A DNA stretch of 64,000 nt, taken from assembly GCF_022846255.1 (NCBI RefSeq), contig NZ_AP025682.1. One strand, written 5' to 3'. Every line of letters starts with the position of its first letter. The first letter of the stretch is position 1. Positions 1 through 64,000 of the stretch are shown here, one piece after another. Made by a program: the position numbers and the translations under genes. This stretch comes from Escherichia coli (lineage in GTDB: Bacteria; Pseudomonadota; Gammaproteobacteria; Enterobacterales; Enterobacteriaceae). The notes under the pieces were generated by a model. The model was given only the letters and a program-made list of their open reading frames with translations, had not been told where the DNA came from and did not search any database.

Positions 1-40
1 GCTGATGATTAAGGCTATGCAGGAAGGATTCGCGGGATAA
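1..40 (+). CDS. 3' end of an upstream gene (partial, ...LMIKAMQEGFAG*); possibly the partner kinase subunit of the following PTS phosphotransfer protein
   Basis: Open frame running off the window start and ending at TAA 38-40, three bases before the next start codon; identity is not determinable from 13 codons. Confidence 0.25.
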   Translation, partial: LMIKAMQEGFAG

Positions 41-43
41 ATT

Positions 44-2425
44 ATGGTTGCCATTGTTATTGTTTCTCATAGTCTACGTCTCGCCCAGGGGATTGAGGAA
101 TTAGCACTACAGATGTCTGGAGGGGACGTTCCTCTGGCCATTGCTGCAGGTATTGATGATCCGCAACATCCGATTGGCACTGATGCTATTGCCATTATGT
201 CTGCGATTGAATCGGTCTGGTCACCGGATGGCGTTCTGGTACTCATGGATATGGGCAGTGCGCTGCTTAGTACCGAGATGGCGCTGGAGCTGCTTTCTGA
301 AGAGCAAAGAAGTGCAATTTATCTGCTCGCCGCCCCTGTAGTGGAAGGTGCCATGTCAGCGGTAACGTCTGCCGCAGCGGGGCTTTCGGTGACGGAGATT
401 ATCGCTGAAGTGGATCTTGCGCTGTGCGCTAAACAGCAGCAGCTCATGCCATCCCCGCCTGCAGGCGAGGTTATTCCAGCAATATCACCAGTCAATCATT
501 CCGGTGAATGGCAAACTTTTTGCTGGACGATATGTAATCCCCACGGCATTCATGCTCGTCCGGCAGCCAGCATCCTGAAAGTATCAGCACAATATTCGGC
601 AAACATTATCGTCATCAAAGGCGATAAACGCGCCAGCACCCGCAGTCTCAACGAACTGGCAATGCTGGGCGTCCGCTGTGGCGATGAAATCATCTTCCAG
701 GCCGAAGGCACCGATGCCAGTGACGCTCTCAAGGCAATTGAAACGTTGGCGAAAAATCATTTTGGTGAAGCTCACCTGCTCGCTTCTTCAGAGATTCCGC
801 TAACGGAAACGCCGGTGGTCAGCGCCCCTGTCGATGGCGCAATATCAGGCTTGTCAGTACAAAATGGTATCGCTATTGGTCCTGTTAAATGGTTTACCTG
901 CGAACGACCAGAAATTACGCAGCGCACCGTCGATTCTCCGCAAGAAGAGCTGTCGCGAATCGAGTCTGCTATCGACATTGTTGTTTGTGAACTTGCCGAT
1001 AAAGCGGCAGGCCCTGAAGGCGATATTTTTGCCGCCCATAAAATGATGCTTGAAGATCCAGAGATTAACCGGCAATTACAGCAACGTCTGGCAAAGGGCA
1101 AACAGGCGGAATTCGCATGGTTAGAAGTCATGCAGGCATTAGCAGAGCAATATTGTCAGGCGGAAACACTGTATTTACGTGAACGCGAGGCAGATATCCG
1201 TGACCTTACACGTCAGGTACTGAACCAGCTTTGCGGGGTAAGTGAACAACACTTTATCACTACCGCGCCCTGCATTTTGTTAGCCAACGATCTGTTGCCA
1301 TCACAGATAACCAGCCTGAATAAAGCACACATTCTTGGCATTTGTCTTCATAACGGCGGAACAACTTCACATACAGCGATCCTTGCCAGAGCAATGGGAA
1401 TCCCCGCTATTGTGAAAGCGGCGATTACCCCGCAAAACGTCCGCGATAACGACACGGTCATTCTTGATGGTGAAACAGGCCGTTTGTGGCTACAGCCGGA
1501 TGAGGTCACCCGCCTGGATTTACTGCAACGCGCCGAAGCATGGCGGCAACAAAGGGATCGTCAGTTAGCTGATGCCATGCTGCCCGCTGTCACGCAAGGT
1601 GGGCGTAAAATCAGCGTGCTGGCGAATATTGGTGATCTGCAAGACATTGATGCCGCACTGTCTCACGGCGCTGAGGGCGTTGGCTTGCTGCGTACCGAGT
1701 TTTTATTCCACGATTCTGCGACATTACCTGATGAGGAAGAGCAGTTCCGTGTGTATTGTTCTGTCGCCCGAGTTTTTGGCGACAAACCAGTCACGATCCG
1801 GACTCTGGACATTGGTGGTGATAAACCGCTACCTTCATACCCTTTACCCACAGAGGACAACCCCTTCCTGGGACTTCGAGGTATCCGGTTGTGTCTGGCG
1901 CATCCACAAATATTTATTCCTCAATTGCGCGCACTTATCAGGGCCGGGAAAGAATACCCAACGTTGCAAATTATGCTGCCGATGGTTTCAACGCTCGAGG
2001 AGGTCAGGGCCGTCAAAACATTGATACATGCTCAGGCAAAACTGCTGGAACTTACTGCAGAAAATCTTCCGGCGCTGGGAATTATGATTGAGGTTCCTGC
2101 CGCAGTCATGATTGCAGACAAATTAGCCAGTGAAGTCGATTTCTTTTCCATCGGCACCAACGATCTGACGCAATATATTATGGCGGCAGACAGAGGAAAT
2201 AGCACCGTCGCGAAACTGGTCGATTATTGTAATGACGCGGTGATTAACGCTATTGCTATGGTGTGTCAGGCCGGACGTAATAATGAAATTCCGGTCAGTA
2301 TGTGCGGCGAAATGGCTGGAGATATCCAGCAAACAGCACGACTGCTCACCATGGGGATTGATAAGCTCAGTGCCAGTCCATCCCGGCTTCCGGCCTTGAA
2401 AGCAGCAATCAGAATCTCCCACTAA
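44..2425 (+). CDS. PTS multiphosphoryl transfer protein, DhaM-like EIIA domain + HPr domain + Enzyme I domain fusion (793 aa)
   Basis: N-terminus MVAIVIVSHS...GIDDPQHPIGTDA resembles the DhaM N-terminal domain; HPr-type His motif NPHGIHARPAA; Enzyme I active-site motif GGTTSHTAILARAMGIPA and PEP-utilising barrel motifs (RTLDIGGDKP, NDLTQY). Confidence 0.8.
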   Translation: MVAIVIVSHSLRLAQGIEELALQMSGGDVPLAIAAGIDDPQHPIGTDAIAIMSAIESVWSPDGVLVLMDMGSALLSTEMALELLSEEQRSAIYLLAAPVVEGAMSAVTSAAAGLSVTEIIAEVDLALCAKQQQLMPSPPAGEVIPAISPVNHSGEWQTFCWTICNPHGIHARPAASILKVSAQYSANIIVIKGDKRASTRSLNELAMLGVRCGDEIIFQAEGTDASDALKAIETLAKNHFGEAHLLASSEIPLTETPVVSAPVDGAISGLSVQNGIAIGPVKWFTCERPEITQRTVDSPQEELSRIESAIDIVVCELADKAAGPEGDIFAAHKMMLEDPEINRQLQQRLAKGKQAEFAWLEVMQALAEQYCQAETLYLREREADIRDLTRQVLNQLCGVSEQHFITTAPCILLANDLLPSQITSLNKAHILGICLHNGGTTSHTAILARAMGIPAIVKAAITPQNVRDNDTVILDGETGRLWLQPDEVTRLDLLQRAEAWRQQRDRQLADAMLPAVTQGGRKISVLANIGDLQDIDAALSHGAEGVGLLRTEFLFHDSATLPDEEEQFRVYCSVARVFGDKPVTIRTLDIGGDKPLPSYPLPTEDNPFLGLRGIRLCLAHPQIFIPQLRALIRAGKEYPTLQIMLPMVSTLEEVRAVKTLIHAQAKLLELTAENLPALGIMIEVPAAVMIADKLASEVDFFSIGTNDLTQYIMAADRGNSTVAKLVDYCNDAVINAIAMVCQAGRNNEIPVSMCGEMAGDIQQTARLLTMGIDKLSASPSRLPALKAAIRISH

Positions 2426-2472
2426 TTGTGACCTAACGCGATACGTCTTGCGCGTATCGCGTTTCCCGTCAT

Positions 2473-2865
2473 TTACTGCGGCATCGTGCGATGCCAGTTC
2501 CCCTTCTGCCAGACCAGGTCAAACGTTAGCGGCTCATCATCGTGGTACAGCATCATCTCCAGACTAATGGCCAACTCGTGGCAATAGGCTTCTTTCAGAT
2601 TGACCTGCAATGCCGCAATACGTGGCTCATGAAATAAAAGCGCGGAACGTAACTGGCGGCAATACCAACTCTGGAGAAGCTTGTCGCTCTGATTATGCCC
2701 TTGCCACTCAGGCATGCCTGAAACAAGTAATATTGGTAGCGGTGAATGGGGAGAACTAAAAAGTTGAAAGAGATCCCGGCATACGGAATCACGCAGCGAT
2801 AACGTATTGTTTCCTGTACTTTCAGGTAATACCGTCTGAACTGATTGGCGCATCATTTTGCGCAC
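2473..2865 (-). CDS. iraD: Anti-adaptor protein IraD-like (130 aa)
   Basis: 130-aa ORF consistent in length and sequence with my recollection of E. coli IraD/YjiD; sits beside uxuR as in K-12, but yjiC is not between them. Confidence 0.55.
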
Positions 2866-3232
2866 TCCTGACGTTTAGTGGCATCTGTATCCTGCCCTGG
2901 CTGCCGGACACCACTGGGTTGATGCTCATATTCCATAATCATTCCTTTATGCTCATTGCGTCCCTGGCACTTTCATAAAGGATTTATAAGATCCGCCAAA
3001 GATAAAACACTGTACAGAAAAGAATATCCACTGACTTTTAATTTAAAAAGGTATCATTTGACAAAAGTCATTAAACATAACGGAAATACGTTAACATATT
3101 CTGATTATTCCGAATAATTTCTCAGCGTTAAACTGATATATAATTATTCCAAAACAATATATCGTACGTAATGATTAAATTACGCATAATATATTCTGCA
3201 GAACATAATTAACTATTCAGGGAACATACATA

Positions 3233-3256
3233 GTGCAAAGCGGTTAAACTTTGCAC
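3233..3256 (-). terminator. Weak hairpin downstream of uxuR (gtgcaaag-N8-ctttgcac)
   Basis: Inverted repeat immediately 3' of the uxuR stop on the minus strand; the U-tract is poor. Confidence 0.3.
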
Positions 3257-3269
3257 CAGAAATGAGGGA

Positions 3270-4043
3270 TCAGGCGTCGACTTTATCCAGCGGCCATGAA
3301 TCAAACAGATAGCCATCGAAATAGATGTCATCAACATTAGAGAACTCCAGCAAGCGCTGCTTCACATTCTCCAGATGCTGCCACATTGCCAGCTTCGCCG
3401 CTCGGGCATCTTTTTTGATTAACGCGGCGAGGATCTGTTTGTGATCGCCCAACCACTCTTTGCGATACAGGCTGTCATCCAGGTGGCTGTGCAACTGGAT
3501 CCACATTGGATTGTTTTCCCGCCACTGCCAGGACTGACGGAATAACTCCACCAGCATGCTGTTATGCGTTGCTTCGGCAATAGCGAGATGGAACTGCATG
3601 TCACCGCTTTCGCTGCTGCCCGGCGCGCTGGAAGCCAGTTCACGCTCTTCCAGTTGCAATGCCTGGCGCATTTTGACGATATCTTCGCGGGTAGCCTGCA
3701 GGGCGGCAAACTCGGCGATGTTACTTTCCAGTAACTGCCGCGCCTGTAACAGCTCAAAAGGACCGGCATCGTTGCAGACGTTGGCATCCGGACTGTCTGC
3801 GTTGTGGCTGCCTGAGCTATCAAGAACATAGATACCTGCACCCCGACGCACTTCCACCAGCCCTTTGATCTCCAGCATGATCAGCGCTTCACGTACCACC
3901 GTCCGCGTGACATCAAGCATTTCTGCAATTTCACGCTCCGGTGGCAGCCGTTCGCCAGGATTGTACGGCGTCTTTATGATCAGATCGCGGATCATCGCCC
4001 CGACTTCCTGGTAAGGTCTTTGCGCAGAGGTGGCAGATTTCAT
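3270..4043 (-). CDS. uxuR: GntR-family transcriptional repressor UxuR (257 aa)
   Basis: Full-length ORF with N-terminal GntR HTH (PGERLPPEREIAEMLDVTRTVVREAL); length and sequence match recalled K-12 UxuR; conserved uxuA-uxuB-uxuR synteny. Confidence 0.9.
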   Translation of the reverse strand: MKSATSAQRPYQEVGAMIRDLIIKTPYNPGERLPPEREIAEMLDVTRTVVREALIMLEIKGLVEVRRGAGIYVLDSSGSHNADSPDANVCNDAGPFELLQARQLLESNIAEFAALQATREDIVKMRQALQLEERELASSAPGSSESGDMQFHLAIAEATHNSMLVELFRQSWQWRENNPMWIQLHSHLDDSLYRKEWLGDHKQILAALIKKDARAAKLAMWQHLENVKQRLLEFSNVDDIYFDGYLFDSWPLDKVDA

Positions 4044-4080
4044 GGTGTTGTGTCCGTTAGGTGCGGTTAATCAAATTTTT

Positions 4081-4114
<34 letters not shown>

Positions 4115-4257
4115 AACGGGCAATTTTACGGCACCCGTTAAGCTCAAACTATACCATTAGCACTGGATGTTGGCACGTACAGGTGGGCAAAAAAACGAAA
4201 ACTGGTCAACCAAATATTAGTTTGATTGACCAGTAAGTCTGTAGGGTAATCAGTTAG

Positions 4258-5718
4258 TTACAGCGCAGCCACACACTCGCGCGCACCGCGCTCACACAGC
4301 TGCTGATATGCCGCCGTCACCGCGCCGACAAAGTCGGCGTTCTGCGGCAGATCATCGGCAAAGATACCGCTCAGGCCCAGCAGTGCTTTCACGCGGTCTG
4401 CACCCTGATACTGCGCGTTGATCTTCTGGAACTCCGCCAGCATCGGGTCAACCACGTCAATGGCATTACCCTGCTCATCCACGCCCTGGGTGTAGCGCAT
4501 CCAGCCCGCCACGCCCAGCGCCAGGTGACGCCAGCTGCCGCCGTTTTGCAGGTGCAGACGCACAGGGTCCAGCAGACGCTGCGGTAACTTCTGGCTGCCG
4601 TCCATCGCAATCTGCCAGGTGCGGTGACGCAGAGACGGGTTGCTGAAACGCTCGATCAGCAGCGTCGCATAGGCGTTCAGGTCCGTACCTTCCGGCATCG
4701 ACAGCGTTGGCGCTTGTTCCTGCATCATCAGGGCAAAGGCCGCTTTGCGATAATCCGGATTAGTCATGGTGTCGGCAATAGTTTCATAGCCACCGAGGTA
4801 ACCGAGGTACGCCAGGAAAGAGTGGCTACCGTTCAGCATACGCAGCTTCATCATTTCGAACGGTACAACATCCGCAACAAACTGCGCGCCGACTTTATCC
4901 CAGTCCGGGCGACCATTAACGAAGTTATCTTCAATCACCCACTGACGGAACGGTTCGCAGGCAATGGCGCACGGGTCGTAAACACCCAGCTGGTCAGCAA
5001 TTTCCTGTAAGGTTTCTGGCGTCGCCGCCGGAACGATGCGGTCAACCATGGTGCACGGGAAGGTGACGTTTTCTTCAATCCATGCCGCCAGCTGTGGATC
5101 ACGCGCCTGAGCCAGCCCAAGAACGGCAACCTTCGCCACATGACCGTTTTCACGCACGTTGTCGCAGGACATCACCGTAAATGCTTTCAGCCCTTTTTCA
5201 CGACGCAGACGCAGGGCTTCTACGATGTAACCAATCGCGGACTTCGGCGCAGTCGGGTTTTCCAGATCGTGCTTAATCAGCGGATTATTGAGATCCAGCT
5301 GACCGCTTGCCGCATCGGCGCAATAACCTTTCTCTGTGACCGTCAGGGAGACAATCGCCGTCTGCGGACGCGCCATCGCGTTGAGAATACCTTCACAACC
5401 GTCGATTTCCGGATGCAGGGCTTCTTTCATTGAACCGATAATTTTCAGCTCGGTGCTTTCCGCGCCTTTTTCCGCCACGGTGTACAGCAGTTGCTGTTTT
5501 TTCAGGTTTTCGATCAGCACGCGGTCGTTGCCTGGCATCAGGTTAACTTCGCAGATACCCCAGTCGCTGTCGGTGCTTTCCAGCAGATGATGGGTGTACA
5601 GCGCCTGGTGCGCGCGGTGAAACGCCCCGCAACCGAGATGCACAATGCGTGATTCCAGACGAGAATGATCCCATGACGGGCGGGCAACCGGCAGATTGCT
5701 GTCAACAATAGTAGTCAT
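4258..5718 (-). CDS. uxuB: D-mannonate oxidoreductase (fructuronate reductase), 486 aa
   Basis: 486-aa ORF of the mannitol dehydrogenase family; same length as K-12 UxuB; positioned between uxuA and uxuR. Confidence 0.9.
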   Translation of the reverse strand: MTTIVDSNLPVARPSWDHSRLESRIVHLGCGAFHRAHQALYTHHLLESTDSDWGICEVNLMPGNDRVLIENLKKQQLLYTVAEKGAESTELKIIGSMKEALHPEIDGCEGILNAMARPQTAIVSLTVTEKGYCADAASGQLDLNNPLIKHDLENPTAPKSAIGYIVEALRLRREKGLKAFTVMSCDNVRENGHVAKVAVLGLAQARDPQLAAWIEENVTFPCTMVDRIVPAATPETLQEIADQLGVYDPCAIACEPFRQWVIEDNFVNGRPDWDKVGAQFVADVVPFEMMKLRMLNGSHSFLAYLGYLGGYETIADTMTNPDYRKAAFALMMQEQAPTLSMPEGTDLNAYATLLIERFSNPSLRHRTWQIAMDGSQKLPQRLLDPVRLHLQNGGSWRHLALGVAGWMRYTQGVDEQGNAIDVVDPMLAEFQKINAQYQGADRVKALLGLSGIFADDLPQNADFVGAVTAAYQQLCERGARECVAAL

Positions 5719-5798
5719 CGTAAACTCCAGAATCCGTCTTCAGAGAGTGACGGCAAGGAAGAAGGAACCGGCACGGCGCGCAGCCATGCCGGTGGATA

Positions 5799-6983
5799 TT
5801 AACGGCTAAAGAAAGCGCGCTGGATCGCCAGTTCGACACCGCGAACTTCGGCCAGGCCTTTCAGACGACCAATTGCGGAGTAACCTGGGTTGGTTTTCTT
5901 CTTCAGGTCGTCCAGCATCTGATGACCGTGGTCCGGACGCATCGGGATCAGGTCTTCTTTGCCTTCCGCTTTACGACGGTGTTCTTCTTCAACAATCGCT
6001 TTCACCACTTCGTACATATCAACGTCACCGTTCAGGTGCGCCGCTTCGTGGAAGGTTTTCGGGTTATCTTCACGCATGGTGGAGCGCAGATGGGTGAAGT
6101 AAATACGCGGACCGAACTGCTTGATCATATCAACCAGATCGTTGTCAGCACGCACGCCGTAGGAACCGGTGCACATGGTGAAACCGTTCGCCATGCTGTT
6201 TACGGTATCAACCATCCACTGCATATCTTCAATGGTGGAAACAATGCGCGGCAGGCCGAGGATCGGGCGCGGCGGATCGTCCGGGTGAACCGCCATACGC
6301 ACGCCAACTTCTTCAGCAACCGGAATAATCGCTTTCAGGAAGACAGCGAAGTTTTCGCGCAGTTTGGCTTTGTCGATATCTTTGTACAGCTCCAGGTGCT
6401 TACGGAACTGGTCGAGGGTATACCCTTCTTCCGCACCTGGCAGACCGGCAATGATGTTACGGGTCAGACGCGCTTTGTCTTCGTCGCTCATGGTGGCGAA
6501 GCGTTCAGCTGCCTGAGCAATTTCTTCTTCGGTGTAATCCGCTTCCGCGCCTGGACGCTTCAGGATATGCATTTCGAATGCAGCGAATTCGATCTGGTCG
6601 AAGCGCAGAGCTTTGGAGCCGTCTGGCAGCACGTATTCGAGGTCAGTACGGGTCCAGTCGAGCACCGGCATGAAGTTGTAGCACACGGTGCGAATGCCGC
6701 ACTGCGCCAGGTTGCGCAGAGTCTGCTGATAGTTAGCGATCCACTGCTCATAGTTGCCAGTGTGGGTTTTGATATCTTCGTGAATTGGCACGCTTTCTAC
6801 GACAGACCACACCAGGCCTGCGTCTTCAACGATCGCCTTGCGTTTGAGGATCTCTTCTACGGACCATACTTCGCCGTTCGGGATATGGTGCAGCGCGGTA
6901 ACCACGCCAGTTGCGCCCGCCTGACGGACATCAGCTAAAGAAACCGGATCGTTTGGGCCGTACCAGCGCCAGGTCTGTTCCAT
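5799..6983 (-). CDS. uxuA: Mannonate dehydratase UxuA (394 aa from the internal Met; track ORF extends to 7013)
   Basis: Protein from [23 protein letters not shown]... matches recalled K-12 UxuA along its length; the upstream in-frame Met ([10 protein letters not shown]) is probably not the native start. Confidence 0.9.
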
Positions 6984-7322
6984 GATTTTTCCTCTTTCAC
7001 ATAGTGGGTTCAACAGCGAAGAGACGCGGAACCCCGGAGTTGTTTAGGTATCCGGATGAACAACCCGGCCACAGCCGTAGCGTCGCATCGGATGAGATGG
7101 CGTATAAGTTCTACCTTTTGGTAAGACATGTCAACCCGAATTCTGAAATTGGTTAACCACATCACAAGAATTTTACTCTCACGGTTGTTGCTGCAAATTG
7201 CAGCAAAGGGTAATCGATGGTTATTGATCAGAGGATGTGACATTCATCGCAATAATGGTTGACCAATTTGCATAACATGTCGCCCAAAATAACAACGGTT
7301 CAACCAGGTAAGGTAAAACGTT

Positions 7323-7539
7323 ATGCATGTGCTTAACATTCTCTGGGTGGTATTCGGCATTGGCCTGATGCTGGTACTGACAATGACCGCAGGTTCAGAC
7401 ACATTCCCTACATTAGCAATGCCTCTTAGATTACTTTGACCTGTCAGTAAAAGACACGTTGAAAACCTGGGGTCTGCTGGAGCTGGTCAACTCCGTGGTT
7501 GGGCTGATTATTGTGCTGATTATTAGCATGGTAGCGTAA
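7323..7539 (+). pseudogene. gntP: gntP-family gluconate permease remnant with a large internal deletion (N-terminal ~38 codons and C-terminal ~33 codons, out of frame)
   Basis: Start region MHVLNILWVVFGIGLMLVLTMTAG hits TGA at 7437; a different frame from 7441 encodes ...[28 protein letters not shown], resembling the GntP-family C-terminus; K-12 carries a full ~1.3 kb gntP between fimH and uxuA. Confidence 0.55.
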
Positions 7540-7549
7540 AAGAGCACCT

Positions 7550-7580
7550 GAGCCTGCCATTGGCAGGCTCTGTTCGGATT
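7550..7580 (+). terminator. Rho-independent terminator-like hairpin after the gntP remnant
   Basis: gagcctgcc-attg-ggcaggctc stem-loop followed by a T-containing tract (tgttcggattg). Confidence 0.4.
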
Positions 7581-7604
7581 GTCGGTAAAGTGCGCTTTGT
7601 TTAT

Positions 7605-7640
7605 GCCAGATGCGACGCTGACGCGTCTTATCTGGCCTAC
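7605..7640. repeat. REP-like palindromic element
   Basis: gccagatgcgacgctgacgcgtcttatctggcctac is a variant of the REP consensus; lies between the gntP remnant and the fimH 3' end. Confidence 0.5.
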
Positions 7641-7711
7641 AAAGGGCTAACGTGCAGGTTTTAGCTTCAGGTAATATTGCGTACCTGCATTAGCAATGCC
7701 CTGTGATTTCT

Positions 7712-8614
7712 TTATTGATAAACAAAAGTCACGCCAATAATCGATTGCACATTCCCTGCAGTCACCTGCCCTCCGGTACGTGCGTAATTTGCCGTTAATC
7801 CCAGACTTACCGCCGAAGTCCCTACTGCTCCTAACGATACCGTGTTATTCGCTGGAATAATCGTACCGTTGCGCGTCAACTGTACGCCGACGCCCTGCGC
7901 GGGTGAAAACGACGCGGTATTGGTGAAAATCGAGTTGCCCGCATCTGCGGTTGTGCCGGATAGGTAATACCCCAGGTTTTGGCTTTTCGCACAATAAACG
8001 GTAAGAGGAATCGGCACTGAACCAGGGTAGTCCGGCAGAGTAACGGTGACATCACGAGCAGAAACATCACAGCCGCCAGTGGGCACCACCACATCATTAT
8101 TGGCGTAAATATTCCACACAAACTGGAAATCATCGCTGTTATAGTTGTTGGTCTGTCGCAAAATAAGCACGGCAATTAATGAGCCAGCTTTAATCGCCAC
8201 TCCCCCCGCACTGCTCACCGGCGTCAAATAAAGCGCCACCGGCCACGGCTTATCCGTTCTCGAATTATAAACAACCCGCGGCGTTTCGCTGGTAGTAGGG
8301 AAAGGATAGCTACTGCCATTATATTTTACGGTCCCGGAAAAACTAGATAACACACCGCCATAAGCCGAACCTCGTTGCAGTGTGACATAGTCTGTAATGG
8401 TTTCTGGGTAATCGTTATGGCAAAAGATTTGCGTCGAAAGATCTACGACCAGGTTTTGCCCCACATTCACGGCAGGCGCAAGGTTTACATAAACATTGGC
8501 GCTGCCACCGCCAATAGGGATTGCGGTACCATTGGCGGTTTTACAGGCGAATGACCAGGCATTTACCGACCAGCCCATCAGCAGTACAGCAAACAGGGTA
8601 ATAACTCGTTTCAT
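7712..8614 (-). CDS. fimH: Type 1 fimbrial mannose-binding adhesin FimH (300 aa from MKRVITL)
   Basis: Near-identical to recalled FimH (signal peptide, FACKTANGTAIPIGGGSANVYVNLAP lectin domain, C-terminal ...GVTFVYQ); last gene of the fim operon. Confidence 0.95.
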   Translation of the reverse strand: MKRVITLFAVLLMGWSVNAWSFACKTANGTAIPIGGGSANVYVNLAPAVNVGQNLVVDLSTQIFCHNDYPETITDYVTLQRGSAYGGVLSSFSGTVKYNGSSYPFPTTSETPRVVYNSRTDKPWPVALYLTPVSSAGGVAIKAGSLIAVLILRQTNNYNSDDFQFVWNIYANNDVVVPTGGCDVSARDVTVTLPDYPGSVPIPLTVYCAKSQNLGYYLSGTTADAGNSIFTNTASFSPAQGVGVQLTRNGTIIPANNTVSLGAVGTSAVSLGLTANYARTGGQVTAGNVQSIIGVTFVYQ

Positions 8615-8633
8615 TACAATCATCTCTTTGGGT

Positions 8634-9137
8634 TCAGCTGTAGGTATAGGTGATGCTAATCACTGCCTGAATGGTTCCCTGAGTGGCTCCACCATTTACG
8701 GTCAATGCTCTGACCTGTAACGGGAAGTGCGCTGATTGTGAGGAATCATCCACCTGAACTGTTTTGGTTGCGCCAGTATTCAATGTGTTGCCACTGTCAT
8801 CCTGTAGCTCTAACTGGATGTTTTGCGCGGTCCCCTGATTTTTATAATATCCGGTACTGTCGGCTGCCCCGCTGAAGCTGGCAGTGACCCTCGACGTTCC
8901 CACCGGACAATGAGTCAACTCAAGCGCAACATCATGCCAGGCCGATGCCGCCCCGGCAGACATCAGACTGAAAGAATAAAGATCGCCGAGATCTACCGTG
9001 GCATTGGTGGTGGAAACCGTACACGGTTTGGCGACGACCTTACCGTTAACCGTGATGGTGACATCGGCTGCCTGTATCGTCGCACTTGCGAGCGCCAATA
9101 TTGCCGCCAATACATACCCACGTTTGCACCATTTCAT
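8634..9137 (-). CDS. fimG: Type 1 fimbrial minor subunit FimG
   Basis: 167-aa pilin-like protein starting MKWCKRGYVLAAILALASATIQA; fim operon synteny. Confidence 0.9.
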   Translation of the reverse strand: MKWCKRGYVLAAILALASATIQAADVTITVNGKVVAKPCTVSTTNATVDLGDLYSFSLMSAGAASAWHDVALELTHCPVGTSRVTASFSGAADSTGYYKNQGTAQNIQLELQDDSGNTLNTGATKTVQVDDSSQSAHFPLQVRALTVNGGATQGTIQAVISITYTYS

Positions 9138-9149
9138 GAGCATCTCCAG

Positions 9150-9680
9150 TTACTGATATTCAAGAGTGAAGGTAGCCGTGGCATTGATATGCCCCGCAGT
9201 GACAGGCACCTGTGTCGCCATTAGCCGGGCGTAAAAATTCAACGTATTTGGTTTACCCGGCGTCAGGGTCGTCCACGAAATCGCGGACGATGGGGCATTA
9301 AGGGGTATCTCATTTTGCTGCTCATTCAGAAGCTGTATTCCCAGTCCCGCAGCCGCTGACACCGTATTTTCAAGTGCAAGCAGGTTGGCATTGTGGCTAT
9401 CTGCAACGCCAGTAAACCCAACCTTTACGGCAGAAACAGCGTTACCACAGGGTGACAGCAAAATACGAAATGGAACGACAGGAGTCGTCGCACCAATGTT
9501 GTTAAATTGCTTCGCCGCGTTTTCCATCAGATCAACAGTAAAATTGGTTGATTCAGCGGCCACACTACAGCCATTATCTCTGACATAGCCGCGGATAGTA
9601 ATCGTGCTATCCGCAGCCAAAGCGTGACTTACCGCCAGCCACAAAAAAGCGCAAAGAAGATAAAAAGGTTTGTTTCTCAT
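9150..9680 (-). CDS. fimF: Type 1 fimbrial minor subunit FimF
   Basis: 176-aa pilin-like protein starting [22 protein letters not shown]; fim operon synteny. Confidence 0.9.
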
Positions 9681-9689
9681 CACGCCCCC

Positions 9690-12326
9690 TTAACGACATT
9701 CAGCTGATAGCTGGGTTAATAACTGCTGCTGACTCTCTGGTGGCAGTTGATAATTGGCGACACAGTGAGCATTTTCCTCTTCTCCCCATTTCACCTGCAC
9801 TTTTCCCGCTAAAGGCATTCCGCTGAGGTAAACCTGACCATTATCCGCAACAATGCCGCTACTCTGGCTACTCTCTGATGTCACCATCGCCCCAAACGGC
9901 AGCGGCTTATTATTGTGGGTTAGCGTCATGAGCAGTTTTATCCCAACGCGCGCTTTAAACTCTGCTCGCACGATCGCCCCACGGGTGGGAACAACGTTAG
10001 CGACCGCGTTATCTAAATCGACGTTATCAGCCAGGGTATTGGTATCCAGCGCTACTCTGTTTTCCCGATATTCAGTGGCATAAGGCAGCACGGCATAACC
10101 GCGCCAGTCGGTACGCACCCCCGTCTGGTTTTCGACTTTTGCATCTTTTGCGCCAGGCGCTTTAACAAGCACCACCGTATCGTTTAACGGCTGCCCCAGC
10201 GTTACGCCATTGGCATGAGCCAGTACCCCACCGCTGACTCCGTAATAGAGCTGCTTAATATCATCGCTATGGCTGTAACCGATATTGGCATTGCCGTAAC
10301 CACCGCGATAATTCAGCGTGGCGTAGCCTGTACTTCCGCTATTACCATCGCCTCCCCCGGCATAGCCGGTTTGCACGCTATAGCTGAGGTTGTTGTCTTC
10401 CAGCAACGTACCGTATACACCAGCCAGATTGGTCATCCGACCGTTGAGATCGTGTGACATGCTGTAGCTGGCACTGGCATGTCGCCACTGAGATTTACTG
10501 TCAGAACGCAGCCAGTGGCTGAAAGGAATATTGACGTTAAGCGCTAACATCTGATCACGTCCTTTTTGCCAGGCGTTTTTCGTCAGGCTATAGCTGAGCG
10601 TCCAGTTAATATCTTCGAACGCAGTATTTAATCCAGCCTGGAATTGCTCATCGACATTACTCGTTCCCCAATAAGTTTGATGGCTACCACTCAAATACAG
10701 TGTTGATGTGCGCCCGAGTTGCTGAGTAACGGTGAGTTGTAATTTCCCGCGTTTGTTATAAGCGAGATTGTAATAGTCGGTGAATTTCGGCTTAACCTGA
10801 ATAACACCATCCTGTGTTTCGATGTTGTAGCCATTCATTCGACTGTATGTTGTATCAGCGAAATTAAAATACCCACTGGTCGAATAACGGTAACCCACTA
10901 ACTGAATATTCGTGCCTGACTCATTGAGCGATTTGTTATAGAGAAAACGCACCGATTGTCCGTCATGCTGACTGTCATCGGGAAGTGTGGAATTAGCCTG
11001 CGTCATATCCACAGACAGAGCGCCCAGTGCCCCCATGTTTTTCCCGATACCGAAATTAAAAGCACGATAACGATCCGCCAGTTGCGTTCCACCATATATT
11101 GTCCAGCCAGCCGGAAGGCCGTGGAGTAATGTACTCTGGAAAAAGCGGGGTTTTTCCTGTTGCGCATTTCCACTACGGTATTCTCCTGCCGTAATGGAAT
11201 AACGTGTATGCCCTTCACGCTGCAAAAGCGGGACTGACGAATAGGGTACGGTAAAAATCTGCGTACTGCCGTCAGCCTCTTTAATCGTTACCTGCAAGTC
11301 ACCACTATTACCTGCGGCATAGATATCGTTGATGGTAAAAGGCCCCGGTGGCACCGTACTATTATAAATGTCATACCCATTTTGTTTAATAGTGACCTGT
11401 GCAGTACCACGAGCAATACCGTGGATCACCGGGGCAAATCCTCTTTGGCTATCGGGTAACATATTGTCATCTGAGGCCAATTGTGCGCCGCGAAAGTTAA
11501 TACCATCGAAAATATCGCCCTGAGTATAACCATCACCCAGCGTCAGCCGGGAACGTAACGGAATTATGTCTCGCTCAAGCCAGGTATTGATATGCTGCCA
11601 TTTATTTTTGCTACCTGATGAACTGTCGCTACTGTTATAACTCCAGGTGGTATTGTCGCGTAAACGCCACGCACCAATATTTAACCCACTCTGTAGGTTT
11701 AAATATGCATAATGGCTGTTACCCCCAATTCGATTCTGTACACTATTTCCGCTGAAATTATAATTGAGCAATCCGGCATTAATACCGGGATCCCATAACT
11801 CAGGAGGAATATAACCACGCGCGCGATTACTCATAAATGCCTGAGGGATCGTCAGGTTGAGTCGCTGCTGACCCACATCCAGTTGCGCAGTAGCGTCATG
11901 GATCATTGAGGTTAATGGCACGCAGGCATCATCCGCCAGCAGATTCATACCGGAGACAGAAGCCGTATTCAGCCCCATACTGGCAAGTTGCGCGCGTGTC
12001 AGGCAGGGAACAATCCCTTGTTCGCTGTCGCCCGTATTAAATGTGACATCACGCGTTGCCATATAACCATTATTCAAATAGATATCAACACGATACGTCC
12101 CTGGCGGTAATTCTTGCCCATTTTCAAAACGCGATAAATCAGCCACAGCCTGGGGATCATCCGCTAAAAAACGCGGGTTAAAATAGAGTTCGGCAGATGA
12201 CAAAGGTGCCTGTGCGGCAAAAGCACAGGCAACAAAGAGTCGGACAAAAAAACCAGCCAAACGATGCTTACGAATATGCAAGCATTGTGTGTTTCGCTGG
12301 TAAAGTCTTAAATTCAGATATGACAT
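9690..12326 (-). CDS. fimD: Type 1 fimbrial outer-membrane usher FimD (878 aa)
   Basis: 878-aa ORF matching recalled FimD essentially along its length. Confidence 0.95.
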   Translation of the reverse strand: MSYLNLRLYQRNTQCLHIRKHRLAGFFVRLFVACAFAAQAPLSSAELYFNPRFLADDPQAVADLSRFENGQELPPGTYRVDIYLNNGYMATRDVTFNTGDSEQGIVPCLTRAQLASMGLNTASVSGMNLLADDACVPLTSMIHDATAQLDVGQQRLNLTIPQAFMSNRARGYIPPELWDPGINAGLLNYNFSGNSVQNRIGGNSHYAYLNLQSGLNIGAWRLRDNTTWSYNSSDSSSGSKNKWQHINTWLERDIIPLRSRLTLGDGYTQGDIFDGINFRGAQLASDDNMLPDSQRGFAPVIHGIARGTAQVTIKQNGYDIYNSTVPPGPFTINDIYAAGNSGDLQVTIKEADGSTQIFTVPYSSVPLLQREGHTRYSITAGEYRSGNAQQEKPRFFQSTLLHGLPAGWTIYGGTQLADRYRAFNFGIGKNMGALGALSVDMTQANSTLPDDSQHDGQSVRFLYNKSLNESGTNIQLVGYRYSTSGYFNFADTTYSRMNGYNIETQDGVIQVKPKFTDYYNLAYNKRGKLQLTVTQQLGRTSTLYLSGSHQTYWGTSNVDEQFQAGLNTAFEDINWTLSYSLTKNAWQKGRDQMLALNVNIPFSHWLRSDSKSQWRHASASYSMSHDLNGRMTNLAGVYGTLLEDNNLSYSVQTGYAGGGDGNSGSTGYATLNYRGGYGNANIGYSHSDDIKQLYYGVSGGVLAHANGVTLGQPLNDTVVLVKAPGAKDAKVENQTGVRTDWRGYAVLPYATEYRENRVALDTNTLADNVDLDNAVANVVPTRGAIVRAEFKARVGIKLLMTLTHNNKPLPFGAMVTSESSQSSGIVADNGQVYLSGMPLAGKVQVKWGEEENAHCVANYQLPPESQQQLLTQLSAECR

Positions 12327-12391
12327 TATTCCTCCGGTTTAAATCACCCGGCAGTCAATTCTTTTTATTCAGGCGAAAAAATCCCCCTGCG

Positions 12392-13117
12392 TTATTCCAT
12401 TACGCCCGTCATTTTGGGGGTAAGTGCGCCATAATCATTTATTGTTCGGTAAGTAATATTGCTTCCTGCATCAGAAGGCAATTTAACCGCGCTTTCGCCC
12501 ATTGGAGGCACCAATGCATTTTCAAGAACCCGAGTTCCGGCATTCAACTCTGTTACCGTCAGGTAATAGGGTGTCGGGTTGATCAGCGTCAGAGAATTCG
12601 CGCTACGACGAAATCTTAATTTTTCTGCGGCCTGATCGGGTGGCAACGCTAATTTAGCCGGACGATAGTACAGTTTAATGCGGCTGATAATTGCGAGCTG
12701 TAGCGTATTCTCAGTCAATTTTGATTTATCCATTGACGGAATCGCTTTAACATTCATCCAGAATAAACTTTCCCGATCCTGTGGCAATTGGTTATTTGTT
12801 GCATCAAGAATACGCAAGGTATTCTCTTTTTTTCCCTTCATCGCAAACAGAGGTGGCGTCACGATAAAACGGCCATCCTTTACACCATCGGCATTTTCTA
12901 CCCATGATTGAATTAAATAGGTGCTATTTTCATCATTATTTGTCACGGCAAGTTGCACTTGTTTTTGCCCTGCCGGATAAATTACGCGAGTCGCACCTAA
13001 GGCCACTCCCGCTTCAGCGCGTCCGGCAACCATCATTGCCATGAACATCAGGATACCTGCCAGCAAGCAGAATGTTATTTCCTGCGATTTCCTTACATTG
13101 ACGTTTTTATTACTCAC
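12392..13117 (-). CDS. fimC: Type 1 fimbrial periplasmic chaperone FimC (241 aa)
   Basis: PapD-like chaperone with signal peptide; length and sequence as recalled for FimC. Confidence 0.95.
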   Translation of the reverse strand: MSNKNVNVRKSQEITFCLLAGILMFMAMMVAGRAEAGVALGATRVIYPAGQKQVQLAVTNNDENSTYLIQSWVENADGVKDGRFIVTPPLFAMKGKKENTLRILDATNNQLPQDRESLFWMNVKAIPSMDKSKLTENTLQLAIISRIKLYYRPAKLALPPDQAAEKLRFRRSANSLTLINPTPYYLTVTELNAGTRVLENALVPPMGESAVKLPSDAGSNITYRTINDYGALTPKMTGVME

Positions 13118-13153
13118 TGTCCTGTTCCTGTTATCACATTATCTGCTGAACAA

Positions 13154-13693
13154 TTACTGATAGGTTAAAGAGAACCAGGCCTGGGCATTGGCGATGCCGC
13201 CAGTAACCCGACGCCCGGTAGCACGATATTTGGCGATGAAATGTAGCGAAGTAGAGCCTGAGTAAAGCCGTTTCCAGTTTACTGGAGGACGATTAATCGG
13301 TACGAGGTTTCCTTCATCATCAAACAACGCTACGCCAATATTGGTGGCTATCCCTGGCCCCTCTCCCACGGAAAGCACATCCGGATTTTTACCATCCGCG
13401 ACACCGTGAAACGCCACACCCACACGTTCACTCACCACCGTGCTACATTCCCGTAAATGAATAACAAAAGGCACCGGTGAGCTATCTTCCCCTACCGCAT
13501 GAAACCGGTTACTGCTGATTTGCCCCATATTGACCGTCATTTGTTTATCACCGGCTTCAATCCGGCAAGCTTCCGCAATAATGACGCCCTGAAATTGCAT
13601 ATTTCCGCCGGGCAGCGTGGTATTCCATTTATTTCCGGCCAGAGCAAACATTGGCAGCAACGACGCTAACAGAAATAATCTCTTCCTTTTCAT
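13154..13693 (-). CDS. fimI: Fimbrin-like protein FimI (179 aa from MKRKRLFLL; an upstream in-frame start at 13825 is possible)
   Basis: Pilin-like protein with signal peptide [19 protein letters not shown]; lies between fimA and fimC. Confidence 0.8.
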
Positions 13694-13757
13694 CGTTATT
13701 TTTATCGCACAAGGGTGGGCATCCCTGCCCGTAATGACGTCCCTGAACCTGGGTAGG

Positions 13758-14312
13758 TTATTGATACTGAACCTTGAAGGTCGCATCCGCATTAGCAGCA
13801 CCTGGGGTTGCAGCACCGGTTGCAAAATAACGCGCCTGGAACGGAATGGTGTTAGTACCGTTATTCAGGGTTGTTTCTGCACTAAATGTCGCACCGTCCA
13901 GCGTCAGCTCATTACCTGTTCTGTCCAGAATCTGCACGCCAACGTTTGTTGCGCTACCCGCAGCTGAACTCTGTAGAGCCAGGACTTTAGGATGAGTACT
14001 GTCAATCGCCGTCCCCAAGAAGGCAACAGCGGCTTTTGTGGCAACAGTGGTATCGCAATCATTCAGCTGAATGTTAAAACCGACAGCAGAGCTGGTTGCT
14101 CCAGCCTGCTTCAAAGTGGCGGTACGAACCTGGCCCAACTGAACGGTTTGATCAACAGAGCCTGCATCAACTGCGCAAGCGGCGTTAACAACTTCCCCTT
14201 TAAAGTGAACGGTCCCACCATTTACCGTCGTGGGTGTAGTATCAGCCAGAGCCGCTGTAGAACTCAGGGACAGAGCCGACAGAACAACAATTGCCAGAGT
14301 TTTAATTTTCAT
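13758..14312 (-). CDS. fimA: Type 1 fimbrial major subunit FimA (184 aa allele)
   Basis: [23 protein letters not shown] signal peptide and C-terminal ...ATFKVQYQ; FimA is known to be allelically variable. Confidence 0.95.
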
Positions 14313-14431
14313 ACTGCTTTCCTTTCAAAAAACTATTTCTAAATCGACATGGGCAGTCGTTCTGTACACTTTGTTTTGTCAACGAGTTTGACTGCCAACA
14401 CTGCACAGTTTTCCCCCAAAAGATGAAACAT

Positions 14432-14745
14432 TTGGGGCCATTTTGACTCATAGAGGAAAGCATCGCGCACAAACTTTTTCAGTTTATTTGTTGGCTTAAT
14501 GTTCTATGGTTATCTTTATTTGCAGTTTTTTATATTGCATGAGGTGGTTTTTGGAGAGAAGAATGAGGAAGTTGCGTCGAGCTACAGAAACGTTAGCTTT
14601 ACATATAGCGGAGGTGATGTGAAATTAATTTACAAGAGAAATAATTTACATATCAAACAGTTAGATGATTTTTGTCGTTTTTTAATATTTTTATGCTTGA
14701 GAAAAAATACGTAACTTATTTATGATATAGACAGTTTGGCCCCAA
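14432..14745. promoter_or_regulatory. fimS: fimS invertible phase-variation switch (314 bp) bounded by 9-bp inverted repeats
   Basis: TTGGGGCCA at 14432-14440 and its inverted partner TGGCCCCAA at 14737-14745, spacing 314 bp, between fimA and the tyrosine recombinase genes fimE/fimB. Confidence 0.9.
14697..14727 (+). promoter_or_regulatory. fimA sigma70 promoter inside fimS, pointing away from fimA (phase-OFF orientation)
   Basis: -35-like TTGAGA (14697-14702) and -10 TATGATA (14721-14727), 18-bp spacer, on the plus strand next to the fimE-proximal inverted repeat; fimA is on the minus strand at lower coordinates. Confidence 0.55.
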
Positions 14746-14792
14746 TTGTCTTGTATTTATTTATTTTTTAAGTTTATTATCAATAAGTTAAA

Positions 14793-15389
14793 TCAAACTT
14801 CTTCTCTTTTTAATTTTTCGTTTATGAGATTATTTCTTTCCCATAATCCGGCAAAACGAGCAGCATTACTGGCGGTATAACGCACAGTATGGCGAATATT
14901 TCGATGCCCGAGATAATCCTGAATTAAACGGGTATCTGCACCACGCTCCGCCAGTTCATAACCGCAAGCATGCCTTAACATATGAGGATGAGTCTGCGTT
15001 ACGGTTCCAGCTTCAATACCGGCATCGCGAATAATGCGATAGGCCTGCTGGCGAGAAAGCCGACTCCCGCGGCGAGAAATAAATATAGCGTCGGTCCGGT
15101 CAGCACCTTTCCAGTTAGCACGTTCCTGGGTCCAGCGTTCCACAGCTTCACGCTCATCAAAACGTAACGGGTGAACGGTAGAAAATCCGTTCTTCAGTCG
15201 GCGAATATTTATTCGACCTTCATTAAGGTCAAGATCCTGATAATGCAGATCAAGCAGTTCACTAATACGCATCCCATGCCGATATGCCAACAGAATAAGA
15301 CAATAATCTCTGGCTCCCGTTGCCCCGTAACACACCGCCTGCATCATGGCCTGAACTTCTTTACCGGTAAGATAACGACGTTTACTCAC
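14793..15389 (-). CDS. fimE: Tyrosine recombinase FimE (fim switch ON-to-OFF recombinase), 198 aa
   Basis: MSKRRYLTGKEVQAMMQAV...; C-terminal R..HxxR..Y catalytic region (HPHMLRHACGY, LGHRNIRHTVRYT); matches recalled FimE. Confidence 0.95.
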   Translation of the reverse strand: MSKRRYLTGKEVQAMMQAVCYGATGARDYCLILLAYRHGMRISELLDLHYQDLDLNEGRINIRRLKNGFSTVHPLRFDEREAVERWTQERANWKGADRTDAIFISRRGSRLSRQQAYRIIRDAGIEAGTVTQTHPHMLRHACGYELAERGADTRLIQDYLGHRNIRHTVRYTASNAARFAGLWERNNLINEKLKREEV

Positions 15390-15866
15390 AATAGTAGTAC
15401 TCCTGACTGAGATATATTTGAATGAATACCTATAGGAAACCTCAATCGGTCAAAATTAGCCCAATAGATAAAAAGATAACCACACACGAAGTGATGTGGC
15501 TATCAGTCAATTACATTAAATATCATACAAAAATAAAATATCACTGATGTGACAACATCTATTTTCATTGATTTGATTCAATATAACAATAGATTGCAGT
15601 GGATTAACTTCCAGTTGCTTAAAAAATAAAGAAAAAAGTATGAAAACAGGCGAATTTAAGTGATGTGTAAATTTATGAATGATTTTGTTTATTTATTTTG
15701 AAGAACATAAACCATTGTATTTTGTATGGATATGGTTAACTTAATGTTTATTATGATAATTAAGAATCATACTTACAATAACATCAATTAATAAATGGTT
15801 AATCATTTTTGATATATCGTAAGAATAATGTAGTTTTTAACACCATCCCTGGTATCTCAACTATCT

Positions 15867-16469
15867 CTATAAAACAGCGTGACGCTGTCGTCCTCTGGCT
15901 CTATCCCAGATGCCGTAAAAACGCCCTGCATTGCTGGCGGTATACCAGACAGTATGACGAATATTGCGATGTCCAAGATAATCCTGGATAAGTCGCGTAT
16001 CTATTCCCATATTCGCCAAAGCAAAACCACACGAATGGCGTAACATGTGCGGATGAATCTCCAGTGACAACCCGGCATTACCACCGGAAGTCGAGATAAT
16101 ATGGTAAAACTGTTGCCGAGAAAGTGGATTCCCCTTACGTGATAAAAATACCCACTCGCTCTCAGCATGCGGATAAGAAGTACGGATACTCAACCAGTTT
16201 TTTAAAGCCTGAATTTCTTTGTTCAATAGCGGGTGCGTTGTTGAAAAGCCTTTTTTTAATCGATGGATATATATACACTTTGCCTTAAGATCAATATCCG
16301 AAATCCTCAATCGGCAAATTTCACTCGCCCGGAAACCATGAATAAAACAAAGTAATGTCAGACAATAATTACGTGCAGCATGAGGCCCGGTATTTGCTGC
16401 TTTAAGGAGTGATTCGATTTCACTATGGGTCAGGAAGTTCCTTTTTTTGTTATCAGCCTTATTCTTCAT
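15867..16469 (-). CDS. fimB: Tyrosine recombinase FimB, 200 aa
   Basis: MKNKADNKKRNFLTHSEIESLLKAAN...; paralogue of FimE with the same catalytic motifs. Confidence 0.95.
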   Translation of the reverse strand: MKNKADNKKRNFLTHSEIESLLKAANTGPHAARNYCLTLLCFIHGFRASEICRLRISDIDLKAKCIYIHRLKKGFSTTHPLLNKEIQALKNWLSIRTSYPHAESEWVFLSRKGNPLSRQQFYHIISTSGGNAGLSLEIHPHMLRHSCGFALANMGIDTRLIQDYLGHRNIRHTVWYTASNAGRFYGIWDRARGRQRHAVL

Positions 16470-17494
16470 CGTTTTCCCTTATAATTACAGACGCGCACTA
16501 GCTGTGCTGGGTTAGCAATAATCCAACATTTTAATCCTGATTATGTTTATAAAAGCGAACGTTTGCTTAATAACTAACGTAAGTGGACCAGTTCTTCTGA
16601 GTGAACTTAAATGGAGTAGCGATAGTTACTTATAATAACTTTGCCATACAAACGCCATGCTCTTGCATGCTATGTATCTTTATATATTTATCAATCTGAT
16701 ACGAATCGAATAATAACCCTCATCATTAATGCAACTAATCTTATCTATATATCATGTGATATGTTCTGTAACAAGTAAAATCAACATAAAAAATTCAGCA
16801 AAATTTAATATTTGTTCAACTAGCCGTCTCACATATGACATTATTAGTCAACTGCATTTGCCACAAAATGGCTATTTCATGGAACACAGTAATTTCTTAG
16901 TGGCTATTATCATGCTAATGCTTAGGTCCCTAGCGATTATTCCTGCCTGGTTCGTCAGCTTACGCCATGAGATTGTTACATTCCTTTTTCAGACTGTGTA
17001 TTTCCTGGAGATATGGGGGAACGCAGGAGACGCTTTTTCATCTACATTCGTTGGTAAATATGGCTTTGGTCACTGCGACTTAAACCTTCCTCAATCACAG
17101 CTATTCGCCGGGCGATACGGCAAACAAACTATCTGAAACATCATCCTGAAAACACCAACATCTACAAGCCTTTCCAGATCGACTTCAGGGATGACCACTT
17201 ACAAGCCAAAAACCAGGAAACATATTTCATGATGAGAATTATGATCAGCCTGATGGCGGGTAAACACTTATTTTCACCACGCTCACTGAGTTAGCTTGCA
17301 AAGCTTCCCTTGTTTAGACCCTAAATAAATCATTTATAAAACAAATAGTTAAAAGAATGCCTTTAGTTTTTGAAGACCACCTCAAGTGTTCGTCTGGCTT
17401 CACATGGCATCTTCCTCTTAGAAAAAGATCGACATATTTTGTGACACGAATTGCAAATCTCGTTTTGTTGTATGGATTGCGTGATTTTTGATCT

Positions 17495-17514
17495 GGTATA
17501 ACAGGTATAAAGGT
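17495..17514. promoter_or_regulatory. Putative NanR operator (GGTATA repeats) in the fimB-nanC intergenic region
   Basis: ggtataacaggtataaaggt contains tandem GGTATA hexamers, the recognised NanR binding motif, about 420 bp upstream of nanC. Confidence 0.5.
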
Positions 17515-17933
17515 GCACCGCGATAGTCAATGAGACAGGGCATCTCGCAATCTATGGCAAACATCACTTCAGTTCTTTCTCATCGGGTGATGAAAACGCA
17601 CTTCAGTCTGAAAGGAATATGAAAATGAGATCAACAGACACTCTATTTTATGACTCTGGGTAAAATGGATTGAGTAAGTGATATAGCTTACAAACATTCA
17701 AATCAATTAAACATCAGAAGAGATTTTATACTCAGGTATTTAATCTGGTTCTCTGTTTATTTAAATAATGTGGAAAGAGAATTTTCACAGGAGACCTTAT
17801 ACAAAAAATATAAAATACAGCTACTCGTTGCCAAAGACACTATAAGCCTGGCAAAAAATATTACACAACATAAATGCTAATTGTTTATGCGGGCTTTGTA
17901 TTGCTTTCTGTATCCTACAAATGAGTGAAATAT

Positions 17934-18650
17934 ATGAAAAAGGCTAAAATACTTTCTGGCGCATTATTACTGTGCTTTTCGTCACCACTGATTTCTCAGG
18001 CTGCGACACTGGACGTACGTGGTGGATATCGTAGTGGAAGCCACGCCTATGAGACTCGACTCAAAGTCAGTGAGGGATGGCAAAATGGATGGTGGGCAAG
18101 TATGGAAAGTAATACCTGGAATACCATTCATGATAATAAAAAGGAAAATGCCGCACTCAATGATGTTCAGGTGGAAGTTAATTACGCGATTAAACTTGAT
18201 GATCAATGGACGGTGCGCCCGGGAATGTTAACGCATTTTAGCAGCAACGGCACACGCTACGGACCCTACGTAAAACTGTCCTGGGACGCGACAAAAGATC
18301 TTAATTTTGGCATTCGCTATCGTTACGACTGGAAAGCTTACCGACAACAAGACTTATCCGGTGATATGTCTCGTGATAACGTTCATCGTTGGGATGGATA
18401 TGTCACTTACCATATTAATAGTGATTTCACCTTCGCATGGCAAACGACGCTATACAGCAAACAGAACGATTATCGCTATGCAAACCATAAGAAATGGGCG
18501 ACGGAAAATGCATTTGTTCTACAATACCATATGACGCCCGATATTACGCCATACATAGAATATGACTACCTTGACCGTCAGGGTGTTTACAACGGCAGAG
18601 ATAATTTATCGGAAAACAGTTATCGCATTGGTGTGTCATTTAAACTGTAG
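17934..18650 (+). CDS. nanC: N-acetylneuraminic acid outer-membrane channel NanC (KdgM family)
   Basis: Signal peptide MKKAKILSGALLLCFSSPLISQA; ~238 aa beta-barrel-type sequence ending in an aromatic residue; followed by nanM and nanS. Confidence 0.85.
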   Translation: MKKAKILSGALLLCFSSPLISQAATLDVRGGYRSGSHAYETRLKVSEGWQNGWWASMESNTWNTIHDNKKENAALNDVQVEVNYAIKLDDQWTVRPGMLTHFSSNGTRYGPYVKLSWDATKDLNFGIRYRYDWKAYRQQDLSGDMSRDNVHRWDGYVTYHINSDFTFAWQTTLYSKQNDYRYANHKKWATENAFVLQYHMTPDITPYIEYDYLDRQGVYNGRDNLSENSYRIGVSFKL

Positions 18651-18669
18651 TAGACAGGAGACAGTCACA

Positions 18670-19776
18670 ATGAATAAAACAATAACAGCGCTTGCTATCC
18701 TAATGGCTTCATTTGCCGCAAACGCGTCTGTATTACCGGAAACTCCTGTGCCATTTAAAAGTGGTACCGGAGTAATTGATAACGACACTGTCTACATTGG
18801 TTTAGGTAGCGCTGGTACGGCATGGTACAAGCTGGATACACAGGCCAAAGATAAAAAATGGACAGCGTTAGCTGCATTCCCTGGCGGACCGAGAGATCAA
18901 GCAACCTCTGCATTTATTGATGGCAATCTGTATGTGTTTGGCGGCATTGGCAAAAACAGCGAGGGCTTGACTCAGGTATTTAATGACGTACACAAATACA
19001 ACCCCAAAACCAATAGCTGGGTTAAATTGATGTCGCACGCGCCGATGGGCATGGCGGGCCATGTGACTTTTGTACACAACGGCAAGGCTTATGTTACTGG
19101 CGGTGTTAACCAGAATATCTTCAATGGCTATTTTGAAGATCTCAACGAAGCTGGAAAAGATTCAACCACTATAGATAAAATCAACGCCCACTATTTTGAC
19201 AAAAAAGCAGAAGATTATTTCTTCAATAAGTTTCTGTTGTCTTTTGATCCCTCTACACAGCAATGGAGTTACGCTGGCGAATCTCCCTGGTACGGAACGG
19301 CTGGTGCGGCGGTTGTGAATAAAGGTGATAAAACCTGGCTTATTAATGGCGAAGCCAAACCAGGATTGCGAACGGATGCCGTATTTGAACTTGATTTCAC
19401 CGGTAATAATTTAAAATGGAATAAGCTTGCTCCCGTCGCATCACCAGATGGCGTCGCTGGCGGTTTTGCAGGCATGAGCAATGACTCACTTATATTTGCC
19501 GGAGGGGCCGGATTCAAAGGTTCACGAGAAAATTACCAGAACGGTAAGAACTATGCGCATGAAGGCCTGAAAAAATCATATAGCGCTGATATTCATCTTT
19601 GGCATAACGGGAAATGGGATAAATCAGGCGAATTATCGCAAGGTCGGGCCTACGGAGTATCATTGCCCTGGAATAATAGTTTATTAATTATTGGCGGTGA
19701 AACTGCAGGCGGCAAAGCGGTGACGGATTCAGTTTTGATTTCTGTGAAGGATAATAAAGTCACAGTACAAAACTAA
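18670..19776 (+). CDS. nanM: N-acetylneuraminate mutarotase NanM (Kelch-repeat, 368 aa)
   Basis: Start at MNKTITALAILMASFAANA (the upstream track ORF overlaps nanC and is rejected); Kelch-type repeats (GG...LYVFGG, AYVTGG). Confidence 0.9.
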   Translation: MNKTITALAILMASFAANASVLPETPVPFKSGTGVIDNDTVYIGLGSAGTAWYKLDTQAKDKKWTALAAFPGGPRDQATSAFIDGNLYVFGGIGKNSEGLTQVFNDVHKYNPKTNSWVKLMSHAPMGMAGHVTFVHNGKAYVTGGVNQNIFNGYFEDLNEAGKDSTTIDKINAHYFDKKAEDYFFNKFLLSFDPSTQQWSYAGESPWYGTAGAAVVNKGDKTWLINGEAKPGLRTDAVFELDFTGNNLKWNKLAPVASPDGVAGGFAGMSNDSLIFAGGAGFKGSRENYQNGKNYAHEGLKKSYSADIHLWHNGKWDKSGELSQGRAYGVSLPWNNSLLIIGGETAGGKAVTDSVLISVKDNKVTVQN

Positions 19777-19782
19777 CGCTTC

Positions 19783-19815
19783 AGGGCCCCGGTAAAGGGG
19801 CCCTGCTATCAATTT
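19783..19815 (+). terminator. GC-rich hairpin between nanM and nanS (possible attenuator or terminator)
   Basis: agggcccc-ggtaaa-ggggccct perfect 8-bp stem immediately after the nanM stop. Confidence 0.4.
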
Positions 19816-19840
19816 GTCATTTGTATTACGCGAAAATTAT

Positions 19841-20821
19841 ATGAACGCAATAATATCGCCCGATTATTACTATGTTCTTACCGTTGCTGGTCAGTCTAAT
19901 GCCATGGCGTATGGCGAAGGACTACCATTACCGGACAAGGAAGATGCGCCTCATCCCAGAATTAAACAATTAGCGAGATTTGCGCATACACATCCCGGAG
20001 GCCCGTCATGTCACTTTAACGACATTATTCCACTGACTCACTGCCCACACGATGTTCAGGATATGCAGGGTTATCACCATCCTCTGGCAACGAATCATCA
20101 AACACAGTACGGCACCGTTGGCCAGGCACTGCATATAGCACGGAAATTACTGCCCTTTATTCCTGATAATGCAGGGGTTCTCATCGTTCCGTGTTGCCGT
20201 GGCGGATCGGCTTTTACCGCGGGCAGCGAAGGGACATATTCAGAACGGCACGGAGCCAGCCATGATGCTTGTCGTTGGGGAACGGATACTCCGCTGTACC
20301 AAGATTTAGTCAGCAGAACGCGAGTCGCACTGGCAAAAAATCCGCAGAACAAATTCCTCGGCGTATGCTGGATGCAAGGCGAATTTGACTTAATGACCAG
20401 TGACTACGCGTCACACCCTCAACACTTTAATCATATGGTTGACGCCTTTCGTAGGGATCTAAAACAATACCATTCTCAGCTTAATAAAATTACTGACGCG
20501 CCGTGGTTTTGCGGCGATACCACCTGGTACTGGAAAGAAAATTTCCCTCATGCGTATGAAGCTATTTATGGCAATTATCAAAATAATGTTTTAGCCAATA
20601 TTATTTTCGTCGACTTCCAGCAACAAGGTGCAAGAGGACTGACGAACGCGCCTGATGAAGATCCAGACGATTTAAGCACGGGATATTACGGTTCAGCGTA
20701 CCGGTCACCGGAGAACTGGACGACGGCACTGCGAAGCAGTCATTTCAGCGCGGCAGCCCGTCGGGGGATTATTTCTGACAGGTTTGTAGAAGCAATTTTG
20801 CAGTTTTGGCGCGAAAGGTGA
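19841..20821 (+). CDS. nanS: 9-O-acetyl-N-acetylneuraminate esterase NanS (326 aa from MNAIISPDYYY)
   Basis: SGNH-type esterase motif (VAGQSNAMAYG); matches recalled NanS/YjhS; third gene of nanCMS. Confidence 0.9.
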   Translation: MNAIISPDYYYVLTVAGQSNAMAYGEGLPLPDKEDAPHPRIKQLARFAHTHPGGPSCHFNDIIPLTHCPHDVQDMQGYHHPLATNHQTQYGTVGQALHIARKLLPFIPDNAGVLIVPCCRGGSAFTAGSEGTYSERHGASHDACRWGTDTPLYQDLVSRTRVALAKNPQNKFLGVCWMQGEFDLMTSDYASHPQHFNHMVDAFRRDLKQYHSQLNKITDAPWFCGDTTWYWKENFPHAYEAIYGNYQNNVLANIIFVDFQQQGARGLTNAPDEDPDDLSTGYYGSAYRSPENWTTALRSSHFSAAARRGIISDRFVEAILQFWRER

Positions 20822-20875
20822 GCGTTCATTAATTTGATTTATTCGCATCCATCAACGCTTTTAACTGCTCCGGCG
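20695..20875. repeat. Left copy of a diverged direct repeat (nanS 3' end plus downstream flank) bounding the defence island
   Basis: High similarity to 53494-53661 (shared tail ...ttcattaatttgatttatt[c/t]gcatccatcaacgcttttaactgctccggcg); the right copy lacks ~16 bp. Confidence 0.7.
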
Positions 20876-21660
20876 TGCGGCACTATAATGGTTTTCACAA
20901 CAAGGAGCCATTTTCTTATACCACTTTCAGAGACCATCCGCTTATGCCACCGCCCTCTACGCAACTGTTTGCAGAGCACCTTCCCACCGAGTGGATACAG
21001 CACCTCCTGACGCTTTCTGCTCATGCGACCATTTGTCGTCTTAACCTGAGCGCGGATGGCGAAGCGGGGATTAGCCTGCTGGCCCGCAGCGCTGTCACCC
21101 AGGAGCGCCAGCGCGTGGGGGCCCCCTGGTGGAATGGCTCTTCCGCCAGACCGCACAGACATGGGGCGCGGAACGTTACCTGAAGGATGACTGGCACGGC
21201 CTGCAACTTTTTGCCATTGATGGCGCACAGTTCAGGACACCTATGAACCTGAGTTGCGCGAATATTATGGCTCTGCCAACACATCCACTGAGCGGCAGAG
21301 CGCCTACCCGGTCATGCGTCTGGTGGCGTTAATGAATCTGGGAATCACATTCTGCTGAATGCCATGACCTCGGCCTACCGGCGGAGCGATACAGCGTGAG
21401 GCAACTAAAGCGGCGTCAGAAATCAGCTTTAAGTTCGCATTCCAGTTTATCGTGACAGAAATGATAGTGCAGGGAAATACGGCGTCACCAGGAACCATCC
21501 CGAAACGGCTGGAGCATCTGCGGGGTGCTCTGGAAGCGGTGTTCCCACGACTATCAAGGCCGAGGGCTGTTAAGGTATCAAAAACCCGTTATCCGGTGAA
21601 ACACAGTGCCGCCCCGCTTAAGTGACGGCATTGTGTTTCTGACTGGCCTTAACTTTCCCT
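20876..21660 (+). mobile_element. Degenerate IS4-family transposase remnant (frameshifted and internally deleted)
   Basis: Broken frames encode ...PPPSTQLFAEHLPTEWIQHLLTLSAHATI..., ...WLFRQTAQTWGAERYLKDDWHGLQLFAIDGAQFRTP... and ...PGTIPKRLEHLRGALEAVF..., resembling an IS4-type DDE transposase; no intact ORF. Confidence 0.45.
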
Positions 21661-21794
21661 GAATCTCTGACGATCCTCACCATTGATATTTTCTTCATTC
21701 CTCACCAGAGAAATAAAAAATCACTATACTCATCAAAATATGAGATTACATTTATTCAGGCGATCACCTTACTATTTTATACGGAAAATAAATC

Positions 21795-22445
21795 ATGAAT
21801 ATCCGTCAATCATTACATGACCGAATCTATGCAGAATACCCTCAACAGGCTAAAGATATATTACTGTATTTCCCCACTTATGAAATTATGCCATCGACCA
21901 TAAAAATGGTTATGATTAATGAGGTGGTAGCTATAACACCGCAAGAAGATTTTTATACACCAGAGTCTGGTTATTTTACGACTGTCGCCCGACAGTTAGC
22001 GCTGGCTGGATTATCGGCAAGTAGTGGCGAAGTCTTACTCAACCATGGTATCTACCTGACCTCCGCACTGAAACTACCTAAAACACAGATCACAGCCACA
22101 CCCGCGGAGATCATTCTCTGGTCACCTATTGTAGAATGGGAGCTCGAACTCTTTGCCAATATAAAAGTTATTTTCGTTGGCGGCGATATCGCGCGAAAAT
22201 GCCTTAACATCATCGCGAAAAAGCAAACACGTAAACATGCCATCCCTTCAACTCCGACGTACAAACTGATGAATAGCGAATTAGTCTGGAAAGGAATAAG
22301 CATACTTCCTGGATATATTCTTACCGGAAAAAACCTGCTCATTGAAAAGTCAAAAATCGAAATGAATGTCGAACAATTAAGAAAAGGAATTGCGATTTAT
22401 CGCAATAGTAACAGTAACCATACGAATAATTCAGTTCATGAATAA
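21795..22445 (+). CDS. Hypothetical protein (216 aa), AT-rich orphan gene
   Basis: Intact ORF with AT-rich composition unlike its neighbours; no motif I can assign confidently. Confidence 0.45.
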   Translation: MNIRQSLHDRIYAEYPQQAKDILLYFPTYEIMPSTIKMVMINEVVAITPQEDFYTPESGYFTTVARQLALAGLSASSGEVLLNHGIYLTSALKLPKTQITATPAEIILWSPIVEWELELFANIKVIFVGGDIARKCLNIIAKKQTRKHAIPSTPTYKLMNSELVWKGISILPGYILTGKNLLIEKSKIEMNVEQLRKGIAIYRNSNSNHTNNSVHE

Positions 22446-22916
22446 GAGATGAATCATTAATAACAAGAAATCACTGACAAACCACCTGTAAAAGGTCAAT
22501 CATTTTAGTTCAATTTCCTTTGTCATGATTATATTTTTATCGTCCTGACGATACTATTAACAATTACAATATTTATACCCTCCCCTGAACAAACAGAAAA
22601 GAACTCATACATTCGTTTATAATTCTGGTAATCCTGGCATCATACGTTTAAAATTTAAGGTGTTTGTTTTATAATCATGATTCCAAAGACTATTGGTCAC
22701 CAGAAAATGCCAGCCTTTTCGTGCCAGCTATATTTGTCCAGTGTGTTACCCCATCCAAAAATCATCCACATCCTGATGTTACGTTAGATATAGAGAAAAC
22801 AGGTTGTACTGTGCAATATGCTAACCGCATAAGCGAATATAATTTCTAAGCTGATATTGTCTGGCTGTTGGGAGCTAAACAATATAAATATCGCCAGTTG
22901 CCAGAACGGTTATATA

Positions 22917-22942
22917 GACCAGGAGCGTTTCGGCTCCTGGTC
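22917..22942. terminator. Hairpin in the convergent intergenic region between the orphan ORF and the UvrD-like gene
   Basis: gaccaggagc-gtttcg-gctcctggtc 10-bp perfect stem; could terminate either convergent transcript. Confidence 0.35.
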
Positions 22943-22958
22943 TGTTTCGGACATATTA

Positions 22959-25073
22959 TCAATCAGCCACTAATAGCGGACTAGGGATACCAGATGATGA
23001 AACAAACAGCCCTTTTACGGCACGGGTTGCAGCCACATGCAGTAACGCGCGCTCATTAAATAATGCATCACGCTGTTCAACGGGATCATCGGATGCTAAT
23101 GCTTTTATTTCCGGCACAACGCCTTCGTTAATCCCCACCAGGAACACATACTGGAACTCAAGCCCTTTAATACGGTGCATCGTTGCAACTCGCACGCCTG
23201 GGCGTTCATCGCTGTCACCGCTATCATTGCCTAAATTAAATGTCTCAATTCCGGCGTCATTGAGTGCTGATGCGTAGCGGTCGCAAGCATGTTTAGTACG
23301 CGCAGTAATGCAGATATCCTGAGAACGAACCTGACTCGCCAGCAATGCCTGAATTTGCTTGACGAGTGTTGCAGCCTCTTCTTTGAAATCTGCCGCATGC
23401 GTAATCATGGGCTTTTCCCCGTGCAGTAATGACAAATAATCATTACTGGTATCCGCTTCGCCATCGAGGTTATCAACCTTCACACCAGTTAACAGCCCAA
23501 CAGCAAATTGACGCGTCTCTTCTGTGGTCCGATAGTTAATCTTCAATTTTTTACTGCGACGACCACGGACGTTAATACCACACTGACCAAGAACGACCTT
23601 ATTGCGATAAATACGCTGATGCCCATCCCCGACAATAAACAGATCGTTGGGCGACTCGGGAACCAGGCTGCGAATAAGAGTAAATGCCGGGGCACCGATA
23701 TCTTGAGCTTCATCGACGACAATACTGCTATAAGGTAGTTGGACCTGCTTTTCTTTAAACAGAACAATAGCCTCATGCATGGCATCGCCCATTTCGCGCA
23801 GTTTGGCACGCGCCATTTGTGCTCTGAATTCTTCGAAAACTGGCCAGATTTTCGCCCGTTGAATACGGGATAACGCTGTACCACGTCCAACCCGGCTGAC
23901 TTTGAGGTATTCCTCCCGGGTGTAAACCGCATTTGGCTGGACAACGCGTTGCCACTCTTCAGCATAGAAATTGTCAGGTAGCCCCAGTTCGGCAGGTGCC
24001 TGCTGCAAGGCATAGTTCCAGCATTTACGTCGCCCTTCATCGCTGTCGTATACCACGCGGAAATCATAACCGTGGCGTTTTAGTTGGTCGCTCATCCAGG
24101 CATCAATGTTAACGACGTCAATACGCGCCATCTCTTCTCGCGTACACAACCGCTGGAGATTAGCGCGAATATCTGCCGCCAGGTTACGCGTAAAGGTCGT
24201 GAAAAGTACCTTCTTACCGGGTTTATCTGCCAGACGCTGAGATAACCACCGCGCACGGTGCATTGCAACAACCGTTTTCCCTGTACCTGCACCGCCCAGT
24301 ACTCGTACCGGACCATTAGCGGGCGACTCCACCAGTTTTCGCTGGCTCGGATGCAGAAATACACGCCATTTTTCTAAAGGCGCATTAAGCATCTGCAACA
24401 GCTCCTGTTCATTTTCAACGACATGGAAGCGACGTTTACTTCGTTCAATCGCCTCCATAAAGTCGTTGGTATCAACAGGCTCGTCACGATGATCGTTAAA
24501 CTCTTCCAGCACTTCCTGGTAATCCAGCCCTTCTGCCAGCCAATGCAGGGGTTCCCAGGCTTCTGCTGGCATTATGCTTTCAAGTTGATTAAGCCCGGCT
24601 TCATCGGTAAGCGCCATCACCTGATCAATAAAGACAGGCGGCACACCCAGGGCCAGAATCTGTTCCGCGCTGTAAGCTGCGAAGAGTTTCGGTTTATCTA
24701 GCACCGTTTCCGCCGCCGGTTTGATATAGCTAATATCAATAACCTGAATTGCGCCGGTAACCGGGTGAATTGAACAATCATGCCGCCGCGCCCAGTCGTA
24801 TGCTTCGTCGTGTTTATCCACCCACATCAGCATATACAGGGCACCCTGTTCAGGTTTCAGAACAATGCCGCGATAAGTTTGATCGATTCGCACCGAATGG
24901 ACATTTTTACTGCGCGCATCGTGGATCTTTTCATAGTTAAGTCCATTACTGGTCGGGTCCTGACGGAATTTGGAGATGAATTCCTGCACCTTTTTTTGCT
25001 GTGCTTTTGGGATCCGCGCGAATGCGCCCAGAAAACCATCAGAAAGTGCCACCTTGGGCGTTTGCACCGTCAT
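22959..25073 (-). CDS. UvrD/Rep-like superfamily 1 helicase with a ~200-aa N-terminal domain of unknown function (704 aa)
   Basis: Walker A GGAGTGKT, motif II VVDEAQD, C-terminal UvrD-like motif (MHRIKGLEFQYVFLVG); start overlaps the upstream gene's stop (ATGA). Confidence 0.8.
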   Translation of the reverse strand: MTVQTPKVALSDGFLGAFARIPKAQQKKVQEFISKFRQDPTSNGLNYEKIHDARSKNVHSVRIDQTYRGIVLKPEQGALYMLMWVDKHDEAYDWARRHDCSIHPVTGAIQVIDISYIKPAAETVLDKPKLFAAYSAEQILALGVPPVFIDQVMALTDEAGLNQLESIMPAEAWEPLHWLAEGLDYQEVLEEFNDHRDEPVDTNDFMEAIERSKRRFHVVENEQELLQMLNAPLEKWRVFLHPSQRKLVESPANGPVRVLGGAGTGKTVVAMHRARWLSQRLADKPGKKVLFTTFTRNLAADIRANLQRLCTREEMARIDVVNIDAWMSDQLKRHGYDFRVVYDSDEGRRKCWNYALQQAPAELGLPDNFYAEEWQRVVQPNAVYTREEYLKVSRVGRGTALSRIQRAKIWPVFEEFRAQMARAKLREMGDAMHEAIVLFKEKQVQLPYSSIVVDEAQDIGAPAFTLIRSLVPESPNDLFIVGDGHQRIYRNKVVLGQCGINVRGRRSKKLKINYRTTEETRQFAVGLLTGVKVDNLDGEADTSNDYLSLLHGEKPMITHAADFKEEAATLVKQIQALLASQVRSQDICITARTKHACDRYASALNDAGIETFNLGNDSGDSDERPGVRVATMHRIKGLEFQYVFLVGINEGVVPEIKALASDDPVEQRDALFNERALLHVAATRAVKGLFVSSSGIPSPLLVAD

Positions 25074-28000
25074 TTGTCACCTCCGGACAGATGTTGCAAT
25101 GTATTTTCGTCAATTGGCCCGAATGCTACGTGCCAACCCCTGGTTGTGAATAATGGAATAAATTCTTGATTATCAATAATCAATGCCCATTTTTGTGATG
25201 GCCAGGCGAGATCGGCTTCCGCAATAATTTCCCCCTCATCATTTTGCAATTCGTAGCCGAGAGTCGGCGCAGAGAGAGAATGAGACTGAAGCAACGCGAT
25301 CTCTTCAGCGCTTAATAAGCCAAACTCAATAATCTCAGCCCAACTCTCATCAGTCTCTGGTACTGCCTCTGGCGTTGCCGAAACTTTAGTGTCAACGCTT
25401 TCCTGCGGTAAATGCACGGCTTTACGGCTGGTAAAGGTTATATCCGGCAGGAACTGTAACAGGTTTACCAGTCGCCAGAAGCCATTGAGTCCCGCTTCAT
25501 AACCGTCATCCTGCGTATAGCGATCGTCAAAACAGATATGCAAACGCAGCCAGCTGCGCATTTGTGCGACACTGGTCGTCGGTTTAATGGCTTGTTGTGG
25601 CAACACCGAAGCCAGCTCAATAAATTGCTGCGATGAGTTACAGCTATCGAGTAAACCACCAAAGACAAACGGTTCGTCTGGCAAAAGCTCTGCTAGCCGC
25701 CAGGCTGGCGCGTTTTCCTGCATTTCATAGGCATACTTTTGTTTCGTTCCCGCGTCCTGTGACTTCTTCACATCCAACCACACCCAGGCATGTGCAGCAG
25801 CCATTTTCTGCCATAACTGCGTTCTTCCTCCCGGATCGGCGAGATAATCCAGCAGCAGTGCAAAACTGTTGCGTTCCCGGAACGACGCTTCAAGGGCCGC
25901 AAAGTTGGTATCGTGAAACAGGTTATAAAACTTAGGCTGTTTCATATCCGGGTTATGCCCAAGCCCCAGGACATCCTGAACATGTTTAAGCCCAGGCTCT
26001 TTGAGATCGGCCCACGTGACTGTCCACACCCAGAAATTATCGCTATCCCGAATCGCCTGGCGTTTTTGCACATCCTCTGCGACGCTATTTTTGTGAAACG
26101 CAAAGCCATCAAGGAAAATAGCTACCGGTTTAATGGCATCAGACTGCATAAGCGGATATAGCACGTAATCCGGGCGACAAGGGATCCCCACCGCCTCTTT
26201 AGCGCCTAAATCCACCTGAGCTTTAAGATGCCAGCTCATCATCGGTTCGCTGCGGGTGTTAATAATCCACCCAGCGCCCTGATGCGCGTAACTGCGACTG
26301 ACAATCAGGTTTTTATTTTCTTGCAGGCAGCTAATAAACCGTTTTTCCAGCTCACTGCCCATCATGGCTTCGAGGGAAATGTTTTTGATGGAATCAATTA
26401 CCCGTATCGAATCTCTTGCCTGCAAAATTTTCGCCAGCAAGAGACGCGCCTGATCGCGGGAGACATACTTCATGCGCCCACGGTCACGGTAAGCGTAAAC
26501 GCAACGATAACAACCATCTTTATGCGTATCATGGTTGCAACTGCATTCCACTATCGCCTGATAGGCCAGTTCAAGTAATTTCAGCAAATTGTCGGGAGTG
26601 CGCATCAGCTCTTTAAGAGAACCAGTTCCCCCCGGGACGGTATCGTAAATCACCAGATACTGCCGCCAGGATTCGCCTTCATTTTCCGGCTCGCGGTACA
26701 CAACGCCTTTCAGGTGATCGACATTCCCCTTGAAGTAATGTTTAAGACCTAGCTGGATCGCCGCCCCAAGAGAAGCCTCCACGACACGGTCATTACTGTA
26801 ACTGCTTACCGGGAGCAGAATACGCAACGCTTCTGACTCCAGCTGGCGATAGAGATAGAGATAATCTTCGAACTTCGCCTTTTCGGGTTCCGTGCGATAT
26901 TTGCAGCTCAAATCATGACGGGGTTCATGATCGCGAGGACGCTGTACCATGCCGCACCCGAGGCAAACTTTAAACCCGGTTCGCTTCTTCGCTTCTCCGG
27001 CAATCATCAACTCATTGGCATCATCCGCCATTTTGCCGAAGTTGATATCCCGCAGGGTGACTTTGCTTAAAAATTCAAAACCAAACGGAACTTCGCCTTC
27101 CTCAATCGCGTATGCCGCCGATACATCTTCTTTTTCGAAACTAACCAATAGCTGACGCTGGAAGAAAGCAGGTTCACGGCTGTCGCTCTCGTCGCTGATC
27201 TGGCTATCACGTGCGCTGGCGCGGGCATACACCTGGCGAAGTTTCAGCAGCGTGGTTTTTTGTCCGGCGTCGGCCCACCCCGGTGTGCCACATTTCGGGC
27301 AATATTTATGCTGGTCGCCCGTCTGGTCGATATTTTCGCTGTAGTTACAGTGGCTACAGATACGCCAGTTCTCCGGCTCAGAGACCTTCAGGTCTATCTG
27401 CTCAATTTCAACTTTATGCCCACCGGCATAGAAATTATTCAGCGGAGCCAGCTCAGCCAGCGCCGTTGATGCCGGGCGTTCATATTCGAAAGTGGTGTTT
27501 TGATATTCACGTGCTTCCCCGCCTTCTTTACGCCGCCAGAGCACAGAACGTAACGTAATACCGGCTTCCGGGAAGGCGTAGTTAGGCAGCAGACCTTCAT
27601 CCGTGAGGAAATTCAGCGTCTGCTTATTGTTGATTTGATTGACCAGCGCCATCAGCGCCTGCCGTTCTGAAGTTAACTCGCGCATATCGCTGTCAAAGTT
27701 TTGATCGCGCGGCGCGTTCTCCAGCTTATCGATACTGCGCTTGAGTTTATCGATGCGTGAACGCAGAGATTTGCGATCTTCCACCAGCAGTTTTAACGCC
27801 TCTTCGATACGCTGCACCAGAGAGCGTTGTCCTGGCGCGCCCTGAAGATAAGACAACAACTGTTGGCGAGTTTCTGCGGCAAGATCGGGGAAGATCGCCG
27901 TAAATTGTGCAGCAATCTCCGCATGATGCTGTTCGATATATCTCAGTAAGTTATACGGAAAACCCGATTTACGCCCGAACTCCAGCTCATCCAGCATCTG

Positions 28001-31000
28001 TTTGACGTTTTTACAGATAGCGGATTCTGGTACACCGGTTTTCACCCAGTTATCCATACAAAAAGCTGCCAGCTGGCGTTCGAGAATAGCCGTTGCATTG
28101 AGGAAGACGCCAGGAGCCTGCACCTGGCCCTGCATCATCTCCAGTGGTTCTTCAAAGAAAAACTGATCGTGCGGGTTCCCTTCTGCCACGGTAATGTTTA
28201 ACGCGTTACCATCTTTACGACCGGCGCGACCAATACGCTGCAAGTAGTTGGCCTGAGCAGGTGGGACAGAACAGAGTAAAACGGTGGAAAGATCCCCAAC
28301 GTCGATACCCATCTCCAGCGTCGGTGTTGCCGACAACAGGTTGATATTCCACGGTTGGTTGCCGCGGTAGAACGATTTTTCGGTGGCTTCGCGATCTTCA
28401 CGGCTAAGCAGCCCCGTGTGTTCTGCGCCCTGCACGCGCGCGATGTCCATGTTCTCCCAACGCCAGGTCGCCGTATTGTCGACTTCCTGGTAACGACCTT
28501 CACAACGTAAAGAGAGACAAGGCGCATTACGCCACTGCCACCCTTGATCGGCCGGAGCCCGGACAACCTCACGGCAACATGAGCAATTAAGCTGAACGAC
28601 GTCACGGCTCACCACCAGCGCCGAAGGCACCAGTCCCCAGGCTTCACGCCCTTTGGTGTCAAAATCTTTTACTACTCCGGCTATTTTCAACGCCGTAAAC
28701 AGGCGTCGTAACACCGTTTCCGCAACGCTACTGATAAACAGATTATTGCCGTTACTCAGCGTGCGATTGATCCAATGCTGATACCAACTGGGGTTAGACT
28801 TCGCGCCAATCAGGCGATGGAAACCATTAATTTTTTCAAACGACGCGTAAGCCGGTTTACGCGTTTTCGGACCGATAGAAGGCATATAGCGCGAGGTACG
28901 CTCTTTTTGCGTCATCATAAAGGTCGTGCCATCACGGCGATAACTTTCGAACGCCGGATGCATAACGGCCCCGGCCTGGCGTTGATACCAGATAACCCCC
29001 AGCGCCAGGTGCGCTACCTGCTCGACGCTCACACCGGACATCTCATCACCCAGCTCTTCACAAAGCTGTTGATGCAGGGCGGTAATTGCCGGATTAAAGC
29101 GATCTTTATCCACTCCAGCAACGGCATAACCGGTGGCTTCCAGCGTACGTCCGATACGCGCGCGCAGGGTGAATTCGCTGTACACCTCCCAGTCGAGGCG
29201 CAGGGAAACCAGCTCCGGCAGATCGGAGTTCTCCGCCAGTTTGCCTTCATTTTTCAGTGTCTGATAATCATTCAGCCACTGCATATTTGGTGCGATGAAG
29301 TTCGCTGCAAAATGAGCATCGTCCGGTGAACGTTCACGCGTTTGTTGGCAAACACGCGCCGCGAACGCATCCAGCGGTAATGTCTCTTTTTCGCCAAGAA
29401 CACTGGCGATTTGCCCACGAATCATCAGCGGCCAGGTTCGGGCAGTAAAAAAGCTGGCACGATGCGCGGCGTCTTGTACCGAGTCAGAAAACGTAATCAG
29501 CTTTTTATGTTCGTTGAACTGGCTGCCATAAAGCTGGTGAATCATCACCGCCGACAGACTGGCAGCCCGTGACCCCAGAATCGAAATCCCCTGTTTGCTG
29601 TTGCAGTACGGGCATTCATTAGCAAACTCCAGCTCGTCCTTACGCTCTTTGAGCATATCTGGGATCAGTACCTGCAACAGCTCTGTATGACCACAATGTC
29701 CACACTGGACGCTGGACTGTCGGTTCAGTTTCAGGCAGGTAGGGCACAGTTTCTGGTGTGCGCCACTGACCGCTTTTTCGTTGTTATCCGGGAAAGCAAG
29801 GACGATGGAGCGCCCTTTTTCAAAGAACTGGCGATAAATGCCGTCGAGGTCTGTTTCCAGCTGAACGCTTTGCCCATGACGCAGGCTGGCCCAGCCGGTT
29901 GCGTGGCAGTCACGGCAGTGGATAACCGGCAAATAGTGTTCGCGATCTTCCACCGCCACATCATCGGCAAACACCAGTCTCGGTGTTTTCGCCACGCTGG
30001 CGACCAGACGACGCATCTCACGAAGCCACAACTGGGAGCGCAGTTGCACAAACGGCAGCACCGGGCGCGCTTTCTTCGCCTGGAGACGTTTTTGCCGATC
30101 GTGGTCCGTTTCCGGTACTTCGAGACGTGCCTGCGCGATCAGCGCCAGAATGCTTTGCAGCACGCGTCGGGCATGGTCGGCGCTTTCTGCCAGCATGACC
30201 TGGAGATTTTCCAGACACTCTCGTTCAGAGAGGATCCCGCCTTGCAGATCATGGAGTAAGACATGCATCACGCTGTGGCGGCGTAACAGTGACCCCAGCG
30301 CAATACGCTTTTCACGCCCGTCGTCGCTCTCCAGATCGTCCGGGAGTTGCAAGTCGCTGTCGGGGAACCACAAAGGGATTTGTCCGTTGAGATACGCCAC
30401 CGGGGTAGCGTAACTCTGCGGGTCCAGGGCCGAAGCGACCTCCGGCCCCGGATACTGACTGTACGCAATGGCGTAATCCTGCAAGTACTCCGCTGCCGTG
30501 TAGCGATCTTCGCGAATAACGGCGTCATCGGTAAACGGCTGGTCAAAGATTGTTTTTGCGTAATCGAGCAGTTGCCCCAGTTCGTCGCCGACGGTCGCTG
30601 ATGTCCCGACGCAGGCGAATCGTTGGTTATCTACACCTATGTGATGCTTCAGACGTCGCACCAGACAGGCCAGATCCGACCCTTGCGCGCCATCAAACGT
30701 ATGCAATTCATCCACGACCAGGTAACGCAATGAACCGGGCTGGTTGTAACGCCAGAGCGGCTGATCGCCAGGGCGCATCAGCAGGTAGTCGAGCATTTTG
30801 TAGTTGGTCAACAGGATGTCCGGCGGGCTTTCGCGCAGCGTGTGCTTACAGGTAATGACCTTTTCTGCCGACATTTTTTTGCTGGGTTCGATTTCGCTGT
30901 CGCCGACAAACAGGCCGACGGTCACCTTGCCATGCAGTTGTGGATCGCTGGCGATGGTTTTGGCGAAACGGCTGGCCTGATCGGTTGCCAGGGCGTTCAT

Positions 31001-31411
31001 CGGGTAGATGATAATCGCTTTAACCCCGGCTTGTGACGCGCCCGCGCAGTGGTTGAGCAGCGGGAACATAAAACATTCTGTTTTACCGGAGCCGGTACCG
31101 GTAGCGACCAGTGTCGGCTGTGGCGCGTCGCTTCCCAGACGCTGAAATGCCCGGGCCTGATGCGCGTGCGGCGGGAACGGCAGCGTCAGATTAGGGAAGA
31201 AATTCAGCGGTAAGTCACTTTTACAAAACGGCAACTGGGCGGAAAGGTATGGTCCTTTCAGCAGCGTTTCAGGCTGGGCCAGAAATTGCTCCAGCATTGA
31301 GACATTATCGTTATTCTCGCCGTTAAACAGCGGGCTGTTTAGCGGGAACGCCGCCCGTAAAAAGGCGGCAACGCTGTCGGCGACCTGCCGACTGACAACG
31401 GATGGCAGCAT
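25070..31411 (-). CDS. Giant DEAD/DEAH-box helicase with Zn-ribbons and a DUF1998-like module (DruE-like / fused DrmA-DrmB-like), 2113 aa, with a C-terminal Vsr/DUF559-like nuclease-fold motif
   Basis: Motif I ATGTGSGKTECFMFP, motif II VVDELH, motif VI QRIGRAGR; several CxxC clusters (CSHCNYS...CPKCG, CLGCG, CSCNH...CYRC); DUF1998-like VIYDTVPGGTGS; C-terminal DYVLYP...IFLDGFAFH; 1-nt overlap with the upstream methyltransferase gene (TGATG). Confidence 0.75.
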   Translation of the reverse strand: MLPSVVSRQVADSVAAFLRAAFPLNSPLFNGENNDNVSMLEQFLAQPETLLKGPYLSAQLPFCKSDLPLNFFPNLTLPFPPHAHQARAFQRLGSDAPQPTLVATGTGSGKTECFMFPLLNHCAGASQAGVKAIIIYPMNALATDQASRFAKTIASDPQLHGKVTVGLFVGDSEIEPSKKMSAEKVITCKHTLRESPPDILLTNYKMLDYLLMRPGDQPLWRYNQPGSLRYLVVDELHTFDGAQGSDLACLVRRLKHHIGVDNQRFACVGTSATVGDELGQLLDYAKTIFDQPFTDDAVIREDRYTAAEYLQDYAIAYSQYPGPEVASALDPQSYATPVAYLNGQIPLWFPDSDLQLPDDLESDDGREKRIALGSLLRRHSVMHVLLHDLQGGILSERECLENLQVMLAESADHARRVLQSILALIAQARLEVPETDHDRQKRLQAKKARPVLPFVQLRSQLWLREMRRLVASVAKTPRLVFADDVAVEDREHYLPVIHCRDCHATGWASLRHGQSVQLETDLDGIYRQFFEKGRSIVLAFPDNNEKAVSGAHQKLCPTCLKLNRQSSVQCGHCGHTELLQVLIPDMLKERKDELEFANECPYCNSKQGISILGSRAASLSAVMIHQLYGSQFNEHKKLITFSDSVQDAAHRASFFTARTWPLMIRGQIASVLGEKETLPLDAFAARVCQQTRERSPDDAHFAANFIAPNMQWLNDYQTLKNEGKLAENSDLPELVSLRLDWEVYSEFTLRARIGRTLEATGYAVAGVDKDRFNPAITALHQQLCEELGDEMSGVSVEQVAHLALGVIWYQRQAGAVMHPAFESYRRDGTTFMMTQKERTSRYMPSIGPKTRKPAYASFEKINGFHRLIGAKSNPSWYQHWINRTLSNGNNLFISSVAETVLRRLFTALKIAGVVKDFDTKGREAWGLVPSALVVSRDVVQLNCSCCREVVRAPADQGWQWRNAPCLSLRCEGRYQEVDNTATWRWENMDIARVQGAEHTGLLSREDREATEKSFYRGNQPWNINLLSATPTLEMGIDVGDLSTVLLCSVPPAQANYLQRIGRAGRKDGNALNITVAEGNPHDQFFFEEPLEMMQGQVQAPGVFLNATAILERQLAAFCMDNWVKTGVPESAICKNVKQMLDELEFGRKSGFPYNLLRYIEQHHAEIAAQFTAIFPDLAAETRQQLLSYLQGAPGQRSLVQRIEEALKLLVEDRKSLRSRIDKLKRSIDKLENAPRDQNFDSDMRELTSERQALMALVNQINNKQTLNFLTDEGLLPNYAFPEAGITLRSVLWRRKEGGEAREYQNTTFEYERPASTALAELAPLNNFYAGGHKVEIEQIDLKVSEPENWRICSHCNYSENIDQTGDQHKYCPKCGTPGWADAGQKTTLLKLRQVYARASARDSQISDESDSREPAFFQRQLLVSFEKEDVSAAYAIEEGEVPFGFEFLSKVTLRDINFGKMADDANELMIAGEAKKRTGFKVCLGCGMVQRPRDHEPRHDLSCKYRTEPEKAKFEDYLYLYRQLESEALRILLPVSSYSNDRVVEASLGAAIQLGLKHYFKGNVDHLKGVVYREPENEGESWRQYLVIYDTVPGGTGSLKELMRTPDNLLKLLELAYQAIVECSCNHDTHKDGCYRCVYAYRDRGRMKYVSRDQARLLLAKILQARDSIRVIDSIKNISLEAMMGSELEKRFISCLQENKNLIVSRSYAHQGAGWIINTRSEPMMSWHLKAQVDLGAKEAVGIPCRPDYVLYPLMQSDAIKPVAIFLDGFAFHKNSVAEDVQKRQAIRDSDNFWVWTVTWADLKEPGLKHVQDVLGLGHNPDMKQPKFYNLFHDTNFAALEASFRERNSFALLLDYLADPGGRTQLWQKMAAAHAWVWLDVKKSQDAGTKQKYAYEMQENAPAWRLAELLPDEPFVFGGLLDSCNSSQQFIELASVLPQQAIKPTTSVAQMRSWLRLHICFDDRYTQDDGYEAGLNGFWRLVNLLQFLPDITFTSRKAVHLPQESVDTKVSATPEAVPETDESWAEIIEFGLLSAEEIALLQSHSLSAPTLGYELQNDEGEIIAEADLAWPSQKWALIIDNQEFIPLFTTRGWHVAFGPIDENTLQHLSGGDK

Positions 31412-34400
31412 CAGGCGCTCTCCTTATCTTGTGCAAAGAACGCCCAGGCCACTTTGTAGTCGTCCTCGCGATCTGGCTTGATAAACGGAGCCTGCCAAGT
31501 GACGGTACGGCGCTCGCCTTCGTCGCTGCGGGTATAGTCATCAAAGGTGACGCTGACGGTACCGGTTTGCAGATGTTTGACATCATCCCAACCGATGGCT
31601 TGATCGGTGCAGTCACCGCCGGTCCACTCTGGGCTATCGACGTTAAAGACAAAGCCGTTTTTCAGGTCAGCTTTACGCGCGGTGCGAGGCAAGCCAACGC
31701 CCACCAGCCCTTTGCTTGGGGTAAAGATAATGCGACCGTTTTGATCGTACCAGGTATCCGCTTCGTACTGGCGCATCACCGGGAACTGTACACGGTAAAT
31801 GGTAAGCAGTTCTTCGAGGGTTAACCCCAGCGCCTGCGCCACCAGTACGTCGATTTCCACCAGCGCCTGACGGCGACTGTAGTCAGAGCGTAAGGCGCAG
31901 TTACGCTGCCACTCTGGGGTCAGATTGGTGAAGAAATCTTGTGGGAGCTGCGGGAGATCGCGGCTCCAGCGTTGGGTATTGAAGTCTGGGGTGTAGCAGG
32001 ATTGCCAAAGGCCAGCATATACATCATTTACAGAATTTAATGATAATACTAAGCAGTATAATAATGCCTTTTGTCTCGGATTGAATAATACGTATGAGAA
32101 ACAATCAAGCATCTGATGTAAGTTTGCCTTGCCAGTAGATTTACAAATAAAATCAAAAGGTAAAGAAAAACACATACCTGAATGTTCAAGTAACAGATTC
32201 TGTGAGCTATAGCAGTAAGAACGTACTGCGTTCATGTGACTTATTTCTGGCGGATAAATAGCACTAATTAGTGTACGTTCCCCCGATTGAGCCAACATGG
32301 CTCTGATAGCTAAGCGATAATAATCTGTTACCTTCTTCGGTTCATCTTCAGCCAGTTCAGTCCATGTAACGCATGGAGTACGTTTGGCATACTCCTGTGC
32401 ATCACATGCCGGAATATAGTTAGTGCGCGGCAGATAGTCATCAGGCAGAGTTAGCAAGTCGAGGTTATCGTATGCTTTATTCGTGTCGCAGATCTCTTTG
32501 GGTGTGTTATAGAAAGGATTGCCGACAAAGAAATGTGGACCAGATACAACCCATTGTGAAGGATTTTTTGGAAACTGTGTTTTTCGCAAAATTGTGCCGT
32601 CATTTTGTGCATTAACTTCATTCCAATGCTGGGTTGCATAATAGCTGTTTGTAAAATCATTTAATCTCTTAGGTTGACGAGCAAACTTCTCAAGCACCGC
32701 TACCAATTGTTTAGAATGTAATGCAGGAAGACGAGCTTGTAGGGCCGGCGTGTCGTCAGAATCATAGAGACGAGCAAATAGTCCTAATTTTATAAAATCA
32801 ATAGTCACAATTCGATCTAAATGTCCCTGAAAATTCCATTTAGCTTTGGCCTTTCCATCAATCTCAGCTTCTTCTTTAATGCCTGGAACGTTACCATCAC
32901 CTTTATGTTCGAAACATGCATCAATTGTTTGAGGAATAAACAAATTTACTATGTTCGAAAATACTGGCATTTGAGAAAATGGACCATAGATATTGATGCT
33001 GAATCTAGTGTGATTATCCACCTCAGCAAATAGTTTTATTTCATTCGCAAACTGAAAATGAGCCCTCAACCTCGGATAAACTGATGCACGCATCTGCCCA
33101 CCAGTAGGATCATCATAAATCCCTTCCGGGTGCAGGAGTCCTGTCACACCTCTTTCCGCCCCCAAACGCCACGCCTGCGGCAGGAAGCATTTATACAAAT
33201 TCGCTTTTTGACCTGCTAGTACCGGGTAGTTCTGCTGCGCATTGAGGAAGTTTTGCATCCCTTCACAGCCTTCATACTCGCTGCGCCAGGCCGCTTCCAG
33301 CGCCGGGATCTGGTTAAAGGTATCAATACGCAACGTGGCCAGCTTCGATGCACTCAGCTTACGCAGCACAAATTCCGGCTCGTAATCACCCAGCACGCCC
33401 GCTTCCTGCCATTCCACTTTCAGCCACGGCGGGTTTCCGAGCATCAGGTCAAAACCGCCGCGCTCGGCAAACAAGTCGCAGAACTCCAGATCCCAGTGGA
33501 AGAAACGGTACTGCTTTCTCAGGGCATCGACAATCGCCAGACGCGGCAAATGACGGAACAACACCTCGGTTTTCAGACGACCTGCGCCGGAAAACAGTGA
33601 AGACTCTTCTCGCAGCAGACCTTCTTCGGCAAACAGATCGCCGGTGGTGTGCTCCGCAACTTCAGTGACTTTTTCCGTGATTACAATCCCGTCGAGCAGG
33701 GTTTCAATCTCAAACAACCAGGTGCCGCGATCCGGTAGCTCATCGGCTTTGTCGATCGGCCAGAACCACAGCGCGCACCAGTAGTCCATTACCCAACGCA
33801 GCTTCTGGTAGGCACTGTTATCTTCAAGACGACCACTGAAGGTTTCATCTTTACTGCTCAGCGAAGAACGCGTCTGCTCGCTGTTTTCTGCCGGCCACAC
33901 CGGGTAGCTGTCGGCGGTTTTCAGACGTTCTGCTTTAAGTTGCTGGCGATAGGTGTTCCACAGAGCTTCCACCTTTTCGCTGATACGCTGCACATCAGCA
34001 ATCTCATGCCCGGCAAAGCTTTTAATAAACTCTTTGCGCCAGCTGTCCAGGGCTTTGAAGTCATCCGGATAACGCTGCTTAACAGTTTTATCGCTGTAGT
34101 TAGCCATACCGCCGTCGGGCAGCAGGAAGTGAAAAATCTGCGTCTCTTCACGCGGCGTGTTCATCGCCAGTTCAACCGGCTCGCTGTTAAGCCAGCTCGG
34201 ATCTTTGGCTTTTTTGTAGGTCAGTTCACTCTTGTTAAATACCTGACGGCGCGCGCCCACCAGCGAGTTACCGCAGTGCAGCTGGTAACCAAACCACGGT
34301 ACAAACGCATCGCCACTAATGGCGTTCAGCCACAGTGACACTTCCGCCAGTTCCACCGCCACCGGGTTTAAGTCCACGCCGAAAACGTTGTTGTCGGCAA

Positions 34401-36345
34401 TGTACATTTTCACCCGCTGTAACTCCTGGGTGTAACGATCCTGCGGAATACGGCGACCTTCCGCCTGCTGCTTATGGAACAGATACGCTTCCGCCAGCTG
34501 GTTGATGGCTTCGTTAAGGAACGCCGCGCTGCCCATCGCCGGTTCGCACACGGTGAGGTTTAAGATGGCATCAGCTTTGGCGTGCGGATCGGTAATCGGA
34601 TCAATTTGCTCTTTAAACAGCTCTTTCAGGGCATATTTAACCAAGGAGCGGGTCAGCACTTCCGGGGTGTAATAAGAGGCAGATTTCTCACGGTCGCGCC
34701 CGGCCATACGGTAGATAAAACTGCCTTTGCGGTGAATGCGCAGACTGCCGTCTTTCTCGTAGACCTTCTCGTCTTCGTGGTATTTGCCAATCTCATCCTT
34801 ACTGACGAAGTAACCCGTCTCCAGCTCGTTAAACTCTTCCCCGGCTTTCTTCACCTCGTAGAGATCTTCACTGGCGAAGAATCCGCGATAGGAAAGCAGC
34901 GCCTCATACACCGCACCTAACTGGTTGATACCCAACTGGCGATAAGAAATACGTCCGCGGCGGTTAAAGCGCCCTTTGCCCGGGCGGCTTAACGACATCG
35001 CCTGGATAATCTGTTGCAGGGTTTCGTTACGGAATACCACGCGGTTAAGAATGCGGGTGTTGTTGGCATCGAAAAGATGACTTTCCAGACGCGGGACGCT
35101 GAACTGATGACTATGGATGGTGATCCGGTCGCCGCTCTCCAGGTCACTCTGTATTTTCACGCCGCCGTTGTAGCCTTCGCGCACCAGTTTAAACAGCATA
35201 TTCAGACTGTCGTGGAAGTAGCGCCCGTTGCGATCTTCTTCGCTGGTCAGCGGGATCATCTCCAGATCGCGCAACGTTTCCAGGCTGTAACCTTGCAGAT
35301 AGGTTTTGGCGGTCATTGGCGCATAACCCAGCTCCGGGCGCGCTTCAATGTAGAACAGGAACAGCAGGCGGTACATGTAACGCAGACATTCGCGGCTCAG
35401 TTCATCCGGGTCCACCGCACGGTTACCGGTATAGTTTGCCAGGCCACGGTCGATCAGATAATGCATCGCTTCGTTGCCCAACAACTCTATGCTTTCGCGC
35501 AGGGCATATTTCAGATCTTCCGAAACACCAAACGCATGTTTGTGCGAATTGTCATCCAGCGAGTCAAGATATGGTGCCCCACTGCCCGGCAGCAGCGAAT
35601 CTTTATGTAGCAACACTGCCGTCGCTTTCAGCGTATCCGTTTCACGACGACTTAAAATCTCTTCAAAATCAAAACGTAGCAGACGGTTTTGCGCCCACTT
35701 AGTACGGTCCAACAACAATAGCTGACGGTTACCGAGCAGCAGCACAAAACGCGGCGGTTCATTTTGGGTGAAGACCGCCGTAGAGAGCAGATCCTGCCAG
35801 CTGCGATATTCACCGTTGGCTTTTTTGCGCAGGCTGTCGCGCTTATGTTTGTCGGTATCCGCCGGGAATTGCGCGGTCAGTAAGGAGAGCGCCAGCGGAT
35901 CCAGCGTTCCTTCTTCCTGATCGTGTGCTTCAACAATCCACAGCCACGGGCTACCGTCAGTGCTGTTGTAACGCGCCAGTACCGGCAGTGGTGTATCGTC
36001 ATCCAGCATTTGGATCTGCGGCGTAATTTCGTAGCCCAGCGCCTTTAACAATGGCTGCCAGCGATTACGTTGATCGGCCAGACGCTGCGGGATCTGACGC
36101 TGTTTTTCGTGCTCGGCAAGTTTGCGGAAAAACTCAGTCGCCAGACTGTTAAACTGGTTCCACGGAGCGCGGTATCCCGGCTCTACGTCTTTGCCCTGTT
36201 CACGAGCGGCACGCTCCGCTTCACGCGCGGCATTTTCCTGGGCTATCCAGGGTTCCAGCACATCGCGGATATCACTGGTGAAAACCTCACCCAAATAATG
36301 GTTAGAGTAAAATTCATTTTCGTTATTAATACCGACCAGCGCCAT
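31411..36345 (-). CDS. Large gamma-class N6-adenine (or N4-cytosine) DNA methyltransferase-like protein, 1644 aa (DrmMI/PglX-like)
   Basis: SAM-binding motif I CEPAMGSAAFLNEA followed by catalytic motif IV GNPPW; long N- and C-terminal extensions; start 2 nt after the SNF2 gene stop with a GGAGGG RBS inside the SNF2 3' end. Confidence 0.8.
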   Translation of the reverse strand: MALVGINNENEFYSNHYLGEVFTSDIRDVLEPWIAQENAAREAERAAREQGKDVEPGYRAPWNQFNSLATEFFRKLAEHEKQRQIPQRLADQRNRWQPLLKALGYEITPQIQMLDDDTPLPVLARYNSTDGSPWLWIVEAHDQEEGTLDPLALSLLTAQFPADTDKHKRDSLRKKANGEYRSWQDLLSTAVFTQNEPPRFVLLLGNRQLLLLDRTKWAQNRLLRFDFEEILSRRETDTLKATAVLLHKDSLLPGSGAPYLDSLDDNSHKHAFGVSEDLKYALRESIELLGNEAMHYLIDRGLANYTGNRAVDPDELSRECLRYMYRLLFLFYIEARPELGYAPMTAKTYLQGYSLETLRDLEMIPLTSEEDRNGRYFHDSLNMLFKLVREGYNGGVKIQSDLESGDRITIHSHQFSVPRLESHLFDANNTRILNRVVFRNETLQQIIQAMSLSRPGKGRFNRRGRISYRQLGINQLGAVYEALLSYRGFFASEDLYEVKKAGEEFNELETGYFVSKDEIGKYHEDEKVYEKDGSLRIHRKGSFIYRMAGRDREKSASYYTPEVLTRSLVKYALKELFKEQIDPITDPHAKADAILNLTVCEPAMGSAAFLNEAINQLAEAYLFHKQQAEGRRIPQDRYTQELQRVKMYIADNNVFGVDLNPVAVELAEVSLWLNAISGDAFVPWFGYQLHCGNSLVGARRQVFNKSELTYKKAKDPSWLNSEPVELAMNTPREETQIFHFLLPDGGMANYSDKTVKQRYPDDFKALDSWRKEFIKSFAGHEIADVQRISEKVEALWNTYRQQLKAERLKTADSYPVWPAENSEQTRSSLSSKDETFSGRLEDNSAYQKLRWVMDYWCALWFWPIDKADELPDRGTWLFEIETLLDGIVITEKVTEVAEHTTGDLFAEEGLLREESSLFSGAGRLKTEVLFRHLPRLAIVDALRKQYRFFHWDLEFCDLFAERGGFDLMLGNPPWLKVEWQEAGVLGDYEPEFVLRKLSASKLATLRIDTFNQIPALEAAWRSEYEGCEGMQNFLNAQQNYPVLAGQKANLYKCFLPQAWRLGAERGVTGLLHPEGIYDDPTGGQMRASVYPRLRAHFQFANEIKLFAEVDNHTRFSINIYGPFSQMPVFSNIVNLFIPQTIDACFEHKGDGNVPGIKEEAEIDGKAKAKWNFQGHLDRIVTIDFIKLGLFARLYDSDDTPALQARLPALHSKQLVAVLEKFARQPKRLNDFTNSYYATQHWNEVNAQNDGTILRKTQFPKNPSQWVVSGPHFFVGNPFYNTPKEICDTNKAYDNLDLLTLPDDYLPRTNYIPACDAQEYAKRTPCVTWTELAEDEPKKVTDYYRLAIRAMLAQSGERTLISAIYPPEISHMNAVRSYCYSSQNLLLEHSGMCFSLPFDFICKSTGKANLHQMLDCFSYVLFNPRQKALLYCLVLSLNSVNDVYAGLWQSCYTPDFNTQRWSRDLPQLPQDFFTNLTPEWQRNCALRSDYSRRQALVEIDVLVAQALGLTLEELLTIYRVQFPVMRQYEADTWYDQNGRIIFTPSKGLVGVGLPRTARKADLKNGFVFNVDSPEWTGGDCTDQAIGWDDVKHLQTGTVSVTFDDYTRSDEGERRTVTWQAPFIKPDREDDYKVAWAFFAQDKESA

Positions 36346-36347
36346 GA

Positions 36348-39206
36348 TTAACCCTCCGCTCCGGTGATAACAGCAATTACCTGAATGTAGGGTTCTTTTT
36401 CAGTCGTCATGGTGTCCTCAATCCATTCAATATAGCTGTCAAAATTGTGTTCTATTTCGCGTTGTCTCTGCTCTTTACGGCTCTGCTTAACTGACAATTG
36501 CTGTTTGTTATCGGCAAAATCCAGCTCAAGTTGGCTCAACTGCCGCCCACGCAAAACGTCCAGCTTTTGCAGATGCTCATTCAGTTGCTGGTTAATGTGC
36601 GTTTCAAACGCATTCCGATCATGGATGAATACCTCCCGGGCATGAGCAATAGCCGCTTCCAGTAAATCCTGCTGGCGCTGGTGATTACGATCTTTACCGC
36701 CGCTGTTAGTCAGCTTGTTACTCAACTGCGGATGACGTTGTAAAAACTCAGCAAATGGCTGACTGCCGATTAGCGATTCACGGTTAAAGCTCACCACTAT
36801 CCACGGGTTAACCATCGGATGTGATTTACGGTTCGGGAATAACCCGGAAAGAATGAAGTGATCTTCATCGGGTTCAAGCAAGTATGGCAGACGGATAACC
36901 GGTGCCTGATGACGACCAAAAGCCGAAGAGATTTTATCGTCCAGCCACTGCACTACCGGGTTGATTTGCCAGAGATACTGCACATCGGGCCAGGCATGTT
37001 GCTCACCGCGAGCGCGTGCAATCGCGTCGGTGATGACGGTTTTATCCTGACTTAAATAGAGCTGCCAGTTCTCCGGCGCGATTTCAGGCGGTAGCTGGTT
37101 GAAGCGGCGGCGTAACTCCTCCGGTGCCACCAGCGACAAGGTATTATCAGGCAAGGTTTCATACTGGATAGTTTGACCACTGGCTTTCAGGTAACCCAAT
37201 GCTCTTTCACAGTACGCCTGTTCGCTGGCAAACAAGCTGGTGTCTGTTTCGGTAACCATTGAGGCATCGCTGGAAACCGCACTGCATATTTCGCCAAACA
37301 GATCATGTTCGGCGCTTTCCGAGACGTTGCTGTTCAGCAGTTGATCAAACAGGCTGGCACCATCATCCTGCATCATGAACTCTGCAACCTGCTCTTCTTC
37401 CTCTTCCTGGGTAAATTTGCCGGTAAACTCCGAACTGTCCCCAATGTTCTTCTGCGCCTGTTCGTCTTTGTTGATCAACACTTCCAGTACGCGCATATCG
37501 CCATTGATCTGTGGTTCGCTGGCCTCGGTAAGCAGATAGCGGATTTGAGGCTGATGTTTTTGCCCATAGCGGTCAATACGCCCGTTACGTTGCTGGAATA
37601 CCATCAACGACCACGGAATATCAAAGTGAATCATTTTGTGGCTAAGGTGATGCAAGTTGATCCCTTCAGATGCCACATCCGAACAAACCAGAAGACGCAA
37701 CGGAGACTGCGTTTTACCAAAGGCTTCTACGGTTTCCATCAACACCGTATCGCCCTGATCGCCGCGCAGCGTGGCGATCTGGTCATCTTTCAATTTCAGA
37801 TCCGCTCGCAGTTGCTGTTCGAGGAACTCCAGCGTTTTAATGCTTTCGGTGAAGATCACCAGGCGATCTTCCGTGTTATTGGCTTTCCAGGCGAGGTCTT
37901 TTCGGATGGTGTCGAGCAGCAACTGGTATTTGCTAAACTGGCTGGCATCAATGTTATTCAGCGCCAACAGCAATGACTCCAGTTCGTTGATCTGGCTCTG
38001 GCTATTATGATCTTTACGGCTCTCAAGACGCTTCAGACGATTCGCCACTACGCTGGCACACGCCATCGGGCTGGAAAATAGCGCTTTTTCGAGGGTTATC
38101 TTGAACAGACGACCTTTGTTAGACTGGGCCTGTTCATCGTCATCATCACGGAACTGACTCTCAACCAGGCGACGGTATGCTTCTTCTTCGGCACCGGATG
38201 CCAGGCGAGTCAGTTTGACAATATTGCGCTCGGGGAACTCGCCAGACATCTGATCTTTCACGTCTTTTTTGAAGCGACGGACAACCAGATTTTTATCGGC
38301 AAAGTCGGCGTATTCATACTCTTTCGGGTTGGCGATCGCCGTCGGGTCAAGCATGTTCATCAGGCTGGCAAAACTTTCAGCTTTACCATCATGCGGCGTT
38401 GCTGAAAGCATAATCAGCGTATCGCTGCGCCCGGCGAGCAGCTTTGCCAGTTTACTGCGTAACGAACTGGTTCCACGTTCTGCGACGTTATGGGCCTCAT
38501 CAATGACAATAATATCCCACCAGGCATTTTCCAGATGGTGACGATATTCAATGTCTTGTTTCAGCGTATCGATGGAGATAATGGTCTTGTCAAAATAGTG
38601 AAACGGGTTGTGGTTGGTAGGGATGCGGTTACGCACCTTTTGTAAACCAGCAGAATCCAGGCGGGTCAATGGGATCGCAAAACGGCTCCAGAACTCCTTC
38701 TGGAATTGTGTCAGCATCGATTTAACCGCCAGAACCAGAATACGTTTTCCGCGCCCACGACGGATCAGTTCCGAAACCAGAATACCGGCTTCCAGCGTTT
38801 TACCCAGACCGACAGCGTCGGCAATGAGTATCCGCTGGCGCGGCTGTGCCAGCGCCATCCGCGTAGGGTCGAGCTGAAACGGCATGGAATCCATCGCCGC
38901 CAGATGACCAAAATGGACTTTACTGTCTGTCGGTACGCGTTGGCGTAACTGACTTTCGATATACAACTGCGCCGCCTGATAATTGGCGGATTCATCTTCC
39001 ACCAAATGCGTTTTTGCGGGATCCAGGATCTCTACTTTTTGTTCCAGTTTGGTCAGAAATAACCCTTCTTTACCGCGCACAAGCTCTGAAATACCATCGC
39101 AGGTCAGCAAATACCCACCATCACCACTGTCATCCGCCCGGCGAATACGCCATTCGGCATCACGAATAACCACCCGCATACCAGGTGCATAATTTTGCTT
39201 ATTCAT
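36348..39206 (-). CDS. SNF2-family helicase/ATPase (DrmD-like), 952 aa
   Basis: SNF2 motifs: DAVGLGKTLEA (motif I), IVIDEAHNV (DEAH box), LSATP, QQRNGRIDRYGQ (motif VI); first gene of a four-gene co-directional cluster. Confidence 0.85.
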   Translation of the reverse strand: MNKQNYAPGMRVVIRDAEWRIRRADDSGDGGYLLTCDGISELVRGKEGLFLTKLEQKVEILDPAKTHLVEDESANYQAAQLYIESQLRQRVPTDSKVHFGHLAAMDSMPFQLDPTRMALAQPRQRILIADAVGLGKTLEAGILVSELIRRGRGKRILVLAVKSMLTQFQKEFWSRFAIPLTRLDSAGLQKVRNRIPTNHNPFHYFDKTIISIDTLKQDIEYRHHLENAWWDIIVIDEAHNVAERGTSSLRSKLAKLLAGRSDTLIMLSATPHDGKAESFASLMNMLDPTAIANPKEYEYADFADKNLVVRRFKKDVKDQMSGEFPERNIVKLTRLASGAEEEAYRRLVESQFRDDDDEQAQSNKGRLFKITLEKALFSSPMACASVVANRLKRLESRKDHNSQSQINELESLLLALNNIDASQFSKYQLLLDTIRKDLAWKANNTEDRLVIFTESIKTLEFLEQQLRADLKLKDDQIATLRGDQGDTVLMETVEAFGKTQSPLRLLVCSDVASEGINLHHLSHKMIHFDIPWSLMVFQQRNGRIDRYGQKHQPQIRYLLTEASEPQINGDMRVLEVLINKDEQAQKNIGDSSEFTGKFTQEEEEEQVAEFMMQDDGASLFDQLLNSNVSESAEHDLFGEICSAVSSDASMVTETDTSLFASEQAYCERALGYLKASGQTIQYETLPDNTLSLVAPEELRRRFNQLPPEIAPENWQLYLSQDKTVITDAIARARGEQHAWPDVQYLWQINPVVQWLDDKISSAFGRHQAPVIRLPYLLEPDEDHFILSGLFPNRKSHPMVNPWIVVSFNRESLIGSQPFAEFLQRHPQLSNKLTNSGGKDRNHQRQQDLLEAAIAHAREVFIHDRNAFETHINQQLNEHLQKLDVLRGRQLSQLELDFADNKQQLSVKQSRKEQRQREIEHNFDSYIEWIEDTMTTEKEPYIQVIAVITGAEG

Positions 39207-39364
39207 CGGTTTTTCTGTCTATTTGGGGCAGTGGCGGTAACGTCATCCTGAAAAATGTGGCGCGGCACACTGCGATAAAAAAGAGGGCCTTAAAGATATC
39301 ATGAAGGCCCCCGGCAAAGTGACAAAATGGGAGGGAATGCGCATAATTTGCGCATGATTTTCAA

Positions 39365-39421
39365 ACAAAAATTATTAAAAAGTGAGCTGGGTCAACTCCC
39401 CTGGAAGATATCCCCAGGGGA
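39365..39421 (-). terminator. Rho-independent terminator downstream of druE
   Basis: tcccctgg-aagatat-ccagggga stem-loop (39397-39421) followed on the minus strand by a T-rich tract (plus-strand A-run 39366-39380). Confidence 0.5.
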
Positions 39422-39429
39422 GCAATTAT

Positions 39430-42400
39430 TTATCCAGCGATAATATAACTCCTAAGGTCATTACCCGGGGCAACAGCTCGCGCTCGCGTGTTTGCCAGCA
39501 GTTCAACTTGCTGCGGTACTCGCAGGGAAAAATCAAAGAAGGTATCTTCAATACAGCGCCAGTAGCTAAGCCCCATGTCGAGCAGGACATAATGCTGACT
39601 GCCATCGCTGAAGGTGACTGTCAGTTCTCGTCCATGCTCCGTACTCTGGTTATCCCCCGTTAACCAGCTAATTGCTCCCGGCCACGCTGGCCCCAGATAT
39701 CCTTCTTCAAGTAAAGTGGTCACAACCTGCTGACGATCTTCCTCATTAAGCCACGCGTTATAGAGAGCGTCGTGTTGGCGAGAGTTGTAATCCAATTTTT
39801 TGACGCAAACAGTGAGGCTGGCGCGTTCCGCCATTCCCTGTCCAACCAGCTCGGTTAAGATTTCACCTAACAAACGCGCCGTGAATGGGCTATTAAGATA
39901 ACGATCGCTGTACTCAACATGCGTTATCTCTTTGTGGCGGGTAAATGCCTGCTTCCAGCCAGCGTGCTGTTGCGTGACTAACGACCAGAAACGCGAACCA
40001 AAACCTTCCAGCGGCCCGTCCAGTTGCTCGCAGAGGTTGATGCGCACCGCCCCGGTGGGTAAGGCGGGCAGTAAATCTTCTGCACTTAAGGTCTGACCCG
40101 AGAAGGTTTTTCCGGACGTTCCTTTAAGTGTCACTACTGGTGAGGACGCACTTTGTCCCCATAATTCACCAGGTGCAACGGTAGCGCTGTCGTCTGCGGC
40201 CCACTGTTGGCTTTGCCCTTCGCGAGTCACCTGCGCAAGCCAGCGTCCCTTTCCTTGCATGAGTTGCGCAGTGGCAATGGATTTCACTTGTAAGCGTCCT
40301 CCCGGCATCGCCGCCAACGCGGAAAGCTGATGTCTGGAGCTATCTGTTAAGTTTGCCAACGGCGTGGCCACCAGCAACTCAACATGCCCACCGGAGGAGG
40401 CAAACTGGAGCAACTCTTTAAATAATGGCCATTGGGCAAAATCCCACTGTTCCTGCGGCCCCGCAAGAACCAGCGAGCAGGAGTCATAAATCTCGCTGTT
40501 CAGGCATTGCGCAATACGTAAACTCAGCGGGTTAGTTTCAACCCGGCTACCATCGCCGAAGTACTGATATTCTGGCGCGAGGTTAAGTCGCTGCAACCGT
40601 ACATTGGTAAGCAGGGTTAATGCATGGTGACGATCTAATCTGTTGACATAATGCTGACTGTCGTAGCTGAGCAAGCAGTGGTGACAGAATTTATCGCAAC
40701 TGCAATCGAGCAATTTTCTGGCGTAATTAAAGACATCAGCCCAATGGTCGATCAATTGCACTGCATAACCTGCACCACCCGCATTATTGTCGTAAATGAA
40801 GATGGAATATCCGGTATAGCCATTGATATCGCGCGCTTGCTGCGTCGTCACGCCCAGCTCAGTATTTTCGATACCCAATTTATGCGCTAACCCTTCACGC
40901 AAAGCGACCGCAAGGGATCGCGCGGCAACCTCATCACGGATCAACAGGCCATTATCATCATTGAGTTGCAGCTCAACCATATCTGTACGACTGCTATACC
41001 CCAACCAAAGATCTTTATGCACATGACCGTGGCACAATTTATTGCTCCCCTGACGATCGTTACTGCCCCCTCGCAACAGGTAATGCGTATTTTCCCTCTC
41101 TGGGTTCTTAAGATTTTCAGGGGTACGCTGGGGTTGATTTTGAGATTCTGCCCGACCACATGAGAGGCAAATTGCGTAGCCGTGCCCAAATTCCCCTTCA
41201 CTGAAGTGGAACAATTCCCCACTATGGCTAAAACGGTAACGTCCTAACCCAGCATCGGGTAAAGAAACCCACACCGAAGACGGTACAAGAACACGTGGAT
41301 CTTTCCAGGGAAGTTGTGCAGGCATGGATACATCATTATGCGCCTGATAACGGATATCTGTCGCAAAACCAACAGGCTGTAAATAACGCTTCACATCAAG
41401 TTGCTGTATATCCGCTTTGCAGTGACTACATTCGACAGGACGGGTAGTACTGGTTGCCCCCGCACCACATTTACGACAATGCCAGAACCACGGAATATGA
41501 TGATCGCCTGACAGCTCCTGCCCGCTGGCAAGTACCTTGCCAAGCATAATGCCCGAGGAACGATATACTTTTCCGCCCAATACCACATCTGCACCTGGAG
41601 CATACTCGCGTAATGCTGTAGGCAAATCACGGCTGGGCAATTTTTCAATACGACGAGAAAAGCTTTCTCCCCCTTCATTAGGGTCAGCCTGAGTAGCTTT
41701 TATTGCGCGACGTTTTTCCAGCTCATCTGCCGTCAGATAATTGAAATTGACGACGCCAACCGGGAAACCATGCCCCGGCAGGAACGCTTCACTAATGAGT
41801 TTAGAAAACAGATATGCACCGCGATAATCACGAAGCTGATAAGCGATGGCTTTACCTGCTGGCGTTTCTTCCCACGCGCTGTTATCCGCCTTCAACGCTT
41901 CGATATTTTCCAACAGTATCGCAAGTTGGCTTCTCCAGCGGATATCAACCTGCTGCATCATTGCTTGTGTGCGGGTCAAGAGCTGGGTTGCCGTCAATGA
42001 CATCAGGACGGTTCCCTGAGTAAGGCGTTTAAGTTTATCCGCCAGCTGATCGGCCTGGTTATTTAACCAATGGAGAAAACGAAGACACTGGCTCTCATCA
42101 CCTTCAAAGAACCATTTGCAACTCAGTTTTGTCGCATCAGGAACTTCAGCTCGTAAAAACAGACCTAAAACCAGGGCATTAACATGTCGTTGAACAATAC
42201 TGCTGCTCCCAAAACGAACCCGTGGCGCACTGGCAGTAGTGTTGAACGCCCAGAGGGGGGCTTTGAATACCTCCATTCCATGCGCCGTGTTTTTACATAA
42301 CGTAATGGCAGCAGATGCACTCTCTCCACGTCGACCCGCGCGGCCTGCACGCTGCAAATAATTTGCCGGAGCTGGAGGAACGTTGTTCATTGCCACCAAA

Positions 42401-45400
42401 CTCATACCACCAATGTCCACCCCCATCTCCATGGTCGTGGAGCAGTTCAGCACATTAACTTTGCCTGACTTAAATTGTTTTTCATTAAACTGGTTCTGCT
42501 CAGGCGTTCTCTGCGCAGAGTGTTCCTCCAGACGATACCAGCTATCTTTCAGGGCCAGTCGGTCGCTGCGAGTAGACCATAATCCTTCCTCGCGGGCATG
42601 TTGAATCAGCGCATTACTTTCCAGCCACTCCAGACGTTCTTCTCGGGCGATTTCTCCACCACCAGACAAACGCCAGTGACGTACAGGAAGCTCAGGCATT
42701 TCAATCAACACTGCTTTTTCAGGTGCAATTTCTTTGCTACCCGGCAAATACGGAGAGTATCCCAGTAACGTGACGTCTAACGCACGTCGAGTATAGGGGC
42801 AACGCCACACTTGCTTTGGACTGTAAAATTCAGCTTGTTGTTTAATATCCAGCTGATAACCCGACTCAAACTGACGTAAGCAGGGTCGAATTGCATCCCA
42901 GACCTCAATCATTAAGTGGTTAACTAACGATTTCCAGTGAGCCTGCTCAGGTTGTATTGCCGGAAAGACTGCAATTAATAGCTTAATGACCCGGTTATAA
43001 TGGCGATCGCGTATTTGTGGCCAAAGTTGATCACGTTTCTGCCCTTTGTTTTTTTTATCTGGACCCTGGAGCATTTTTACCGGGAAACGAGCCCCCATCC
43101 AGCGAGGGTATTGCTCGTTTTCGTAAAAAACGGCACTGTTTTCACGTATAAAGAAATCAAGAGTAATCTTCAATAAATTACGCCATTCCGCTAATTGCTT
43201 ATCGGGATCGGGTAATAATGTCTTCCAGTCCTGCGGGCAGGTTGTAACTTTATCAATAAATGGATAGTGAATGGCTACCAGACCCAGACTTTCGAGGGTC
43301 CAGGCATTTTTAGGGCGGCGACCAAACTCACTGTATAAACAAAAATCTGCAAACTGTTGTTTAGTAAGATCAAGCCCAGACAATTCTTTAAAACTGCCTC
43401 TCATTCTATCGGCAAGGTCCACACTGCCAACCAGCTGTTCAGACAGTGTTTGCCATGACATGGTTTTCTTCTGCTGATTGCCAGAGTTAGCCTGGAGTAT
43501 TTGCATCGCTTCAGCATGATCCGGGCTTAAGGAACTCACCATCGGCTCGATAATTTTAAGTGCCTGAATGTCCGCCGGGCTAAGCTCTTCATTAGCAACC
43601 ATCGCTTTTTTCAGCGCGTCAATAGAGTTTTTTAAAGGAAGGATAGAAAACTGGGTAATAAAACTCTCTAACAATGCGCAGTGTGCCGGGCTGAGCTTTG
43701 CTGATGGCTCATTAATATTGGCCAACTCCTGGTAACAAAGAGCTCGCAACGTCGCTTTATCGGCATCCTGCTGTAAGCGGGCAGAAATGCGGGCAGTGCC
43801 CTGACGTGAATCCGTAAAGGTGAGCAGACGTCGACCATTAAACGGTCCTAACTGCTCTTCTCTTGTCTGCGGTAATGGTGAAAACTCCAGCAGAGTAGGA
43901 ATAATTTCATTTAAAAAAAAGGGCGCGCCAAGTCGAAGCGGACGGAATAAAGGATTATTTTTTCGTTGGGTGTCACCACAGCAAACACAAGCAAAGGAAT
44001 TATTACGTCCCTCACCTCGAGATTCCGGTCTTAACAGGTTTATTTCATAGTGCTTTTGCGCTTCACTATCAATTTTCCCCGCCGTCGTTTCTTCCAGAGA
44101 AATGATATATTTTTCACCATCGATCGCAATCAGACGATCAAATTGAGAGTTATTGTCTAATTCGTCGTTGTCTTCATCTTCAGAATAAACATCTACATCA
44201 AGAGCAAATTCATCCACTTCGGCAGCGGCGGGTTGCGCTACCAACCAGTTCGTTCCATCACCGCGCACCTCCTCTTTGGCAGACAAATAAGCTGAACCAC
44301 ACCCGGAGCAACGTAAAACTTCAAATACCGGCGCACCACAGTCACAATATTGGCGCTGCTCAAACCATACCTGACCAAATGGCCAGTCACTCTGATTTAA
44401 TTCATGCGCTTTATGTGAGCATTGTTTGTTTGAACATGCCCATAGACCCGCCAGTGTTCTGATAAACCCATGCATACGTAATGGCGTAAAAGCCAGTTCA
44501 CCTTCTCGCGATCTCGCCATTAGGTCGAGGAGTTGCAGTAACTCACGGTGATTAATATCTGGCCAGGTTCTTCTGGCAACATTGAGCAACTCACTCAAAC
44601 GTACTGCCTGCCGTCCGGGATGAGTTAACGCCTGACGCAATTGCTGGGCCACACGGTAATGACAAAGCTGTTGGTAAAGATCCTGAGGGCTCAAAGATTT
44701 AAGAGAAGTTAAAGATGTGGGATATTCATGACGAATCAGCGACTCCGATACCCGCGGTATTTGTCGATAGCCGCGAACCACTTTGACATCACGTTCTGTA
44801 ACGCCCGCAAGATCAGCGACAAATTTAGCAAGCTCCTTATTACCTTCAGGAGAGTCTTCACCAATAGTGGCAGAGGTCGCGATAATCTGCACAGGTTTAT
44901 CTGTGCCAGGTCCAACATTGAAAGCCTGCATAACACGACGTAAAAGCAGCGCTAACTCAGCAGCCTGAGAACCAATATAACTATGGGCTTCATCCAGGAC
45001 GATATACTTTAACATCCCCTGAGACTTTTCGATGATTGGGGCATCTTTACGACGAATCAGCATATATTCCAGCATGGTGGTATTCGTCACCATGATGGAA
45101 GGTGGTGCTTCGTAAATGGCTTCCCGACTCAAAGCTTGTTCAGGTACTTTCAACTGATCTTCCTGAACTTCGTATTTGGTATGCCGGGTTTCGCCATTAT
45201 ATAGCGCGAAGCGTATTTTCCCCTTAAATCCGCGCGTCCATTCGCGAAGCCGCTCCTGTTGGCTGTTAATTAATGCATTTAACGGATACAAGAAAATAGC
45301 TTGTGTCCCTGTTAGTGACTGACGGGTCGATTTTTGCTGACGAATAAGATCTTCCAGAACCGGTACCATAAAGCATTCTGTTTTCCCGGATCCCGTACCG

Positions 45401-45753
45401 CTGCTCACTAACAAGGATTTTTTGTCTTCCAGAATCGTTCGCCACGCCGTAAGTTGATGACGAAATGGCACCGGCGCTTTGCTCAATGCATCAACCAGCG
45501 GGCTGGAAATTAGCTTGTCCCGCAAATCCTCCATTGTTTCATCCGCAGGCATCCAGCCGAACGTGCTTTCGAATACCGGGTCTGCAAGCAGTGACCCCTC
45601 CTGACCGGGAGGCTGGAAATATTGTGATTCCAGATAATGAGTCAACGACTTGCTCCGCAATGCCAACTGACTTACCACCGACCTCACCGCGCGCTGATGA
45701 AGCTGATTTAGAAGTGGCGCATAATGCAGTTGCTGAACGTCCATCAATGACAT
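39430..45753 (-). CDS. druE: Druantia DruE-like giant helicase (DEAD/DEAH + DUF1998), 2107 aa
   Basis: Motif I SGTGSGKTECFMVP, motif II VLDEAHSY, motif VI QRAGRAGRRG, Zn-ribbon CxxC clusters, DUF1998-like IFIYDNNAGGAGYA; 10-bp overlap with the upstream 1119-aa gene. Confidence 0.7.
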   Translation of the reverse strand: MSLMDVQQLHYAPLLNQLHQRAVRSVVSQLALRSKSLTHYLESQYFQPPGQEGSLLADPVFESTFGWMPADETMEDLRDKLISSPLVDALSKAPVPFRHQLTAWRTILEDKKSLLVSSGTGSGKTECFMVPVLEDLIRQQKSTRQSLTGTQAIFLYPLNALINSQQERLREWTRGFKGKIRFALYNGETRHTKYEVQEDQLKVPEQALSREAIYEAPPSIMVTNTTMLEYMLIRRKDAPIIEKSQGMLKYIVLDEAHSYIGSQAAELALLLRRVMQAFNVGPGTDKPVQIIATSATIGEDSPEGNKELAKFVADLAGVTERDVKVVRGYRQIPRVSESLIRHEYPTSLTSLKSLSPQDLYQQLCHYRVAQQLRQALTHPGRQAVRLSELLNVARRTWPDINHRELLQLLDLMARSREGELAFTPLRMHGFIRTLAGLWACSNKQCSHKAHELNQSDWPFGQVWFEQRQYCDCGAPVFEVLRCSGCGSAYLSAKEEVRGDGTNWLVAQPAAAEVDEFALDVDVYSEDEDNDELDNNSQFDRLIAIDGEKYIISLEETTAGKIDSEAQKHYEINLLRPESRGEGRNNSFACVCCGDTQRKNNPLFRPLRLGAPFFLNEIIPTLLEFSPLPQTREEQLGPFNGRRLLTFTDSRQGTARISARLQQDADKATLRALCYQELANINEPSAKLSPAHCALLESFITQFSILPLKNSIDALKKAMVANEELSPADIQALKIIEPMVSSLSPDHAEAMQILQANSGNQQKKTMSWQTLSEQLVGSVDLADRMRGSFKELSGLDLTKQQFADFCLYSEFGRRPKNAWTLESLGLVAIHYPFIDKVTTCPQDWKTLLPDPDKQLAEWRNLLKITLDFFIRENSAVFYENEQYPRWMGARFPVKMLQGPDKKNKGQKRDQLWPQIRDRHYNRVIKLLIAVFPAIQPEQAHWKSLVNHLMIEVWDAIRPCLRQFESGYQLDIKQQAEFYSPKQVWRCPYTRRALDVTLLGYSPYLPGSKEIAPEKAVLIEMPELPVRHWRLSGGGEIAREERLEWLESNALIQHAREEGLWSTRSDRLALKDSWYRLEEHSAQRTPEQNQFNEKQFKSGKVNVLNCSTTMEMGVDIGGMSLVAMNNVPPAPANYLQRAGRAGRRGESASAAITLCKNTAHGMEVFKAPLWAFNTTASAPRVRFGSSSIVQRHVNALVLGLFLRAEVPDATKLSCKWFFEGDESQCLRFLHWLNNQADQLADKLKRLTQGTVLMSLTATQLLTRTQAMMQQVDIRWRSQLAILLENIEALKADNSAWEETPAGKAIAYQLRDYRGAYLFSKLISEAFLPGHGFPVGVVNFNYLTADELEKRRAIKATQADPNEGGESFSRRIEKLPSRDLPTALREYAPGADVVLGGKVYRSSGIMLGKVLASGQELSGDHHIPWFWHCRKCGAGATSTTRPVECSHCKADIQQLDVKRYLQPVGFATDIRYQAHNDVSMPAQLPWKDPRVLVPSSVWVSLPDAGLGRYRFSHSGELFHFSEGEFGHGYAICLSCGRAESQNQPQRTPENLKNPERENTHYLLRGGSNDRQGSNKLCHGHVHKDLWLGYSSRTDMVELQLNDDNGLLIRDEVAARSLAVALREGLAHKLGIENTELGVTTQQARDINGYTGYSIFIYDNNAGGAGYAVQLIDHWADVFNYARKLLDCSCDKFCHHCLLSYDSQHYVNRLDRHHALTLLTNVRLQRLNLAPEYQYFGDGSRVETNPLSLRIAQCLNSEIYDSCSLVLAGPQEQWDFAQWPLFKELLQFASSGGHVELLVATPLANLTDSSRHQLSALAAMPGGRLQVKSIATAQLMQGKGRWLAQVTREGQSQQWAADDSATVAPGELWGQSASSPVVTLKGTSGKTFSGQTLSAEDLLPALPTGAVRINLCEQLDGPLEGFGSRFWSLVTQQHAGWKQAFTRHKEITHVEYSDRYLNSPFTARLLGEILTELVGQGMAERASLTVCVKKLDYNSRQHDALYNAWLNEEDRQQVVTTLLEEGYLGPAWPGAISWLTGDNQSTEHGRELTVTFSDGSQHYVLLDMGLSYWRCIEDTFFDFSLRVPQQVELLANTRARAVAPGNDLRSYIIAG

Positions 45754-48700
45754 ACTCCTGCTTGTTCAAAATAATATTGATAGATTACCCCTAATTGCTG
45801 CGGGGCTTGCTGATAGTGGAATTCAAAAAGCGCAGACAGTTGATGTATCAAGTTATTATCTTTTTGGGTTAACAGCGCTGCGACTAACATCAAATTAAAA
45901 CGTTTTTCAAGCCGTGAGTGATATTTATCTTCAATCCAAAGCTTATTAAAAACAGATTTTAACTCTGGAGTAATAGCACTAGACCAAAGTTCTTTAGGGA
46001 AGATACTGATACGCCCAAAGCTGTCGGGGTTCCTTAATAGCATCTGTTTAGCTTCATTAAACTGCTCACGACTAACAGTTGGCAAGACATTACAACCGGC
46101 TGGTAGGAGTTCGCCATATGTAAGTAACATATTCGCAATGGGAGCCAGACGACGATCGATATGTGCACGATGGTTCATAAAAGCAATAAAGGGTTGCAAT
46201 ATATGTAATGCTAATGTTTTATCGTTAATCTGTTTTTCCAGATAAGCCCAACACTTTTGAAAAACATCTTTCCAGATTGAAACGGGAATCCATCCCCATG
46301 AAAAGGGTAATTCTTCCTGTATATCATAAATCGTATCGCTATCACCAGAAAGACATGATGATATTAACAACTGAACAACTACGCGGTAATTACTCGAAAT
46401 ACCTCTGAACAAATCCAGATCCAGCAAGGATAAGCCATTATTCATTTTGTATTTCTTAATATACTCCGTTAATAAACAGCAATAATTTTGCAAAGGATTG
46501 TTATCTATTTCAAAAATTAGCTCATTAAAATATTTTTTTCGCTGTTCGGAATCCGCTTCGCATAGAGCATTAAGTAATAAATCATTTGTCTGTAATACAG
46601 GTAGCCCCCATTTAATTACTGGTGCAATGCGAGCTGTACCATCAAGTTTCCCCACAATTAACCATGGGCTATCCTGAACATTCAGAGCTGAAAGATCATA
46701 AGCAAATTCATCTTTTTTTAGCAACGATATGTGTAAGCCAGGATCCTTAAGAGAAATAGCATCAACAACCAGCTCGTCTATTCTATTTGCAGGAAAAACA
46801 ACAGAATTTTTTATATCAACCAGTAACCCTTGATCGTGTTCAATAAAACTACCATCGTAGCGTTTAATACTGAGTGTTGCTTTATCCTTTCCAAATCTGT
46901 CAGAGTAAAAATCAACACATAATGTACTATTGCTGTTCCATGCACATGCCAGCATAGCATTTAGCAAATTATAGTTCTCATAAAGTGAAATTTGTTTTAA
47001 TTTGTCATTGCATCCTGATAAAAGAGGAAGGTCGGCATGTAAATAACGGAATTTTTCAGCTACTGGATTTTCATCCAACAACTCGATATTAAGATATCCT
47101 CTTCCAGCACAAGATATGGTTAACAACTCAGCATCTATTCCATGCAAATGCGCTATAGATGCCACACCATCAAAATGAACAGAACCATCATGAGTTACAA
47201 ATCGGCCACCGCTAACCGGCTTAGGTAATAATAGTTTAAGATTAGAACCATCTTTCCAGGAGACCCGTAAATCAACGGTATTTTCCAGCATCTCCGATGA
47301 ATTATAATAAATAGCACACTCGTTTTGTGAATAATCGGACTTAAGTGTTACTTTTTCATTATTTGAATATTTGTCAATTCTAGTATCCGTTATACCAGAA
47401 AGCATTATGATGCCTTGCTGAGCACTCTCAGGTATAATATTAATATCGAAGTCTGTTGGTAAAACTACAACTTTACCGCTAAATAAAACCTCATCATTAA
47501 CTATTCGTCTGACTTCTATCTGTCCTTTTGGCATTTCTGATGCGACAGAATACCAGGCATTGTTACCTGAACGAATGGAACGCCAAAAAAGTTCTTTCTC
47601 CGGTACAATGCCATATTGCAGATCCTTTTTCCAACCGATCTTCGGCCAGGCTCGATGGACAGGATAATCCGATTTAACCAGTTCAACTTCTGTCGATTTA
47701 ATATAATATTCAATCGCAGAATCATAAAGTTGCTGGGTGCGAATTGTACAAACTGCACCATCATGTAAAACAACGCTAAATACTCCACTTATTTTAGTTA
47801 AGCTGCGTTCACTGTTTTTCAGCAACCTTGGGATATCAAACTCACCTTCTCCACTAATATCTAAATGGCTATTTTTCGGTAGCGAAATAAACAGAGCATT
47901 TAGCCTGGAACTCACAGACCCCATACCGACAAGTTTTAGCTGCGATTCACTCTCATTCATCGCTTCAAAAACCCAGGGGAGTTCTTCAGTAAGTTCATAA
48001 CCGCCTTTTGGAATTGTGTGGCCTAACAGAATTGGACCTTCATGAAGCGACAACGAGATTTCGGCCATTGCATCTGCACCAGAGAGCTTTTGCATCGCAA
48101 TAGGTAATAACTCGACCCGCCAATCTTGCTGCTCATAACGGCTTAGCATTGCCAACCTTGCCCCGCCATTTCTCCATTTTCCTGAAATGATGAGTCGGGT
48201 CTGCTCCGGCTGAATATTGCATTCAAACAAAGAGGTTAACTGTTCTGTACGCATTATGGCCGGGAATCGGAACCGGGCATCACAATACCAACTGTCATCA
48301 ACATCGACCCAGATTCTTTCAACCTGAAGACTACTTGCACTGCGTATTTCAGAAGATTGAGAAAGTAATCGCCTTACAATCTCTGCAGCATTCGCTTCGG
48401 GGAGAACGAGTGGAAGTTGAAGATGCCAGTCTGGAGAGAGCTTACGTAATGCAGAAACGGGATCACTGCTTTGAGGTGGATGCTCACTAAGTAATCGGCA
48501 GAGAGTCTCGCAGAATTCACCGGCTATTTCATAGACCAGTTCGTTTTGCATTGTGACAGGAATCGTATCGCCTAATTCTTGTGCAATTTTAGCGGCAGGA
48601 TATTGAGATGCTTGCCCACGAAGCGCCTGATATATCCTTCTGAAATAGGTAATCAAATAACCGCTCTCATTTTCAATCATGCGGATAGGTAAACCACCTT

Positions 48701-49103
48701 CACAAGCCAGTGTATGCAGATAACCCGAAGCTTGCCCCAGGTTTCTTATCTTTCTTTTCCAGTAGCGAATGCCATCATTAACCAGCTTCTGTTGATGAAC
48801 ATACGGAACTTTCCAGTCAATAGAATCTAAAATTGTGTCCCATTTAGGGTGTCCGACCGTATGAGTCCGGCGGATAAACTCTGCGGCATATATGCTAAAT
48901 AGAACATCGCTATAGGAAATGAATATCGTTCTTGGATAACTACGGGGGGCATATGTACGCAGTAGTTCTGCCAAACTTTCGTACTCTGTATCAGTACAAC
49001 GGTAAGCATATAACGCCCGTCCATCAGCTCCGGATAATGAACGGCGACTAAAAAACATGTTAAGCCATTGCAAAAGTGGGTTAACTGGAGTTTTCACAAG
49101 CAA
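45744..49103 (-). CDS. druH: Large protein without recognisable motifs, consistent with Druantia type III DruH (1119 aa)
   Basis: Assigned only by size, absence of known motifs and tight coupling upstream of the DruE-like gene. Confidence 0.5.
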   Translation of the reverse strand: MLVKTPVNPLLQWLNMFFSRRSLSGADGRALYAYRCTDTEYESLAELLRTYAPRSYPRTIFISYSDVLFSIYAAEFIRRTHTVGHPKWDTILDSIDWKVPYVHQQKLVNDGIRYWKRKIRNLGQASGYLHTLACEGGLPIRMIENESGYLITYFRRIYQALRGQASQYPAAKIAQELGDTIPVTMQNELVYEIAGEFCETLCRLLSEHPPQSSDPVSALRKLSPDWHLQLPLVLPEANAAEIVRRLLSQSSEIRSASSLQVERIWVDVDDSWYCDARFRFPAIMRTEQLTSLFECNIQPEQTRLIISGKWRNGGARLAMLSRYEQQDWRVELLPIAMQKLSGADAMAEISLSLHEGPILLGHTIPKGGYELTEELPWVFEAMNESESQLKLVGMGSVSSRLNALFISLPKNSHLDISGEGEFDIPRLLKNSERSLTKISGVFSVVLHDGAVCTIRTQQLYDSAIEYYIKSTEVELVKSDYPVHRAWPKIGWKKDLQYGIVPEKELFWRSIRSGNNAWYSVASEMPKGQIEVRRIVNDEVLFSGKVVVLPTDFDINIIPESAQQGIIMLSGITDTRIDKYSNNEKVTLKSDYSQNECAIYYNSSEMLENTVDLRVSWKDGSNLKLLLPKPVSGGRFVTHDGSVHFDGVASIAHLHGIDAELLTISCAGRGYLNIELLDENPVAEKFRYLHADLPLLSGCNDKLKQISLYENYNLLNAMLACAWNSNSTLCVDFYSDRFGKDKATLSIKRYDGSFIEHDQGLLVDIKNSVVFPANRIDELVVDAISLKDPGLHISLLKKDEFAYDLSALNVQDSPWLIVGKLDGTARIAPVIKWGLPVLQTNDLLLNALCEADSEQRKKYFNELIFEIDNNPLQNYCCLLTEYIKKYKMNNGLSLLDLDLFRGISSNYRVVVQLLISSCLSGDSDTIYDIQEELPFSWGWIPVSIWKDVFQKCWAYLEKQINDKTLALHILQPFIAFMNHRAHIDRRLAPIANMLLTYGELLPAGCNVLPTVSREQFNEAKQMLLRNPDSFGRISIFPKELWSSAITPELKSVFNKLWIEDKYHSRLEKRFNLMLVAALLTQKDNNLIHQLSALFEFHYQQAPQQLGVIYQYYFEQAGVCH

Positions 49104-49314
49104 CCTGCCTTCCTTTGATACAATTCGTAACAGGTTACTATCATCATAAAAAAGCTCAACCCGATGAACTCGCTAAAAATGAGACAAATCATTTATATCT
49201 CGAAAAAACTTGTTACAATCATGAGCGCTACACCGAACTTAACCATATAAATTATGTGTGTTTTGTTTATTTTTTAAACAATTACAACTATCCATTATTT
49301 ACACAGGTATCAAA

Positions 49315-50967
49315 ATGTTAGCGCAGCTTTTTGAGCAGTTGTTTCAATCGATAGACTCTACACTGATCACCAATATTTTCATCTGGGCTGTTATATTCGT
49401 ATTTTTATCAGCGTGGTGGTGTGACAAAAAAAATATACATAGTAAGTTTAGAGAATATGCTCCAACCTTAATGGGGGCATTAGGTATTCTGGGTACTTTC
49501 ATTGGTATTATTATTGGGTTACTCAATTTTAATACTGAAAGTATTGATACCAGCATCCCCGTATTATTAGGCGGCCTAAAAACAGCATTCATTACAAGCA
49601 TTGTAGGTATGTTTTTTGCCATTTTATTTAATGGAATGGATGCTTTCTTTTTTGCCAATAAACGAAGTGCGTTAGCAGAAAATAACCCTGAATCTGTTAC
49701 ACCTGAACATATCTATCATGAATTAAAAGAGCAGAACCAGACTCTGACTAAATTAGTCTCGGGTATTAACGGTGATAGTGAAGGTTCTCTTATTGCTCAA
49801 ATAAAATTACTACGTACTGAGATTAGCGATTCCTCGCAGGCACAATTAGCTAATCACACTCATTTCAGTAATAAGCTTTGGGAACAACTTGAACAATTTG
49901 CAGATCTAATGGCAAAAGGTGCTACAGAACAAATTATTGATGCTTTACGACAAGTCATTATTGATTTTAATGAAAATTTAACTGAACAGTTTGGTGAAAA
50001 CTTTAAAGCACTTGATGCCTCTGTAAAAAAACTTGTTGAGTGGCAGGAAAATTATAAAACGCAAGTTGAGCTGATGTCAGAACAATATCAACAAAGTGTC
50101 GAGTCTCTGGTTGAAACAAAAACTGCGGTTGCCGGGATTTGGGAAGAATGTAAAGAAATTCCTCTGGCTATGTCTGAACTGCGTGAAGTGCTTCAGGTGA
50201 ACCAACATCAAATCAGCGAACTCTCCCGCCATTTAGAAACCTTTGTCGCCATCCGCGATAAAGCTACAACCGTATTACCTGAAATACAGAACAAAATGGC
50301 TGAAGTGGGTGAACTGCTGAAATCCGGAGCTGCAAATGTTAGTGCATCTCTTGAGCAAACCAGCCAGCAAATACTTCTTAATGCAGATTCAATGCGCGTG
50401 GCCCTGGATGAAGGTACCGAAGGATTCAGACAATCGGTTACCCAAACACAACAAGCATTTGCCTCGATGGCACATGATGTCAGCAATTCCTCCGAAACTC
50501 TAACCAGCACGTTAGGTGAAACAATTACTGAAATGAAACAAAGTGGTGAAGAATTCCTGAAGTCACTAGAGTCGCACTCGAAAGAATTGCATAGAAATAT
50601 GGAACAAAATACGACTAATGTAATTGATATGTTCAGTAAGACTGGTGAAAAGATTAACCATCAACTATCCAGTAATGCCGATAATATGTTTGATTCAATC
50701 CAGACATCATTTGATAAGGCAAGTGCAGGGCTGACTTCTCAAGTCAGAGAATCAATTGAAAAATTTGCTCTATCCATCAACGAGCAGTTACATGCTTTTG
50801 AGCAAGCAACTGAACGTGAGATGAACCGTGAAATGCAATCATTAGGTAATGCTCTGCTTTCAATCAGCAAAGGTTTTGTCGGTAACTATGAAAAACTTAT
50901 TAAAGATTACCAAATAATTATGGGGCAGTTACAAGCATTAATTTCTGCTAATAAACATCGAGGGTAA
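49315..50967 (+). CDS. zorA: Zorya ZorA (MotA/ExbB-like proton-channel subunit with long coiled-coil tail), ~550 aa from MLAQLFEQ
   Basis: N-terminal transmembrane helices (IFIWAVIFVFLSAWW, LMGALGILGTFIGIIIGL, AFITSIVGMFFAILF) followed by ~400 aa of heptad-like, low-complexity helical sequence; zorB and zorE follow. Confidence 0.75.
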   Translation: MLAQLFEQLFQSIDSTLITNIFIWAVIFVFLSAWWCDKKNIHSKFREYAPTLMGALGILGTFIGIIIGLLNFNTESIDTSIPVLLGGLKTAFITSIVGMFFAILFNGMDAFFFANKRSALAENNPESVTPEHIYHELKEQNQTLTKLVSGINGDSEGSLIAQIKLLRTEISDSSQAQLANHTHFSNKLWEQLEQFADLMAKGATEQIIDALRQVIIDFNENLTEQFGENFKALDASVKKLVEWQENYKTQVELMSEQYQQSVESLVETKTAVAGIWEECKEIPLAMSELREVLQVNQHQISELSRHLETFVAIRDKATTVLPEIQNKMAEVGELLKSGAANVSASLEQTSQQILLNADSMRVALDEGTEGFRQSVTQTQQAFASMAHDVSNSSETLTSTLGETITEMKQSGEEFLKSLESHSKELHRNMEQNTTNVIDMFSKTGEKINHQLSSNADNMFDSIQTSFDKASAGLTSQVRESIEKFALSINEQLHAFEQATEREMNREMQSLGNALLSISKGFVGNYEKLIKDYQIIMGQLQALISANKHRG

Positions 50968-50973
50968 TCGATC

Positions 50974-51681
50974 ATGGATAAGATTATAGGGAAACAATTA
51001 CCTAAAAAAGATCAAGATAATGAACACTGGGTATCCATGTCAGACCTAATGGCAGGGCTGATGATGGTTTTTATGTTCATATCTATTGCTTATATGCACT
51101 ACGTACGTATTGAAAAAGAAAAAATTAAAGAAGTTGCCGTAGCCTACGAGAATGCTCAGTTACAGCTTTATAATGCTCTGGATATTGAGTTTGCAAAGGA
51201 TTTGCAAGACTGGGATGCAGAGATCGATAAGCAGACTCTGGAGGTTCGATTTAAATCACCGGATGTTTTATTTGGCTTAGGAAGCATAGAGCTTAAACCA
51301 AAGTTTAAACTCATTCTTGACGACTTCTTTCCTCGCTACCTAAAAGTTCTTGATAATTATCAAGAACATATTACTGAAGTCCGCATTGAAGGTCACACAA
51401 GTACTGACTGGACTGGAACAACGAATCCTGATATTGCTTATTTTAATAATATGGCACTATCACAAGGTCGTACACGTGCAGTATTACAATACGTTTATGA
51501 TATAAAAAATATCGCGACACACCAACAATGGGTTAAAAGTAAATTTGCCGCAGTAGGTTATTCATCTGCACATCCCATTCTTGATAAAACCGGCAAGGAG
51601 GATCCTAATCGCTCTCGTCGTGTCACCTTCAAAGTTGTAACAAATGCCGAGTTGCAGATTAGAAAGATTATTCAGGAGTAA
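50974..51681 (+). CDS. zorB: Zorya ZorB (MotB-like with OmpA-type peptidoglycan-binding domain), 235 aa
   Basis: Single N-terminal TM helix (LMAGLMMVFMFISIAYM) and OmpA/MotB-like C-terminal domain (RIEGHTSTDW..., ...LSQGRTRAV..., RRVTF). Confidence 0.8.
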   Translation: MDKIIGKQLPKKDQDNEHWVSMSDLMAGLMMVFMFISIAYMHYVRIEKEKIKEVAVAYENAQLQLYNALDIEFAKDLQDWDAEIDKQTLEVRFKSPDVLFGLGSIELKPKFKLILDDFFPRYLKVLDNYQEHITEVRIEGHTSTDWTGTTNPDIAYFNNMALSQGRTRAVLQYVYDIKNIATHQQWVKSKFAAVGYSSAHPILDKTGKEDPNRSRRVTFKVVTNAELQIRKIIQE

Positions 51682-51684
51682 GAG

Positions 51685-52788
51685 ATGAAATTATCTATCG
51701 ACATTTCAGAACTTATTCAATTAGGGAAGAAAATGTTACCAGAAGGAGTCGATTTTTTTCTGGATGAATCCCCTATTGACTTTGATCCTATAGATATTGA
51801 GTTATCCACGGGTAAAGAAGTTAGTATCGAAGATCTTGACCCTGGTAGCGGGCTTATCTCTTATCATGGCCGCCAGGTTCTTTTATATATTAGGGACCAT
51901 TCAGGGCGTTATGATGCGGCTATCATCGATGGCGAAAAAGGAAAACGTTTTCATATTGCCTGGTGCAGAACTCTTGATGAAATGCGCCATAAAAATCGAT
52001 TTGAAAGGTATCATGCAACTAACCGCATAGATGGTTTATTCGAAATTGATGATGGTTCAGGTCGGAGCCAGGATGTTGATTTACGGGTATGTATGAATTG
52101 TCTGGAACGACTTAATTACAAAGGAAGTATTGATAAACAAAGGAAAAGAGAGATTTTTAAATCATTCTCATTAAATGAGTTTTTTTCAGATTATAGTACC
52201 TGTTTTCGTCATATGCCTAAGGGTATCTATGACAAAACAAATAGTGGGTATGTCGAAAACTGGAAAGATATATCAAAATCAATACGAGAAAAGGCCAAGT
52301 ATACTTGTAATGATTGTGGTGTGAATTTATCAACCGCCAAAAACTTGTGCCATGTCCATCATAAAAATGGCATCAAATATGATAATCACCATGAAAACCT
52401 TCTTGTTCTGTGTAAGGATTGCCATCGTAAACAGCCCCTCCATGAAGGTATATTCGTTACCCAAGCTGAGATGGCTATCATTCAACGTTTACGTTCCCAA
52501 CAAGGGTTATTAAAAGCCGAATCCTGGAATGAAATATATGACCTGACTGATCCATCAGTACATGGTGATATTAATATGATGCAACATAAAGGCTTTCAAC
52601 CTCCTGTTCCTGGGTTAGATCTTCAAAACTCAGAACATGAAATTATTGCAACCGTAGAAGCAGCATGGCCAGGCCTTAAAATTGCAGTTAACCTTACTCC
52701 CGCCGAAGTCGAAGGATGGAGAATATATACCGTGGGTGAGCTGGTTAAAGAAATACAAACAGGAGCCTTTACGTCAGCAACGTTGTAA
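51685..52788 (+). CDS. zorE: Zorya type II ZorE (HNH endonuclease), 367 aa
   Basis: HNH signature CNDCG...HVHHKNG...NLLVLCKDCH; third gene directly after zorA/zorB. Confidence 0.75.
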   Translation: MKLSIDISELIQLGKKMLPEGVDFFLDESPIDFDPIDIELSTGKEVSIEDLDPGSGLISYHGRQVLLYIRDHSGRYDAAIIDGEKGKRFHIAWCRTLDEMRHKNRFERYHATNRIDGLFEIDDGSGRSQDVDLRVCMNCLERLNYKGSIDKQRKREIFKSFSLNEFFSDYSTCFRHMPKGIYDKTNSGYVENWKDISKSIREKAKYTCNDCGVNLSTAKNLCHVHHKNGIKYDNHHENLLVLCKDCHRKQPLHEGIFVTQAEMAIIQRLRSQQGLLKAESWNEIYDLTDPSVHGDINMMQHKGFQPPVPGLDLQNSEHEIIATVEAAWPGLKIAVNLTPAEVEGWRIYTVGELVKEIQTGAFTSATL

Positions 52789-52799
52789 ATTCCGAAACT

Positions 52800-52835
52800 C
52801 CGTGAAAGTTAAGGCTTTCACGGAAGATAAATATA
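52800..52835 (+). terminator. Terminator-like hairpin after zorE
   Basis: ccgtgaaag-ttaagg-ctttcacgg 9-bp stem 12 nt after the zorE stop, followed by an AT-rich tract. Confidence 0.45.
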
Positions 52836-52998
52836 ATTTTCCTGATTTGTGACTCAAATTACAAAAGTCGTTTATGGCATAACTTGTCTGTTTTTTTTGG
52901 TGTAATAGGTATAAAGGCATATGCTATGGTTAGCCTTATATTTAAAACTTTCCTCATACGGGTGAAGGTTAAAGATTGGTAGATAGGTTACAGTCACA

Positions 52999-53607
52999 AT
53001 GAATAAAGCAATAACGGTGCTTGCTATAATGATGGCTTCATTTTCCGTAAATGCGTATGTATTACCGGAAACGCCTGTGCCATTTAAAAGTGGTACCGGA
53101 GCAATTGATAACAACACTGTCTACATTGGTTTAGGTAGCGCAGGTACGGCATGGTACAAGCTGGAGAAACAGACCAAAGATAAAAAATGGACAGCGTTAG
53201 CTGCATTTCCTGGTGGACCGAGAGATCAAGCAACTTCTGCATTTATTGATGGCAATCTGTATGTGTTTGACGGCATTGGCAAAAACAGTGAGGGCTTGAC
53301 TCAGGTATTTAATGACGTTCACAAATACAACCTCAAAACCAATAGCTGGGTTAAATTGATGTCGCACGCGCCGATGGGCATGGCGGGTCATGTGACATTT
53401 GTACACAACGGCAAGGCTTATGTTACTGGCGGTGTTAACCAGAATATCTTCAATGGCTATTTTGAAGATCTTAACGAAGCTGGAAAAGATTCAACATACC
53501 GAACGCCGGAGAACTGGACGACGACACCACGAAGCAGTCATTTCAGTCGGGGGATGATTGTAGACAAATTTGTTGACGCTATTTTGCGGTTTTGGCGTGA
53601 AGGGTGA
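52999..53607 (+). pseudogene. Chimeric nanM'-'nanS remnant (first ~165 codons of a nanM homologue fused to the last ~37 codons of a nanS homologue)
   Basis: 52999-53493 aligns at roughly nine in ten bases (by eye) with nanM 18670-19166; 53494-53607 aligns with the nanS 3' end 20695-20821 minus a short deletion; a GGTATA-type motif lies ~95 bp upstream. Confidence 0.75.
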
Positions 53608-53661
53608 GCATTCATTAATTTGATTTATTTGCATCCATCAACGCTTTTAACTGCTCCGGCG
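53494..53661. repeat. Right copy of the diverged direct repeat bounding the island
   Basis: Matches 20695-20875 (see left copy); similarity ends at ...ctgctccggcg in both copies. Confidence 0.7.
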
Positions 53662-54193
53662 AAAACGGTGGTTTGCGTCGGTGCAACATCGCATGGCAAT
53701 TAGGGCACACAGGAAGCAAATCATTAACTGGATCCAGCTGGTAATTCTCTTTAATGGCTGAAAGCGGCACCAGGTGATGCACATGGATAAAGCCTTCAGC
53801 GATATCACCATAGATCTTCACCAGATCAACGCCGCATACGTTGCACTGGCATCCATGATGTTCGACCGCTTTATCTCGGGCCTTTTTATCGCGTTCATAG
53901 CGGTTTACTGTCACCTTTATCGCCGCACTTTCAACGTATGTCTCCTGCGACGGCAACTCATCCGGGAACAGAACGTCGGCTATGGGAGCCGCAGCGGCTT
54001 TATCCAGATGAATATGAAATCCCTGCTCTATGAGTAGCTTGAGACATTTAGATTTTATTCCGCCGGTGAAATCCGCAGGGGTAAATTGCGTCCCCGTCAT
54101 CAATGTCGCTGCGATGCCAGCAATCGCCTTCGAGGGGTAACGTCGGCCATGAATACAACCGCGCAGGCTGGAACTGATGAGTTTCTCCCGCAT
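53615..54193 (-). CDS. HNH endonuclease-domain protein (192-aa ORF; probably the 3' part of a frameshifted longer gene together with the overlapping ORF 54048-54254)
   Basis: HNH motif HGCQCNVCG...HVHHLVPLS...LLPVCPNCH; an overlapping upstream ORF in another frame (MNKLPDHLPRRYIIEAIHLWDAGE...) suggests a frameshift; its last ~15 codons are also present in the left repeat copy after nanS. Confidence 0.6.
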   Translation of the reverse strand: MREKLISSSLRGCIHGRRYPSKAIAGIAATLMTGTQFTPADFTGGIKSKCLKLLIEQGFHIHLDKAAAAPIADVLFPDELPSQETYVESAAIKVTVNRYERDKKARDKAVEHHGCQCNVCGVDLVKIYGDIAEGFIHVHHLVPLSAIKENYQLDPVNDLLPVCPNCHAMLHRRKPPFSPEQLKALMDANKSN

Positions 54194-54333
54194 CCCATAA
54201 ATGGATAGCTTCGATGATATACCGCCGCGGAAGATGATCGGGGAGTTTATTCATGGAGAATGTCCTTATACGTTCTCAGAACAGGCAGCAAAAAAACAAA
54301 TGAGATCAAGGTAATATATCTTCACTTGCAGGC

Positions 54334-55263
54334 TTGAACAGCAGAAAATTTGCGAGCATGATCGCAATTATTTCACTGCCAGGGATATCAATGGCTTCCA
54401 GTAAATCGCTACAGCAGGCAATTGCCAATATAAAAATCTGGCACAAGGGTGAACAGCGCGCGCCGCATAAGCCATTGTTATTGCTATATATATTAGCGGG
54501 ATACCTGAATGGACATCCGCGCCTTTTCGATTATGGCTCGGAAATCTACGAACCTCTGCACAGTTTACTGGAACGTTTTGGGCCACAGCGTTCACAGTAC
54601 CGACCTGATATGCCGTTCTGGCGATTACAAGGCGACGGATTCTGGCAATTACACAATGCCGAGCTTTGCTCAACAGCAGGGAGCAGCCGACAACCACCAG
54701 TGAAGGAACTGACTGAATACCACGTTGCAGGCGGTTTCGATGAACAGCACTACGCCCTGGTAACTGGCAATAAAAAACTCATCAATACTCTGGCGCAACA
54801 GATACTCGAAGCGCACTTCACCGAGAGTATTCAGGAAGAAATTGCTGACGAGCTGGGTTTTGATCTCCAGCAAATCCGTAAACAGCGCGACCCGTTATTT
54901 CGCAAAAATGTATTACGCGCTTATAACTACCAGTGCGCGATATGTGGCTTTAATATGCGCCACGACGACACCACCGTCGCGCTGGAAGCGGCGCATATAA
55001 AATGGAAACAGCACGGCGGTCCTTGTGAAATTCCTAATGGCCTGGCGCTTTGCGCAATTCACCATAAAGCCTTTGATAAAGGATCGATTGGCCTGGATGA
55101 AAATATGCGGGTACTGGTATCAGATGCGGTAAACGGCGGAGGGATCGTTGAGAAACTATTCTGGGATTTTGACGGGAAAACTATTGCTTTGCCGCAGGTA
55201 CGTAAAAATTACCCTTATGAGGGATTTGTGGAGTGGCATCGAAAAGAGGTTTTTAGGGGGTGA
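54334..55263 (+). CDS. HNH nuclease-domain protein with an uncharacterised N-terminal domain (309-aa ORF; start uncertain)
   Basis: C-terminal HNH-like motif YQCAICGF...EAAHIKWKQHGG...ALCAIHHKAFDKG; N-terminal ~180 aa has no motif I can name. Confidence 0.55.
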   Translation: MNSRKFASMIAIISLPGISMASSKSLQQAIANIKIWHKGEQRAPHKPLLLLYILAGYLNGHPRLFDYGSEIYEPLHSLLERFGPQRSQYRPDMPFWRLQGDGFWQLHNAELCSTAGSSRQPPVKELTEYHVAGGFDEQHYALVTGNKKLINTLAQQILEAHFTESIQEEIADELGFDLQQIRKQRDPLFRKNVLRAYNYQCAICGFNMRHDDTTVALEAAHIKWKQHGGPCEIPNGLALCAIHHKAFDKGSIGLDENMRVLVSDAVNGGGIVEKLFWDFDGKTIALPQVRKNYPYEGFVEWHRKEVFRG

Positions 55264-55373
55264 GGTTGATAATACCGCGCCCCTATAATCTTGCCATCTC
55301 GTGCATTGAGATGTTAAAAGCTACAAATGTTCTCCCTATTTTTCAATGTAGACATTTATAGCAATATCAAAAT

Positions 55374-56372
55374 TTATTGTTCAGCTTTTTCAACAACAAA
55401 ACCATTTTGCCGTACAAACTCAATCAAGAGTTCAATATTAACAATGCCCCATTGATTAGAAATAGCAACAATTTCACCAGAGGGAAGTGTAATCAACGCA
55501 TCTTCATTAATATGATAGCGACTTTTTTGCTTCTCTGGTATCTGATCGATAAGCATAACCGTACGTTTTTTAAAGTCATCACTTAATCCATTTATTAAAT
55601 CATTATAACTTGCAGGATTAAATTGTCTTATCCAATCACGTAATAATTCAAGCGCTAATTTACGTTTATTAAGTTCTTTATCTTTATATATATACCACGT
55701 ATAGTCCTTCTCTTTTTTCTGACTGCTAATTAGCTGTTCATCACGTTTTTCACGAAATTTAACTTGATATTCTTCCAATTCAGGAACCGGTATGATTTGC
55801 TCTGCATTGATTAGAACATCATCATTAAATCTATAAGGCGTCAGACGAACACATCGAATGTCTACCCCCTTATCTCTTAACCAAATCGCAGTGGTAGTCA
55901 GTTCCTTGCTAAAATCCGATGATGCCAAAACAATTCTGATATCTTTTCCGAAATCAACAAGCTCAGTTTCATCCAATTCAACAAATTCAAGTATTTTTTC
56001 TTTCGCATCGGCATCGCAGTTTTGTTTTTTCAAATACGTCTGGAAATATTCACATGCTTTCGCAAAACTCATTGTGGAAATCATCGCCGCATATCGTAGT
56101 GCCTGTAACTCCATATGCGCCCCCGTTTCATCACGTTTTAATTCGATAACCACTAAATTTGCCTGTTTATCGATTGCCAATAAATCAATTCGCCGACGGC
56201 TATCTTCCCAGTCAGAAAACTCTTCGGAAATCACCAGACAATCAGGAGCAATAATATCTATATTTTTTTTGATTGCTTCCTGTAAATCATAACGTTCCTG
56301 TAATCCTTCCAGAGTAAATGTCGTTTTTTCTAAAGCATGTAGTTCTTTATTTGCGATATTGTACAGCGCCAC
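55374..56372 (-). CDS. PD-(D/E)XK-superfamily nuclease-like protein (332 aa), function unknown
   Basis: Candidate PD-(D/E)XK motif RIDLLAIDKQANLVVIELKRDE in the N-terminal third; co-directional with jetD 126 bp upstream. Confidence 0.45.
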   Translation of the reverse strand: MALYNIANKELHALEKTTFTLEGLQERYDLQEAIKKNIDIIAPDCLVISEEFSDWEDSRRRIDLLAIDKQANLVVIELKRDETGAHMELQALRYAAMISTMSFAKACEYFQTYLKKQNCDADAKEKILEFVELDETELVDFGKDIRIVLASSDFSKELTTTAIWLRDKGVDIRCVRLTPYRFNDDVLINAEQIIPVPELEEYQVKFREKRDEQLISSQKKEKDYTWYIYKDKELNKRKLALELLRDWIRQFNPASYNDLINGLSDDFKKRTVMLIDQIPEKQKSRYHINEDALITLPSGEIVAISNQWGIVNIELLIEFVRQNGFVVEKAEQ

Positions 56373-56498
56373 GTTTATCTTCCTTTTTTAACTGATTTTA
56401 CAGGGACTTTAACACAGTAAAAATTTTATTTCCTGAGCTGTAATCGATTAAGCTGATGCATTCAATGGGAATGATATCACCTAAAAAGCACATTATGA

Positions 56499-57554
56499 CT
56501 ATATAAATAAACCTAAAGAAGCCACACCTTCTTGGGGTAGACGCTGGTGGATCGCCAGAAGAGTCTTCATTTCTCGTAAAACAAACTTTGGCATCCAGCC
56601 ACACTGTAACTCGAAATCAAACCGTTCGTTGTTGGCGTTCCCTTCCGCTGTCATCAGGCCATTTAAGATCAGTTTATTATAAAGCCATTCATCTAAATGC
56701 AAGCTGATACCGTAATCATTAAGCAACTTACAACGCAACTGATGAGCGATTTTTAAGCCCGCAACATCCAGATCGCCAAAATAAAGTAGTTGTTCTACCT
56801 GTTCGACCTCAAGGAGTTGTGACACGCACTCCGCCTGACCGGAAACTTTGTTACCTGCGCCATAAATGACCAGTGACCAGCGAGTCTGTGCTCGATTAAG
56901 TTGGCATAGCCGATAATACACATCGGAGTTTTCAACAATGATAGCCGGAAGATCATGGCAACGAGATGACTCATACGGTAAAGGCGGCGCACGTCGAAAC
57001 GCGCCCATATCAGCCAAAGTCAGAGTGACATGCTTCCAGCCATCAGGTGGCAAGGAGTCCAGAGCTTTTTCGTCACCAAATATAAGCAGAGACCGCTCAC
57101 GATGTCCAAGCAAGCCCGGGAATAGCGACTTGTCGCCCCCGGTTTGGCGAAAAAGATATGTATTCAGCTGTTGTAAGCGTGCCTTGATTGGCTGGGTAAG
57201 TTGTCCTGTAATACGTCGGGCCAACCAGGGATGCCAGGCTATTTCTGATGTTGTCTTCGTAGGAACGATGGCACCTTCGTAAACAAAAGTACTTGGCAGG
57301 CTCATACCCCGCCAGTAACGCTGCCAACTCGCTTTGTGCTTAGGTTGAGCCCGCCAGTCCCTTTCAAGCAGTTGCGTAACAGCCTGACTCAGCAAATCAG
57401 GCACCTCCTGGCTCAAGGCCTCTTGATTGTGTGCGCGTAATACCTCATCCAGCACCGCATTAGCTTTCACTGTACGCACGGCCTTACCAGCGGCAAGACG
57501 ATGTTTATTGGCTGTCGACTCCAGTCGGGATAGCCAGATCATTACGCTACTCAT
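56499..57554 (-). CDS. jetD: Wadjet JetD-like protein (Toprim-type nuclease subunit), 351 aa
   Basis: Candidate Toprim acidic motif (LLYFGDLDVAGLKIA) and position immediately after the SMC-like gene. Confidence 0.65.
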   Translation of the reverse strand: MSSVMIWLSRLESTANKHRLAAGKAVRTVKANAVLDEVLRAHNQEALSQEVPDLLSQAVTQLLERDWRAQPKHKASWQRYWRGMSLPSTFVYEGAIVPTKTTSEIAWHPWLARRITGQLTQPIKARLQQLNTYLFRQTGGDKSLFPGLLGHRERSLLIFGDEKALDSLPPDGWKHVTLTLADMGAFRRAPPLPYESSRCHDLPAIIVENSDVYYRLCQLNRAQTRWSLVIYGAGNKVSGQAECVSQLLEVEQVEQLLYFGDLDVAGLKIAHQLRCKLLNDYGISLHLDEWLYNKLILNGLMTAEGNANNERFDFELQCGWMPKFVLREMKTLLAIHQRLPQEGVASLGLFI

Positions 57555-57566
57555 CTCATATCAACC

Positions 57567-60500
57567 TTAAATGACTGGATCGAACTGTGGCTTAGCAGCC
57601 AGAGAAGCCGCCCACAGGGCATGGCGTTCTTTATCAACGGTTACCAAATCGCGCCGCCTCAGTTTTTGAACTTTATTCAGGAAGAGATGGTTATCAAACA
57701 TTGATTGGGCGTTTTCATCCGAAATACCAGTCAGGTAGATGAGCTGGATTTTATAGGCTTTGGCCATTTGGGTTTGAATGCGCATTAGATCATTGGCATT
57801 CGATTTACCCAGCGGGTTATCGGCTAACAAGAATCCTGCACTTGAAATACCCGTATCGTACTCTCGTACTTTACCAACCGTCACAAACAGTAAAAAGGCA
57901 GATGTAAGGCGCTGTCCACCCGAACCTTCAAGTCGGGTGACAGGAGTCCATTGTGGACGGCTGGCATTCGTCTTCAGCAAACGCACCTCCAGTTCCCCTT
58001 CGCCAAATACCGACTGAACCAAATCAGCTGTCAAGGCGTCCCGATTGGGCGCTCGGGGTATCTGTCCCCTGGCTATCCACTGCTGCAAGCGGCTGCTGGC
58101 AAAACCCCTGATATCAGCGGCAACATCATTCAACCGGTCGGTCATTTTAATAATGGGCCGACCAGGCAGTACGGGGCAATCCTCAGGAATTTTGACCGAC
58201 ATCGCGCGCCTGAGAAGCTTAATCGCCCCTTCCAGATGAGCAGTCAGATGGGTGACAGTCAGATCAATCGAACGTTGGAATTGCTCGAGGCTGTCCTGCA
58301 CAGCTTCGAATACCTGCGAGATCCCTGTACCGACCCTCTCCAAATCGCCCAGCACTTCATGATAAGTTGCGATTGAGTCCAACGGCCGTAAGTATTCCTG
58401 ACTGGCTCGGGCGTCTGGATCCTTGGCCAACTCTTCTTCGATGCGTTTGCGGAATTTTCCCCAGACCGTAGAGACGCGCATATTTTGCTGTTTTAGCGTT
58501 TCATTTAAACCGGCATACACTTGGCATTGTGCAGCCAGATCGTCAGCATATTCTGTGATGCTCAGGATCCTACCAGGTAGACCTGCGGCAGAGCTCGGCG
58601 TAATGGGCTGGATCATCGCTTGAGCTGTTTTGGCGTTCTGTAGCCGCTCTTTCACATTTTCAATCTTTCTCAACAGCAGTGTCTTTTGTTCCAGTAGGAA
58701 CTTGATCTGGTGTTCAATCGCATAAAGGTTATTGACGATTTCAGCCAGAGACGTTTGGATTGCCTCTATCTCAATGGGCTTCTCTTCCCAGACAAAATCC
58801 TCGTCAAGTGCTTTACTAGCCTCCTCACAGCTTTGGGAAAATTTTTGCAGAGTTACCTGAGAGCTAATTAGATTTTGCGTGAATTGCTTTTGCTGTTCTT
58901 TGAGGCGTACGATGCTGTTATTAATTACCGTTAGCTCATTGATGGCCGCAGCTTTTACCTCATCCGGATATGTATTGTAGGTGGGTTGAGCGGTCAAACG
59001 ATCAGAGGCGTAACGTTGTGCCTGTTCAGCATCTTTCAGTTGTTGCTTGAGAACGGTCACTTGATCACCGTTGGCTGCTTCGAGCAATTTTTTGTGCGCC
59101 TGAGCAGCCATCTCATGGGCATATTCAGGGCTTCGTCCTTCCATACCTTCAGTCGCCGTAATCTCTGAATAGAACGGTTCGTTACACAGATTACTCCAGC
59201 TACCTATCTGGATAATTAAAAGGGTTTTCTCGGAGCGTTTGTTCTTCTCGAGCTCGCTCAGCCGTTCCAGCCTCTCTCTCTGGGTGTAAAGAGTGTTCTT
59301 GCTTCGCTGAATCTGTGCAGCTAACTGCTCCAGTTTCATTATCGCCGTTTCACGCTTCGCCCATTCTTTTTCTACAAAAAGACTCACTTTATCATGTGCT
59401 TTTTCTGCCTGAATTTTCTGCTGTTGGGCGTTGTTTAAACGCACCTGGACATCTCTCTTCTCGTCACGCAGTGTTTGCTCATCATGCTCAGCTTGCTTAA
59501 GTGCTGCATCAGCATTTTCCAGTATTAATAGAGCCAGCTCCCGTTGGTCAAGCAGTCCCGCCCAATGCTTACCATACTGTTCGTAATGCCGACTCCAGTC
59601 ATTCCTGAAAGATTCCAGTACTTTAAGGGCGCTCTCCGCAGCCTTCACACTGACTTCCTGCGACGCTACGGTATTCTCCAGGTCTTGCAGCCGGGTTTCG
59701 TAAGCGGCCTGGCTATATCCGTGCTTATCGGGGTTTGAGAGGACAACCTGTACTAATTCAGACGTTTCTCGGCGGAGATCTTGTGCTTCATCCAGCAAGT
59801 AAATAGCAATAGGTGCCTTCTTCCAGGGTAGGATCTCACTAATTTTATGGACCTGTTCAAACGTTACATTGTCGAGTGCGACCAGGCTCAGGTAGCGGCC
59901 AGGGTTCTGATCGATCACCGCTGCAATCTTTTGTGCATCATCGTTGTGAGCAGAGGCCAAATAGTGTGGAAATGTCCATAGCTTATCCCGTGCAATGCCC
60001 GCAGCATAAAACGCTTCAAGTGCCTCATTGACCTGCTTAGCAACCAGTTCATGTCCCGTCACCCTCAACTCGTCCAGTTCGTGCCGGGCTTGCAGTAAAC
60101 GCTCTTTCATTCCATTCAGCGTTTGAGCGTTCGCATTCAATACTTTGTCGAGCTGCAATCCACACAGCTCGCTGTGCCAACTCGTGTCTTCAATATCCAG
60201 ATCATGTCGCGTTGACGATGGCAGTTTTTGATAGGTTTTTGCTAAAAGTAAGGCACTATCCACAGCTGACTGGTGTTTTTGTTTAGCCAGAATGAGTTTT
60301 TGCTGGGCCTCACTTTTCTCAATTGATGCCTCCCGCACAACATTCAGCTGTGCTTCCAGCGCCTGCTCTTTCTGATGAAGAATTGTATTAGCCAGTTCTT
60401 CACTCTGCTTTGCATCGCGTAAGGTTAATTCCAGTCGGTATTGGGCTGCTACTGGTGTTTCATCCTTCTGGATCAACCCAGCTTCACATAATTCATTCCG

Positions 60501-62003
60501 TTGCGATTCGCCCTGAAATTTGTCTCTTTTATATCCGTCACGCTCCGTTTCCAGACCACCCAACGTCTTTTGTAGTTTATCGTATGACTGTCTGAGGACA
60601 TGGCTTTCCCTGTCCATCTGCCCTAATTCTTCCTCAAGCGTAGCCTCCTGCTGGCGATGTCTGTCGATTGCCCACTCTAATGTGCCCAAGGCTTCGCCAG
60701 CAGTACGCTCGAAAATCACCTGTAGCGGCCTTTCCGTTTCACTTTGGAATACCTTCAGATCTTCATCTGCCTGGCGGTACTCATTCAGGGCCTTAGCATA
60801 GGCTTTGTAGTCTATAGCAGCGTGAGTAATCTCAATCTGGTGCTGATTGGTATCGGCTTCGTCTTGAAGCGCATCGACTATCGCTTTTTGTTTGTCGAAC
60901 TGATGCTGCACGAGATCATATTCAAGCAGTGCTCTGCGCTTACCTAACTGCTCACGCAGAGACATCGCCTGGCCAATATGTGTTTGCAAACTATCCATGT
61001 TATCTTCAAGCTGCGTCTGTTCAACCTGAGCATCCCCGACAAAGGCTGCGAGATCGCGCATTGCTTCTCGGAAGCCATCATCCAGCAGTTGCTGCTGTGC
61101 CTGGATGCTTTCCAGCTGTTTAGCCGGATCAAGAAACGCCAGCCAGTTAGCCAGCACATCCTTCAGGAAGGACTCGTTACGACGAATCCCCTCTAACTCT
61201 CCCTGACGCTCAACTTCATGCGCTACCAGTTCCCGCAGCCGCTCAGCCGCATCTTTAGACATGGTGCAGGCGAAGAACGCGCCAAGGAAATCATGTTCAG
61301 TTTTGTATTCGATAAAACGGGTCAGGCCACCTTCTTCGGAGTTGAAGGTCACCATTGTTTTGATAAGATCAACGTTAATTTGTTGTTCCAGTAAAAATGC
61401 GCGCCACTCGTTCTGTCTGGTGGTTTTACGCCAATGCATACCGCCTTCACTACCGGCCTTGAGATTAAGCCAGCTATCAAAACTGCGCAGGCTATTGGCA
61501 TAGGGGCGCAGCTCAGAATTGCGTTCCGCGCGGGAATAAGAAGGGACTTCATCAAACGGCGCGCCCATCAGGGAGTCGGGCGCATCACAAATAAACAGTG
61601 TCCGGTCAACATCATCTCCATTACGCTGATGAGCATGTCCTAGTAATAACGTTTGTCCTGATTCATTGACCATCTCAACCAAAACAACAGAGAGTTCTTT
61701 ATAGAAGTAATTGCGGTAGTGGTATTCACTCTGGCGATGATTTGCCAGATATTGGGTGAAGTCACTAACGGACGGCTCAAAAATCGATAACAGCAGCGCG
61801 ATGTAGGTCGACTTACCACCCCCATTCACAAGCTGCTGATAAGTACTGGTCACCACCTTCGCATTCCTGACGGGCGAGCGCAGACCTTCAACAACAGGGC
61901 TACTGACCGCTTGAGACAGGCCAATATAGTCCAGTGTGAGGTCCTTGTAGAAAGCTTCTTCATGGCCTGCACCATCCATATAAACCCGTTTAATCAGCCA
62001 CAT
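57567..62003 (-). CDS. jetC: Wadjet JetC-like SMC-family ABC ATPase (MksF/MukB-like), 1478 aa
   Basis: N-terminal Walker A (VNGGGKSTY), ~1000 aa of coiled-coil-like sequence, C-terminal ABC signature (LEGSGGQR) and Walker B-like (FLLADNP). Confidence 0.7.
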   Translation of the reverse strand: MWLIKRVYMDGAGHEEAFYKDLTLDYIGLSQAVSSPVVEGLRSPVRNAKVVTSTYQQLVNGGGKSTYIALLLSIFEPSVSDFTQYLANHRQSEYHYRNYFYKELSVVLVEMVNESGQTLLLGHAHQRNGDDVDRTLFICDAPDSLMGAPFDEVPSYSRAERNSELRPYANSLRSFDSWLNLKAGSEGGMHWRKTTRQNEWRAFLLEQQINVDLIKTMVTFNSEEGGLTRFIEYKTEHDFLGAFFACTMSKDAAERLRELVAHEVERQGELEGIRRNESFLKDVLANWLAFLDPAKQLESIQAQQQLLDDGFREAMRDLAAFVGDAQVEQTQLEDNMDSLQTHIGQAMSLREQLGKRRALLEYDLVQHQFDKQKAIVDALQDEADTNQHQIEITHAAIDYKAYAKALNEYRQADEDLKVFQSETERPLQVIFERTAGEALGTLEWAIDRHRQQEATLEEELGQMDRESHVLRQSYDKLQKTLGGLETERDGYKRDKFQGESQRNELCEAGLIQKDETPVAAQYRLELTLRDAKQSEELANTILHQKEQALEAQLNVVREASIEKSEAQQKLILAKQKHQSAVDSALLLAKTYQKLPSSTRHDLDIEDTSWHSELCGLQLDKVLNANAQTLNGMKERLLQARHELDELRVTGHELVAKQVNEALEAFYAAGIARDKLWTFPHYLASAHNDDAQKIAAVIDQNPGRYLSLVALDNVTFEQVHKISEILPWKKAPIAIYLLDEAQDLRRETSELVQVVLSNPDKHGYSQAAYETRLQDLENTVASQEVSVKAAESALKVLESFRNDWSRHYEQYGKHWAGLLDQRELALLILENADAALKQAEHDEQTLRDEKRDVQVRLNNAQQQKIQAEKAHDKVSLFVEKEWAKRETAIMKLEQLAAQIQRSKNTLYTQRERLERLSELEKNKRSEKTLLIIQIGSWSNLCNEPFYSEITATEGMEGRSPEYAHEMAAQAHKKLLEAANGDQVTVLKQQLKDAEQAQRYASDRLTAQPTYNTYPDEVKAAAINELTVINNSIVRLKEQQKQFTQNLISSQVTLQKFSQSCEEASKALDEDFVWEEKPIEIEAIQTSLAEIVNNLYAIEHQIKFLLEQKTLLLRKIENVKERLQNAKTAQAMIQPITPSSAAGLPGRILSITEYADDLAAQCQVYAGLNETLKQQNMRVSTVWGKFRKRIEEELAKDPDARASQEYLRPLDSIATYHEVLGDLERVGTGISQVFEAVQDSLEQFQRSIDLTVTHLTAHLEGAIKLLRRAMSVKIPEDCPVLPGRPIIKMTDRLNDVAADIRGFASSRLQQWIARGQIPRAPNRDALTADLVQSVFGEGELEVRLLKTNASRPQWTPVTRLEGSGGQRLTSAFLLFVTVGKVREYDTGISSAGFLLADNPLGKSNANDLMRIQTQMAKAYKIQLIYLTGISDENAQSMFDNHLFLNKVQKLRRRDLVTVDKERHALWAASLAAKPQFDPVI

Positions 62004-62005
62004 AC

Positions 62006-62902
62006 TTAAATCTCCGTCAAGCGTTGCGTTTCTGTGGTTCCAGTTGTAACTGGACGTTCATTGAGCGAAGGAAACTCCAGGGTATCTGCTAATGCTGCAA
62101 GATCGCTTTCAGCTAAATCGGACGACCGTTCTTCTACGGCTGGACTGATGCTCATGACAAAGCGCACCGTCTCTTCGATGCCAGTATGGCGCAGATAATG
62201 TTTGAGTTTTTGGGTCGGATACCAGTCGGACTCTCCCGACAAACTGCTGTCTTCGGCCAGAAAGCCTTCCTCCTGCAGCAGTTGTATCCAGCGCGTTGCC
62301 ATTTCTGTTTGCGAGCGAATACTTGAGACACGCCCTACCTTTTCGTCGTGAATACGGGGAATACGTTCTTCCTGCACAAACCTGGCCGCCATAAGTAGGC
62401 CATCTACGGTATCGTCACCCTCGGCCTTGCGCTGGGCAATCACCTGGTCGGCAACATTATTGAGCCTGGCTACCACCGAGGCTGCATTAATGGCGTTACT
62501 CTGACCGAACTCGACACGAACGGTGTCTGGAGTTGGAAACAAATCAGCCAGCAACGCAATCAGAGTTAAGCCTGCAAACAGGCGCTGTTCTTTCCGTTCC
62601 TTACCCTGTTGCTCAGCCATTGTTTCAGGTAGCAAGCGTTTGTTCAGCCAACCCAAAGATGGGGAAAACGGACCTCGGCCATCTGCAGCCAGTAATACCC
62701 CGTAGGTCTCATGAATCCCGAGATACCGCAATTTCATACCTGTCGCGACGCCACGGATAATCTCTGTGAACAGGGCATCACCTTGCAGATCAAGAGCACG
62801 TTGAATCAGCTCATCCCCCATTTTATATCCCAGTGAATTCATAATTGCCTGCGTGGCAATCTCGGCGTAGCGTTTAGTTTGTTGATGCGCGTTGTCGTAC
62901 AT
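62006..62902 (-). CDS. jetB: Wadjet JetB-like (MksE-like) subunit, 298 aa
   Basis: Acidic ~300-aa protein between the jetA-like and SMC-like genes; assignment by synteny and size. Confidence 0.55.
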   Translation of the reverse strand: MYDNAHQQTKRYAEIATQAIMNSLGYKMGDELIQRALDLQGDALFTEIIRGVATGMKLRYLGIHETYGVLLAADGRGPFSPSLGWLNKRLLPETMAEQQGKERKEQRLFAGLTLIALLADLFPTPDTVRVEFGQSNAINAASVVARLNNVADQVIAQRKAEGDDTVDGLLMAARFVQEERIPRIHDEKVGRVSSIRSQTEMATRWIQLLQEEGFLAEDSSLSGESDWYPTQKLKHYLRHTGIEETVRFVMSISPAVEERSSDLAESDLAALADTLEFPSLNERPVTTGTTETQRLTEI

Positions 62903-62904
62903 AA

Positions 62905-64000
62905 CTACTCCTCAAAGGGGTATAAGGGAGCAACCGTTAACAGTTTGATATTGTTAGCCCGCCAGAGCGTTGTTTCGATAGCGCCGTCTATCTCCACTTC
63001 TATTGCGGGATCGCTGTTAGCTGCCAGGCTGCCAATATGGAGTAAACAAACCTGTTGCTCTTGTTCGGATAATTCTTCGCCCTCATAGGCGTCAAAAACA
63101 TCTCTAAAGCTCACATGCCCCCAATTCTTCAATCGGTCACTAACCCAATCGCTGCATTTTTTAATGACAGATTCAGGGATACCTCGCAGGTTGGTTTCAA
63201 TAGCTACAGGCTGATCGGTGAGGTCCTGTATCTCATGTGGAAGCGCCTGTTCAAATCTATCGAGATAAAGGTTCAGCAGCGCCTCAAGGTCAAACAGAAT
63301 GTGCCGATCATCATCCTGTCTTCGGGGAGCCAACAGGCGTGCGGTGAGATCATCGATTTCCTTTTCGACAGTGTCGGGGGAATGAGACAGCAAGGGCTTG
63401 AGTGCACCTTTTTCCAGTGTTTCCCGAAAGAGGGTATTATCTCTGGGAATAATGAGTTTCAGACGAGCTCGCTCAAAATCTTTATTCACATCCAGTAAGC
63501 AGTCTTGATAGCGCTGCGTAAAAGCGCAGACCTCAGCAAAAATCTCCTGTGCTCTACGTAGCTTATTTAATTTGTCGGGATTTAATTTCGAAATTCCTTC
63601 AACCAGCATTTCGGTAATGGCCGACATTGAGTTCTGGATATGTTCCAAAACCTCTCGGGTTTTATCAAAGGAATCATTGAGTACGGGACGGATATCGTGT
63701 GCATAAGATGCACTCAAATCACCAGACTGGGCGGCACGCACTTTCATCCGCATTCCAATCAGATATTGCTCCAGTTGCCGCTGTGTTGATTGGATTTGGT
63801 GTACTGCCTTGTCGATCTCTCCGCGACGGATCGTTTTAAGCGTGCGCCAGGCCAGAATCGCAGCGCGTTCTATCGGCGTTTCATCCAAGCGCAGGGTATA
63901 GAACAACATTCCTTCATCAGTCAGCGACCAGAGAATATCATCTGAGCCGGATAGCTGGTCATAGCGTACCAGACGGACTATCTGCTCTTCGGAATGCGTT
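62905..64000 (-). CDS. jetA: Wadjet JetA-like (MksB-like) subunit, partial; N-terminus lies beyond the window end
   Basis: Reading frame stays open from 62905 to the window edge (the track ORF starts at an internal Met at 63909); 2-bp gap to jetB. Confidence 0.55.
   Translation of the reverse strand, partial: THSEEQIVRLVRYDQLSGSDDILWSLTDEGMLFYTLRLDETPIERAAILAWRTLKTIRRGEIDKAVHQIQSTQRQLEQYLIGMRMKVRAAQSGDLSASYAHDIRPVLNDSFDKTREVLEHIQNSMSAITEMLVEGISKLNPDKLNKLRRAQEIFAEVCAFTQRYQDCLLDVNKDFERARLKLIIPRDNTLFRETLEKGALKPLLSHSPDTVEKEIDDLTARLLAPRRQDDDRHILFDLEALLNLYLDRFEQALPHEIQDLTDQPVAIETNLRGIPESVIKKCSDWVSDRLKNWGHVSFRDVFDAYEGEELSEQEQQVCLLHIGSLAANSDPAIEVEIDGAIETTLWRANNIKLLTVAPLYPFEE

Follow-up and report, generated by a model that had tools for sequence, protein, structure and literature searches.

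The window analysed here, 64 kb of Escherichia coli chromosome, contains in a defence island a second copy of a nan promoter, and with a probability of roughly 85% we interpret the motif at 52899-52921 as its decaying NanR operator. The promoter would be a relic module, made of a CRP-like site and a (GGTATA)3-type operator, which once drove a nanC-less nanM-nanS operon. The site is a further instance of a well-known type of NanR operator and an ordinary evolutionary relic. The value of the result lies mainly in annotation, as it accounts for an unannotated intergenic stretch and a pseudogene in ~10% of complete E. coli genomes; the current understanding of NanR and of Zorya is unchanged by it.

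The operator and its promoter module

The window runs from fimB (15867-16469, minus strand) through nanC, nanM (18670-19776) and nanS (19814-20821) into the defence island. The elements relevant to the promoter are the following.

17495-17517, plus strand: operator of the resident nanC gene, GGTATAACAGGTATAAAGGTGCA, identical to that of K-12 and used as the reference site
51685-52788, plus strand: zorE, last gene of the type II Zorya cassette (open reading frame, named from the RefSeq annotation of strain CFSAN061771 and from other contexts)
52799-52824, plus strand: hairpin just past the zorE stop codon, with an 11-bp stem and no U-tract (-16.3 kcal/mol, z = -3.4)
52848-52863, plus strand: CRP-like site TGTGActcaaaTTACA (TGTGA-N6-TTACA), which aligns with TGTGA-N6 in the promoter of the resident nanC
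52899-52921, plus strand: degenerate NanR-type operator GGTGTA-ATA-GGTATA-AA-GGCATA, with one perfect repeat and two repeats carrying one mismatch each

The first-pass annotation of this DNA had pointed out, within 52860-52998, a NanR-box-like motif resembling the operator upstream of nanC, and this was borne out: GGTGTAATAGGTATAAAGGC (52899-52918, plus strand) differs from the nanC site GGTATAACAGGTATAAAGGT (17495-17514) at three of 20 positions. The two are the sole matches with at most three mismatches in the 64-kb window, and none was found in 100 shuffles. The distance of about 95 bp given to the start of the nanM remnant (nanM') was roughly right, the 20-mer starting 100 bp and ending 81 bp before the ATG at 52999. 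What had been missed is a third repeat, GGCATA at 52916-52921. The complete 23-mer thus consists of three direct hexamers separated by 3 nt and then by 2 nt, which is the spacing of the K-12 nanA, nanX and nanC operators. Its only perfect repeat is the central GGTATA, fewer than the two or more consensus GGTATA repeats needed for nanomolar binding. The 23-mer lies 78 bp upstream of the nanM' ATG and downstream of the CRP-like site, i.e. in the position of a sialic-acid gene promoter.

The motif scan proposed in the first pass was run by counting mismatches over the three repeat hexamers, in place of a position weight matrix, because over their first 20 nt the three E. coli operators do not differ and a matrix built from them says nothing on tolerated variation. 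In the 248 kb of sequence compared, every site with three or fewer mismatches precedes a nan gene or a nan-gene remnant. A separate sequence, GGAATATCCGGTATA at 40804-40818, differs from GGTATANNNGGTATA at one position. It lacks a third repeat, lies outside any nan context and did not appear when the repeat hexamers of the 23-mer were counted with up to four mismatches allowed; its similarity to GGTATANNNGGTATA is probably due to chance.

The resemblance to a nan promoter is not limited to the operator. The 53 bp upstream of the motif, including the CRP-like site, align with the resident nanC promoter (52846-52917 vs. 17438-17514, local alignment score 48; shuffle mean 20, maximum 34). The CRP-like site also aligns with the promoters of K-12 nanA and nanX, of a plasmid-borne nanA and of nanM in strain SCPM-O-B-8794, and the layout of CRP-like site plus operator is common to all six nan promoters compared (K-12 nanA, nanX and nanC, the plasmid nanA, SCPM-O-B-8794 nanM and the window copy). 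From this alignment CRP would be expected to bind at 52848-52863, where the centre of the site is 43.5 bp upstream of the operator. The T-run between them (52891-52898) is T8 in the window and T7 in the closest relatives CFSAN061771, EFF60 and THO-008, which shifts the spacing by 1 bp. A sigma-70 scan of the plus strand called no promoter here and none at the genuine nanC promoter, and a terminator scan of the plus strand called nothing at either place; since the genuine nanC promoter was missed too, such scans are uninformative for CRP-dependent promoters. Rfam, searched with permissive filters, returned no RNA family.

The nanC gene is absent between the operator and nanM'. We considered and rejected the idea that a deletion remnant of nanC was left there: in the ungapped alignment of 52944-52998 with the 3' end of the resident nanC (score 17, shuffle maximum 16) all of the signal comes from the last ~20 nt, which correspond to the nanC stop codon and the nanC-nanM spacer. 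When the last 22 nt were excluded, 52919-52976 had no similarity to nanC 3' ends (score 7, shuffle mean 7.9).

Intact counterparts and the remnant genes

The first-pass annotation had also suggested that in the donor locus nanM stood under its own NanR-controlled promoter. This suggestion is supported by four E. coli genomes, TW14425, GF4-3, S43 and MB06022, which were found by searching the corresponding unit of Escherichia sp. E1V33 against E. coli and in which an intact nanM follows the zorE-hairpin-promoter unit; the respective chromosome record has no other nanM match. The operator of these four strains, orthologous to the window site, is the perfect (GGTATA)3 form GGTATAACAGGTATAAAGGTATA. 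In TW14425 the order is uxuR-uxuB-uxuA, defence block, Zorya II, promoter, nanM and a partial nanS, with neither fim nor nanC between them. Read from its gene order, the TW14425 locus is the nanC-less arrangement with the defence block inserted upstream.

The whole gntP-fim-nanC segment is absent between uxuA and nanM in TW14425 (NZ_CP127265.1, 1.425-1.462 Mb), GF4-3, S43 and MB06022, and in TW14425 its place is taken by a ~30 kb block of defence genes (helicase, methyltransferase, STY4851-family and Zorya II). In the window strain the normal fim-nanCMS locus and the defence block occur together, the latter with a nanM'-nanS' scar.

When species-representative genomes were scanned with the NanM' peptide, four loci were returned (E1V33, E. 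whittamii, SCPM-O-B-8794 and E69). E1V33 has zorE, the hairpin, the promoter (92% identity), an intact nanM (368 aa), a nanS remnant and a restriction gene, and E. coli strain E69 has the usual nanC-nanM arrangement. The comparison of nan loci, another of the checks proposed earlier, was informative in the remaining two: in E. whittamii and SCPM-O-B-8794 nanM lies without nanC behind a CRP-like site and an operator, the order being uxuA (minus strand), the CRP-like site, GGTATAAAAGGTATA(T/C)AGGCACA, 40 bp and nanM. Neither fim nor nanC is present at this locus, and in SCPM-O-B-8794 nanS follows nanM. Taken as a whole, the analysis shows a natural nanC-less form of the nanCMS operon, in which nanM is directly behind a consensus NanR operator.

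Downstream of the window operator, homology to the resident locus restarts at 52979 with the nanC stop codon and the nanC-nanM spacer, and continues into the remnant genes.

52999-53495, plus strand: nanM' remnant (5' 497 bp, encoding NanM residues 1-166 with the signal peptide), at 94% identity to resident nanM 18670-19166
53496-53661, plus strand: nanS' remnant (last ~110 bp of nanS and ~54 bp of downstream flank), in frame with nanM'
52999-53607, plus strand: chimeric 202-aa open reading frame, NanM(1-166) fused in frame to the C-terminal 36 aa of NanS; a pseudogene in RefSeq

The identity between nanM' and the resident nanM is 86% in the first 100 bp and rises to 96-98% beyond. At 53490-53661 the match switches to the 3' end and flank of nanS (81.5% identity to resident 20692-20875), and the tail of the reading frame, YRTPENWTT...FWREG, matches the NanS C-terminus. 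As the alignments place the junction, in the window copy one internal deletion removed the 3' portion of nanM along with most of nanS; the O157/O55-type copies have a separate, independent deletion, which starts at nanM codon 6. The nanM' remnant shares 94% identity with the resident nanM and 86% with the island nanM of E1V33, though the promoter is 92% identical to that of E1V33. Such mosaic identity suggests that the two nanM copies, which are 33 kb apart, have undergone recombination or gene conversion with each other.

For the neighbouring genes we used the RefSeq annotation of CFSAN061771, whose locus is 99.8% identical to the window. The gene order is DEAH-box helicase, STY4851/ECs_5259-family protein, the type II Zorya genes zorA2-zorB2-zorE and the nanM pseudogene, beyond which are an HNH endonuclease gene on the opposite strand and a gene for a phosphorothioate-dependent restriction endonuclease. 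The upstream neighbour of the relic is zorE in every genome examined, and zorE or a remnant of it adjoins the unit in 13 of the 13 copies whose context was examined. The hairpin is kept in all copies, and the alignments put it on the Zorya side of the junction; the consensus terminator scan did not call it at 52799-52824. Its variants in E1V33 and TW14425 retain most of the stem pairing. In strain 1008S13 an IS5 element is inserted into the TTAA loop of the hairpin, and the homology break at 52814 in this strain, which was considered as the native boundary of the cassette, is this insertion instead.

In copies of the window and TW14425 types the HNH gene (53615-54193, minus strand) lies between nanS' and the SBD-HNH restriction gene (54334-55263, plus strand). 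E1V33 and the O157-type copies lack it. The 3' end of the HNH gene extends into the homology to the nanS downstream region; the equivalent spot after the resident nanS likewise has an open reading frame (20839-21228, minus strand).

Among 5426 complete E. coli genomes, 567 (~10%) have the 176-bp interval between zorE and nanM'; for 92 of the copies the identity is 95-99%, and for 470, which are of the O157/O55 type, it is 90-95%. A shorter nanM' of 249 bp is present in the three O157/O55-type copies that were examined. A search of the plasmid collection found no donor, its sole match being an 83%-identical plasmid nan locus, and a literature search on Zorya together with nanM returned no papers mentioning both. 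The nanM'-nanS' scar can serve as a marker for tracing the movement of the Zorya-containing defence block between Escherichia lineages.

Operator drift and alternative readings

The window operator differs from GGTATAACAGGTATAAAGGTATA by A4G (repeat 1), C8T (spacer) and T20C (repeat 3). As read from the sequence, A4G changes the -10-like TATAAC of repeat 1 to TGTAAT; by analogy with the K-12 promoters, whose CRP geometry is of class I, the repeat-1 hexamer would serve as the -10 element. Between one and four operator substitutions are present in all seven decayed copies examined, which have the following operators.

Window, CFSAN061771 and EFF60: GGTGTAATAGGTATAAAGGCATA
THO-008: GGTGTGATAGGTATAAAGGCATA
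EC1515: GGTGTAATAGGTATAAAGGTATA
O55:H7 and HH194M: GGTGTAACAGGTATAAAAGCATA

Between the window and GF4-3 there are differences at 3 of 23 operator positions and at 19 of 187 flank positions (Fisher p = 0.72), which indicates neutral drift of the operator with no sign of purifying selection.

Three observations count against the reading of the module as a relic. First, in E1V33 an intact nanM follows an operator with the same degenerate sequence as that of the window; in at least one lineage the substitutions therefore came before the decay of the gene, and NanR may tolerate them. Secondly, the intact nanA-nanT operon of plasmid pSTEC2018_166-c has the first-repeat variant GGTGTAAT, so GGTGTA may remain a working repeat. 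Thirdly, the spacing between CRP-like site and operator is 4 bp below the 47.5 bp of the K-12 nanC promoter in the intact copies as well. The plasmid (NZ_CP075634.1, IncK2/Z, conjugative) carries in its segment 2113-7116 a second nan locus with nanA, a sialate transporter gene, a KdgM-family porin gene and nanM (83% identical); the NanR-type operator GGTGTAATAGGTATAAAGGTATA is placed 46 bp before nanA, and none was found ahead of the porin and nanM genes. Together the variants form a series of natural substrates for studying the number of imperfect repeats that NanR tolerates, from the perfect operator through GGTGTA...GGTATA and GGTGTA...GGCATA to GGTGTA...AGCATA.

The course of events that we favour would begin in nanC-less, fim-less Escherichia lineages with the promoter directly before nanM. 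In E. coli of the TW14425 type a defence block ending in type II Zorya would have come to lie immediately upstream of this promoter, and the block with the attached promoter-nanM-nanS segment would then have been carried into E. coli strains which already had nanCMS. There the redundant nanM-nanS pair would have been trimmed by internal deletions, leaving in the window the in-frame fusion of NanM(1-166) with the C-terminal 36 aa of NanS, while the operator drifted neutrally and acquired A4G, C8T and T20C. In its perfect form the operator was presumably NanR-repressed and the promoter CRP-activated, like those of nanA and nanC; what is said here of these two mapped promoters and of CRP dependence draws in part on PMC8012715 and PMC3658417. 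The window copy probably has little or no regulatory role, and any binding of NanR to it would be weakened.

It could be argued that the remnant is still an active NanR/CRP-controlled promoter that has been co-opted, driving the fusion reading frame and reading into neighbouring defence genes, either antisense into the HNH gene 53615-54193 (window) or in the sense direction into the SBD-HNH restriction gene (O157/O55-type copies). We consider this very unlikely. Both the CRP-like site and the central repeat have been preserved throughout the copies examined, save for the CRP-like half-site of O55:H7, which is TGTGG, but the operator as a whole drifts at the rate of its flanks and varies among lineages, with no sign of selection for NanR control. 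The fusion is in frame and has kept the signal peptide, yet RefSeq labels it a pseudogene and the deletions differ from lineage to lineage. In O55:H7 and EC1515 the restriction gene is on the same strand ~68 bp after the 249-bp nanM', and in O55:H7 no terminator-like site was called between the two, whereas in the window the HNH gene on the opposite strand separates the promoter from the restriction gene. That the Zorya-borne CRP/NanR module still fires and puts neighbouring defence genes under sialic-acid and catabolite control is, in our estimate, very improbable. If true, it would link phage defence to the gut mucus niche; the targets would be the SBD-HNH restriction gene directly downstream in the ~470 O157/O55-type genomes and, in the window, antisense transcription of the HNH gene.

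Just as doubtful is the suggestion of the first-pass annotation that the site could titrate NanR, i.e. act as a decoy which measurably and partly derepresses nanATEK, nanCMS and nanXY. Its three repeats have the correct 3-nt and 2-nt spacing with no more than one mismatch each, and altered repeat spacing is known to abolish NanR binding (Horne et al. 2021, PMC8012715). In the same study two or three repeats bound NanR cooperatively at ~20-25 nM, and with such cooperativity imperfect neighbouring repeats could still fill (PMC8012715). Two perfect repeats were, however, needed for the KD of 25 nM, and for a single repeat the binding was about as poor as for a poly-AT control (Horne et al. 2021, PMC8012715); the window operator has one perfect repeat left. 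It is moreover a single chromosomal copy against three consensus operators, and the operator carries no conservation signal.

A chance origin of the motif, as a GGTATA-like sequence without relation to nan regulation, has nothing but the AT-richness of the intergenic region in its favour and is refuted by the shuffles (zero random matches expected in the window), by the homology of its flanks to nan promoters and by the orthologous perfect operators before intact nanM genes. We thus return to the relic operator of a nanC-less nanM-nanS operon as the best explanation; neither titration of NanR nor co-option of the promoter for defence genes finds support in the sequence data.

Comparison with known NanR-controlled promoters

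The NanR operators of the K-12 nanATEK-yhcH and nanXY (yjhBC) operons have reportedly been described by Kalivoda et al. in 2003 and 2013. For the comparison we extracted the nanA, nanX and nanC operators from MG1655, where nanA and nanX have GGTATAACAGGTATAAAGGTATA and nanC has GGTATAACAGGTATAAAGGTGCA. The nanA and nanX operators have the same hexamer spacing (3 nt, 2 nt) as the window copy and share 20 of 23 bases with it, and they are identical at 23 of 23 positions to the orthologues in TW14425, GF4-3, S43 and MB06022. As in the window, an upstream CRP-like TGTGA-N6 site is present in both K-12 promoters. The distance from this site to the operator is 43.5 bp in the window, whereas it is 47.5 bp in the K-12 nanX promoter and the resident nanC promoter. 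A further difference is the GATC directly upstream of the K-12 operators, which the window copy does not have: GATCT (Dam site) directly precedes all three K-12 resident-type operators, and GATC is missing from the island promoter also where the operator is perfect.

The nanA operator of pSTEC2018_166-c shares the exact GGTGTAATAGGTATAAAGG variant with the window, but its third repeat is perfect, it precedes intact nanA-nanT and its flanks are otherwise unlike those of the window.

The resident nanC promoter (17440-17517) is homologous to the island module, and both are upstream of nanM and nanS. Relative to (GGTATA)3 each of the two operators has two hexamer mismatches; in the nanC operator both fall in repeat 3, which leaves two perfect repeats, whereas the window operator is left with one. 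The nanC operator is separated from nanM by ~1.15 kb (5' UTR and nanC), while the island operator lies 78 bp from the nanM ATG, without nanC. In this respect the loci of E. whittamii and SCPM-O-B-8794 resemble the island copy, having nanM directly behind a CRP-like site and a three-repeat operator with a third repeat of the GGCA type, as in the window. Their operator is 40 bp from the ATG, the island copy having ~37 extra bp, and their nanM is 83-89% identical; the flank strings which these loci share with the window align better with it than does the nanC promoter (score 65 vs. 48).

What the first reader, a model, noticed from the sequence alone, without database searches (positions are those of the whole stretch)
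53615..56372. Cluster of three uncharacterised nuclease genes between the island and Wadjet (two HNH, one PD-(D/E)XK-like)
Two divergently transcribed HNH proteins (53615-54193 minus, 54334-55263 plus) and a PD-(D/E)XK-like protein (55374-56372 minus) sit between recognisable defence systems. Domain proteins of this kind in defence islands are often type IV (modification-dependent) restriction enzymes or single-gene defences; the N-terminal domains could be modified-DNA readers, but that is speculation.
Basis: inference. Interest (0 to 1): 0.5.

Follow-up and report, generated by a model that had tools for sequence, protein, structure and literature searches.

The report
Three stand-alone defence nucleases, one broken
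The three genes are real but mostly ordinary: one is a near-identical copy of the known E. coli enzyme EcoWI, which cuts sulfur-modified foreign DNA, one is a frameshifted relic of an untested HNH nuclease family, and one is an already catalogued but untested candidate anti-phage nuclease.

Summary
The window is the E. coli fim–nan/leuX defence hotspot. All three ORFs exist and the nuclease domain calls are right, but "uncharacterised" holds for only two of them.

- **Gene 2** (true start 54391, to 55263, +, 290 aa) scores 437.9 bits on NCBIfam NF045808 (cut-off 180). It is 97.9% identical to the E. coli W protein at the same locus. I infer that protein is EcoWI, a characterised SBD-HNH enzyme that cleaves GpsAAC/GpsTTC phosphorothioated DNA and works on its own.
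- **Gene 1** is a ScoMcrA-head (PF26345)–HNH gene of 216 codons (53615-54254, −). An 11-bp deletion after 54152 breaks it, and that deletion is seen in none of 1,239 complete E. coli genomes carrying the gene. The reported 192-aa ORF is its out-of-frame tail.
- **Gene 3** (55374-56372, −) matches PADLOC candidate PDC-S11 full length (E 9e-114). It has a NucS-like PD-(D/E)XK domain with an intact catalytic motif at the N-terminus and a variable, unmatched C-terminal domain. The family is untested.

The genes vary independently across E. coli, so they are not one system. The head-HNH/SBD-HNH divergent pair does recur in Citrobacter and Klebsiella, and both N-terminal domains are fused in ScoMcrA, which is a modest lead. 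Interest is low to moderate.

The parts
53615..54254 (-). Gene 1: ScoMcrA_N (head)-HNH nuclease gene, inactivated by an 11-bp deletion between 54152 and 54153. The native start at 54254 gives 34 native residues plus 34 out-of-frame residues.
54255..54390 (.). Divergent intergenic region between genes 1 and 2. It contains a conserved palindrome, TTGCGAGCATGATCGCAA, at 54350-54367, 24 nt upstream of the gene 2 start.
   Evidence: The palindrome is conserved in E. coli W, K. aerogenes and C. amalonaticus while the rest of the spacer diverges.
54391..55263 (+). Gene 2: SBD-HNH phosphorothioate-dependent restriction endonuclease, an allele of EcoWI (290 aa, 33.15 kDa). The sulfur-pocket residues H26-K27 and M74-P75 and the HNH residues H202, N216 and H224/H225 are all present.
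   Evidence: NF045808, 437.9 bits against cut-off 180. (ScoMcrA SBD 5zmo, E 4.5e-7). (HNH_2). (97.9% aa identity to E. coli W WP_000168572.1). (residue positions). PMC7461809 and PMC6224610.
55374..56372 (-). Gene 3: PDC-S11 family protein (332 aa). The N-terminal ~215 residues form a NucS-like PD-(D/E)XK nuclease module (E50/E51, D63, E77-x-K79, Q90, Y94). A long helix spans 199-218. The C-terminal alpha/beta domain (225-332) varies between subfamilies.
52979..53614 (+). Context: truncated duplicate of the nanM 5' part plus a nanS-end remnant. It marks the recombination joint that abuts the 3' end of gene 1.
   Evidence: NanM model covers only residues 1-167. (RefSeq: incomplete, missing C-terminus). 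(94% identical to 18650-19166).

Best explanation
These are three independent, single-polypeptide nuclease genes that have accumulated at the nan/leuX defence hotspot of E. coli. They are not one system.

Gene 2 is a functional-looking allele of EcoWI. By homology, it acts as a homodimer. The N-terminal sulfur-binding domain docks the Rp sulfur of phosphorothioated GpsAAC/GpsTTC sites into a hydrophobic pocket (H26, K27, M74, P75). The C-terminal HNH domain then cuts a few bases downstream with Mg2+. This destroys incoming plasmids or phage DNA that were modified in dnd+ donors.

Gene 1 belongs to a widespread family with a ScoMcrA-head domain fused to a McrA-type zinc-finger HNH. This is the architecture of a type IV enzyme, and its ligand is unknown. 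In this strain it is a pseudogene.

Gene 3 is a PDC-S11 protein with an active-looking NucS/RecB-type PD-(D/E)XK nuclease. I infer that it is a stand-alone defence nuclease whose variable C-terminal domain sets what it recognises.

Shown here: identities, domain content, catalytic residues, the frameshift and the population distribution. Taken from the literature on near-identical or related proteins: EcoWI biochemistry. Inferred: activity of this allele, any function of the head domain, and a defence role for gene 3.
For: Gene 2: it exceeds the NCBIfam PT-DNA_restrict cut-off more than two-fold over the full length. It has the SBD and HNH_2 domains. It differs at 6 of 290 residues from the E. 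coli W protein at the same locus, none of them pocket or catalytic residues. EcoWI alone restricts dnd+ plasmids and cleaves GpsAAC N7/N6 (PMC7461809).

Gene 1: the 11-bp deletion and its repair in silico. The head-domain match to ScoMcrA by sequence and by fold. 2,588 homologues with PF26345+HNH.

Gene 3: a full-length PDC-S11 match, the invariant catalytic motif, and the NucS fold. Its homologues sit in defence contexts: Tn7-CAST cargo next to type I RM in V. cholerae, and next to BREX-1 in other E. coli.

Independence: full-length gene 2 is in 1,706 of 5,426 complete E. coli genomes, gene 1 in 1,239, gene 3 in 496, genes 1+2 together in 325, and the tested 52800-56500 block (nanM' remnant plus all three genes) in 61. 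In O26, gene 1 is kept and gene 2 is cut to 50 codons. In strain W, gene 2 is kept and gene 1 is cut to 35 codons.
Against: No experiment was done on this allele. The assignment of EcoWI to WP_000168572.1 rests on the enzyme naming convention, on matching length and mass (33.3 kDa against the 33.4 kDa reported) and on the E. coli W locus, because the papers give no accession. The recurrent divergent pairing of head-HNH with SBD-HNH in several genera argues that genes 1 and 2 may not be fully independent. PDC-S11 has never been tested for defence (bioRxiv 10.1101/2024.01.29.577857). The 11-bp deletion could be an assembly error.
Confidence: 0.8

Rival explanations
1. Genes 1 and 2 are a functional two-gene module, a 'split ScoMcrA'. 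Under this reading the head-HNH protein cooperates with the SBD-HNH enzyme, for instance as a heteromer or as a second reader for the same invaders, and its loss here weakens or changes gene 2's function.
For: Both N-terminal domains occur fused in one chain in ScoMcrA (head 31-93, SBD 95-232). The same divergent head-HNH/SBD-HNH pair sits in unrelated chromosomal contexts in K. aerogenes, in two Citrobacter species and in C. amalonaticus between housekeeping genes. Both genes also occur on one E. coli ICE about 4 kb apart. A palindrome in the shared spacer is conserved.
Against: EcoWI alone is active in vitro and restricts in vivo (PMC7461809). E. coli W keeps gene 2 with only 35 codons of gene 1. 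Head-HNH occurs without SBD-HNH in K. pneumoniae, Atlantibacter, Pseudescherichia and Shewanella. SBD-HNH occurs alone in Salmonella and E. hormaechei, or with Mrr_N-HNH instead. The ScoMcrA head domain is flexibly attached and was not reported to contact DNA or to contribute to the dimer. The loci showing the pair are close relatives, so they may reflect one inherited cassette.
Confidence: 0.15
2. The frameshifted gene 1 still makes an active, N-terminally truncated HNH nuclease from an internal start (the 192-aa ORF, or the 161-aa Met56 form). This product would act as a deregulated nickase or toxin.
For: The HNH half is intact, with all invariant Cys/His/Asn residues. A 161-aa truncated form is annotated in other E. 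coli assemblies (P0004). Deleting 87 N-terminal residues turned SprMcrA into a non-specific nickase (PMC7461809).
Against: I saw no convincing ribosome-binding site before the ATG at 54193 when reading the sequence. No promoter-like site was found inside the gene. A deregulated nuclease would be selected against.
Confidence: 0.08
3. All three genes form one tripartite defence system, or gene 3 is an accessory of the neighbouring Wadjet system.
For: The genes are tightly clustered. Gene 3 lies 126 bp downstream of jetD on the same strand.
Against: The genes sit on alternating strands. The block containing all three is in only 61 of 5,426 genomes, while each gene is far more common alone. In other E. 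coli, gene 3 sits next to gene 2 with BREX-1, not Wadjet, beyond it. In V. cholerae and Citrobacter it has quite different neighbours.
Confidence: 0.03
4. The HNH genes are housekeeping, homing or transposon-associated nucleases with no defence role.
For: HNH domains are common in homing endonucleases. There are weak PHROG HNH hits.
Against: The PHROG matches cover only the HNH motif. There is no intein, intron or transposase context. The specific family matches are to restriction enzymes. The accessory, patchy distribution in a defence hotspot also argues against it.
Confidence: 0.02

Closest known systems
EcoWI (E. coli W SBD-HNH phosphorothioate-dependent restriction endonuclease; NCBIfam NF045808)
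   Same: Gene 2 has the same length (290 aa), the same chromosomal locus after nanC-nanM-nanS', the same SBD+HNH_2 architecture and 97.9% amino-acid identity. Pocket and catalytic residues are conserved.
   Different: There are six substitutions (I34V, T108N, G156R, H208Q, K255R, G278V, written window to W). The flanking genes differ: PDC-S11 and Wadjet here, McrBC-like and type I RM in strain W. The activity of this allele is untested.
ScoMcrA (Streptomyces coelicolor head-SBD-SRA-HNH type IV enzyme, PDB 5ZMM)
   Same: Gene 1's N-terminal domain matches the ScoMcrA head, and gene 2's N-terminal domain matches its SBD. Both end in HNH nucleases.
   Different: ScoMcrA is one 561-aa chain and also has an SRA domain. 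Here the head and the SBD are on two separate, divergently transcribed HNH proteins, with no SRA. The two HNH domains are of different Pfam types (PF01844 and PF13391).
EcoKMcrA and other reader-HNH type IV enzymes (NEco-HNH, Mrr_N-HNH, wH-HNH)
   Same: Gene 1's C-terminal ~110 residues (VNRYERD…HVHH…PVCPNCHAMLH) align with the EcoKMcrA HNH (E 1.1e-3). The same module is fused to many different N-terminal domains across bacteria. The architecture is a small reader domain plus HNH.
PADLOC PDC-S11 (untested phage defence candidate)
   Same: Gene 3 matches model PDLC04909 over its full length, and four other PDC-S11 models over the N-terminal ~225-232 residues.
   Different: Nothing differs structurally. 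The family has no demonstrated function.
NucS/EndoMS mismatch endonuclease
   Same: Gene 3 shares the fold and catalytic motif of the NucS C-terminal nuclease domain.
   Different: It scores 29.4 bits against a cut-off of 216. The sequence match covers only the NucS C-terminal nuclease region (profile positions 121-200 of 250). Gene 3 adds a different C-terminal domain, and its distribution is accessory and defence-island-like. It is not a NucS orthologue.

Membership tests
SBD-HNH phosphorothioate-dependent restriction endonuclease (NF045808 / EcoWI) | Whole-protein score above the curated NCBIfam cut-off | tested here: met
   437.9 bits against a cut-off of 180, profile positions 2-284 of 284
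SBD-HNH phosphorothioate-dependent restriction endonuclease (NF045808 / EcoWI) | Sulfur-binding domain with the pocket residues equivalent to ScoMcrA H116, R117 (K in most homologues) and P165 | tested here: met
   The alignment to 5zmo (E 4.5e-7) places PHKP (H26, K27) on LHRP and MPFW (M74, P75) on YPFW (positions). Y164 is variable among homologues, and Y164M improved binding (PMC6224610).
SBD-HNH phosphorothioate-dependent restriction endonuclease (NF045808 / EcoWI) | C-terminal HNH nuclease with catalytic His/Asn/His | tested here: met
   Pfam HNH_2, 1.3e-9. H202, N216 and H224/H225 are present.
SBD-HNH phosphorothioate-dependent restriction endonuclease (NF045808 / EcoWI) | Cleavage dependent on phosphorothioate modification; restriction of dnd+ DNA | not testable with these tools
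   Known for EcoWI (PMC7461809). Inferred here from 97.9% identity to the E. coli W protein.
ScoMcrA_N (PF26345)-HNH family | N-terminal ScoMcrA head domain | tested here: inconclusive
ScoMcrA_N (PF26345)-HNH family | C-terminal zinc-finger HNH with CxxC…CxxC and HH…N…H | tested here: met
   Pfam HNH, 9.8e-5. The invariant residues C141, C144, H163, H164, N189, C190 and H195, and the nearly invariant C187, are all present in the window sequence.
ScoMcrA_N (PF26345)-HNH family | Uninterrupted reading frame | tested here: not met
   An 11-bp deletion after 54152. It is absent from 1,239 complete E. coli genomes.
PADLOC PDC-S11 | Full-length match to a PDC-S11 profile | tested here: met
   PDLC04909, E 9.2e-114, residues 1-323 on profile positions 1-338 of 347
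PADLOC PDC-S11 | Anti-phage activity | not testable with these tools
   The PDC systems are described by their authors as untested candidates.
PD-(D/E)XK nuclease superfamily (NucS/RecB-like branch) | Catalytic D…(D/E)xK motif plus QxxxY, on the restriction-endonuclease-like fold | tested here: met
NucS/EndoMS (NF003270) | Score above the curated cut-off, and a match extending over the NucS N-terminal domain | tested here: not met
   29.4 bits against a cut-off of 216. Only profile positions 121-200 of 250 are matched.
Wadjet (JetABCD) accessory | Conserved linkage to jet genes | tested here: not met
   In other E. coli, gene 3 is followed by BREX-1. In V. cholerae and Citrobacter there is no Wadjet nearby.

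The most novel reading that the evidence does not exclude
The ScoMcrA 'head' domain, whose function has been unknown since 2018, is a DNA-modification or DNA-damage reader in its own right. On this reading, head-HNH proteins are a new specificity class of type IV restriction enzymes that travels as a divergent two-gene cassette with SBD-HNH enzymes in Enterobacteriaceae. The cassette would cover two marks carried by the same dnd+ invaders, or the two proteins would act as a heteromeric partnership. My evidence does not exclude this. The recurrent pairing and the domain fusion in ScoMcrA mildly favour some functional link.
Probability: 0.2. Interest if true: 0.5.

Novelty: new member of a known kind. 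Interest (0 to 1): 0.25.

Why it matters
Practically, little changes: RefSeq and PADLOC already label all three genes. The useful outcomes are four.

1. The strain very probably restricts phosphorothioated (dnd+) DNA through an EcoWI allele. That matters for gene transfer into it.
2. The second HNH gene should be annotated as a pseudogene.
3. The locus shows how a defence hotspot decays. Either member of the HNH pair is lost in different E. coli lineages, and the commonest apparently intact gene 1 allele carries a zinc-ligand substitution.
4. The recurring head-HNH/SBD-HNH cassette gives a concrete handle for testing what the orphan ScoMcrA head domain does. The PDC-S11 family (3,505 representative relatives at E ≤ 0.001) remains an easy single-gene candidate to test.

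Tried and rejected
- **Pfam-A on the window-encoded proteins** returned only the HNH and NucS_C hits. The newer families PF26345 and PF26340 appeared only as precomputed hits on database homologues, so the head and SBD assignments rest on those, on PDB matches and on NCBIfam.
- **EcoWI accession or sequence.** I searched for it in PMC7461809, its supplement, PMC9521924 and PMC10602919. None is given. The link to E. coli W WP_000168572.1 is therefore inferred from the enzyme name, the length and mass, and the locus.
- **The single genome-contig scan.** It was driven mainly by the HNH pattern PVCPNCHA and returned mostly HNH relatives with other N-terminal domains. Only 8 loci had a head domain, so I could not compute a proper co-occurrence statistic for head-HNH with SBD-HNH. 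The evidence is a handful of loci from related genera.
- **PHROGs** gave only generic HNH hits.
- **Phosphorothioation genes.** I looked for dnd/ssp genes in the window, which would conflict with gene 2. The neighbouring 26-kb island has helicase, methyltransferase, SNF2 and YjiT-like proteins but no dnd/ssp match. The rest of the genome is not available.
- **JetA** is not interrupted. It simply runs off the window end.
Full report
**Setting.** The window is E. coli chromosome around the fim–nan region, next to the leuX island. The fim genes and nanC-nanM-nanS lie upstream. A ~26-kb block of very large helicase, methyltransferase and SNF2-like genes follows. After it come a type II Zorya system at 49258-52788 (ZorE 691 bits against cut-off 600; ZorA2 and ZorB2), a truncated second copy of nanM, the three genes in question, and a type III Wadjet system (JetD, JetC, JetA). 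RefSeq annotation of a 99%-identical relative (NZ_CP042896) names the three genes 'HNH endonuclease', 'phosphorothioated DNA-binding restriction endonuclease' and 'PDDEXK family nuclease'.

**The observation.** Two coordinate corrections are needed. First, comparison with the relative shows that the window lacks 11 bp (TATTCAATCTC on the + strand) after base 54152. The real gene 1 is a 216-codon gene running from 54254 to 53615. In the window its first 34 codons are now out of frame with the rest. From the native start only a 68-residue product can be made, and re-inserting the 11 bp in silico restores the complete protein. A 120-nt probe across the deletion found the gene in 1,239 of 5,426 complete E. 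coli genomes. The listed best matches, at 91.6% identity, all carry the extra 11 bp, and no record reached 99% identity. The lesion is therefore private to this strain, or it is an assembly error. Second, gene 2 most plausibly starts at ATG 54391 and encodes 290 aa, as in RefSeq.

**Gene 2 is a known enzyme.** It scores 437.9 bits on NCBIfam NF045808 'phosphorothioated DNA-binding restriction endonuclease' (cut-off 180), end to end. Its N-terminal 140 residues align with the crystallised sulfur-binding domain (SBD) of ScoMcrA (5zmo, E 4.5e-7). The residues that form the sulfur pocket are conserved: H26-K27 for H116-R117, and M74-P75 for Y164-P165. Liu et al. report that Lys is the commoner residue at the R117 position, that Tyr164 varies with sequence context, and that Y164M binds better (PMC6224610). 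The C-terminal half is an HNH_2 domain with H202, N216 and H224/H225.

E. coli W carries a 290-aa, 33.3-kDa orthologue at the same place, directly after nanC-nanM-nanS'. The window protein differs from it at six positions, which is 97.9% identity, and none is a pocket or catalytic residue. EcoWI is described as a 33.4-kDa E. coli SBD-HNH enzyme (PMC7461809). It forms a dimer, needs Mg2+, cuts GpsAAC/GpsTTC at N7/N6, and when expressed alone in E. coli abolishes transformation by dnd+ plasmids. The papers give no accession, so equating EcoWI with the strain W protein is an inference from the enzyme name, size and locus. Full-length copies of gene 2 occur in 1,706 of 5,426 complete E. coli genomes and fragments in 4,860. 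Orthologues at 73-82% identity are common in Citrobacter, Klebsiella, Enterobacter and Salmonella.

The C-terminal ~110 residues are a McrA-type zinc-finger HNH (EcoKMcrA E 1.1e-3), with invariant C141, C144, H163, H164, N189, C190 and H195. The genome scan showed the same module fused to many other N-terminal domains in proteins of roughly 200-460 aa across phyla. That is the pattern expected of modification-dependent 'reader + HNH' enzymes. The family is large, with 2,588 hits, but PADLOC has no dedicated model for it; there are only partial matches to type IV models.

**Gene 3 is a catalogued candidate.** It matches PADLOC PDC-S11 over its full length (E 9.2e-114) and four further PDC-S11 profiles over the first ~225-232 residues. 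The PDC families are 145 candidates predicted by 'guilt by embedding' inside BREX, DISARM and type I RM loci, and their authors state they are untested. A sensitive search found 3,505 representative relatives at E ≤ 0.001, most sharing only residues 1-215. In an alignment of 33 full-length relatives, E26, D63, D68, E77, K79, R80, Q90, R93, Y94 and W308 are invariant and E50/E51 nearly so. This is the E…D…ExK…QxxxY signature of the NucS/RecB/Cas4 branch of PD-(D/E)XK nucleases.

**Are they one system?** No. The genes sit on alternating strands and vary independently. Gene 2 is full length in 1,706 genomes, gene 1 is present in 1,239, gene 3 in 496, genes 1 and 2 occur together in 325, and the tested 52800-56500 block, which holds all three genes plus the nanM' remnant, is in 61. 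In O26 and many other strains gene 1 is whole and gene 2 is cut to 50 codons. In strain W and an O155 strain gene 2 is whole and gene 1 is reduced to its last 35 codons. The commonest apparently intact gene 1 allele (WP_001037966) has Tyr in place of the nearly invariant zinc ligand C187. Gene 3 stays beside gene 2 in other E. coli, but what lies beyond it changes from Wadjet to BREX-1, so it is not a Wadjet accessory. The picture is a recombination hotspot where stand-alone nucleases persist or decay one by one.

**The one non-trivial lead.** The divergent head-HNH/SBD-HNH pair recurs in unrelated chromosomal contexts:
- K. aerogenes, where a third enzyme, Mrr_N-HNH, joins them;
- Citrobacter sp. 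Cu233 and FP75;
- C. amalonaticus, where the pair sits alone between housekeeping regulators;
- an E. coli integrative element, where diverged copies of both lie ~4 kb apart.

In Enterobacter, Raoultella and C. portucalensis the SBD-HNH gene is instead followed by Mrr_N-HNH. Head and SBD are fused in ScoMcrA. A palindrome (TTGCGAGCATGATCGCAA) just upstream of gene 2 is conserved across genera while the rest of the spacer is not.

Against a functional dependence, EcoWI works alone, and each gene occurs without the other in several genera. The loci with the pair are also phylogenetically close. I therefore rate a true two-gene module at about 15%, and a reader function for the head domain at about 20%.

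**Verdict.** Gene 2 is already known, gene 1 is a pseudogene of an uncharacterised but widespread type IV-like family, and gene 3 is a member of a catalogued, untested candidate family. Overall this is a new member of known kinds, of low to moderate interest.

Noticed in passing
window 20829-20873: Right after the intact nanS there is a second remnant of the last ~15 codons of gene 1 (reverse complement encodes PEQLKALMDANKSN*). In addition, 52979-53495 duplicates the nanM 5' part (94% identical to 18650-19166). The ~32-kb block between them (big island plus Zorya II) is thus bracketed by repeated nan/gene 1 fragments, as if it had been recombined into the hotspot.
   Followed up: partly
window 54350-54367: The palindrome TTGCGAGCATGATCGCAA lies 24 nt upstream of the gene 2 start. 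It is conserved in E. coli W, K. aerogenes and C. amalonaticus although the surrounding spacer diverges. It could be an operator or a 5'-UTR hairpin. The E. coli version contains a GATC site.
   Followed up: partly
L010/L011 6523-7173 (E. coli O26 RM10386, WCHEC020031); protein WP_001037966.1: The commonest 'intact' E. coli allele of gene 1 has Tyr instead of the nearly invariant zinc-ligand Cys187 (PVYPNCH instead of PVCPNCH). It may be inactive even where the reading frame is whole.
   Followed up: partly
window 22959-49103: A ~26-kb island on the minus strand. It encodes a UvrD/PcrA-like helicase (704 aa), two ~2,100-aa DEAH helicases with weak DpdJ similarity, a 1,644-aa protein with weak PglX-methyltransferase similarity, a DrmD-like SNF2 helicase (349.7 bits, below the 610 cut-off) and a YjiT/STY4851-family protein (970 bits). 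It fits no named defence system cleanly.
   Followed up: partly
window 49258-52788: A complete type II Zorya system: zorA2, zorB2 and zorE, all strong matches. ZorE is itself an HNH protein, so the region holds three HNH genes within 4 kb.
   Followed up: yes
window 56499-64000: A type III Wadjet system on the minus strand: jetD 56499-57554, jetC 57567-62003, a 298-aa gene in the jetB position with no PADLOC hit at 1e-5, and jetA from 62905 running off the window end.
   Followed up: partly
L092/L093 6328-7996 (Citrobacter): A 76%-identical gene 3 homologue lies immediately downstream of a frameshifted ScoMcrA_N-HNH gene (139 + 73 aa pieces), with no SBD-HNH nearby. It sits beside an SNF2/HATPase/AAA_5 cluster. 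This is a second, differently arranged association of these families, and another decayed head-HNH.
   Followed up: no
L006 4260-6636 (K. aerogenes); L022, L033, L035: SBD-HNH genes are often accompanied by a second small HNH enzyme that carries gene 1's type of HNH module but an Mrr_N reader domain. K. aerogenes has all three (Mrr_N-HNH, SBD-HNH, head-HNH) side by side next to a type I RM system.
   Followed up: partly
L002-L005 (E. coli integrative element, e.g. CP010133.1): Diverged paralogues of gene 1 (58% identity) and gene 2 (51%) are carried on the same integrase/TraI/TraG element about 4 kb apart, separated by relaxase and ArdC-like anti-restriction genes. The gene 1 paralogue cluster is recorded on 565 contigs.
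   Followed up: no

Follow-up and report, generated by a model that had tools for sequence, protein, structure and literature searches.

Restriction endonucleases that depend on DNA modification (type IV) and cut with an HNH nuclease domain are the closest described systems to the gene studied here. ScoMcrA from Streptomyces coelicolor (Protein Data Bank code 5ZMM) is a type IV enzyme of 561 residues that depends on phosphorothioate and on 5mC/5hmC. Its known specificity is carried by a sulfur-binding domain and an SRA-like domain, both situated between a head domain and the HNH domain. The head domain is described as small and flexibly tethered, with no known function (PMC6224610). EcoKMcrA, the 5-methylcytosine-specific restriction enzyme A of E. 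coli K-12 (6GHC), and TagI (6GHS) use the same type of nuclease domain. The SBD-HNH phosphorothioate-dependent endonucleases, such as EcoWI and SprMcrA, are likewise HNH nucleases of defence islands that contain an N-terminal sensor domain.

The window, the whole stretch of 64,000 nucleotides that was analyzed, comes from an E. coli chromosome and is situated near the nan (sialic acid) genes. An earlier note, made from the letters alone, had described two open reading frames that overlap in different frames on the same strand, and had read them as one gene of about 240 residues split by a frameshift. Both frames are present on the minus strand, with 68 codons at 54048–54254 and 192 codons at 53615–54193, and they overlap by 146 bp (54048–54193). 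Codons 1–34 of the 68-aa ORF align with residues 1–34 of a single 216-aa protein that is annotated in other E. coli strains (native Met-1 to Tyr-34), after which the ORF runs out of frame for a further 34 codons and ends at a stop. The 192-aa ORF begins with 14 out-of-frame codons (MREKLISSSLRGCI) and continues with 178 codons that align with residues 39–216 of the same protein, from His-39 to Asn-216. A chance pair of overlapping frames was thereby ruled out, and the proposed split of one gene holds, although the intact E. coli copies have 216 residues and not about 240. The HNH motif that the earlier note had seen in the 192-aa ORF also stands, as a Pfam HNH match (PF01844, residues 117–173, E = 5.4e-5) that exceeds the gathering score.

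In its entirety, the broken gene covers 53615–54254 on the minus strand and is a pseudogene of a ScoMcrA_N-HNH endonuclease. Its extent was defined by alignment to the intact 216-aa coding sequences of strains EC42405 (WP_054496419.1), KBN10P04869 (WP_001037966.1) and PD23 (WP_063815140.1), and it measures 640 nt compared with 651 nt in the intact copies. In RefSeq, the intact locus is annotated as a single 651-nt CDS, "HNH endonuclease," of 216 residues. In a megablast search of 5426 complete E. coli genomes, 2431 contained the region 53560–54330. Coverage of the query reached 80% or more in 1236 of them, and the matches in these copies are 11 bases longer than the window query. A homologue alignment of 50 sequences was taken from Escherichia, Citrobacter, Klebsiella, Pantoea, Pseudescherichia, Enterobacter, Shewanella and metagenomes. 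The earlier note had reasoned that its reading would fall if homologues started at the internal Met and did not resemble the 68-aa ORF. This is not the case for any of the 50, as the N terminus of every one is homologous to residues 1–34 of the 68-aa ORF, and Ala-16, Phe-28 and Tyr-34 are invariant.

Alignment to the intact homologues places the frameshift between 54153 and 54152 on the minus strand, where 11 nt of the coding strand, GAGATTGAATA, are missing. These correspond to CDS nucleotides 103–113, which encode Glu-35, Ile-36 and Glu-37 and supply two bases of the codon for Tyr-38. The 11-nt gap is the sole length difference between the window gene and the three intact copies, and when the 11 nt are put back into the window gene, a 216-aa ORF results. 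An indel in a homopolymer had been expected, but what was found is the loss of 11 bp from non-repetitive DNA. Direct reading of the junction revealed no flanking microhomology, repeat tract or homopolymer, and the placement of the gap is unique. Of the 1233 complete E. coli genomes that were hit by a 70-nt probe spanning the junction, 1231 match at 86% identity and thus contain the 11 nt. The alignment of 50 homologues is free of gaps at the deleted columns, and the flanking residues Tyr-34 and Tyr-43 are invariant. Because the 11 nt are present in 1231 of 1233 genomes and none of the 50 homologues shows a gap, the state found in the window is a derived deletion.

The same allele (Δ11) occurs in other data. 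By exact-sequence look-up, the 68-aa product was identified as BDH35059.1 and a 161-aa product starting at native Met-56 as BDH35058.1; they come from a contig of 4,939,895 bp (a 4.94-Mb genome) and are annotated as "hypothetical protein TRECRb50_38750" and "hypothetical protein TRECRb50_38740," respectively. The same two products have also been deposited as GDA58369.1 and GDA58374.1, and the 192-aa ORF has been called on two ENA metagenome contigs. A 40-mer across the junction is present in an isolate draft (L006, GCA_005387665.1), which differs from the window by 3 mismatches across 3734 nt, and in two ENA metagenome assemblies (L007, 7504 nt; L008, 1047 nt) that are 100% identical to it. 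It is absent from five loci with intact or remnant HNH copies.

These occurrences bear on the sequencing error that the earlier note had left open as one of three options, in which the true genome would contain an intact 216-codon gene and the 11-nt gap would be an artefact of sequencing or assembly. Such an artefact would fit the observation that none of the 5426 complete RefSeq E. coli genomes contains Δ11 or gives a full-length ungapped match to the 70-nt junction probe; all carriers surfaced solely through exact-protein look-ups and not through complete RefSeq genomes. However, an identical junction is found in the three other assemblies, which derive from different data (one isolate and two metagenomes), and both products have been deposited from a complete genome. 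The missing 11 nt lie outside any homopolymer or repeat. In addition, the 18 kb surrounding the gene (46000–64000) are 99.6% identical to the nearest relative, strain PD23, with 58 substitutions and three indel events, and the two indels other than the deletion are intergenic and of 1 bp each, at 52891 and 54289. The gap of 11 non-repetitive nucleotides turns up again in independent data sets, within DNA that has hardly any other indels; it is an inherited mutation, and we give an error only a very slight chance. The deletion is derived, real and inherited.

The second option, a programmed shift, was considered together with reversible phase variation, as either could still deliver the full-length enzyme. 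The 146-nt overlap would allow this in principle, because a +1 shift anywhere in codons 35–68 rejoins the two frames. Yet no conserved shift is found among the 50 aligned relatives or the 1231 E. coli copies, all of which are single ORFs that need none. The site, TAT/TCA TGG CCG, contains on direct reading no known +1 or −1 motif, no in-frame stop and no repeat tract. Any shifted product would also still lack residues 35–38 of strand β1. For phase variation, a simple-sequence repeat is absent at the frame change (GAGATTGAATA is non-repetitive), and slippage cannot restore 11 lost nucleotides where flanking repeats are absent. Programmed frameshifting and phase variation were both rejected on these grounds, and together they represent the least probable account of the locus, with a practically negligible chance. 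The remaining option, a genuine pseudogene, is the one that the data support. The window copy is very probably an ordinary, lineage-specific pseudogene of a 216-codon HNH nuclease gene, created by the 11-bp deletion.

The 216-aa protein belongs to a family with 7054 database members at E <= 1e-5, most of which are 205–230 residues long. The precomputed Pfam domains of the family are PF26345, named ScoMcrA_N, and PF01844. The copy of Pfam that we scanned did not include PF26345, so that the intact protein and four homologues showed HNH only; the name ScoMcrA_N was taken from the precomputed hits and checked against the PDB by sequence and by fold. Residues 24–85 match the ScoMcrA head domain (5zmm_A residues 29–91, E = 1.5e-4), and residues 123–198 match the HNH domain of EcoKMcrA (6ghc, E = 7.6e-4). 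EcoKMcrA and TagI match residues ~116–198 only, and no similarity to their N-terminal domains was detected. The HNH domain most resembles, in structure and sequence matches, those of the modification-dependent (type IV) enzymes ScoMcrA, EcoKMcrA and TagI, and is thus of the type used by known type IV enzymes. In contrast to ScoMcrA, the protein contains neither a sulfur-binding nor an SRA-like domain, and the window copy is also frameshifted. The domain composition, like the deletion itself, is shown by the data.

An AlphaFold2 model of the intact protein, calculated with the 50-sequence alignment, has a mean pLDDT of 81.9. In the model the head is an α/β domain (α10–22, β34–38, β41–44, α45–57, α73–80 and β84–87), followed by a linker that is disordered at residues 91–97 (pLDDT <50) and then by the HNH domain. 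The ancestral gene encoded a 216-aa two-domain protein, with a ScoMcrA-type head of ~87 residues joined by a flexible linker to a zinc-stabilized HNH domain. The intact protein is best described as a minimal head-plus-HNH nuclease, probably a type IV-like restriction enzyme. It would act as a modification-dependent restriction nuclease that is targeted by the head domain. PADLOC returned weak, partial "mREase_IV" matches for the HNH protein.

The remains of the head domain, native residues 1–87, lie at 54005–54254 on the minus strand. The deletion removes the predicted strand β1 (residues 34–38) and, in the model, leaves helix α1 cut off from the other elements of the head. In the ββα-Me nuclease domain (53675–53845, minus strand) the sequence is intact: the zinc-binding Cys4 set and the motif His and Asn residues are retained. 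Across the 50-sequence alignment Cys-141, Cys-144, Cys-190, His-163, His-164, Asn-189, His-191 and His-195 are invariant, and Cys-187 is conserved in at least 90% of the sequences. The window allele retains all conserved HNH residues, including Cys-187. Both domains of the ScoMcrA_N-HNH family, the PF26345 head and the ββα-Me nuclease with its Cys4 zinc site, are therefore recognizable in the window. Members of the family are encoded by a single ORF of ~205–230 codons, however, and in the window the 11-nt deletion leaves ORFs of 68 and 192 codons in its place. The window gene thus represents a pseudogene of the family and not a working member.

On the minus strand, a Shine-Dalgarno-like AAGGA (54263–54267) precedes the native ATG (54254) by 8 nt. 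On direct reading, no Shine-Dalgarno sequence precedes the internal ATG at 54193 (CGAAGCTATCCATTTATGGG) or the ATG at 54100, so that of the three ATGs only the native one is preceded by such a signal. A promoter scan of 53400–54450 did not find a σ70-like promoter, a result that is uninformative either way. In the lineage of the window, the 11-bp deletion after codon 34 shifts the frame, translation from the native start stops after 68 codons, and the HNH domain is stranded in an ORF that has no ribosome-binding site. The split allele presumably yields no functional enzyme.

Since the HNH domain is untouched by the deletion, a truncated, untargeted nuclease could still be made. In that case the allele would be alive, and a protein of 161 or 192 residues, translated from an internal start, would serve as a nuclease or nickase, either with no targeting or with a changed target. 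In-frame ATGs are available at 54193 and 54100, the second of which gives the 161-aa product from native Met-56 (53615–54100, minus strand); this is the form in which the allele is annotated, as a "hypothetical protein" (BDH35058.1 and GDA58374.1). The nuclease domain with all its conserved residues would be included in the product, and there is a precedent in SprMcrA, which became a non-specific nicking enzyme when its sensor domain was shortened by 87 N-terminal residues (PMC7461809). Against this stand the missing Shine-Dalgarno sequences at both internal ATGs and the lack of a promoter-like site in 53400–54450. An untargeted nuclease would also be toxic and not useful, and the gene is dispensable, as its many losses and disruptions in E. 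coli show. A living truncated product is therefore improbable, and we retain the reading of the allele as a pseudogene.

A small ythB-like ORF of 25 codons (MNAHPSRQNRKIASTNLSTIIPRLK) lies at 53538–53615 on the minus strand and overlaps the stop codon of the HNH gene as TAATG. It corresponds to WP_212734751.1 in RefSeq relatives, with the precomputed Pfam domain PF23516 (YthB). Because of the TAATG overlap, translation of this ORF may be coupled to that of the HNH gene. If so, the upstream frameshift would lower the translation of the small ORF too.

The HNH pseudogene is located within a defence island. Downstream of it on the plus strand, and transcribed divergently, lies an SBD-HNH gene at 54334–55263 that encodes a "phosphorothioated DNA-binding restriction endonuclease" (NF045808, NCBIfam PT-DNA_restrict, E = 1.3e-131). 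This is followed on the same strand by a PDC-S11 PD-(D/E)XK nuclease (55374–56372) and a Wadjet type III system, JetD3 to JetA3 (56499–63909). Upstream of the pseudogene are a type II Zorya system (zorA2, zorB2 and zorE, 49258–52788) and, on the plus strand, a 202-aa ORF with a nanM fragment (52999–53607). This ORF is chimeric: its residues 23–166 are the N-terminal part of NanM (PF24996), and its tail is the 3' end of nanS in another frame. In relatives, PGAP annotates the equivalent of this ORF as a partial or frameshifted kelch/NanM pseudogene.

The HNH gene and its SBD-HNH neighbour show weak similarity at the entry of the HNH domain only (BLASTP E = 0.001, 42 residues). An obligate two-gene system of the two, as a "split ScoMcrA," was rejected because either gene is found in the absence of its partner. 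At loci where only a 105-bp remnant of the HNH gene is left, the SBD-HNH gene is intact, and at a locus with a full-length HNH gene it is truncated; at the Shewanella homologue of the HNH gene, no SBD-HNH neighbour is present. A paralogue of the HNH protein with 59% identity (P0024, 1030 collection blocks) was observed in a mobile element with integrase, AbiEi, TraI_2 and ArdC (loci L009–L012, coordinates 5001–5654 and 9744–10616), and an SBD-HNH gene lies ~4 kb from this E. coli paralogue. The recurrence of an SBD-HNH gene near the paralogue points to a loose co-occurrence of the two gene types, with neither needing the other.

The genes adjacent to the HNH gene encode nucleases, and none encodes a methyltransferase. 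The nearest methyltransferase, an Eco57I-type enzyme of 1644 residues (31411–36345), belongs to a DISARM-like gene set ~18 kb away (22959–39206, minus strand), which also contains a UvrD-like helicase (704 aa), a DEAD helicase of 2113 aa with MZB/DUF1998 and an SNF2 helicase of 952 aa. The set is found at 97–99% identity in 520 complete E. coli genomes. A conflict with this methyltransferase was considered as the cause of the loss of the HNH gene. It was rejected because the two coexist in relatives: at least 14 close genomes contain the cluster (97.8–99.2% identity) together with an intact HNH gene.

Two direct repeats link the pseudogene region to a distant part of the window. The 5' part of nanM at 18650–19166 (517 bp, 94% identical) is repeated at 52979–53495, and a segment of 184 bp comprising the ends of nanS and the HNH gene (20692–20875, 81.5% identical) is repeated at 53490–53661. 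The latter segment includes a second 3' HNH remnant of ~47 bp (20822–20875), which directly follows the stop codon of an intact nanS at 20821 and encodes a peptide ending in TPEQLKALMDANKSN before its stop. Given these direct repeats at 52979–53661, a ~32-kb block (20876–52978) is bracketed by diverged repeats of the nan/HNH junction. The block contains a UDG-like gene, the DISARM-like cluster, a 2107-aa DEAH helicase, a YjiT-like protein and the Zorya II system.

The HNH gene has been broken independently in other E. coli lineages, by a +1A insertion, a −1C deletion, a stop codon at position 41 and a large deletion. Roughly 1,200 of the 5426 complete genomes keep just the 3' part of the gene, as a result of the large deletion. 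In S10 and E24377A the remnant is annotated as a 105-bp "HNH endonuclease, missing N-terminus" beside an intact SBD-HNH gene; 105-bp remnants are situated at 3502–3606 of locus L004 and 3540–3644 of L005. A 161-aa "HNH endonuclease" starting at Met-56 has been deposited from 123 contigs, and the loci read among them carry three different lesions. These are +1A at CDS nucleotide 109 (L014, L017 and L018, and also RefSeq strain 94_0962), −1C at CDS nucleotide 129 (L015), and CGA to TGA at codon 41, which replaces Arg-41 with a stop (L016). Small lesions of this sort are rare in complete genomes: a 79-mer covering the lesion sites is found unchanged in 784 of 1234, and the other 450 differ from it at 1–3 positions.

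Substitutions were also noted. Many full-length E. coli alleles have a tyrosine in place of the zinc ligand Cys-187 (VYPNCH versus VCPNCH), among them that of KBN10P04869 (L002 4635–4637) and proteins P0001, P0124, P0127 and P0132; the homologous codon of the window is at about 53705–53707. Counts with a 61-mer gave 943 exact matches of the Tyr type and 115 of the Cys type, figures that are confounded by partial matches from remnants and serve as an indication only. With tyrosine at a zinc ligand, some HNH copies that are annotated as intact may be inactive. The window allele itself contains V75L and G113S. Position 113 is a glycine in at least 90% of the homologues, and its replacement in the Δ11 allele fits a relaxed constraint.

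The family is already annotated in E. coli, and the pseudogene itself is of an ordinary kind. Like other frameshift pseudogenes of accessory and defence islands, it shows a derived, irreversible small deletion in a dispensable gene with parallel lesions elsewhere, and there is no notable difference from them. A more speculative interpretation is that the head domain may be the sole specificity module of a stand-alone restriction nuclease, and that the repeated inactivation reflects selection against self-attack and not neutral decay. The lesions in question would be Δ11, +1A, −1C, R41*, the large deletion with its 105-bp remnant and the widespread C187Y substitution. We consider this interpretation unlikely. 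If it were true, the locus would provide a natural loss-of-function allele series for recognition by the head domain.

For annotation, both ORFs should be described as one frameshifted pseudogene, where GenBank now has two "hypothetical proteins," and in counts of defence systems the strain should not be credited with an HNH nuclease. The wider value is limited to the intact alleles and does not extend to Δ11. Because the head-plus-HNH family, with >7,000 relatives at E ≤ 1e-5, is uncharacterized and its gene decays recurrently in E. coli, an intact allele is suited to learning the role of the ScoMcrA head domain, and a minimal head-HNH protein could reveal the function of that domain.

What the first reader, a model, noticed from the sequence alone, without database searches (positions are those of the whole stretch)
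56499..64000. Wadjet-like jetABCD cluster (jetA truncated by the window) next to the other systems
An SMC-like ATPase (Walker A VNGGGKST, long coiled coil, SGGQ signature) followed by a Toprim-like JetD and preceded by two smaller subunits is the Wadjet/MksBEFG layout. With the island this places at least four defence systems within ~43 kb.
Basis: partly seen in the sequence, partly recalled or inferred. Interest (0 to 1): 0.4.

Follow-up and report, generated by a model that had tools for sequence, protein, structure and literature searches.

The report
Type III Wadjet anti-plasmid operon
This is a normal, intact copy of a known bacterial anti-plasmid system (Wadjet type III, jetABCD) in an E. 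coli defence island; its one unusual feature is that the motor protein, like all its relatives, lacks the glutamate that such ATPases normally use to split ATP.

Summary
The observation and the interpretation both hold. On the minus strand, 56499-64000 carries a tightly packed operon. It holds jetA (cut by the window end; codons 125-488 of 488), jetB (298 aa), jetC (1478 aa) and jetD (351 aa).

PADLOC profiles assign A, C and D to Wadjet type III over their full length. JetD carries the Toprim E...DxD residues and matches the solved MksG nuclease. A predicted JetC head is closest to the MukB and JetC heads. JetB hits no library, but it is homologous to the JetB-position proteins of distant type III operons and is predicted as two winged-helix modules.

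The window is E. coli chromosome. 64 of 5426 complete genomes carry the whole cluster, and the genes are under purifying selection. The neighbours are the published ARMADA II, Druantia III and Zorya II island, so "at least four systems" is right.

The system is therefore already known, although type III has not been studied biochemically. One feature deserves attention: every JetC3 relative examined has D-N-P at the Walker B motif instead of D-E. Mutating that glutamate kills type I Wadjet.

The parts
62905..64000 (-). jetA, 3' three quarters (codons 125-488 of a 488-aa JetA3; presumed kleisin). The first 124 codons lie beyond the window.
   Evidence: The frame is open to 63999. PADLOC JetA3 PDLC00564 matches at E=2.7e-252 over profile positions 125-488. 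The full 488-aa gene is present in E. coli PD23 at L001:18506-19972. Neither the single protein nor a family profile hits Pfam, NCBIfam or PDB.
62006..62902 (-). jetB (298 aa; presumed KITE subunit with two winged-helix modules and a disordered C-terminal tail from about residue 253)
57567..62003 (-). jetC (1478 aa; SMC-type ATPase with split head, long coiled-coil arms and a central hinge-like segment)
   Evidence: PADLOC JetC3 PDLC00587 matches positions 1-1478 of 1478 at 3370 bits. The AF2 model of the fused head (pLDDT 74.6, pTM 0.79) is closest to the MukB head 3euk (E=1e-10), then P. aeruginosa JetC 8dk3 and E. coli JetC 8as8, ahead of cohesin and Rad50. No sequence-level hit to any solved SMC was found.
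61809..61826 (-). JetC Walker A core, NGGGKS (residues 60-65)
   Evidence: The residues are invariant in alignment A1 and in all 80 full-length homologues. They align with the MukB GNGAGKS motif.
61326..61343 (-). JetC NSEEGG (residues 221-226); invariant N221, E224 and G225. This may be the Q-loop equivalent, which is inference only.
   Evidence: The columns are invariant in A1 and A2. The N..EG pattern occurs in 149 of 150 family representatives. MukB has LYGGIS in a comparable place.
57912..57923 (-). JetC signature motif SGGQ (residues 1361-1364)
   Evidence: S1361 and G1363 are invariant. The motif begins helix 370-392 of the head model.
57813..57830 (-). JetC Walker B, LLADNP (residues 1392-1397): Asp1395 is followed by Asn1396, not Glu
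   Evidence: D1395, N1396, P1397 and G1399 are invariant. The Asp ends beta strand 399-403 of the head model. MukB has LLFLDEAARLD at the matching place. D-N-P occurs in 80 of 80 homologues and 147 of 150 representatives, and none has hhhhDE.
56499..57554 (-). jetD (351 aa from the first ATG; RefSeq and the PADLOC profile start at Met5, base 57542); Toprim nuclease subunit
   Evidence: PADLOC JetD3 PDLC00593 matches at E=6e-244. Pfam JetD_C PF09983 scores 37 bits against a cutoff of 22. The family profile hits C. glutamicum MksG 8b7f at E=4.5e-4 over the Toprim core.
56724..56945 (-). JetD Toprim core (residues 204-277), with invariant E208 (56931-56933) and D261-x-D263 (56766-56774)
   Evidence: Alignment A6 has E208, N209, D261, D263 and G266 invariant. 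These align with MksG 'VENLD' and 'GDLDLDG'. They correspond to E248, D290 and D292 of type I JetD (10.1101/2022.10.04.510915).

Best explanation
The region is an intact type III Wadjet (JetABCD, also called MksBEFG) operon. It belongs to a mobile cassette (brxR plus jetABCD) in an E. coli chromosomal defence island.

Shown here:
- The gene order and the type III identity of JetA, JetC and JetD.
- The MukB/JetC-like fold predicted for the JetC head.
- The Toprim catalytic residues of JetD.
- Purifying selection on all four genes.

Inferred by analogy with type I and type II Wadjet: JetA (kleisin), JetB (KITE) and JetC (SMC) form a dimeric DNA-loading complex that scans DNA. When the complex has passed all the way round a small circular DNA, it recruits JetD, which cuts the DNA, so plasmids are destroyed and the chromosome is spared. 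A BrxR-type WYL repressor just beyond the window probably sets expression.

One step cannot simply be carried over. The JetC3 family has Asn instead of the Walker B catalytic Glu. ATP turnover therefore either uses another residue (candidate: the invariant Glu224) or is slow.
For: - PADLOC assigns JetA3, JetC3 and JetD3 over their full length.
- Pfam JetD_C scores above its cutoff.
- The JetD profile matches the solved MksG nuclease over the Toprim core, with E208 and D261xD263 invariant.
- The predicted JetC head is closest to the MukB, P. aeruginosa JetC and E. coli JetC heads.
- JetB is homologous to the JetB3-position proteins of distant operons and has a tandem winged-helix prediction.
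- The A-B-C-D order is conserved in 9 of 10 distant loci and in 3 close ones.
- dN/dS between two E. coli alleles is 0.12-0.28 for the four genes.
- The cluster is patchy (64 of 5426 E. coli genomes), lies in a defence island or in ICEs, and has brxR upstream.
- Literature: Wadjet I and II cleave circular DNA in an ATP- and JetD-dependent way, and type III is expected to do the same (10.1101/2022.10.04.510915; 10.1101/2025.03.10.642339).
Against: - No activity of any type III system was tested here, and the literature calls types II and III 'largely uncharacterized'.
- JetC3 lacks the Walker B Glu. In type I, changing that Glu to Gln abolishes both ATP hydrolysis and DNA cleavage (10.1101/2022.10.04.510915).
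- No sequence-level link to MukBEF or to type I or II subunits could be found for A, B or C.
- The JetB model has low confidence (pLDDT 64) and its fold matches are not significant.
- The JetA fold was not tested.
Confidence: 0.9

Rival explanations
1. It is Wadjet type III, but it does not work as a processive loop-extruding motor. Without the Walker B Glu, JetC3 would bind ATP and engage its heads as a slow clamp or switch, like the natural E-to-Q LmuB of Lamassu. Target recognition would then rest on something other than complete extrusion of a DNA circle.
For: - D-N-P replaces D-E in every JetC3 relative examined: 24 of 24 aligned, 80 of 80 homologues and 147 of 150 representatives.
- The motif register is supported by the head model and by the real MukB sequence.
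- An engineered E-to-Q change kills type I activity (10.1101/2022.10.04.510915).
- LmuB is a natural precedent for low turnover (PMC10586767).
Against: - Strict conservation of Walker A, the signature motif, the Walker B Asp and an extra invariant Glu224 fits an active site that still turns over.
- Some SMC-like ATPases without Glu at this position are reported to be active (DndD-type 'DTPLG'; this is from my own knowledge and was not checked here).
- Type III keeps MukB-length arms, which suggests a DNA-entrapping ring.
Confidence: 0.25
2. It is a MukBEF/MksBEF-type chromosome-organising condensin rather than a defence system.
For: - JetC3 has almost the same length as MukB (1478 vs 1486 aa) and a similar motif layout, and the MukB head is the best fold match.
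- One relative, in Amycolatopsis marina, has A-B-C without D and lies among housekeeping genes.
Against: - A JetD Toprim gene is part of the operon, with intact catalytic residues.
- Only 64 of 5426 E. coli genomes carry the cluster.
- E. coli has its own mukFEB elsewhere.
- The cluster sits in a defence island or in ICEs with a BrxR regulator.
- Several strains carry IS-disrupted or truncated copies.
Confidence: 0.03
3. It is an inactive remnant of a Wadjet system.
For: - Truncated copies (jetD plus about two thirds of jetC) and copies with IS66, IS3 or IS100 insertions exist in other E. coli strains.
- A Salmonella plasmid copy has frameshifts in jetC and jetD.
Against: - In this window jetB, jetC and jetD are intact, and jetA is open up to the window edge.
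- All catalytic motifs are kept.
- dN/dS is 0.12-0.28 against a 97.5%-identical allele.
Confidence: 0.04
4. The large ATPase is an SbcC/Rad50/RecN-type repair protein that merely happens to lie next to a Toprim gene.
For: Rad50 and SbcC heads appear further down the fold-search list.
Against: - The best matches are MukB and JetC heads, by three orders of magnitude in E-value.
- No SbcD/Mre11 partner is present.
- The four-gene order is conserved across phyla.
- PADLOC assigns JetC3.
Confidence: 0.01

Closest known systems
Wadjet type III (JetABCD-III; Doron et al. 2018 classification, PADLOC JetA3/B3/C3/D3)
   Same: The operon order is the same. The PADLOC JetA3, JetC3 and JetD3 profiles match over their full length. 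JetC is long (about 1480 aa), which fits the published remark that Wadjet-III tends to have longer coiled coils (10.1101/2025.03.17.643644).
   Different: Nothing essential differs. This gammaproteobacterial clade's JetB is not recognised by the PADLOC v2 JetB3 profiles. It also carries a divergent brxR.
Wadjet type I (E. coli GF4-3 and P. aeruginosa PA14 JetABCD; C. glutamicum MksBEFG)
   Same: It has four subunits and an SMC head of the MukB/JetC fold class. JetD has the Toprim E...DxD residues. The function is presumed to be cleavage of circular DNA.
   Different: A, B and C show no detectable sequence similarity. JetC3 is about 400 aa longer. Walker B is D-N-P rather than D-E. The JetD N-terminal domain differs: only the Toprim core aligns, and PADLOC JetD1 hits reach only E about 5e-9 over residues 204-283.
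MukBEF (E. coli chromosome condensin)
   Same: The order is kleisin, KITE, SMC. MukB and JetC3 have nearly the same length and the same motif spacing, and the MukB head is the best structural match to the JetC3 head model.
   Different: MukBEF has no nuclease subunit, is present in every E. coli as a housekeeping system, and has Walker B LDE. hhalign finds nothing beyond Walker A.
Lamassu LmuB (SMC/Rad50-like defence ATPase)
   Same: It is a defence-system SMC-like ATPase in which the Walker B Glu is naturally replaced, by Gln in LmuB (PMC10586767).
   Different: LmuB is about 650 aa with short coiled coils. It has different partners (LmuA and LmuC), no Toprim JetD, and a different operon.

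Membership tests
Wadjet (JetABCD/MksBEFG) | Four co-directional genes in the order kleisin-like A, KITE-like B, SMC-like C, Toprim D | tested here: met
   The gaps between genes are 2, 2 and 12 nt. The same order is found in distant loci L004-L009, L014 and L015 and in close loci L010-L012.
Wadjet (JetABCD/MksBEFG) | JetD with a Toprim domain carrying the conserved Glu and the DxD motif | tested here: met
   Pfam JetD_C scores 37.1 bits against a cutoff of 22. E208, D261 and D263 are invariant. The profile aligns these residues to MksG 8b7f at E=4.5e-4.
Wadjet (JetABCD/MksBEFG) | JetC is an SMC-type ABC ATPase: a split head of the MukB/JetC class, long coiled coils and a hinge | tested here: met
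   The head model is closest to MukB 3euk (E=1e-10) and to JetC 8dk3 and 8as8. The middle region matches only coiled-coil proteins and is poor in Pro/Gly. The hinge fold itself was not modelled.
Wadjet (JetABCD/MksBEFG) | Canonical Walker B hhhhDE with a catalytic Glu, which type I needs for ATPase and cleavage | tested here: not met
   The motif is LLADNP, with Asn1396 at the Glu position. The same holds across the whole JetC3 family. This is a feature of type III as a group. It does not single out this locus, and it is not part of the family's formal definition.
Wadjet (JetABCD/MksBEFG) | JetB is a KITE protein (tandem winged-helix domains) | tested here: inconclusive
Wadjet (JetABCD/MksBEFG) | JetA is a kleisin that bridges the SMC head and neck | not tested
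The sequence profile finds nothing in PDB or Pfam. Only the PADLOC JetA3 label and the gene's position support this role.
Wadjet (JetABCD/MksBEFG) | Reduces plasmid transformation or cleaves circular DNA | not testable with these tools
   This needs an experiment.
Wadjet type III specifically | Best profile matches are to the type III A, C and D families rather than to type I or II | tested here: met
   JetA3 matches at E=2.7e-252, JetC3 at E=0 and JetD3 at E=6e-244. No JetC1, JetC2, JetA1 or JetA2 hits appear at E<=0.01, and JetD1 and JetD2 match only weakly.
Wadjet type III specifically | JetB3 profile match | tested here: not met
   The window protein gives no PADLOC hit even at E<=10. The link is indirect: two positional homologues hit JetB3 (best E=7.1e-5), and hhalign between the two clades gives 97.5% probability.
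MukBEF / MksBEF condensin | Three-gene system without a nuclease; housekeeping distribution | tested here: not met
   JetD is present. Only 64 of 5426 E. coli genomes carry the cluster. mukFEB is a separate locus. hhalign against MukF, MukE and MukB finds nothing significant.
SbcCD / Rad50-Mre11 / RecN | Rad50-class head with an Mre11/SbcD partner, or a stand-alone RecN | tested here: not met
   Rad50 and SbcC heads rank below MukB and JetC. No phosphoesterase partner is encoded nearby.

The most novel reading that the evidence does not exclude
Type III Wadjet as a whole (at least 936 protein clusters at E<=1e-30) runs on an SMC whose Walker B catalytic Glu is replaced by an invariant Asn within D-N-P-[ILF]-G. 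An invariant Glu sits in an N-x-x-E-G loop of the N-terminal head half.

Either the catalytic carboxylate has moved to a different loop, which would be a rearranged ABC/SMC active site, or type III recognises plasmids with very slow ATP turnover. The second case would contradict the assumption that all Wadjet types share the type I extrusion-cleavage cycle.

I found no mention of this in the held literature.
Probability: 0.3. Interest if true: 0.55.

Novelty: already known. Interest (0 to 1): 0.25.

Why it matters
As a locus it matters little. It adds one more annotated example of a known anti-plasmid system next to a published E. coli defence island.

It has some practical use. Strains carrying it may be hard to transform with small plasmids. 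RefSeq names only JetD, NCBIfam has no models for A to D, and PADLOC v2 misses this clade's JetB. Automated annotation may therefore under-call the system.

The wider point concerns type III Wadjet, which has not been characterised biochemically. The family-wide loss of the Walker B glutamate gives a direct, cheap test of whether the type I loop-extrusion and cleavage mechanism really applies to all Wadjet types. An E. coli-native type III operon is a convenient system for that test.

Tried and rejected
1. Single-sequence searches of all four proteins against PDB sequences found nothing relevant.
2. A full-length JetC3 profile against PDB was swamped by coiled-coil proteins such as myosin and lamin. 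A head-only profile found only Walker-A-level ABC hits with E>0.1.
3. hhalign of the JetA3, JetB3 and JetC3 family profiles against single E. coli MukF, MukE and MukB sequences gave nothing beyond the Walker A stretch.
4. NCBIfam returned no family for A to D. Pfam returned none for A, B or C.
5. The third word-indexed homologue search, run with the head alignment, returned mainly fragments and was wasted.
6. The promoter and terminator scan of 55200-64000 gave counts equal to shuffled sequence and was uninformative.
7. I considered whether the PD-(D/E)XK gene (55374-56372) downstream of jetD belongs to the operon. I rejected this because it is absent next to jetD in Aeromonas, Pectobacterium, Advenella and all distant loci.
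8. I considered a MukBEF-like housekeeping role and rejected it (see the rival explanations).
9. The Doron et al. 2018 paper is not in the held library. I therefore could not check whether the experimentally tested type III system also has D-N-P.


Full report
**What is there**

The minus strand of 56499-64000 carries four tightly packed ORFs:
- 62905 to the window end. The listed ORF starts at an internal ATG at 63909, but the frame stays open to 63999.
- 62006-62902 (298 aa).
- 57567-62003 (1478 aa).
- 56499-57554 (351 aa).

The gaps between genes are 2, 2 and 12 nt, which fits one operon.

**Identity of the proteins**

PADLOC profiles match three of the four proteins end to end:
- JetC3 PDLC00587: positions 1-1478 of 1478, 3370 bits.
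- JetD3 PDLC00593: E=6e-244.
- JetA3 PDLC00564: E=2.7e-252, starting at profile position 125 of 488.

The JetA3 start position shows that the window cuts off the first 124 codons of jetA.

No type I or II JetA or JetC profile matches. JetD1 and JetD2 match only weakly, over the Toprim core. Pfam recognises only JetD (JetD_C, 37 bits against a cutoff of 22). NCBIfam recognises none of the four.

**JetD**

An alignment with the JetD proteins of six distant operons has E208-N209 and D261-x-D263 invariant. Its profile hits the solved C. glutamicum MksG nuclease (8b7f, E=4.5e-4). 'vENs' and 'YfGDlDlaGL' align on 'VENLD' and 'YWGDLDLDGF'. These are the Toprim metal-binding residues, E248, D290 and D292 in type I JetD (10.1101/2022.10.04.510915).

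**JetC**

Neither the protein nor family profiles find any solved SMC by sequence. I therefore fused the two head halves (residues 1-262 and 1255-1478) and predicted the structure from a 14-sequence alignment. The model has pLDDT 74.6 and pTM 0.79.

Foldseek places it closest to the MukB head (3euk, E=1e-10, TM 0.53/0.56). Next come the P. aeruginosa JetC head (8dk3) and E. coli JetC (8as8), ahead of cohesin, Rad50 and SbcC.

The middle of the protein is Pro/Gly-poor and matches only coiled-coil proteins. At 1478 aa it is almost the length of MukB (1486 aa). This fits the published remark that Wadjet-III tends to have long coiled coils (10.1101/2025.03.17.643644).

**JetB**

The 298-aa protein hits nothing in PADLOC (even at E<=10), Pfam, NCBIfam or PDB. 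Its detectable homologues are all at least 72% identical and come from gammaproteobacteria.

I took the genes in the JetB position of seven distant JetC3 loci and compared them with this clade:
- hhalign between the two groups gives 97.5% probability, E=6.5e-12.
- Two of the distant proteins hit PADLOC JetB3.
- The AF2 model (pLDDT 64) has two helix-helix-strand-strand modules and a disordered tail.
- Foldseek finds nothing significant, but ScpB, MukE and E. coli JetB are among its top seven.

The KITE assignment is therefore likely but not proven.

**JetA**

JetA rests on the PADLOC label and its position in the operon.

**Context**

The window is E. coli chromosome and is collinear with strain PD23. 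From left to right it holds:
- The uxu, gntP, fim and nan genes.
- The OI-172-type defence island (10.1101/2025.09.22.677730). This comprises ARMADA II armDCBA (22959-39206), Druantia III (39430-49103) and Zorya II (49258-52788).
- A nanM fragment, an HNH gene, an SBD-HNH nuclease and a PDC-S11 PD-(D/E)XK nuclease.
- jetDCBA.

Beyond the window, PD23 has the rest of jetA, a divergent BrxR-family WYL regulator, and integrase and transposase remnants.

In strain C11 the block from the HNH fragment to brxR lies directly next to truncated nanS, with no OI-172 genes between them. The two blocks are therefore separate modules.

**Distribution**

- 94 of 5426 complete E. coli genomes hold some part of the cluster, and 64 hold all of it.
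- A group of genomes keeps only jetD plus about two thirds of jetC.
- Several carry IS66, IS3 or IS100 insertions.
- In Aeromonas and Pectobacterium the same brxR-jetABCD cassette sits in integrative conjugative elements.
- dN/dS between the window and the C11 allele is 0.12-0.28 for the four genes.

**How it probably works**

Type I Wadjet cleaves circular DNA in a reaction that needs ATP hydrolysis by JetC and the Toprim residues of JetD (10.1101/2022.10.04.510915). Type II behaves alike, and type III is expected to (10.1101/2025.03.10.642339). The same paper states that types II and III are 'largely uncharacterized'. Applying this mechanism here is inference.

**The one unusual feature**

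The JetC3 Walker B motif is GFLLADNPLGKSN. Asp1395 ends the beta strand that follows the signature helix in the model. Asn1396 occupies the place of the catalytic Glu; MukB has LLFLDEAARLD there.

D-N-P-[ILFV]-G is widespread in the family:
- It is invariant in a 24-sequence alignment that spans proteins only 14-17% identical to the window protein.
- It is present in 80 of 80 full-length homologues.
- It is present in 147 of the 150 best representatives from an exhaustive search. That search counts 936 clusters at E<=1e-30. None of the 150 has hhhhDE.

An N-x-x-E-G loop in the N-terminal half (Glu224) is equally conserved.

In type I, an engineered E-to-Q change abolishes ATPase and cleavage. 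Lamassu LmuB is a natural E-to-Q case thought to turn over slowly (PMC10586767). Whether Glu224 substitutes for the missing Glu, or whether type III is a slow clamp, cannot be decided here.

I found no mention of this feature in the held literature. That is absence of evidence only.

**Verdict**

The finding is correct and the system is already known. This clade is in PADLOC, and RefSeq annotates its JetD as a Wadjet protein. Interest as a locus is low. The Walker B observation applies to the whole type III family and is the only part worth following up.

Noticed in passing
window 57813-57830 (JetC residues 1392-1397) and 61326-61343 (residues 221-226): The JetC3 family has D-N-P-[ILFV]-G instead of the Walker B D-E: 80 of 80 homologues and 147 of 150 representatives. 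It also has an invariant Glu in an N-x-x-E-G loop of the N-terminal head half. Walker A lacks its first Gly (LVNGGGKS).
   Followed up: yes
window 62006-62902: This clade's JetB is invisible to the PADLOC v2 JetB3 profiles, Pfam and NCBIfam. RefSeq calls JetA, JetB and JetC 'hypothetical' or 'coiled-coil domain-containing'. Automated tools may report the system as incomplete.
   Followed up: yes
window 62006-62140 (JetB residues ~253-298): JetB has a roughly 45-residue predicted disordered C-terminal tail. Its sequence varies within the gammaproteobacterial clade, except for a conserved end (T292...E297-I/V). It may be a short docking motif, by analogy with the type I JetB motif that binds JetD. 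This is speculation.
   Followed up: no
window 22959-52788: This is the published OI-172-type island: ARMADA II (armDCBA, 22959-39206), Druantia III (39430-49103) and Zorya II (49258-52788). PADLOC v2 has no ARMADA models and shows only GajB-, DruE-, IIG-MTase- and DrmD-like hits. 512 of 5426 E. coli genomes hold at least 80% of window 20000-44999.
   Followed up: partly
window 52999-56372: Between Zorya and Wadjet lie four genes. They are a nanM fragment (52999-53607), an HNH endonuclease (53615-54193, minus strand) and an SBD-HNH 'phosphorothioated DNA-binding restriction endonuclease' (54334-55263). The fourth is a NucS/Cas4-like PD-(D/E)XK protein that matches PADLOC candidate PDC-S11 (55374-56372, E=9e-114). 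The last one is not conserved next to jetD in other taxa.
   Followed up: partly
L001:19973-20147 and 20148-21041 (E. coli PD23, just beyond window base 64000): A divergent BrxR-family WYL regulator lies upstream of jetA. The intergenic region holds a perfect 12-nt inverted repeat, AATCAAGCAAAG-TTT-CTTTGCTTGATT (L001:20018-20044). Its core is conserved in Aeromonas and Pectobacterium. On the jetA-sense strand it is followed by conserved TACTATAGT and GGAGG. This is probably the operator and promoter of jetA. The BrxR-Wadjet association is already published.
   Followed up: partly
L003:3524-10488 (Amycolatopsis marina): JetA3-, JetB3- and JetC3-like genes occur here without jetD, between whiA and gap-pgk-tpi. 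This may be a nuclease-free, domesticated relative. Kitasatospora (L014) and Pseudonocardia (L015) relatives do have jetD.
   Followed up: partly
L017:2630-10400 (Salmonella IncFIB plasmid pRM11065-2, 132.6 kb): A plasmid-borne copy of the same cassette (JetC 79% identical) has frame changes inside both jetC (near residue 950) and jetD (near residue 112). This suggests an inactivated copy. Sequencing error was not excluded.
   Followed up: partly
E. coli genomes H34, H39, H47, H49-H55 and H1, H5, H6: Several strains carry IS66, IS3 or IS100 insertions in the cluster. A recurrent truncated form keeps only jetD plus about 3.2 kb of jetC (query 1-4300).
   Followed up: no
window 57542-57554: The jetD start is ambiguous. 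The first ATG is at 57554 (351 aa), while RefSeq and the PADLOC profile start at Met5 (57542, 347 aa).
   Followed up: partly
window 19814-22445: The left edge of the island holds a truncated sialate O-acetylesterase (nanS), a frameshifted transposase (about 20944-21625) and a uracil-DNA glycosylase family gene (21795-22445) that has no PADLOC hit.
   Followed up: no
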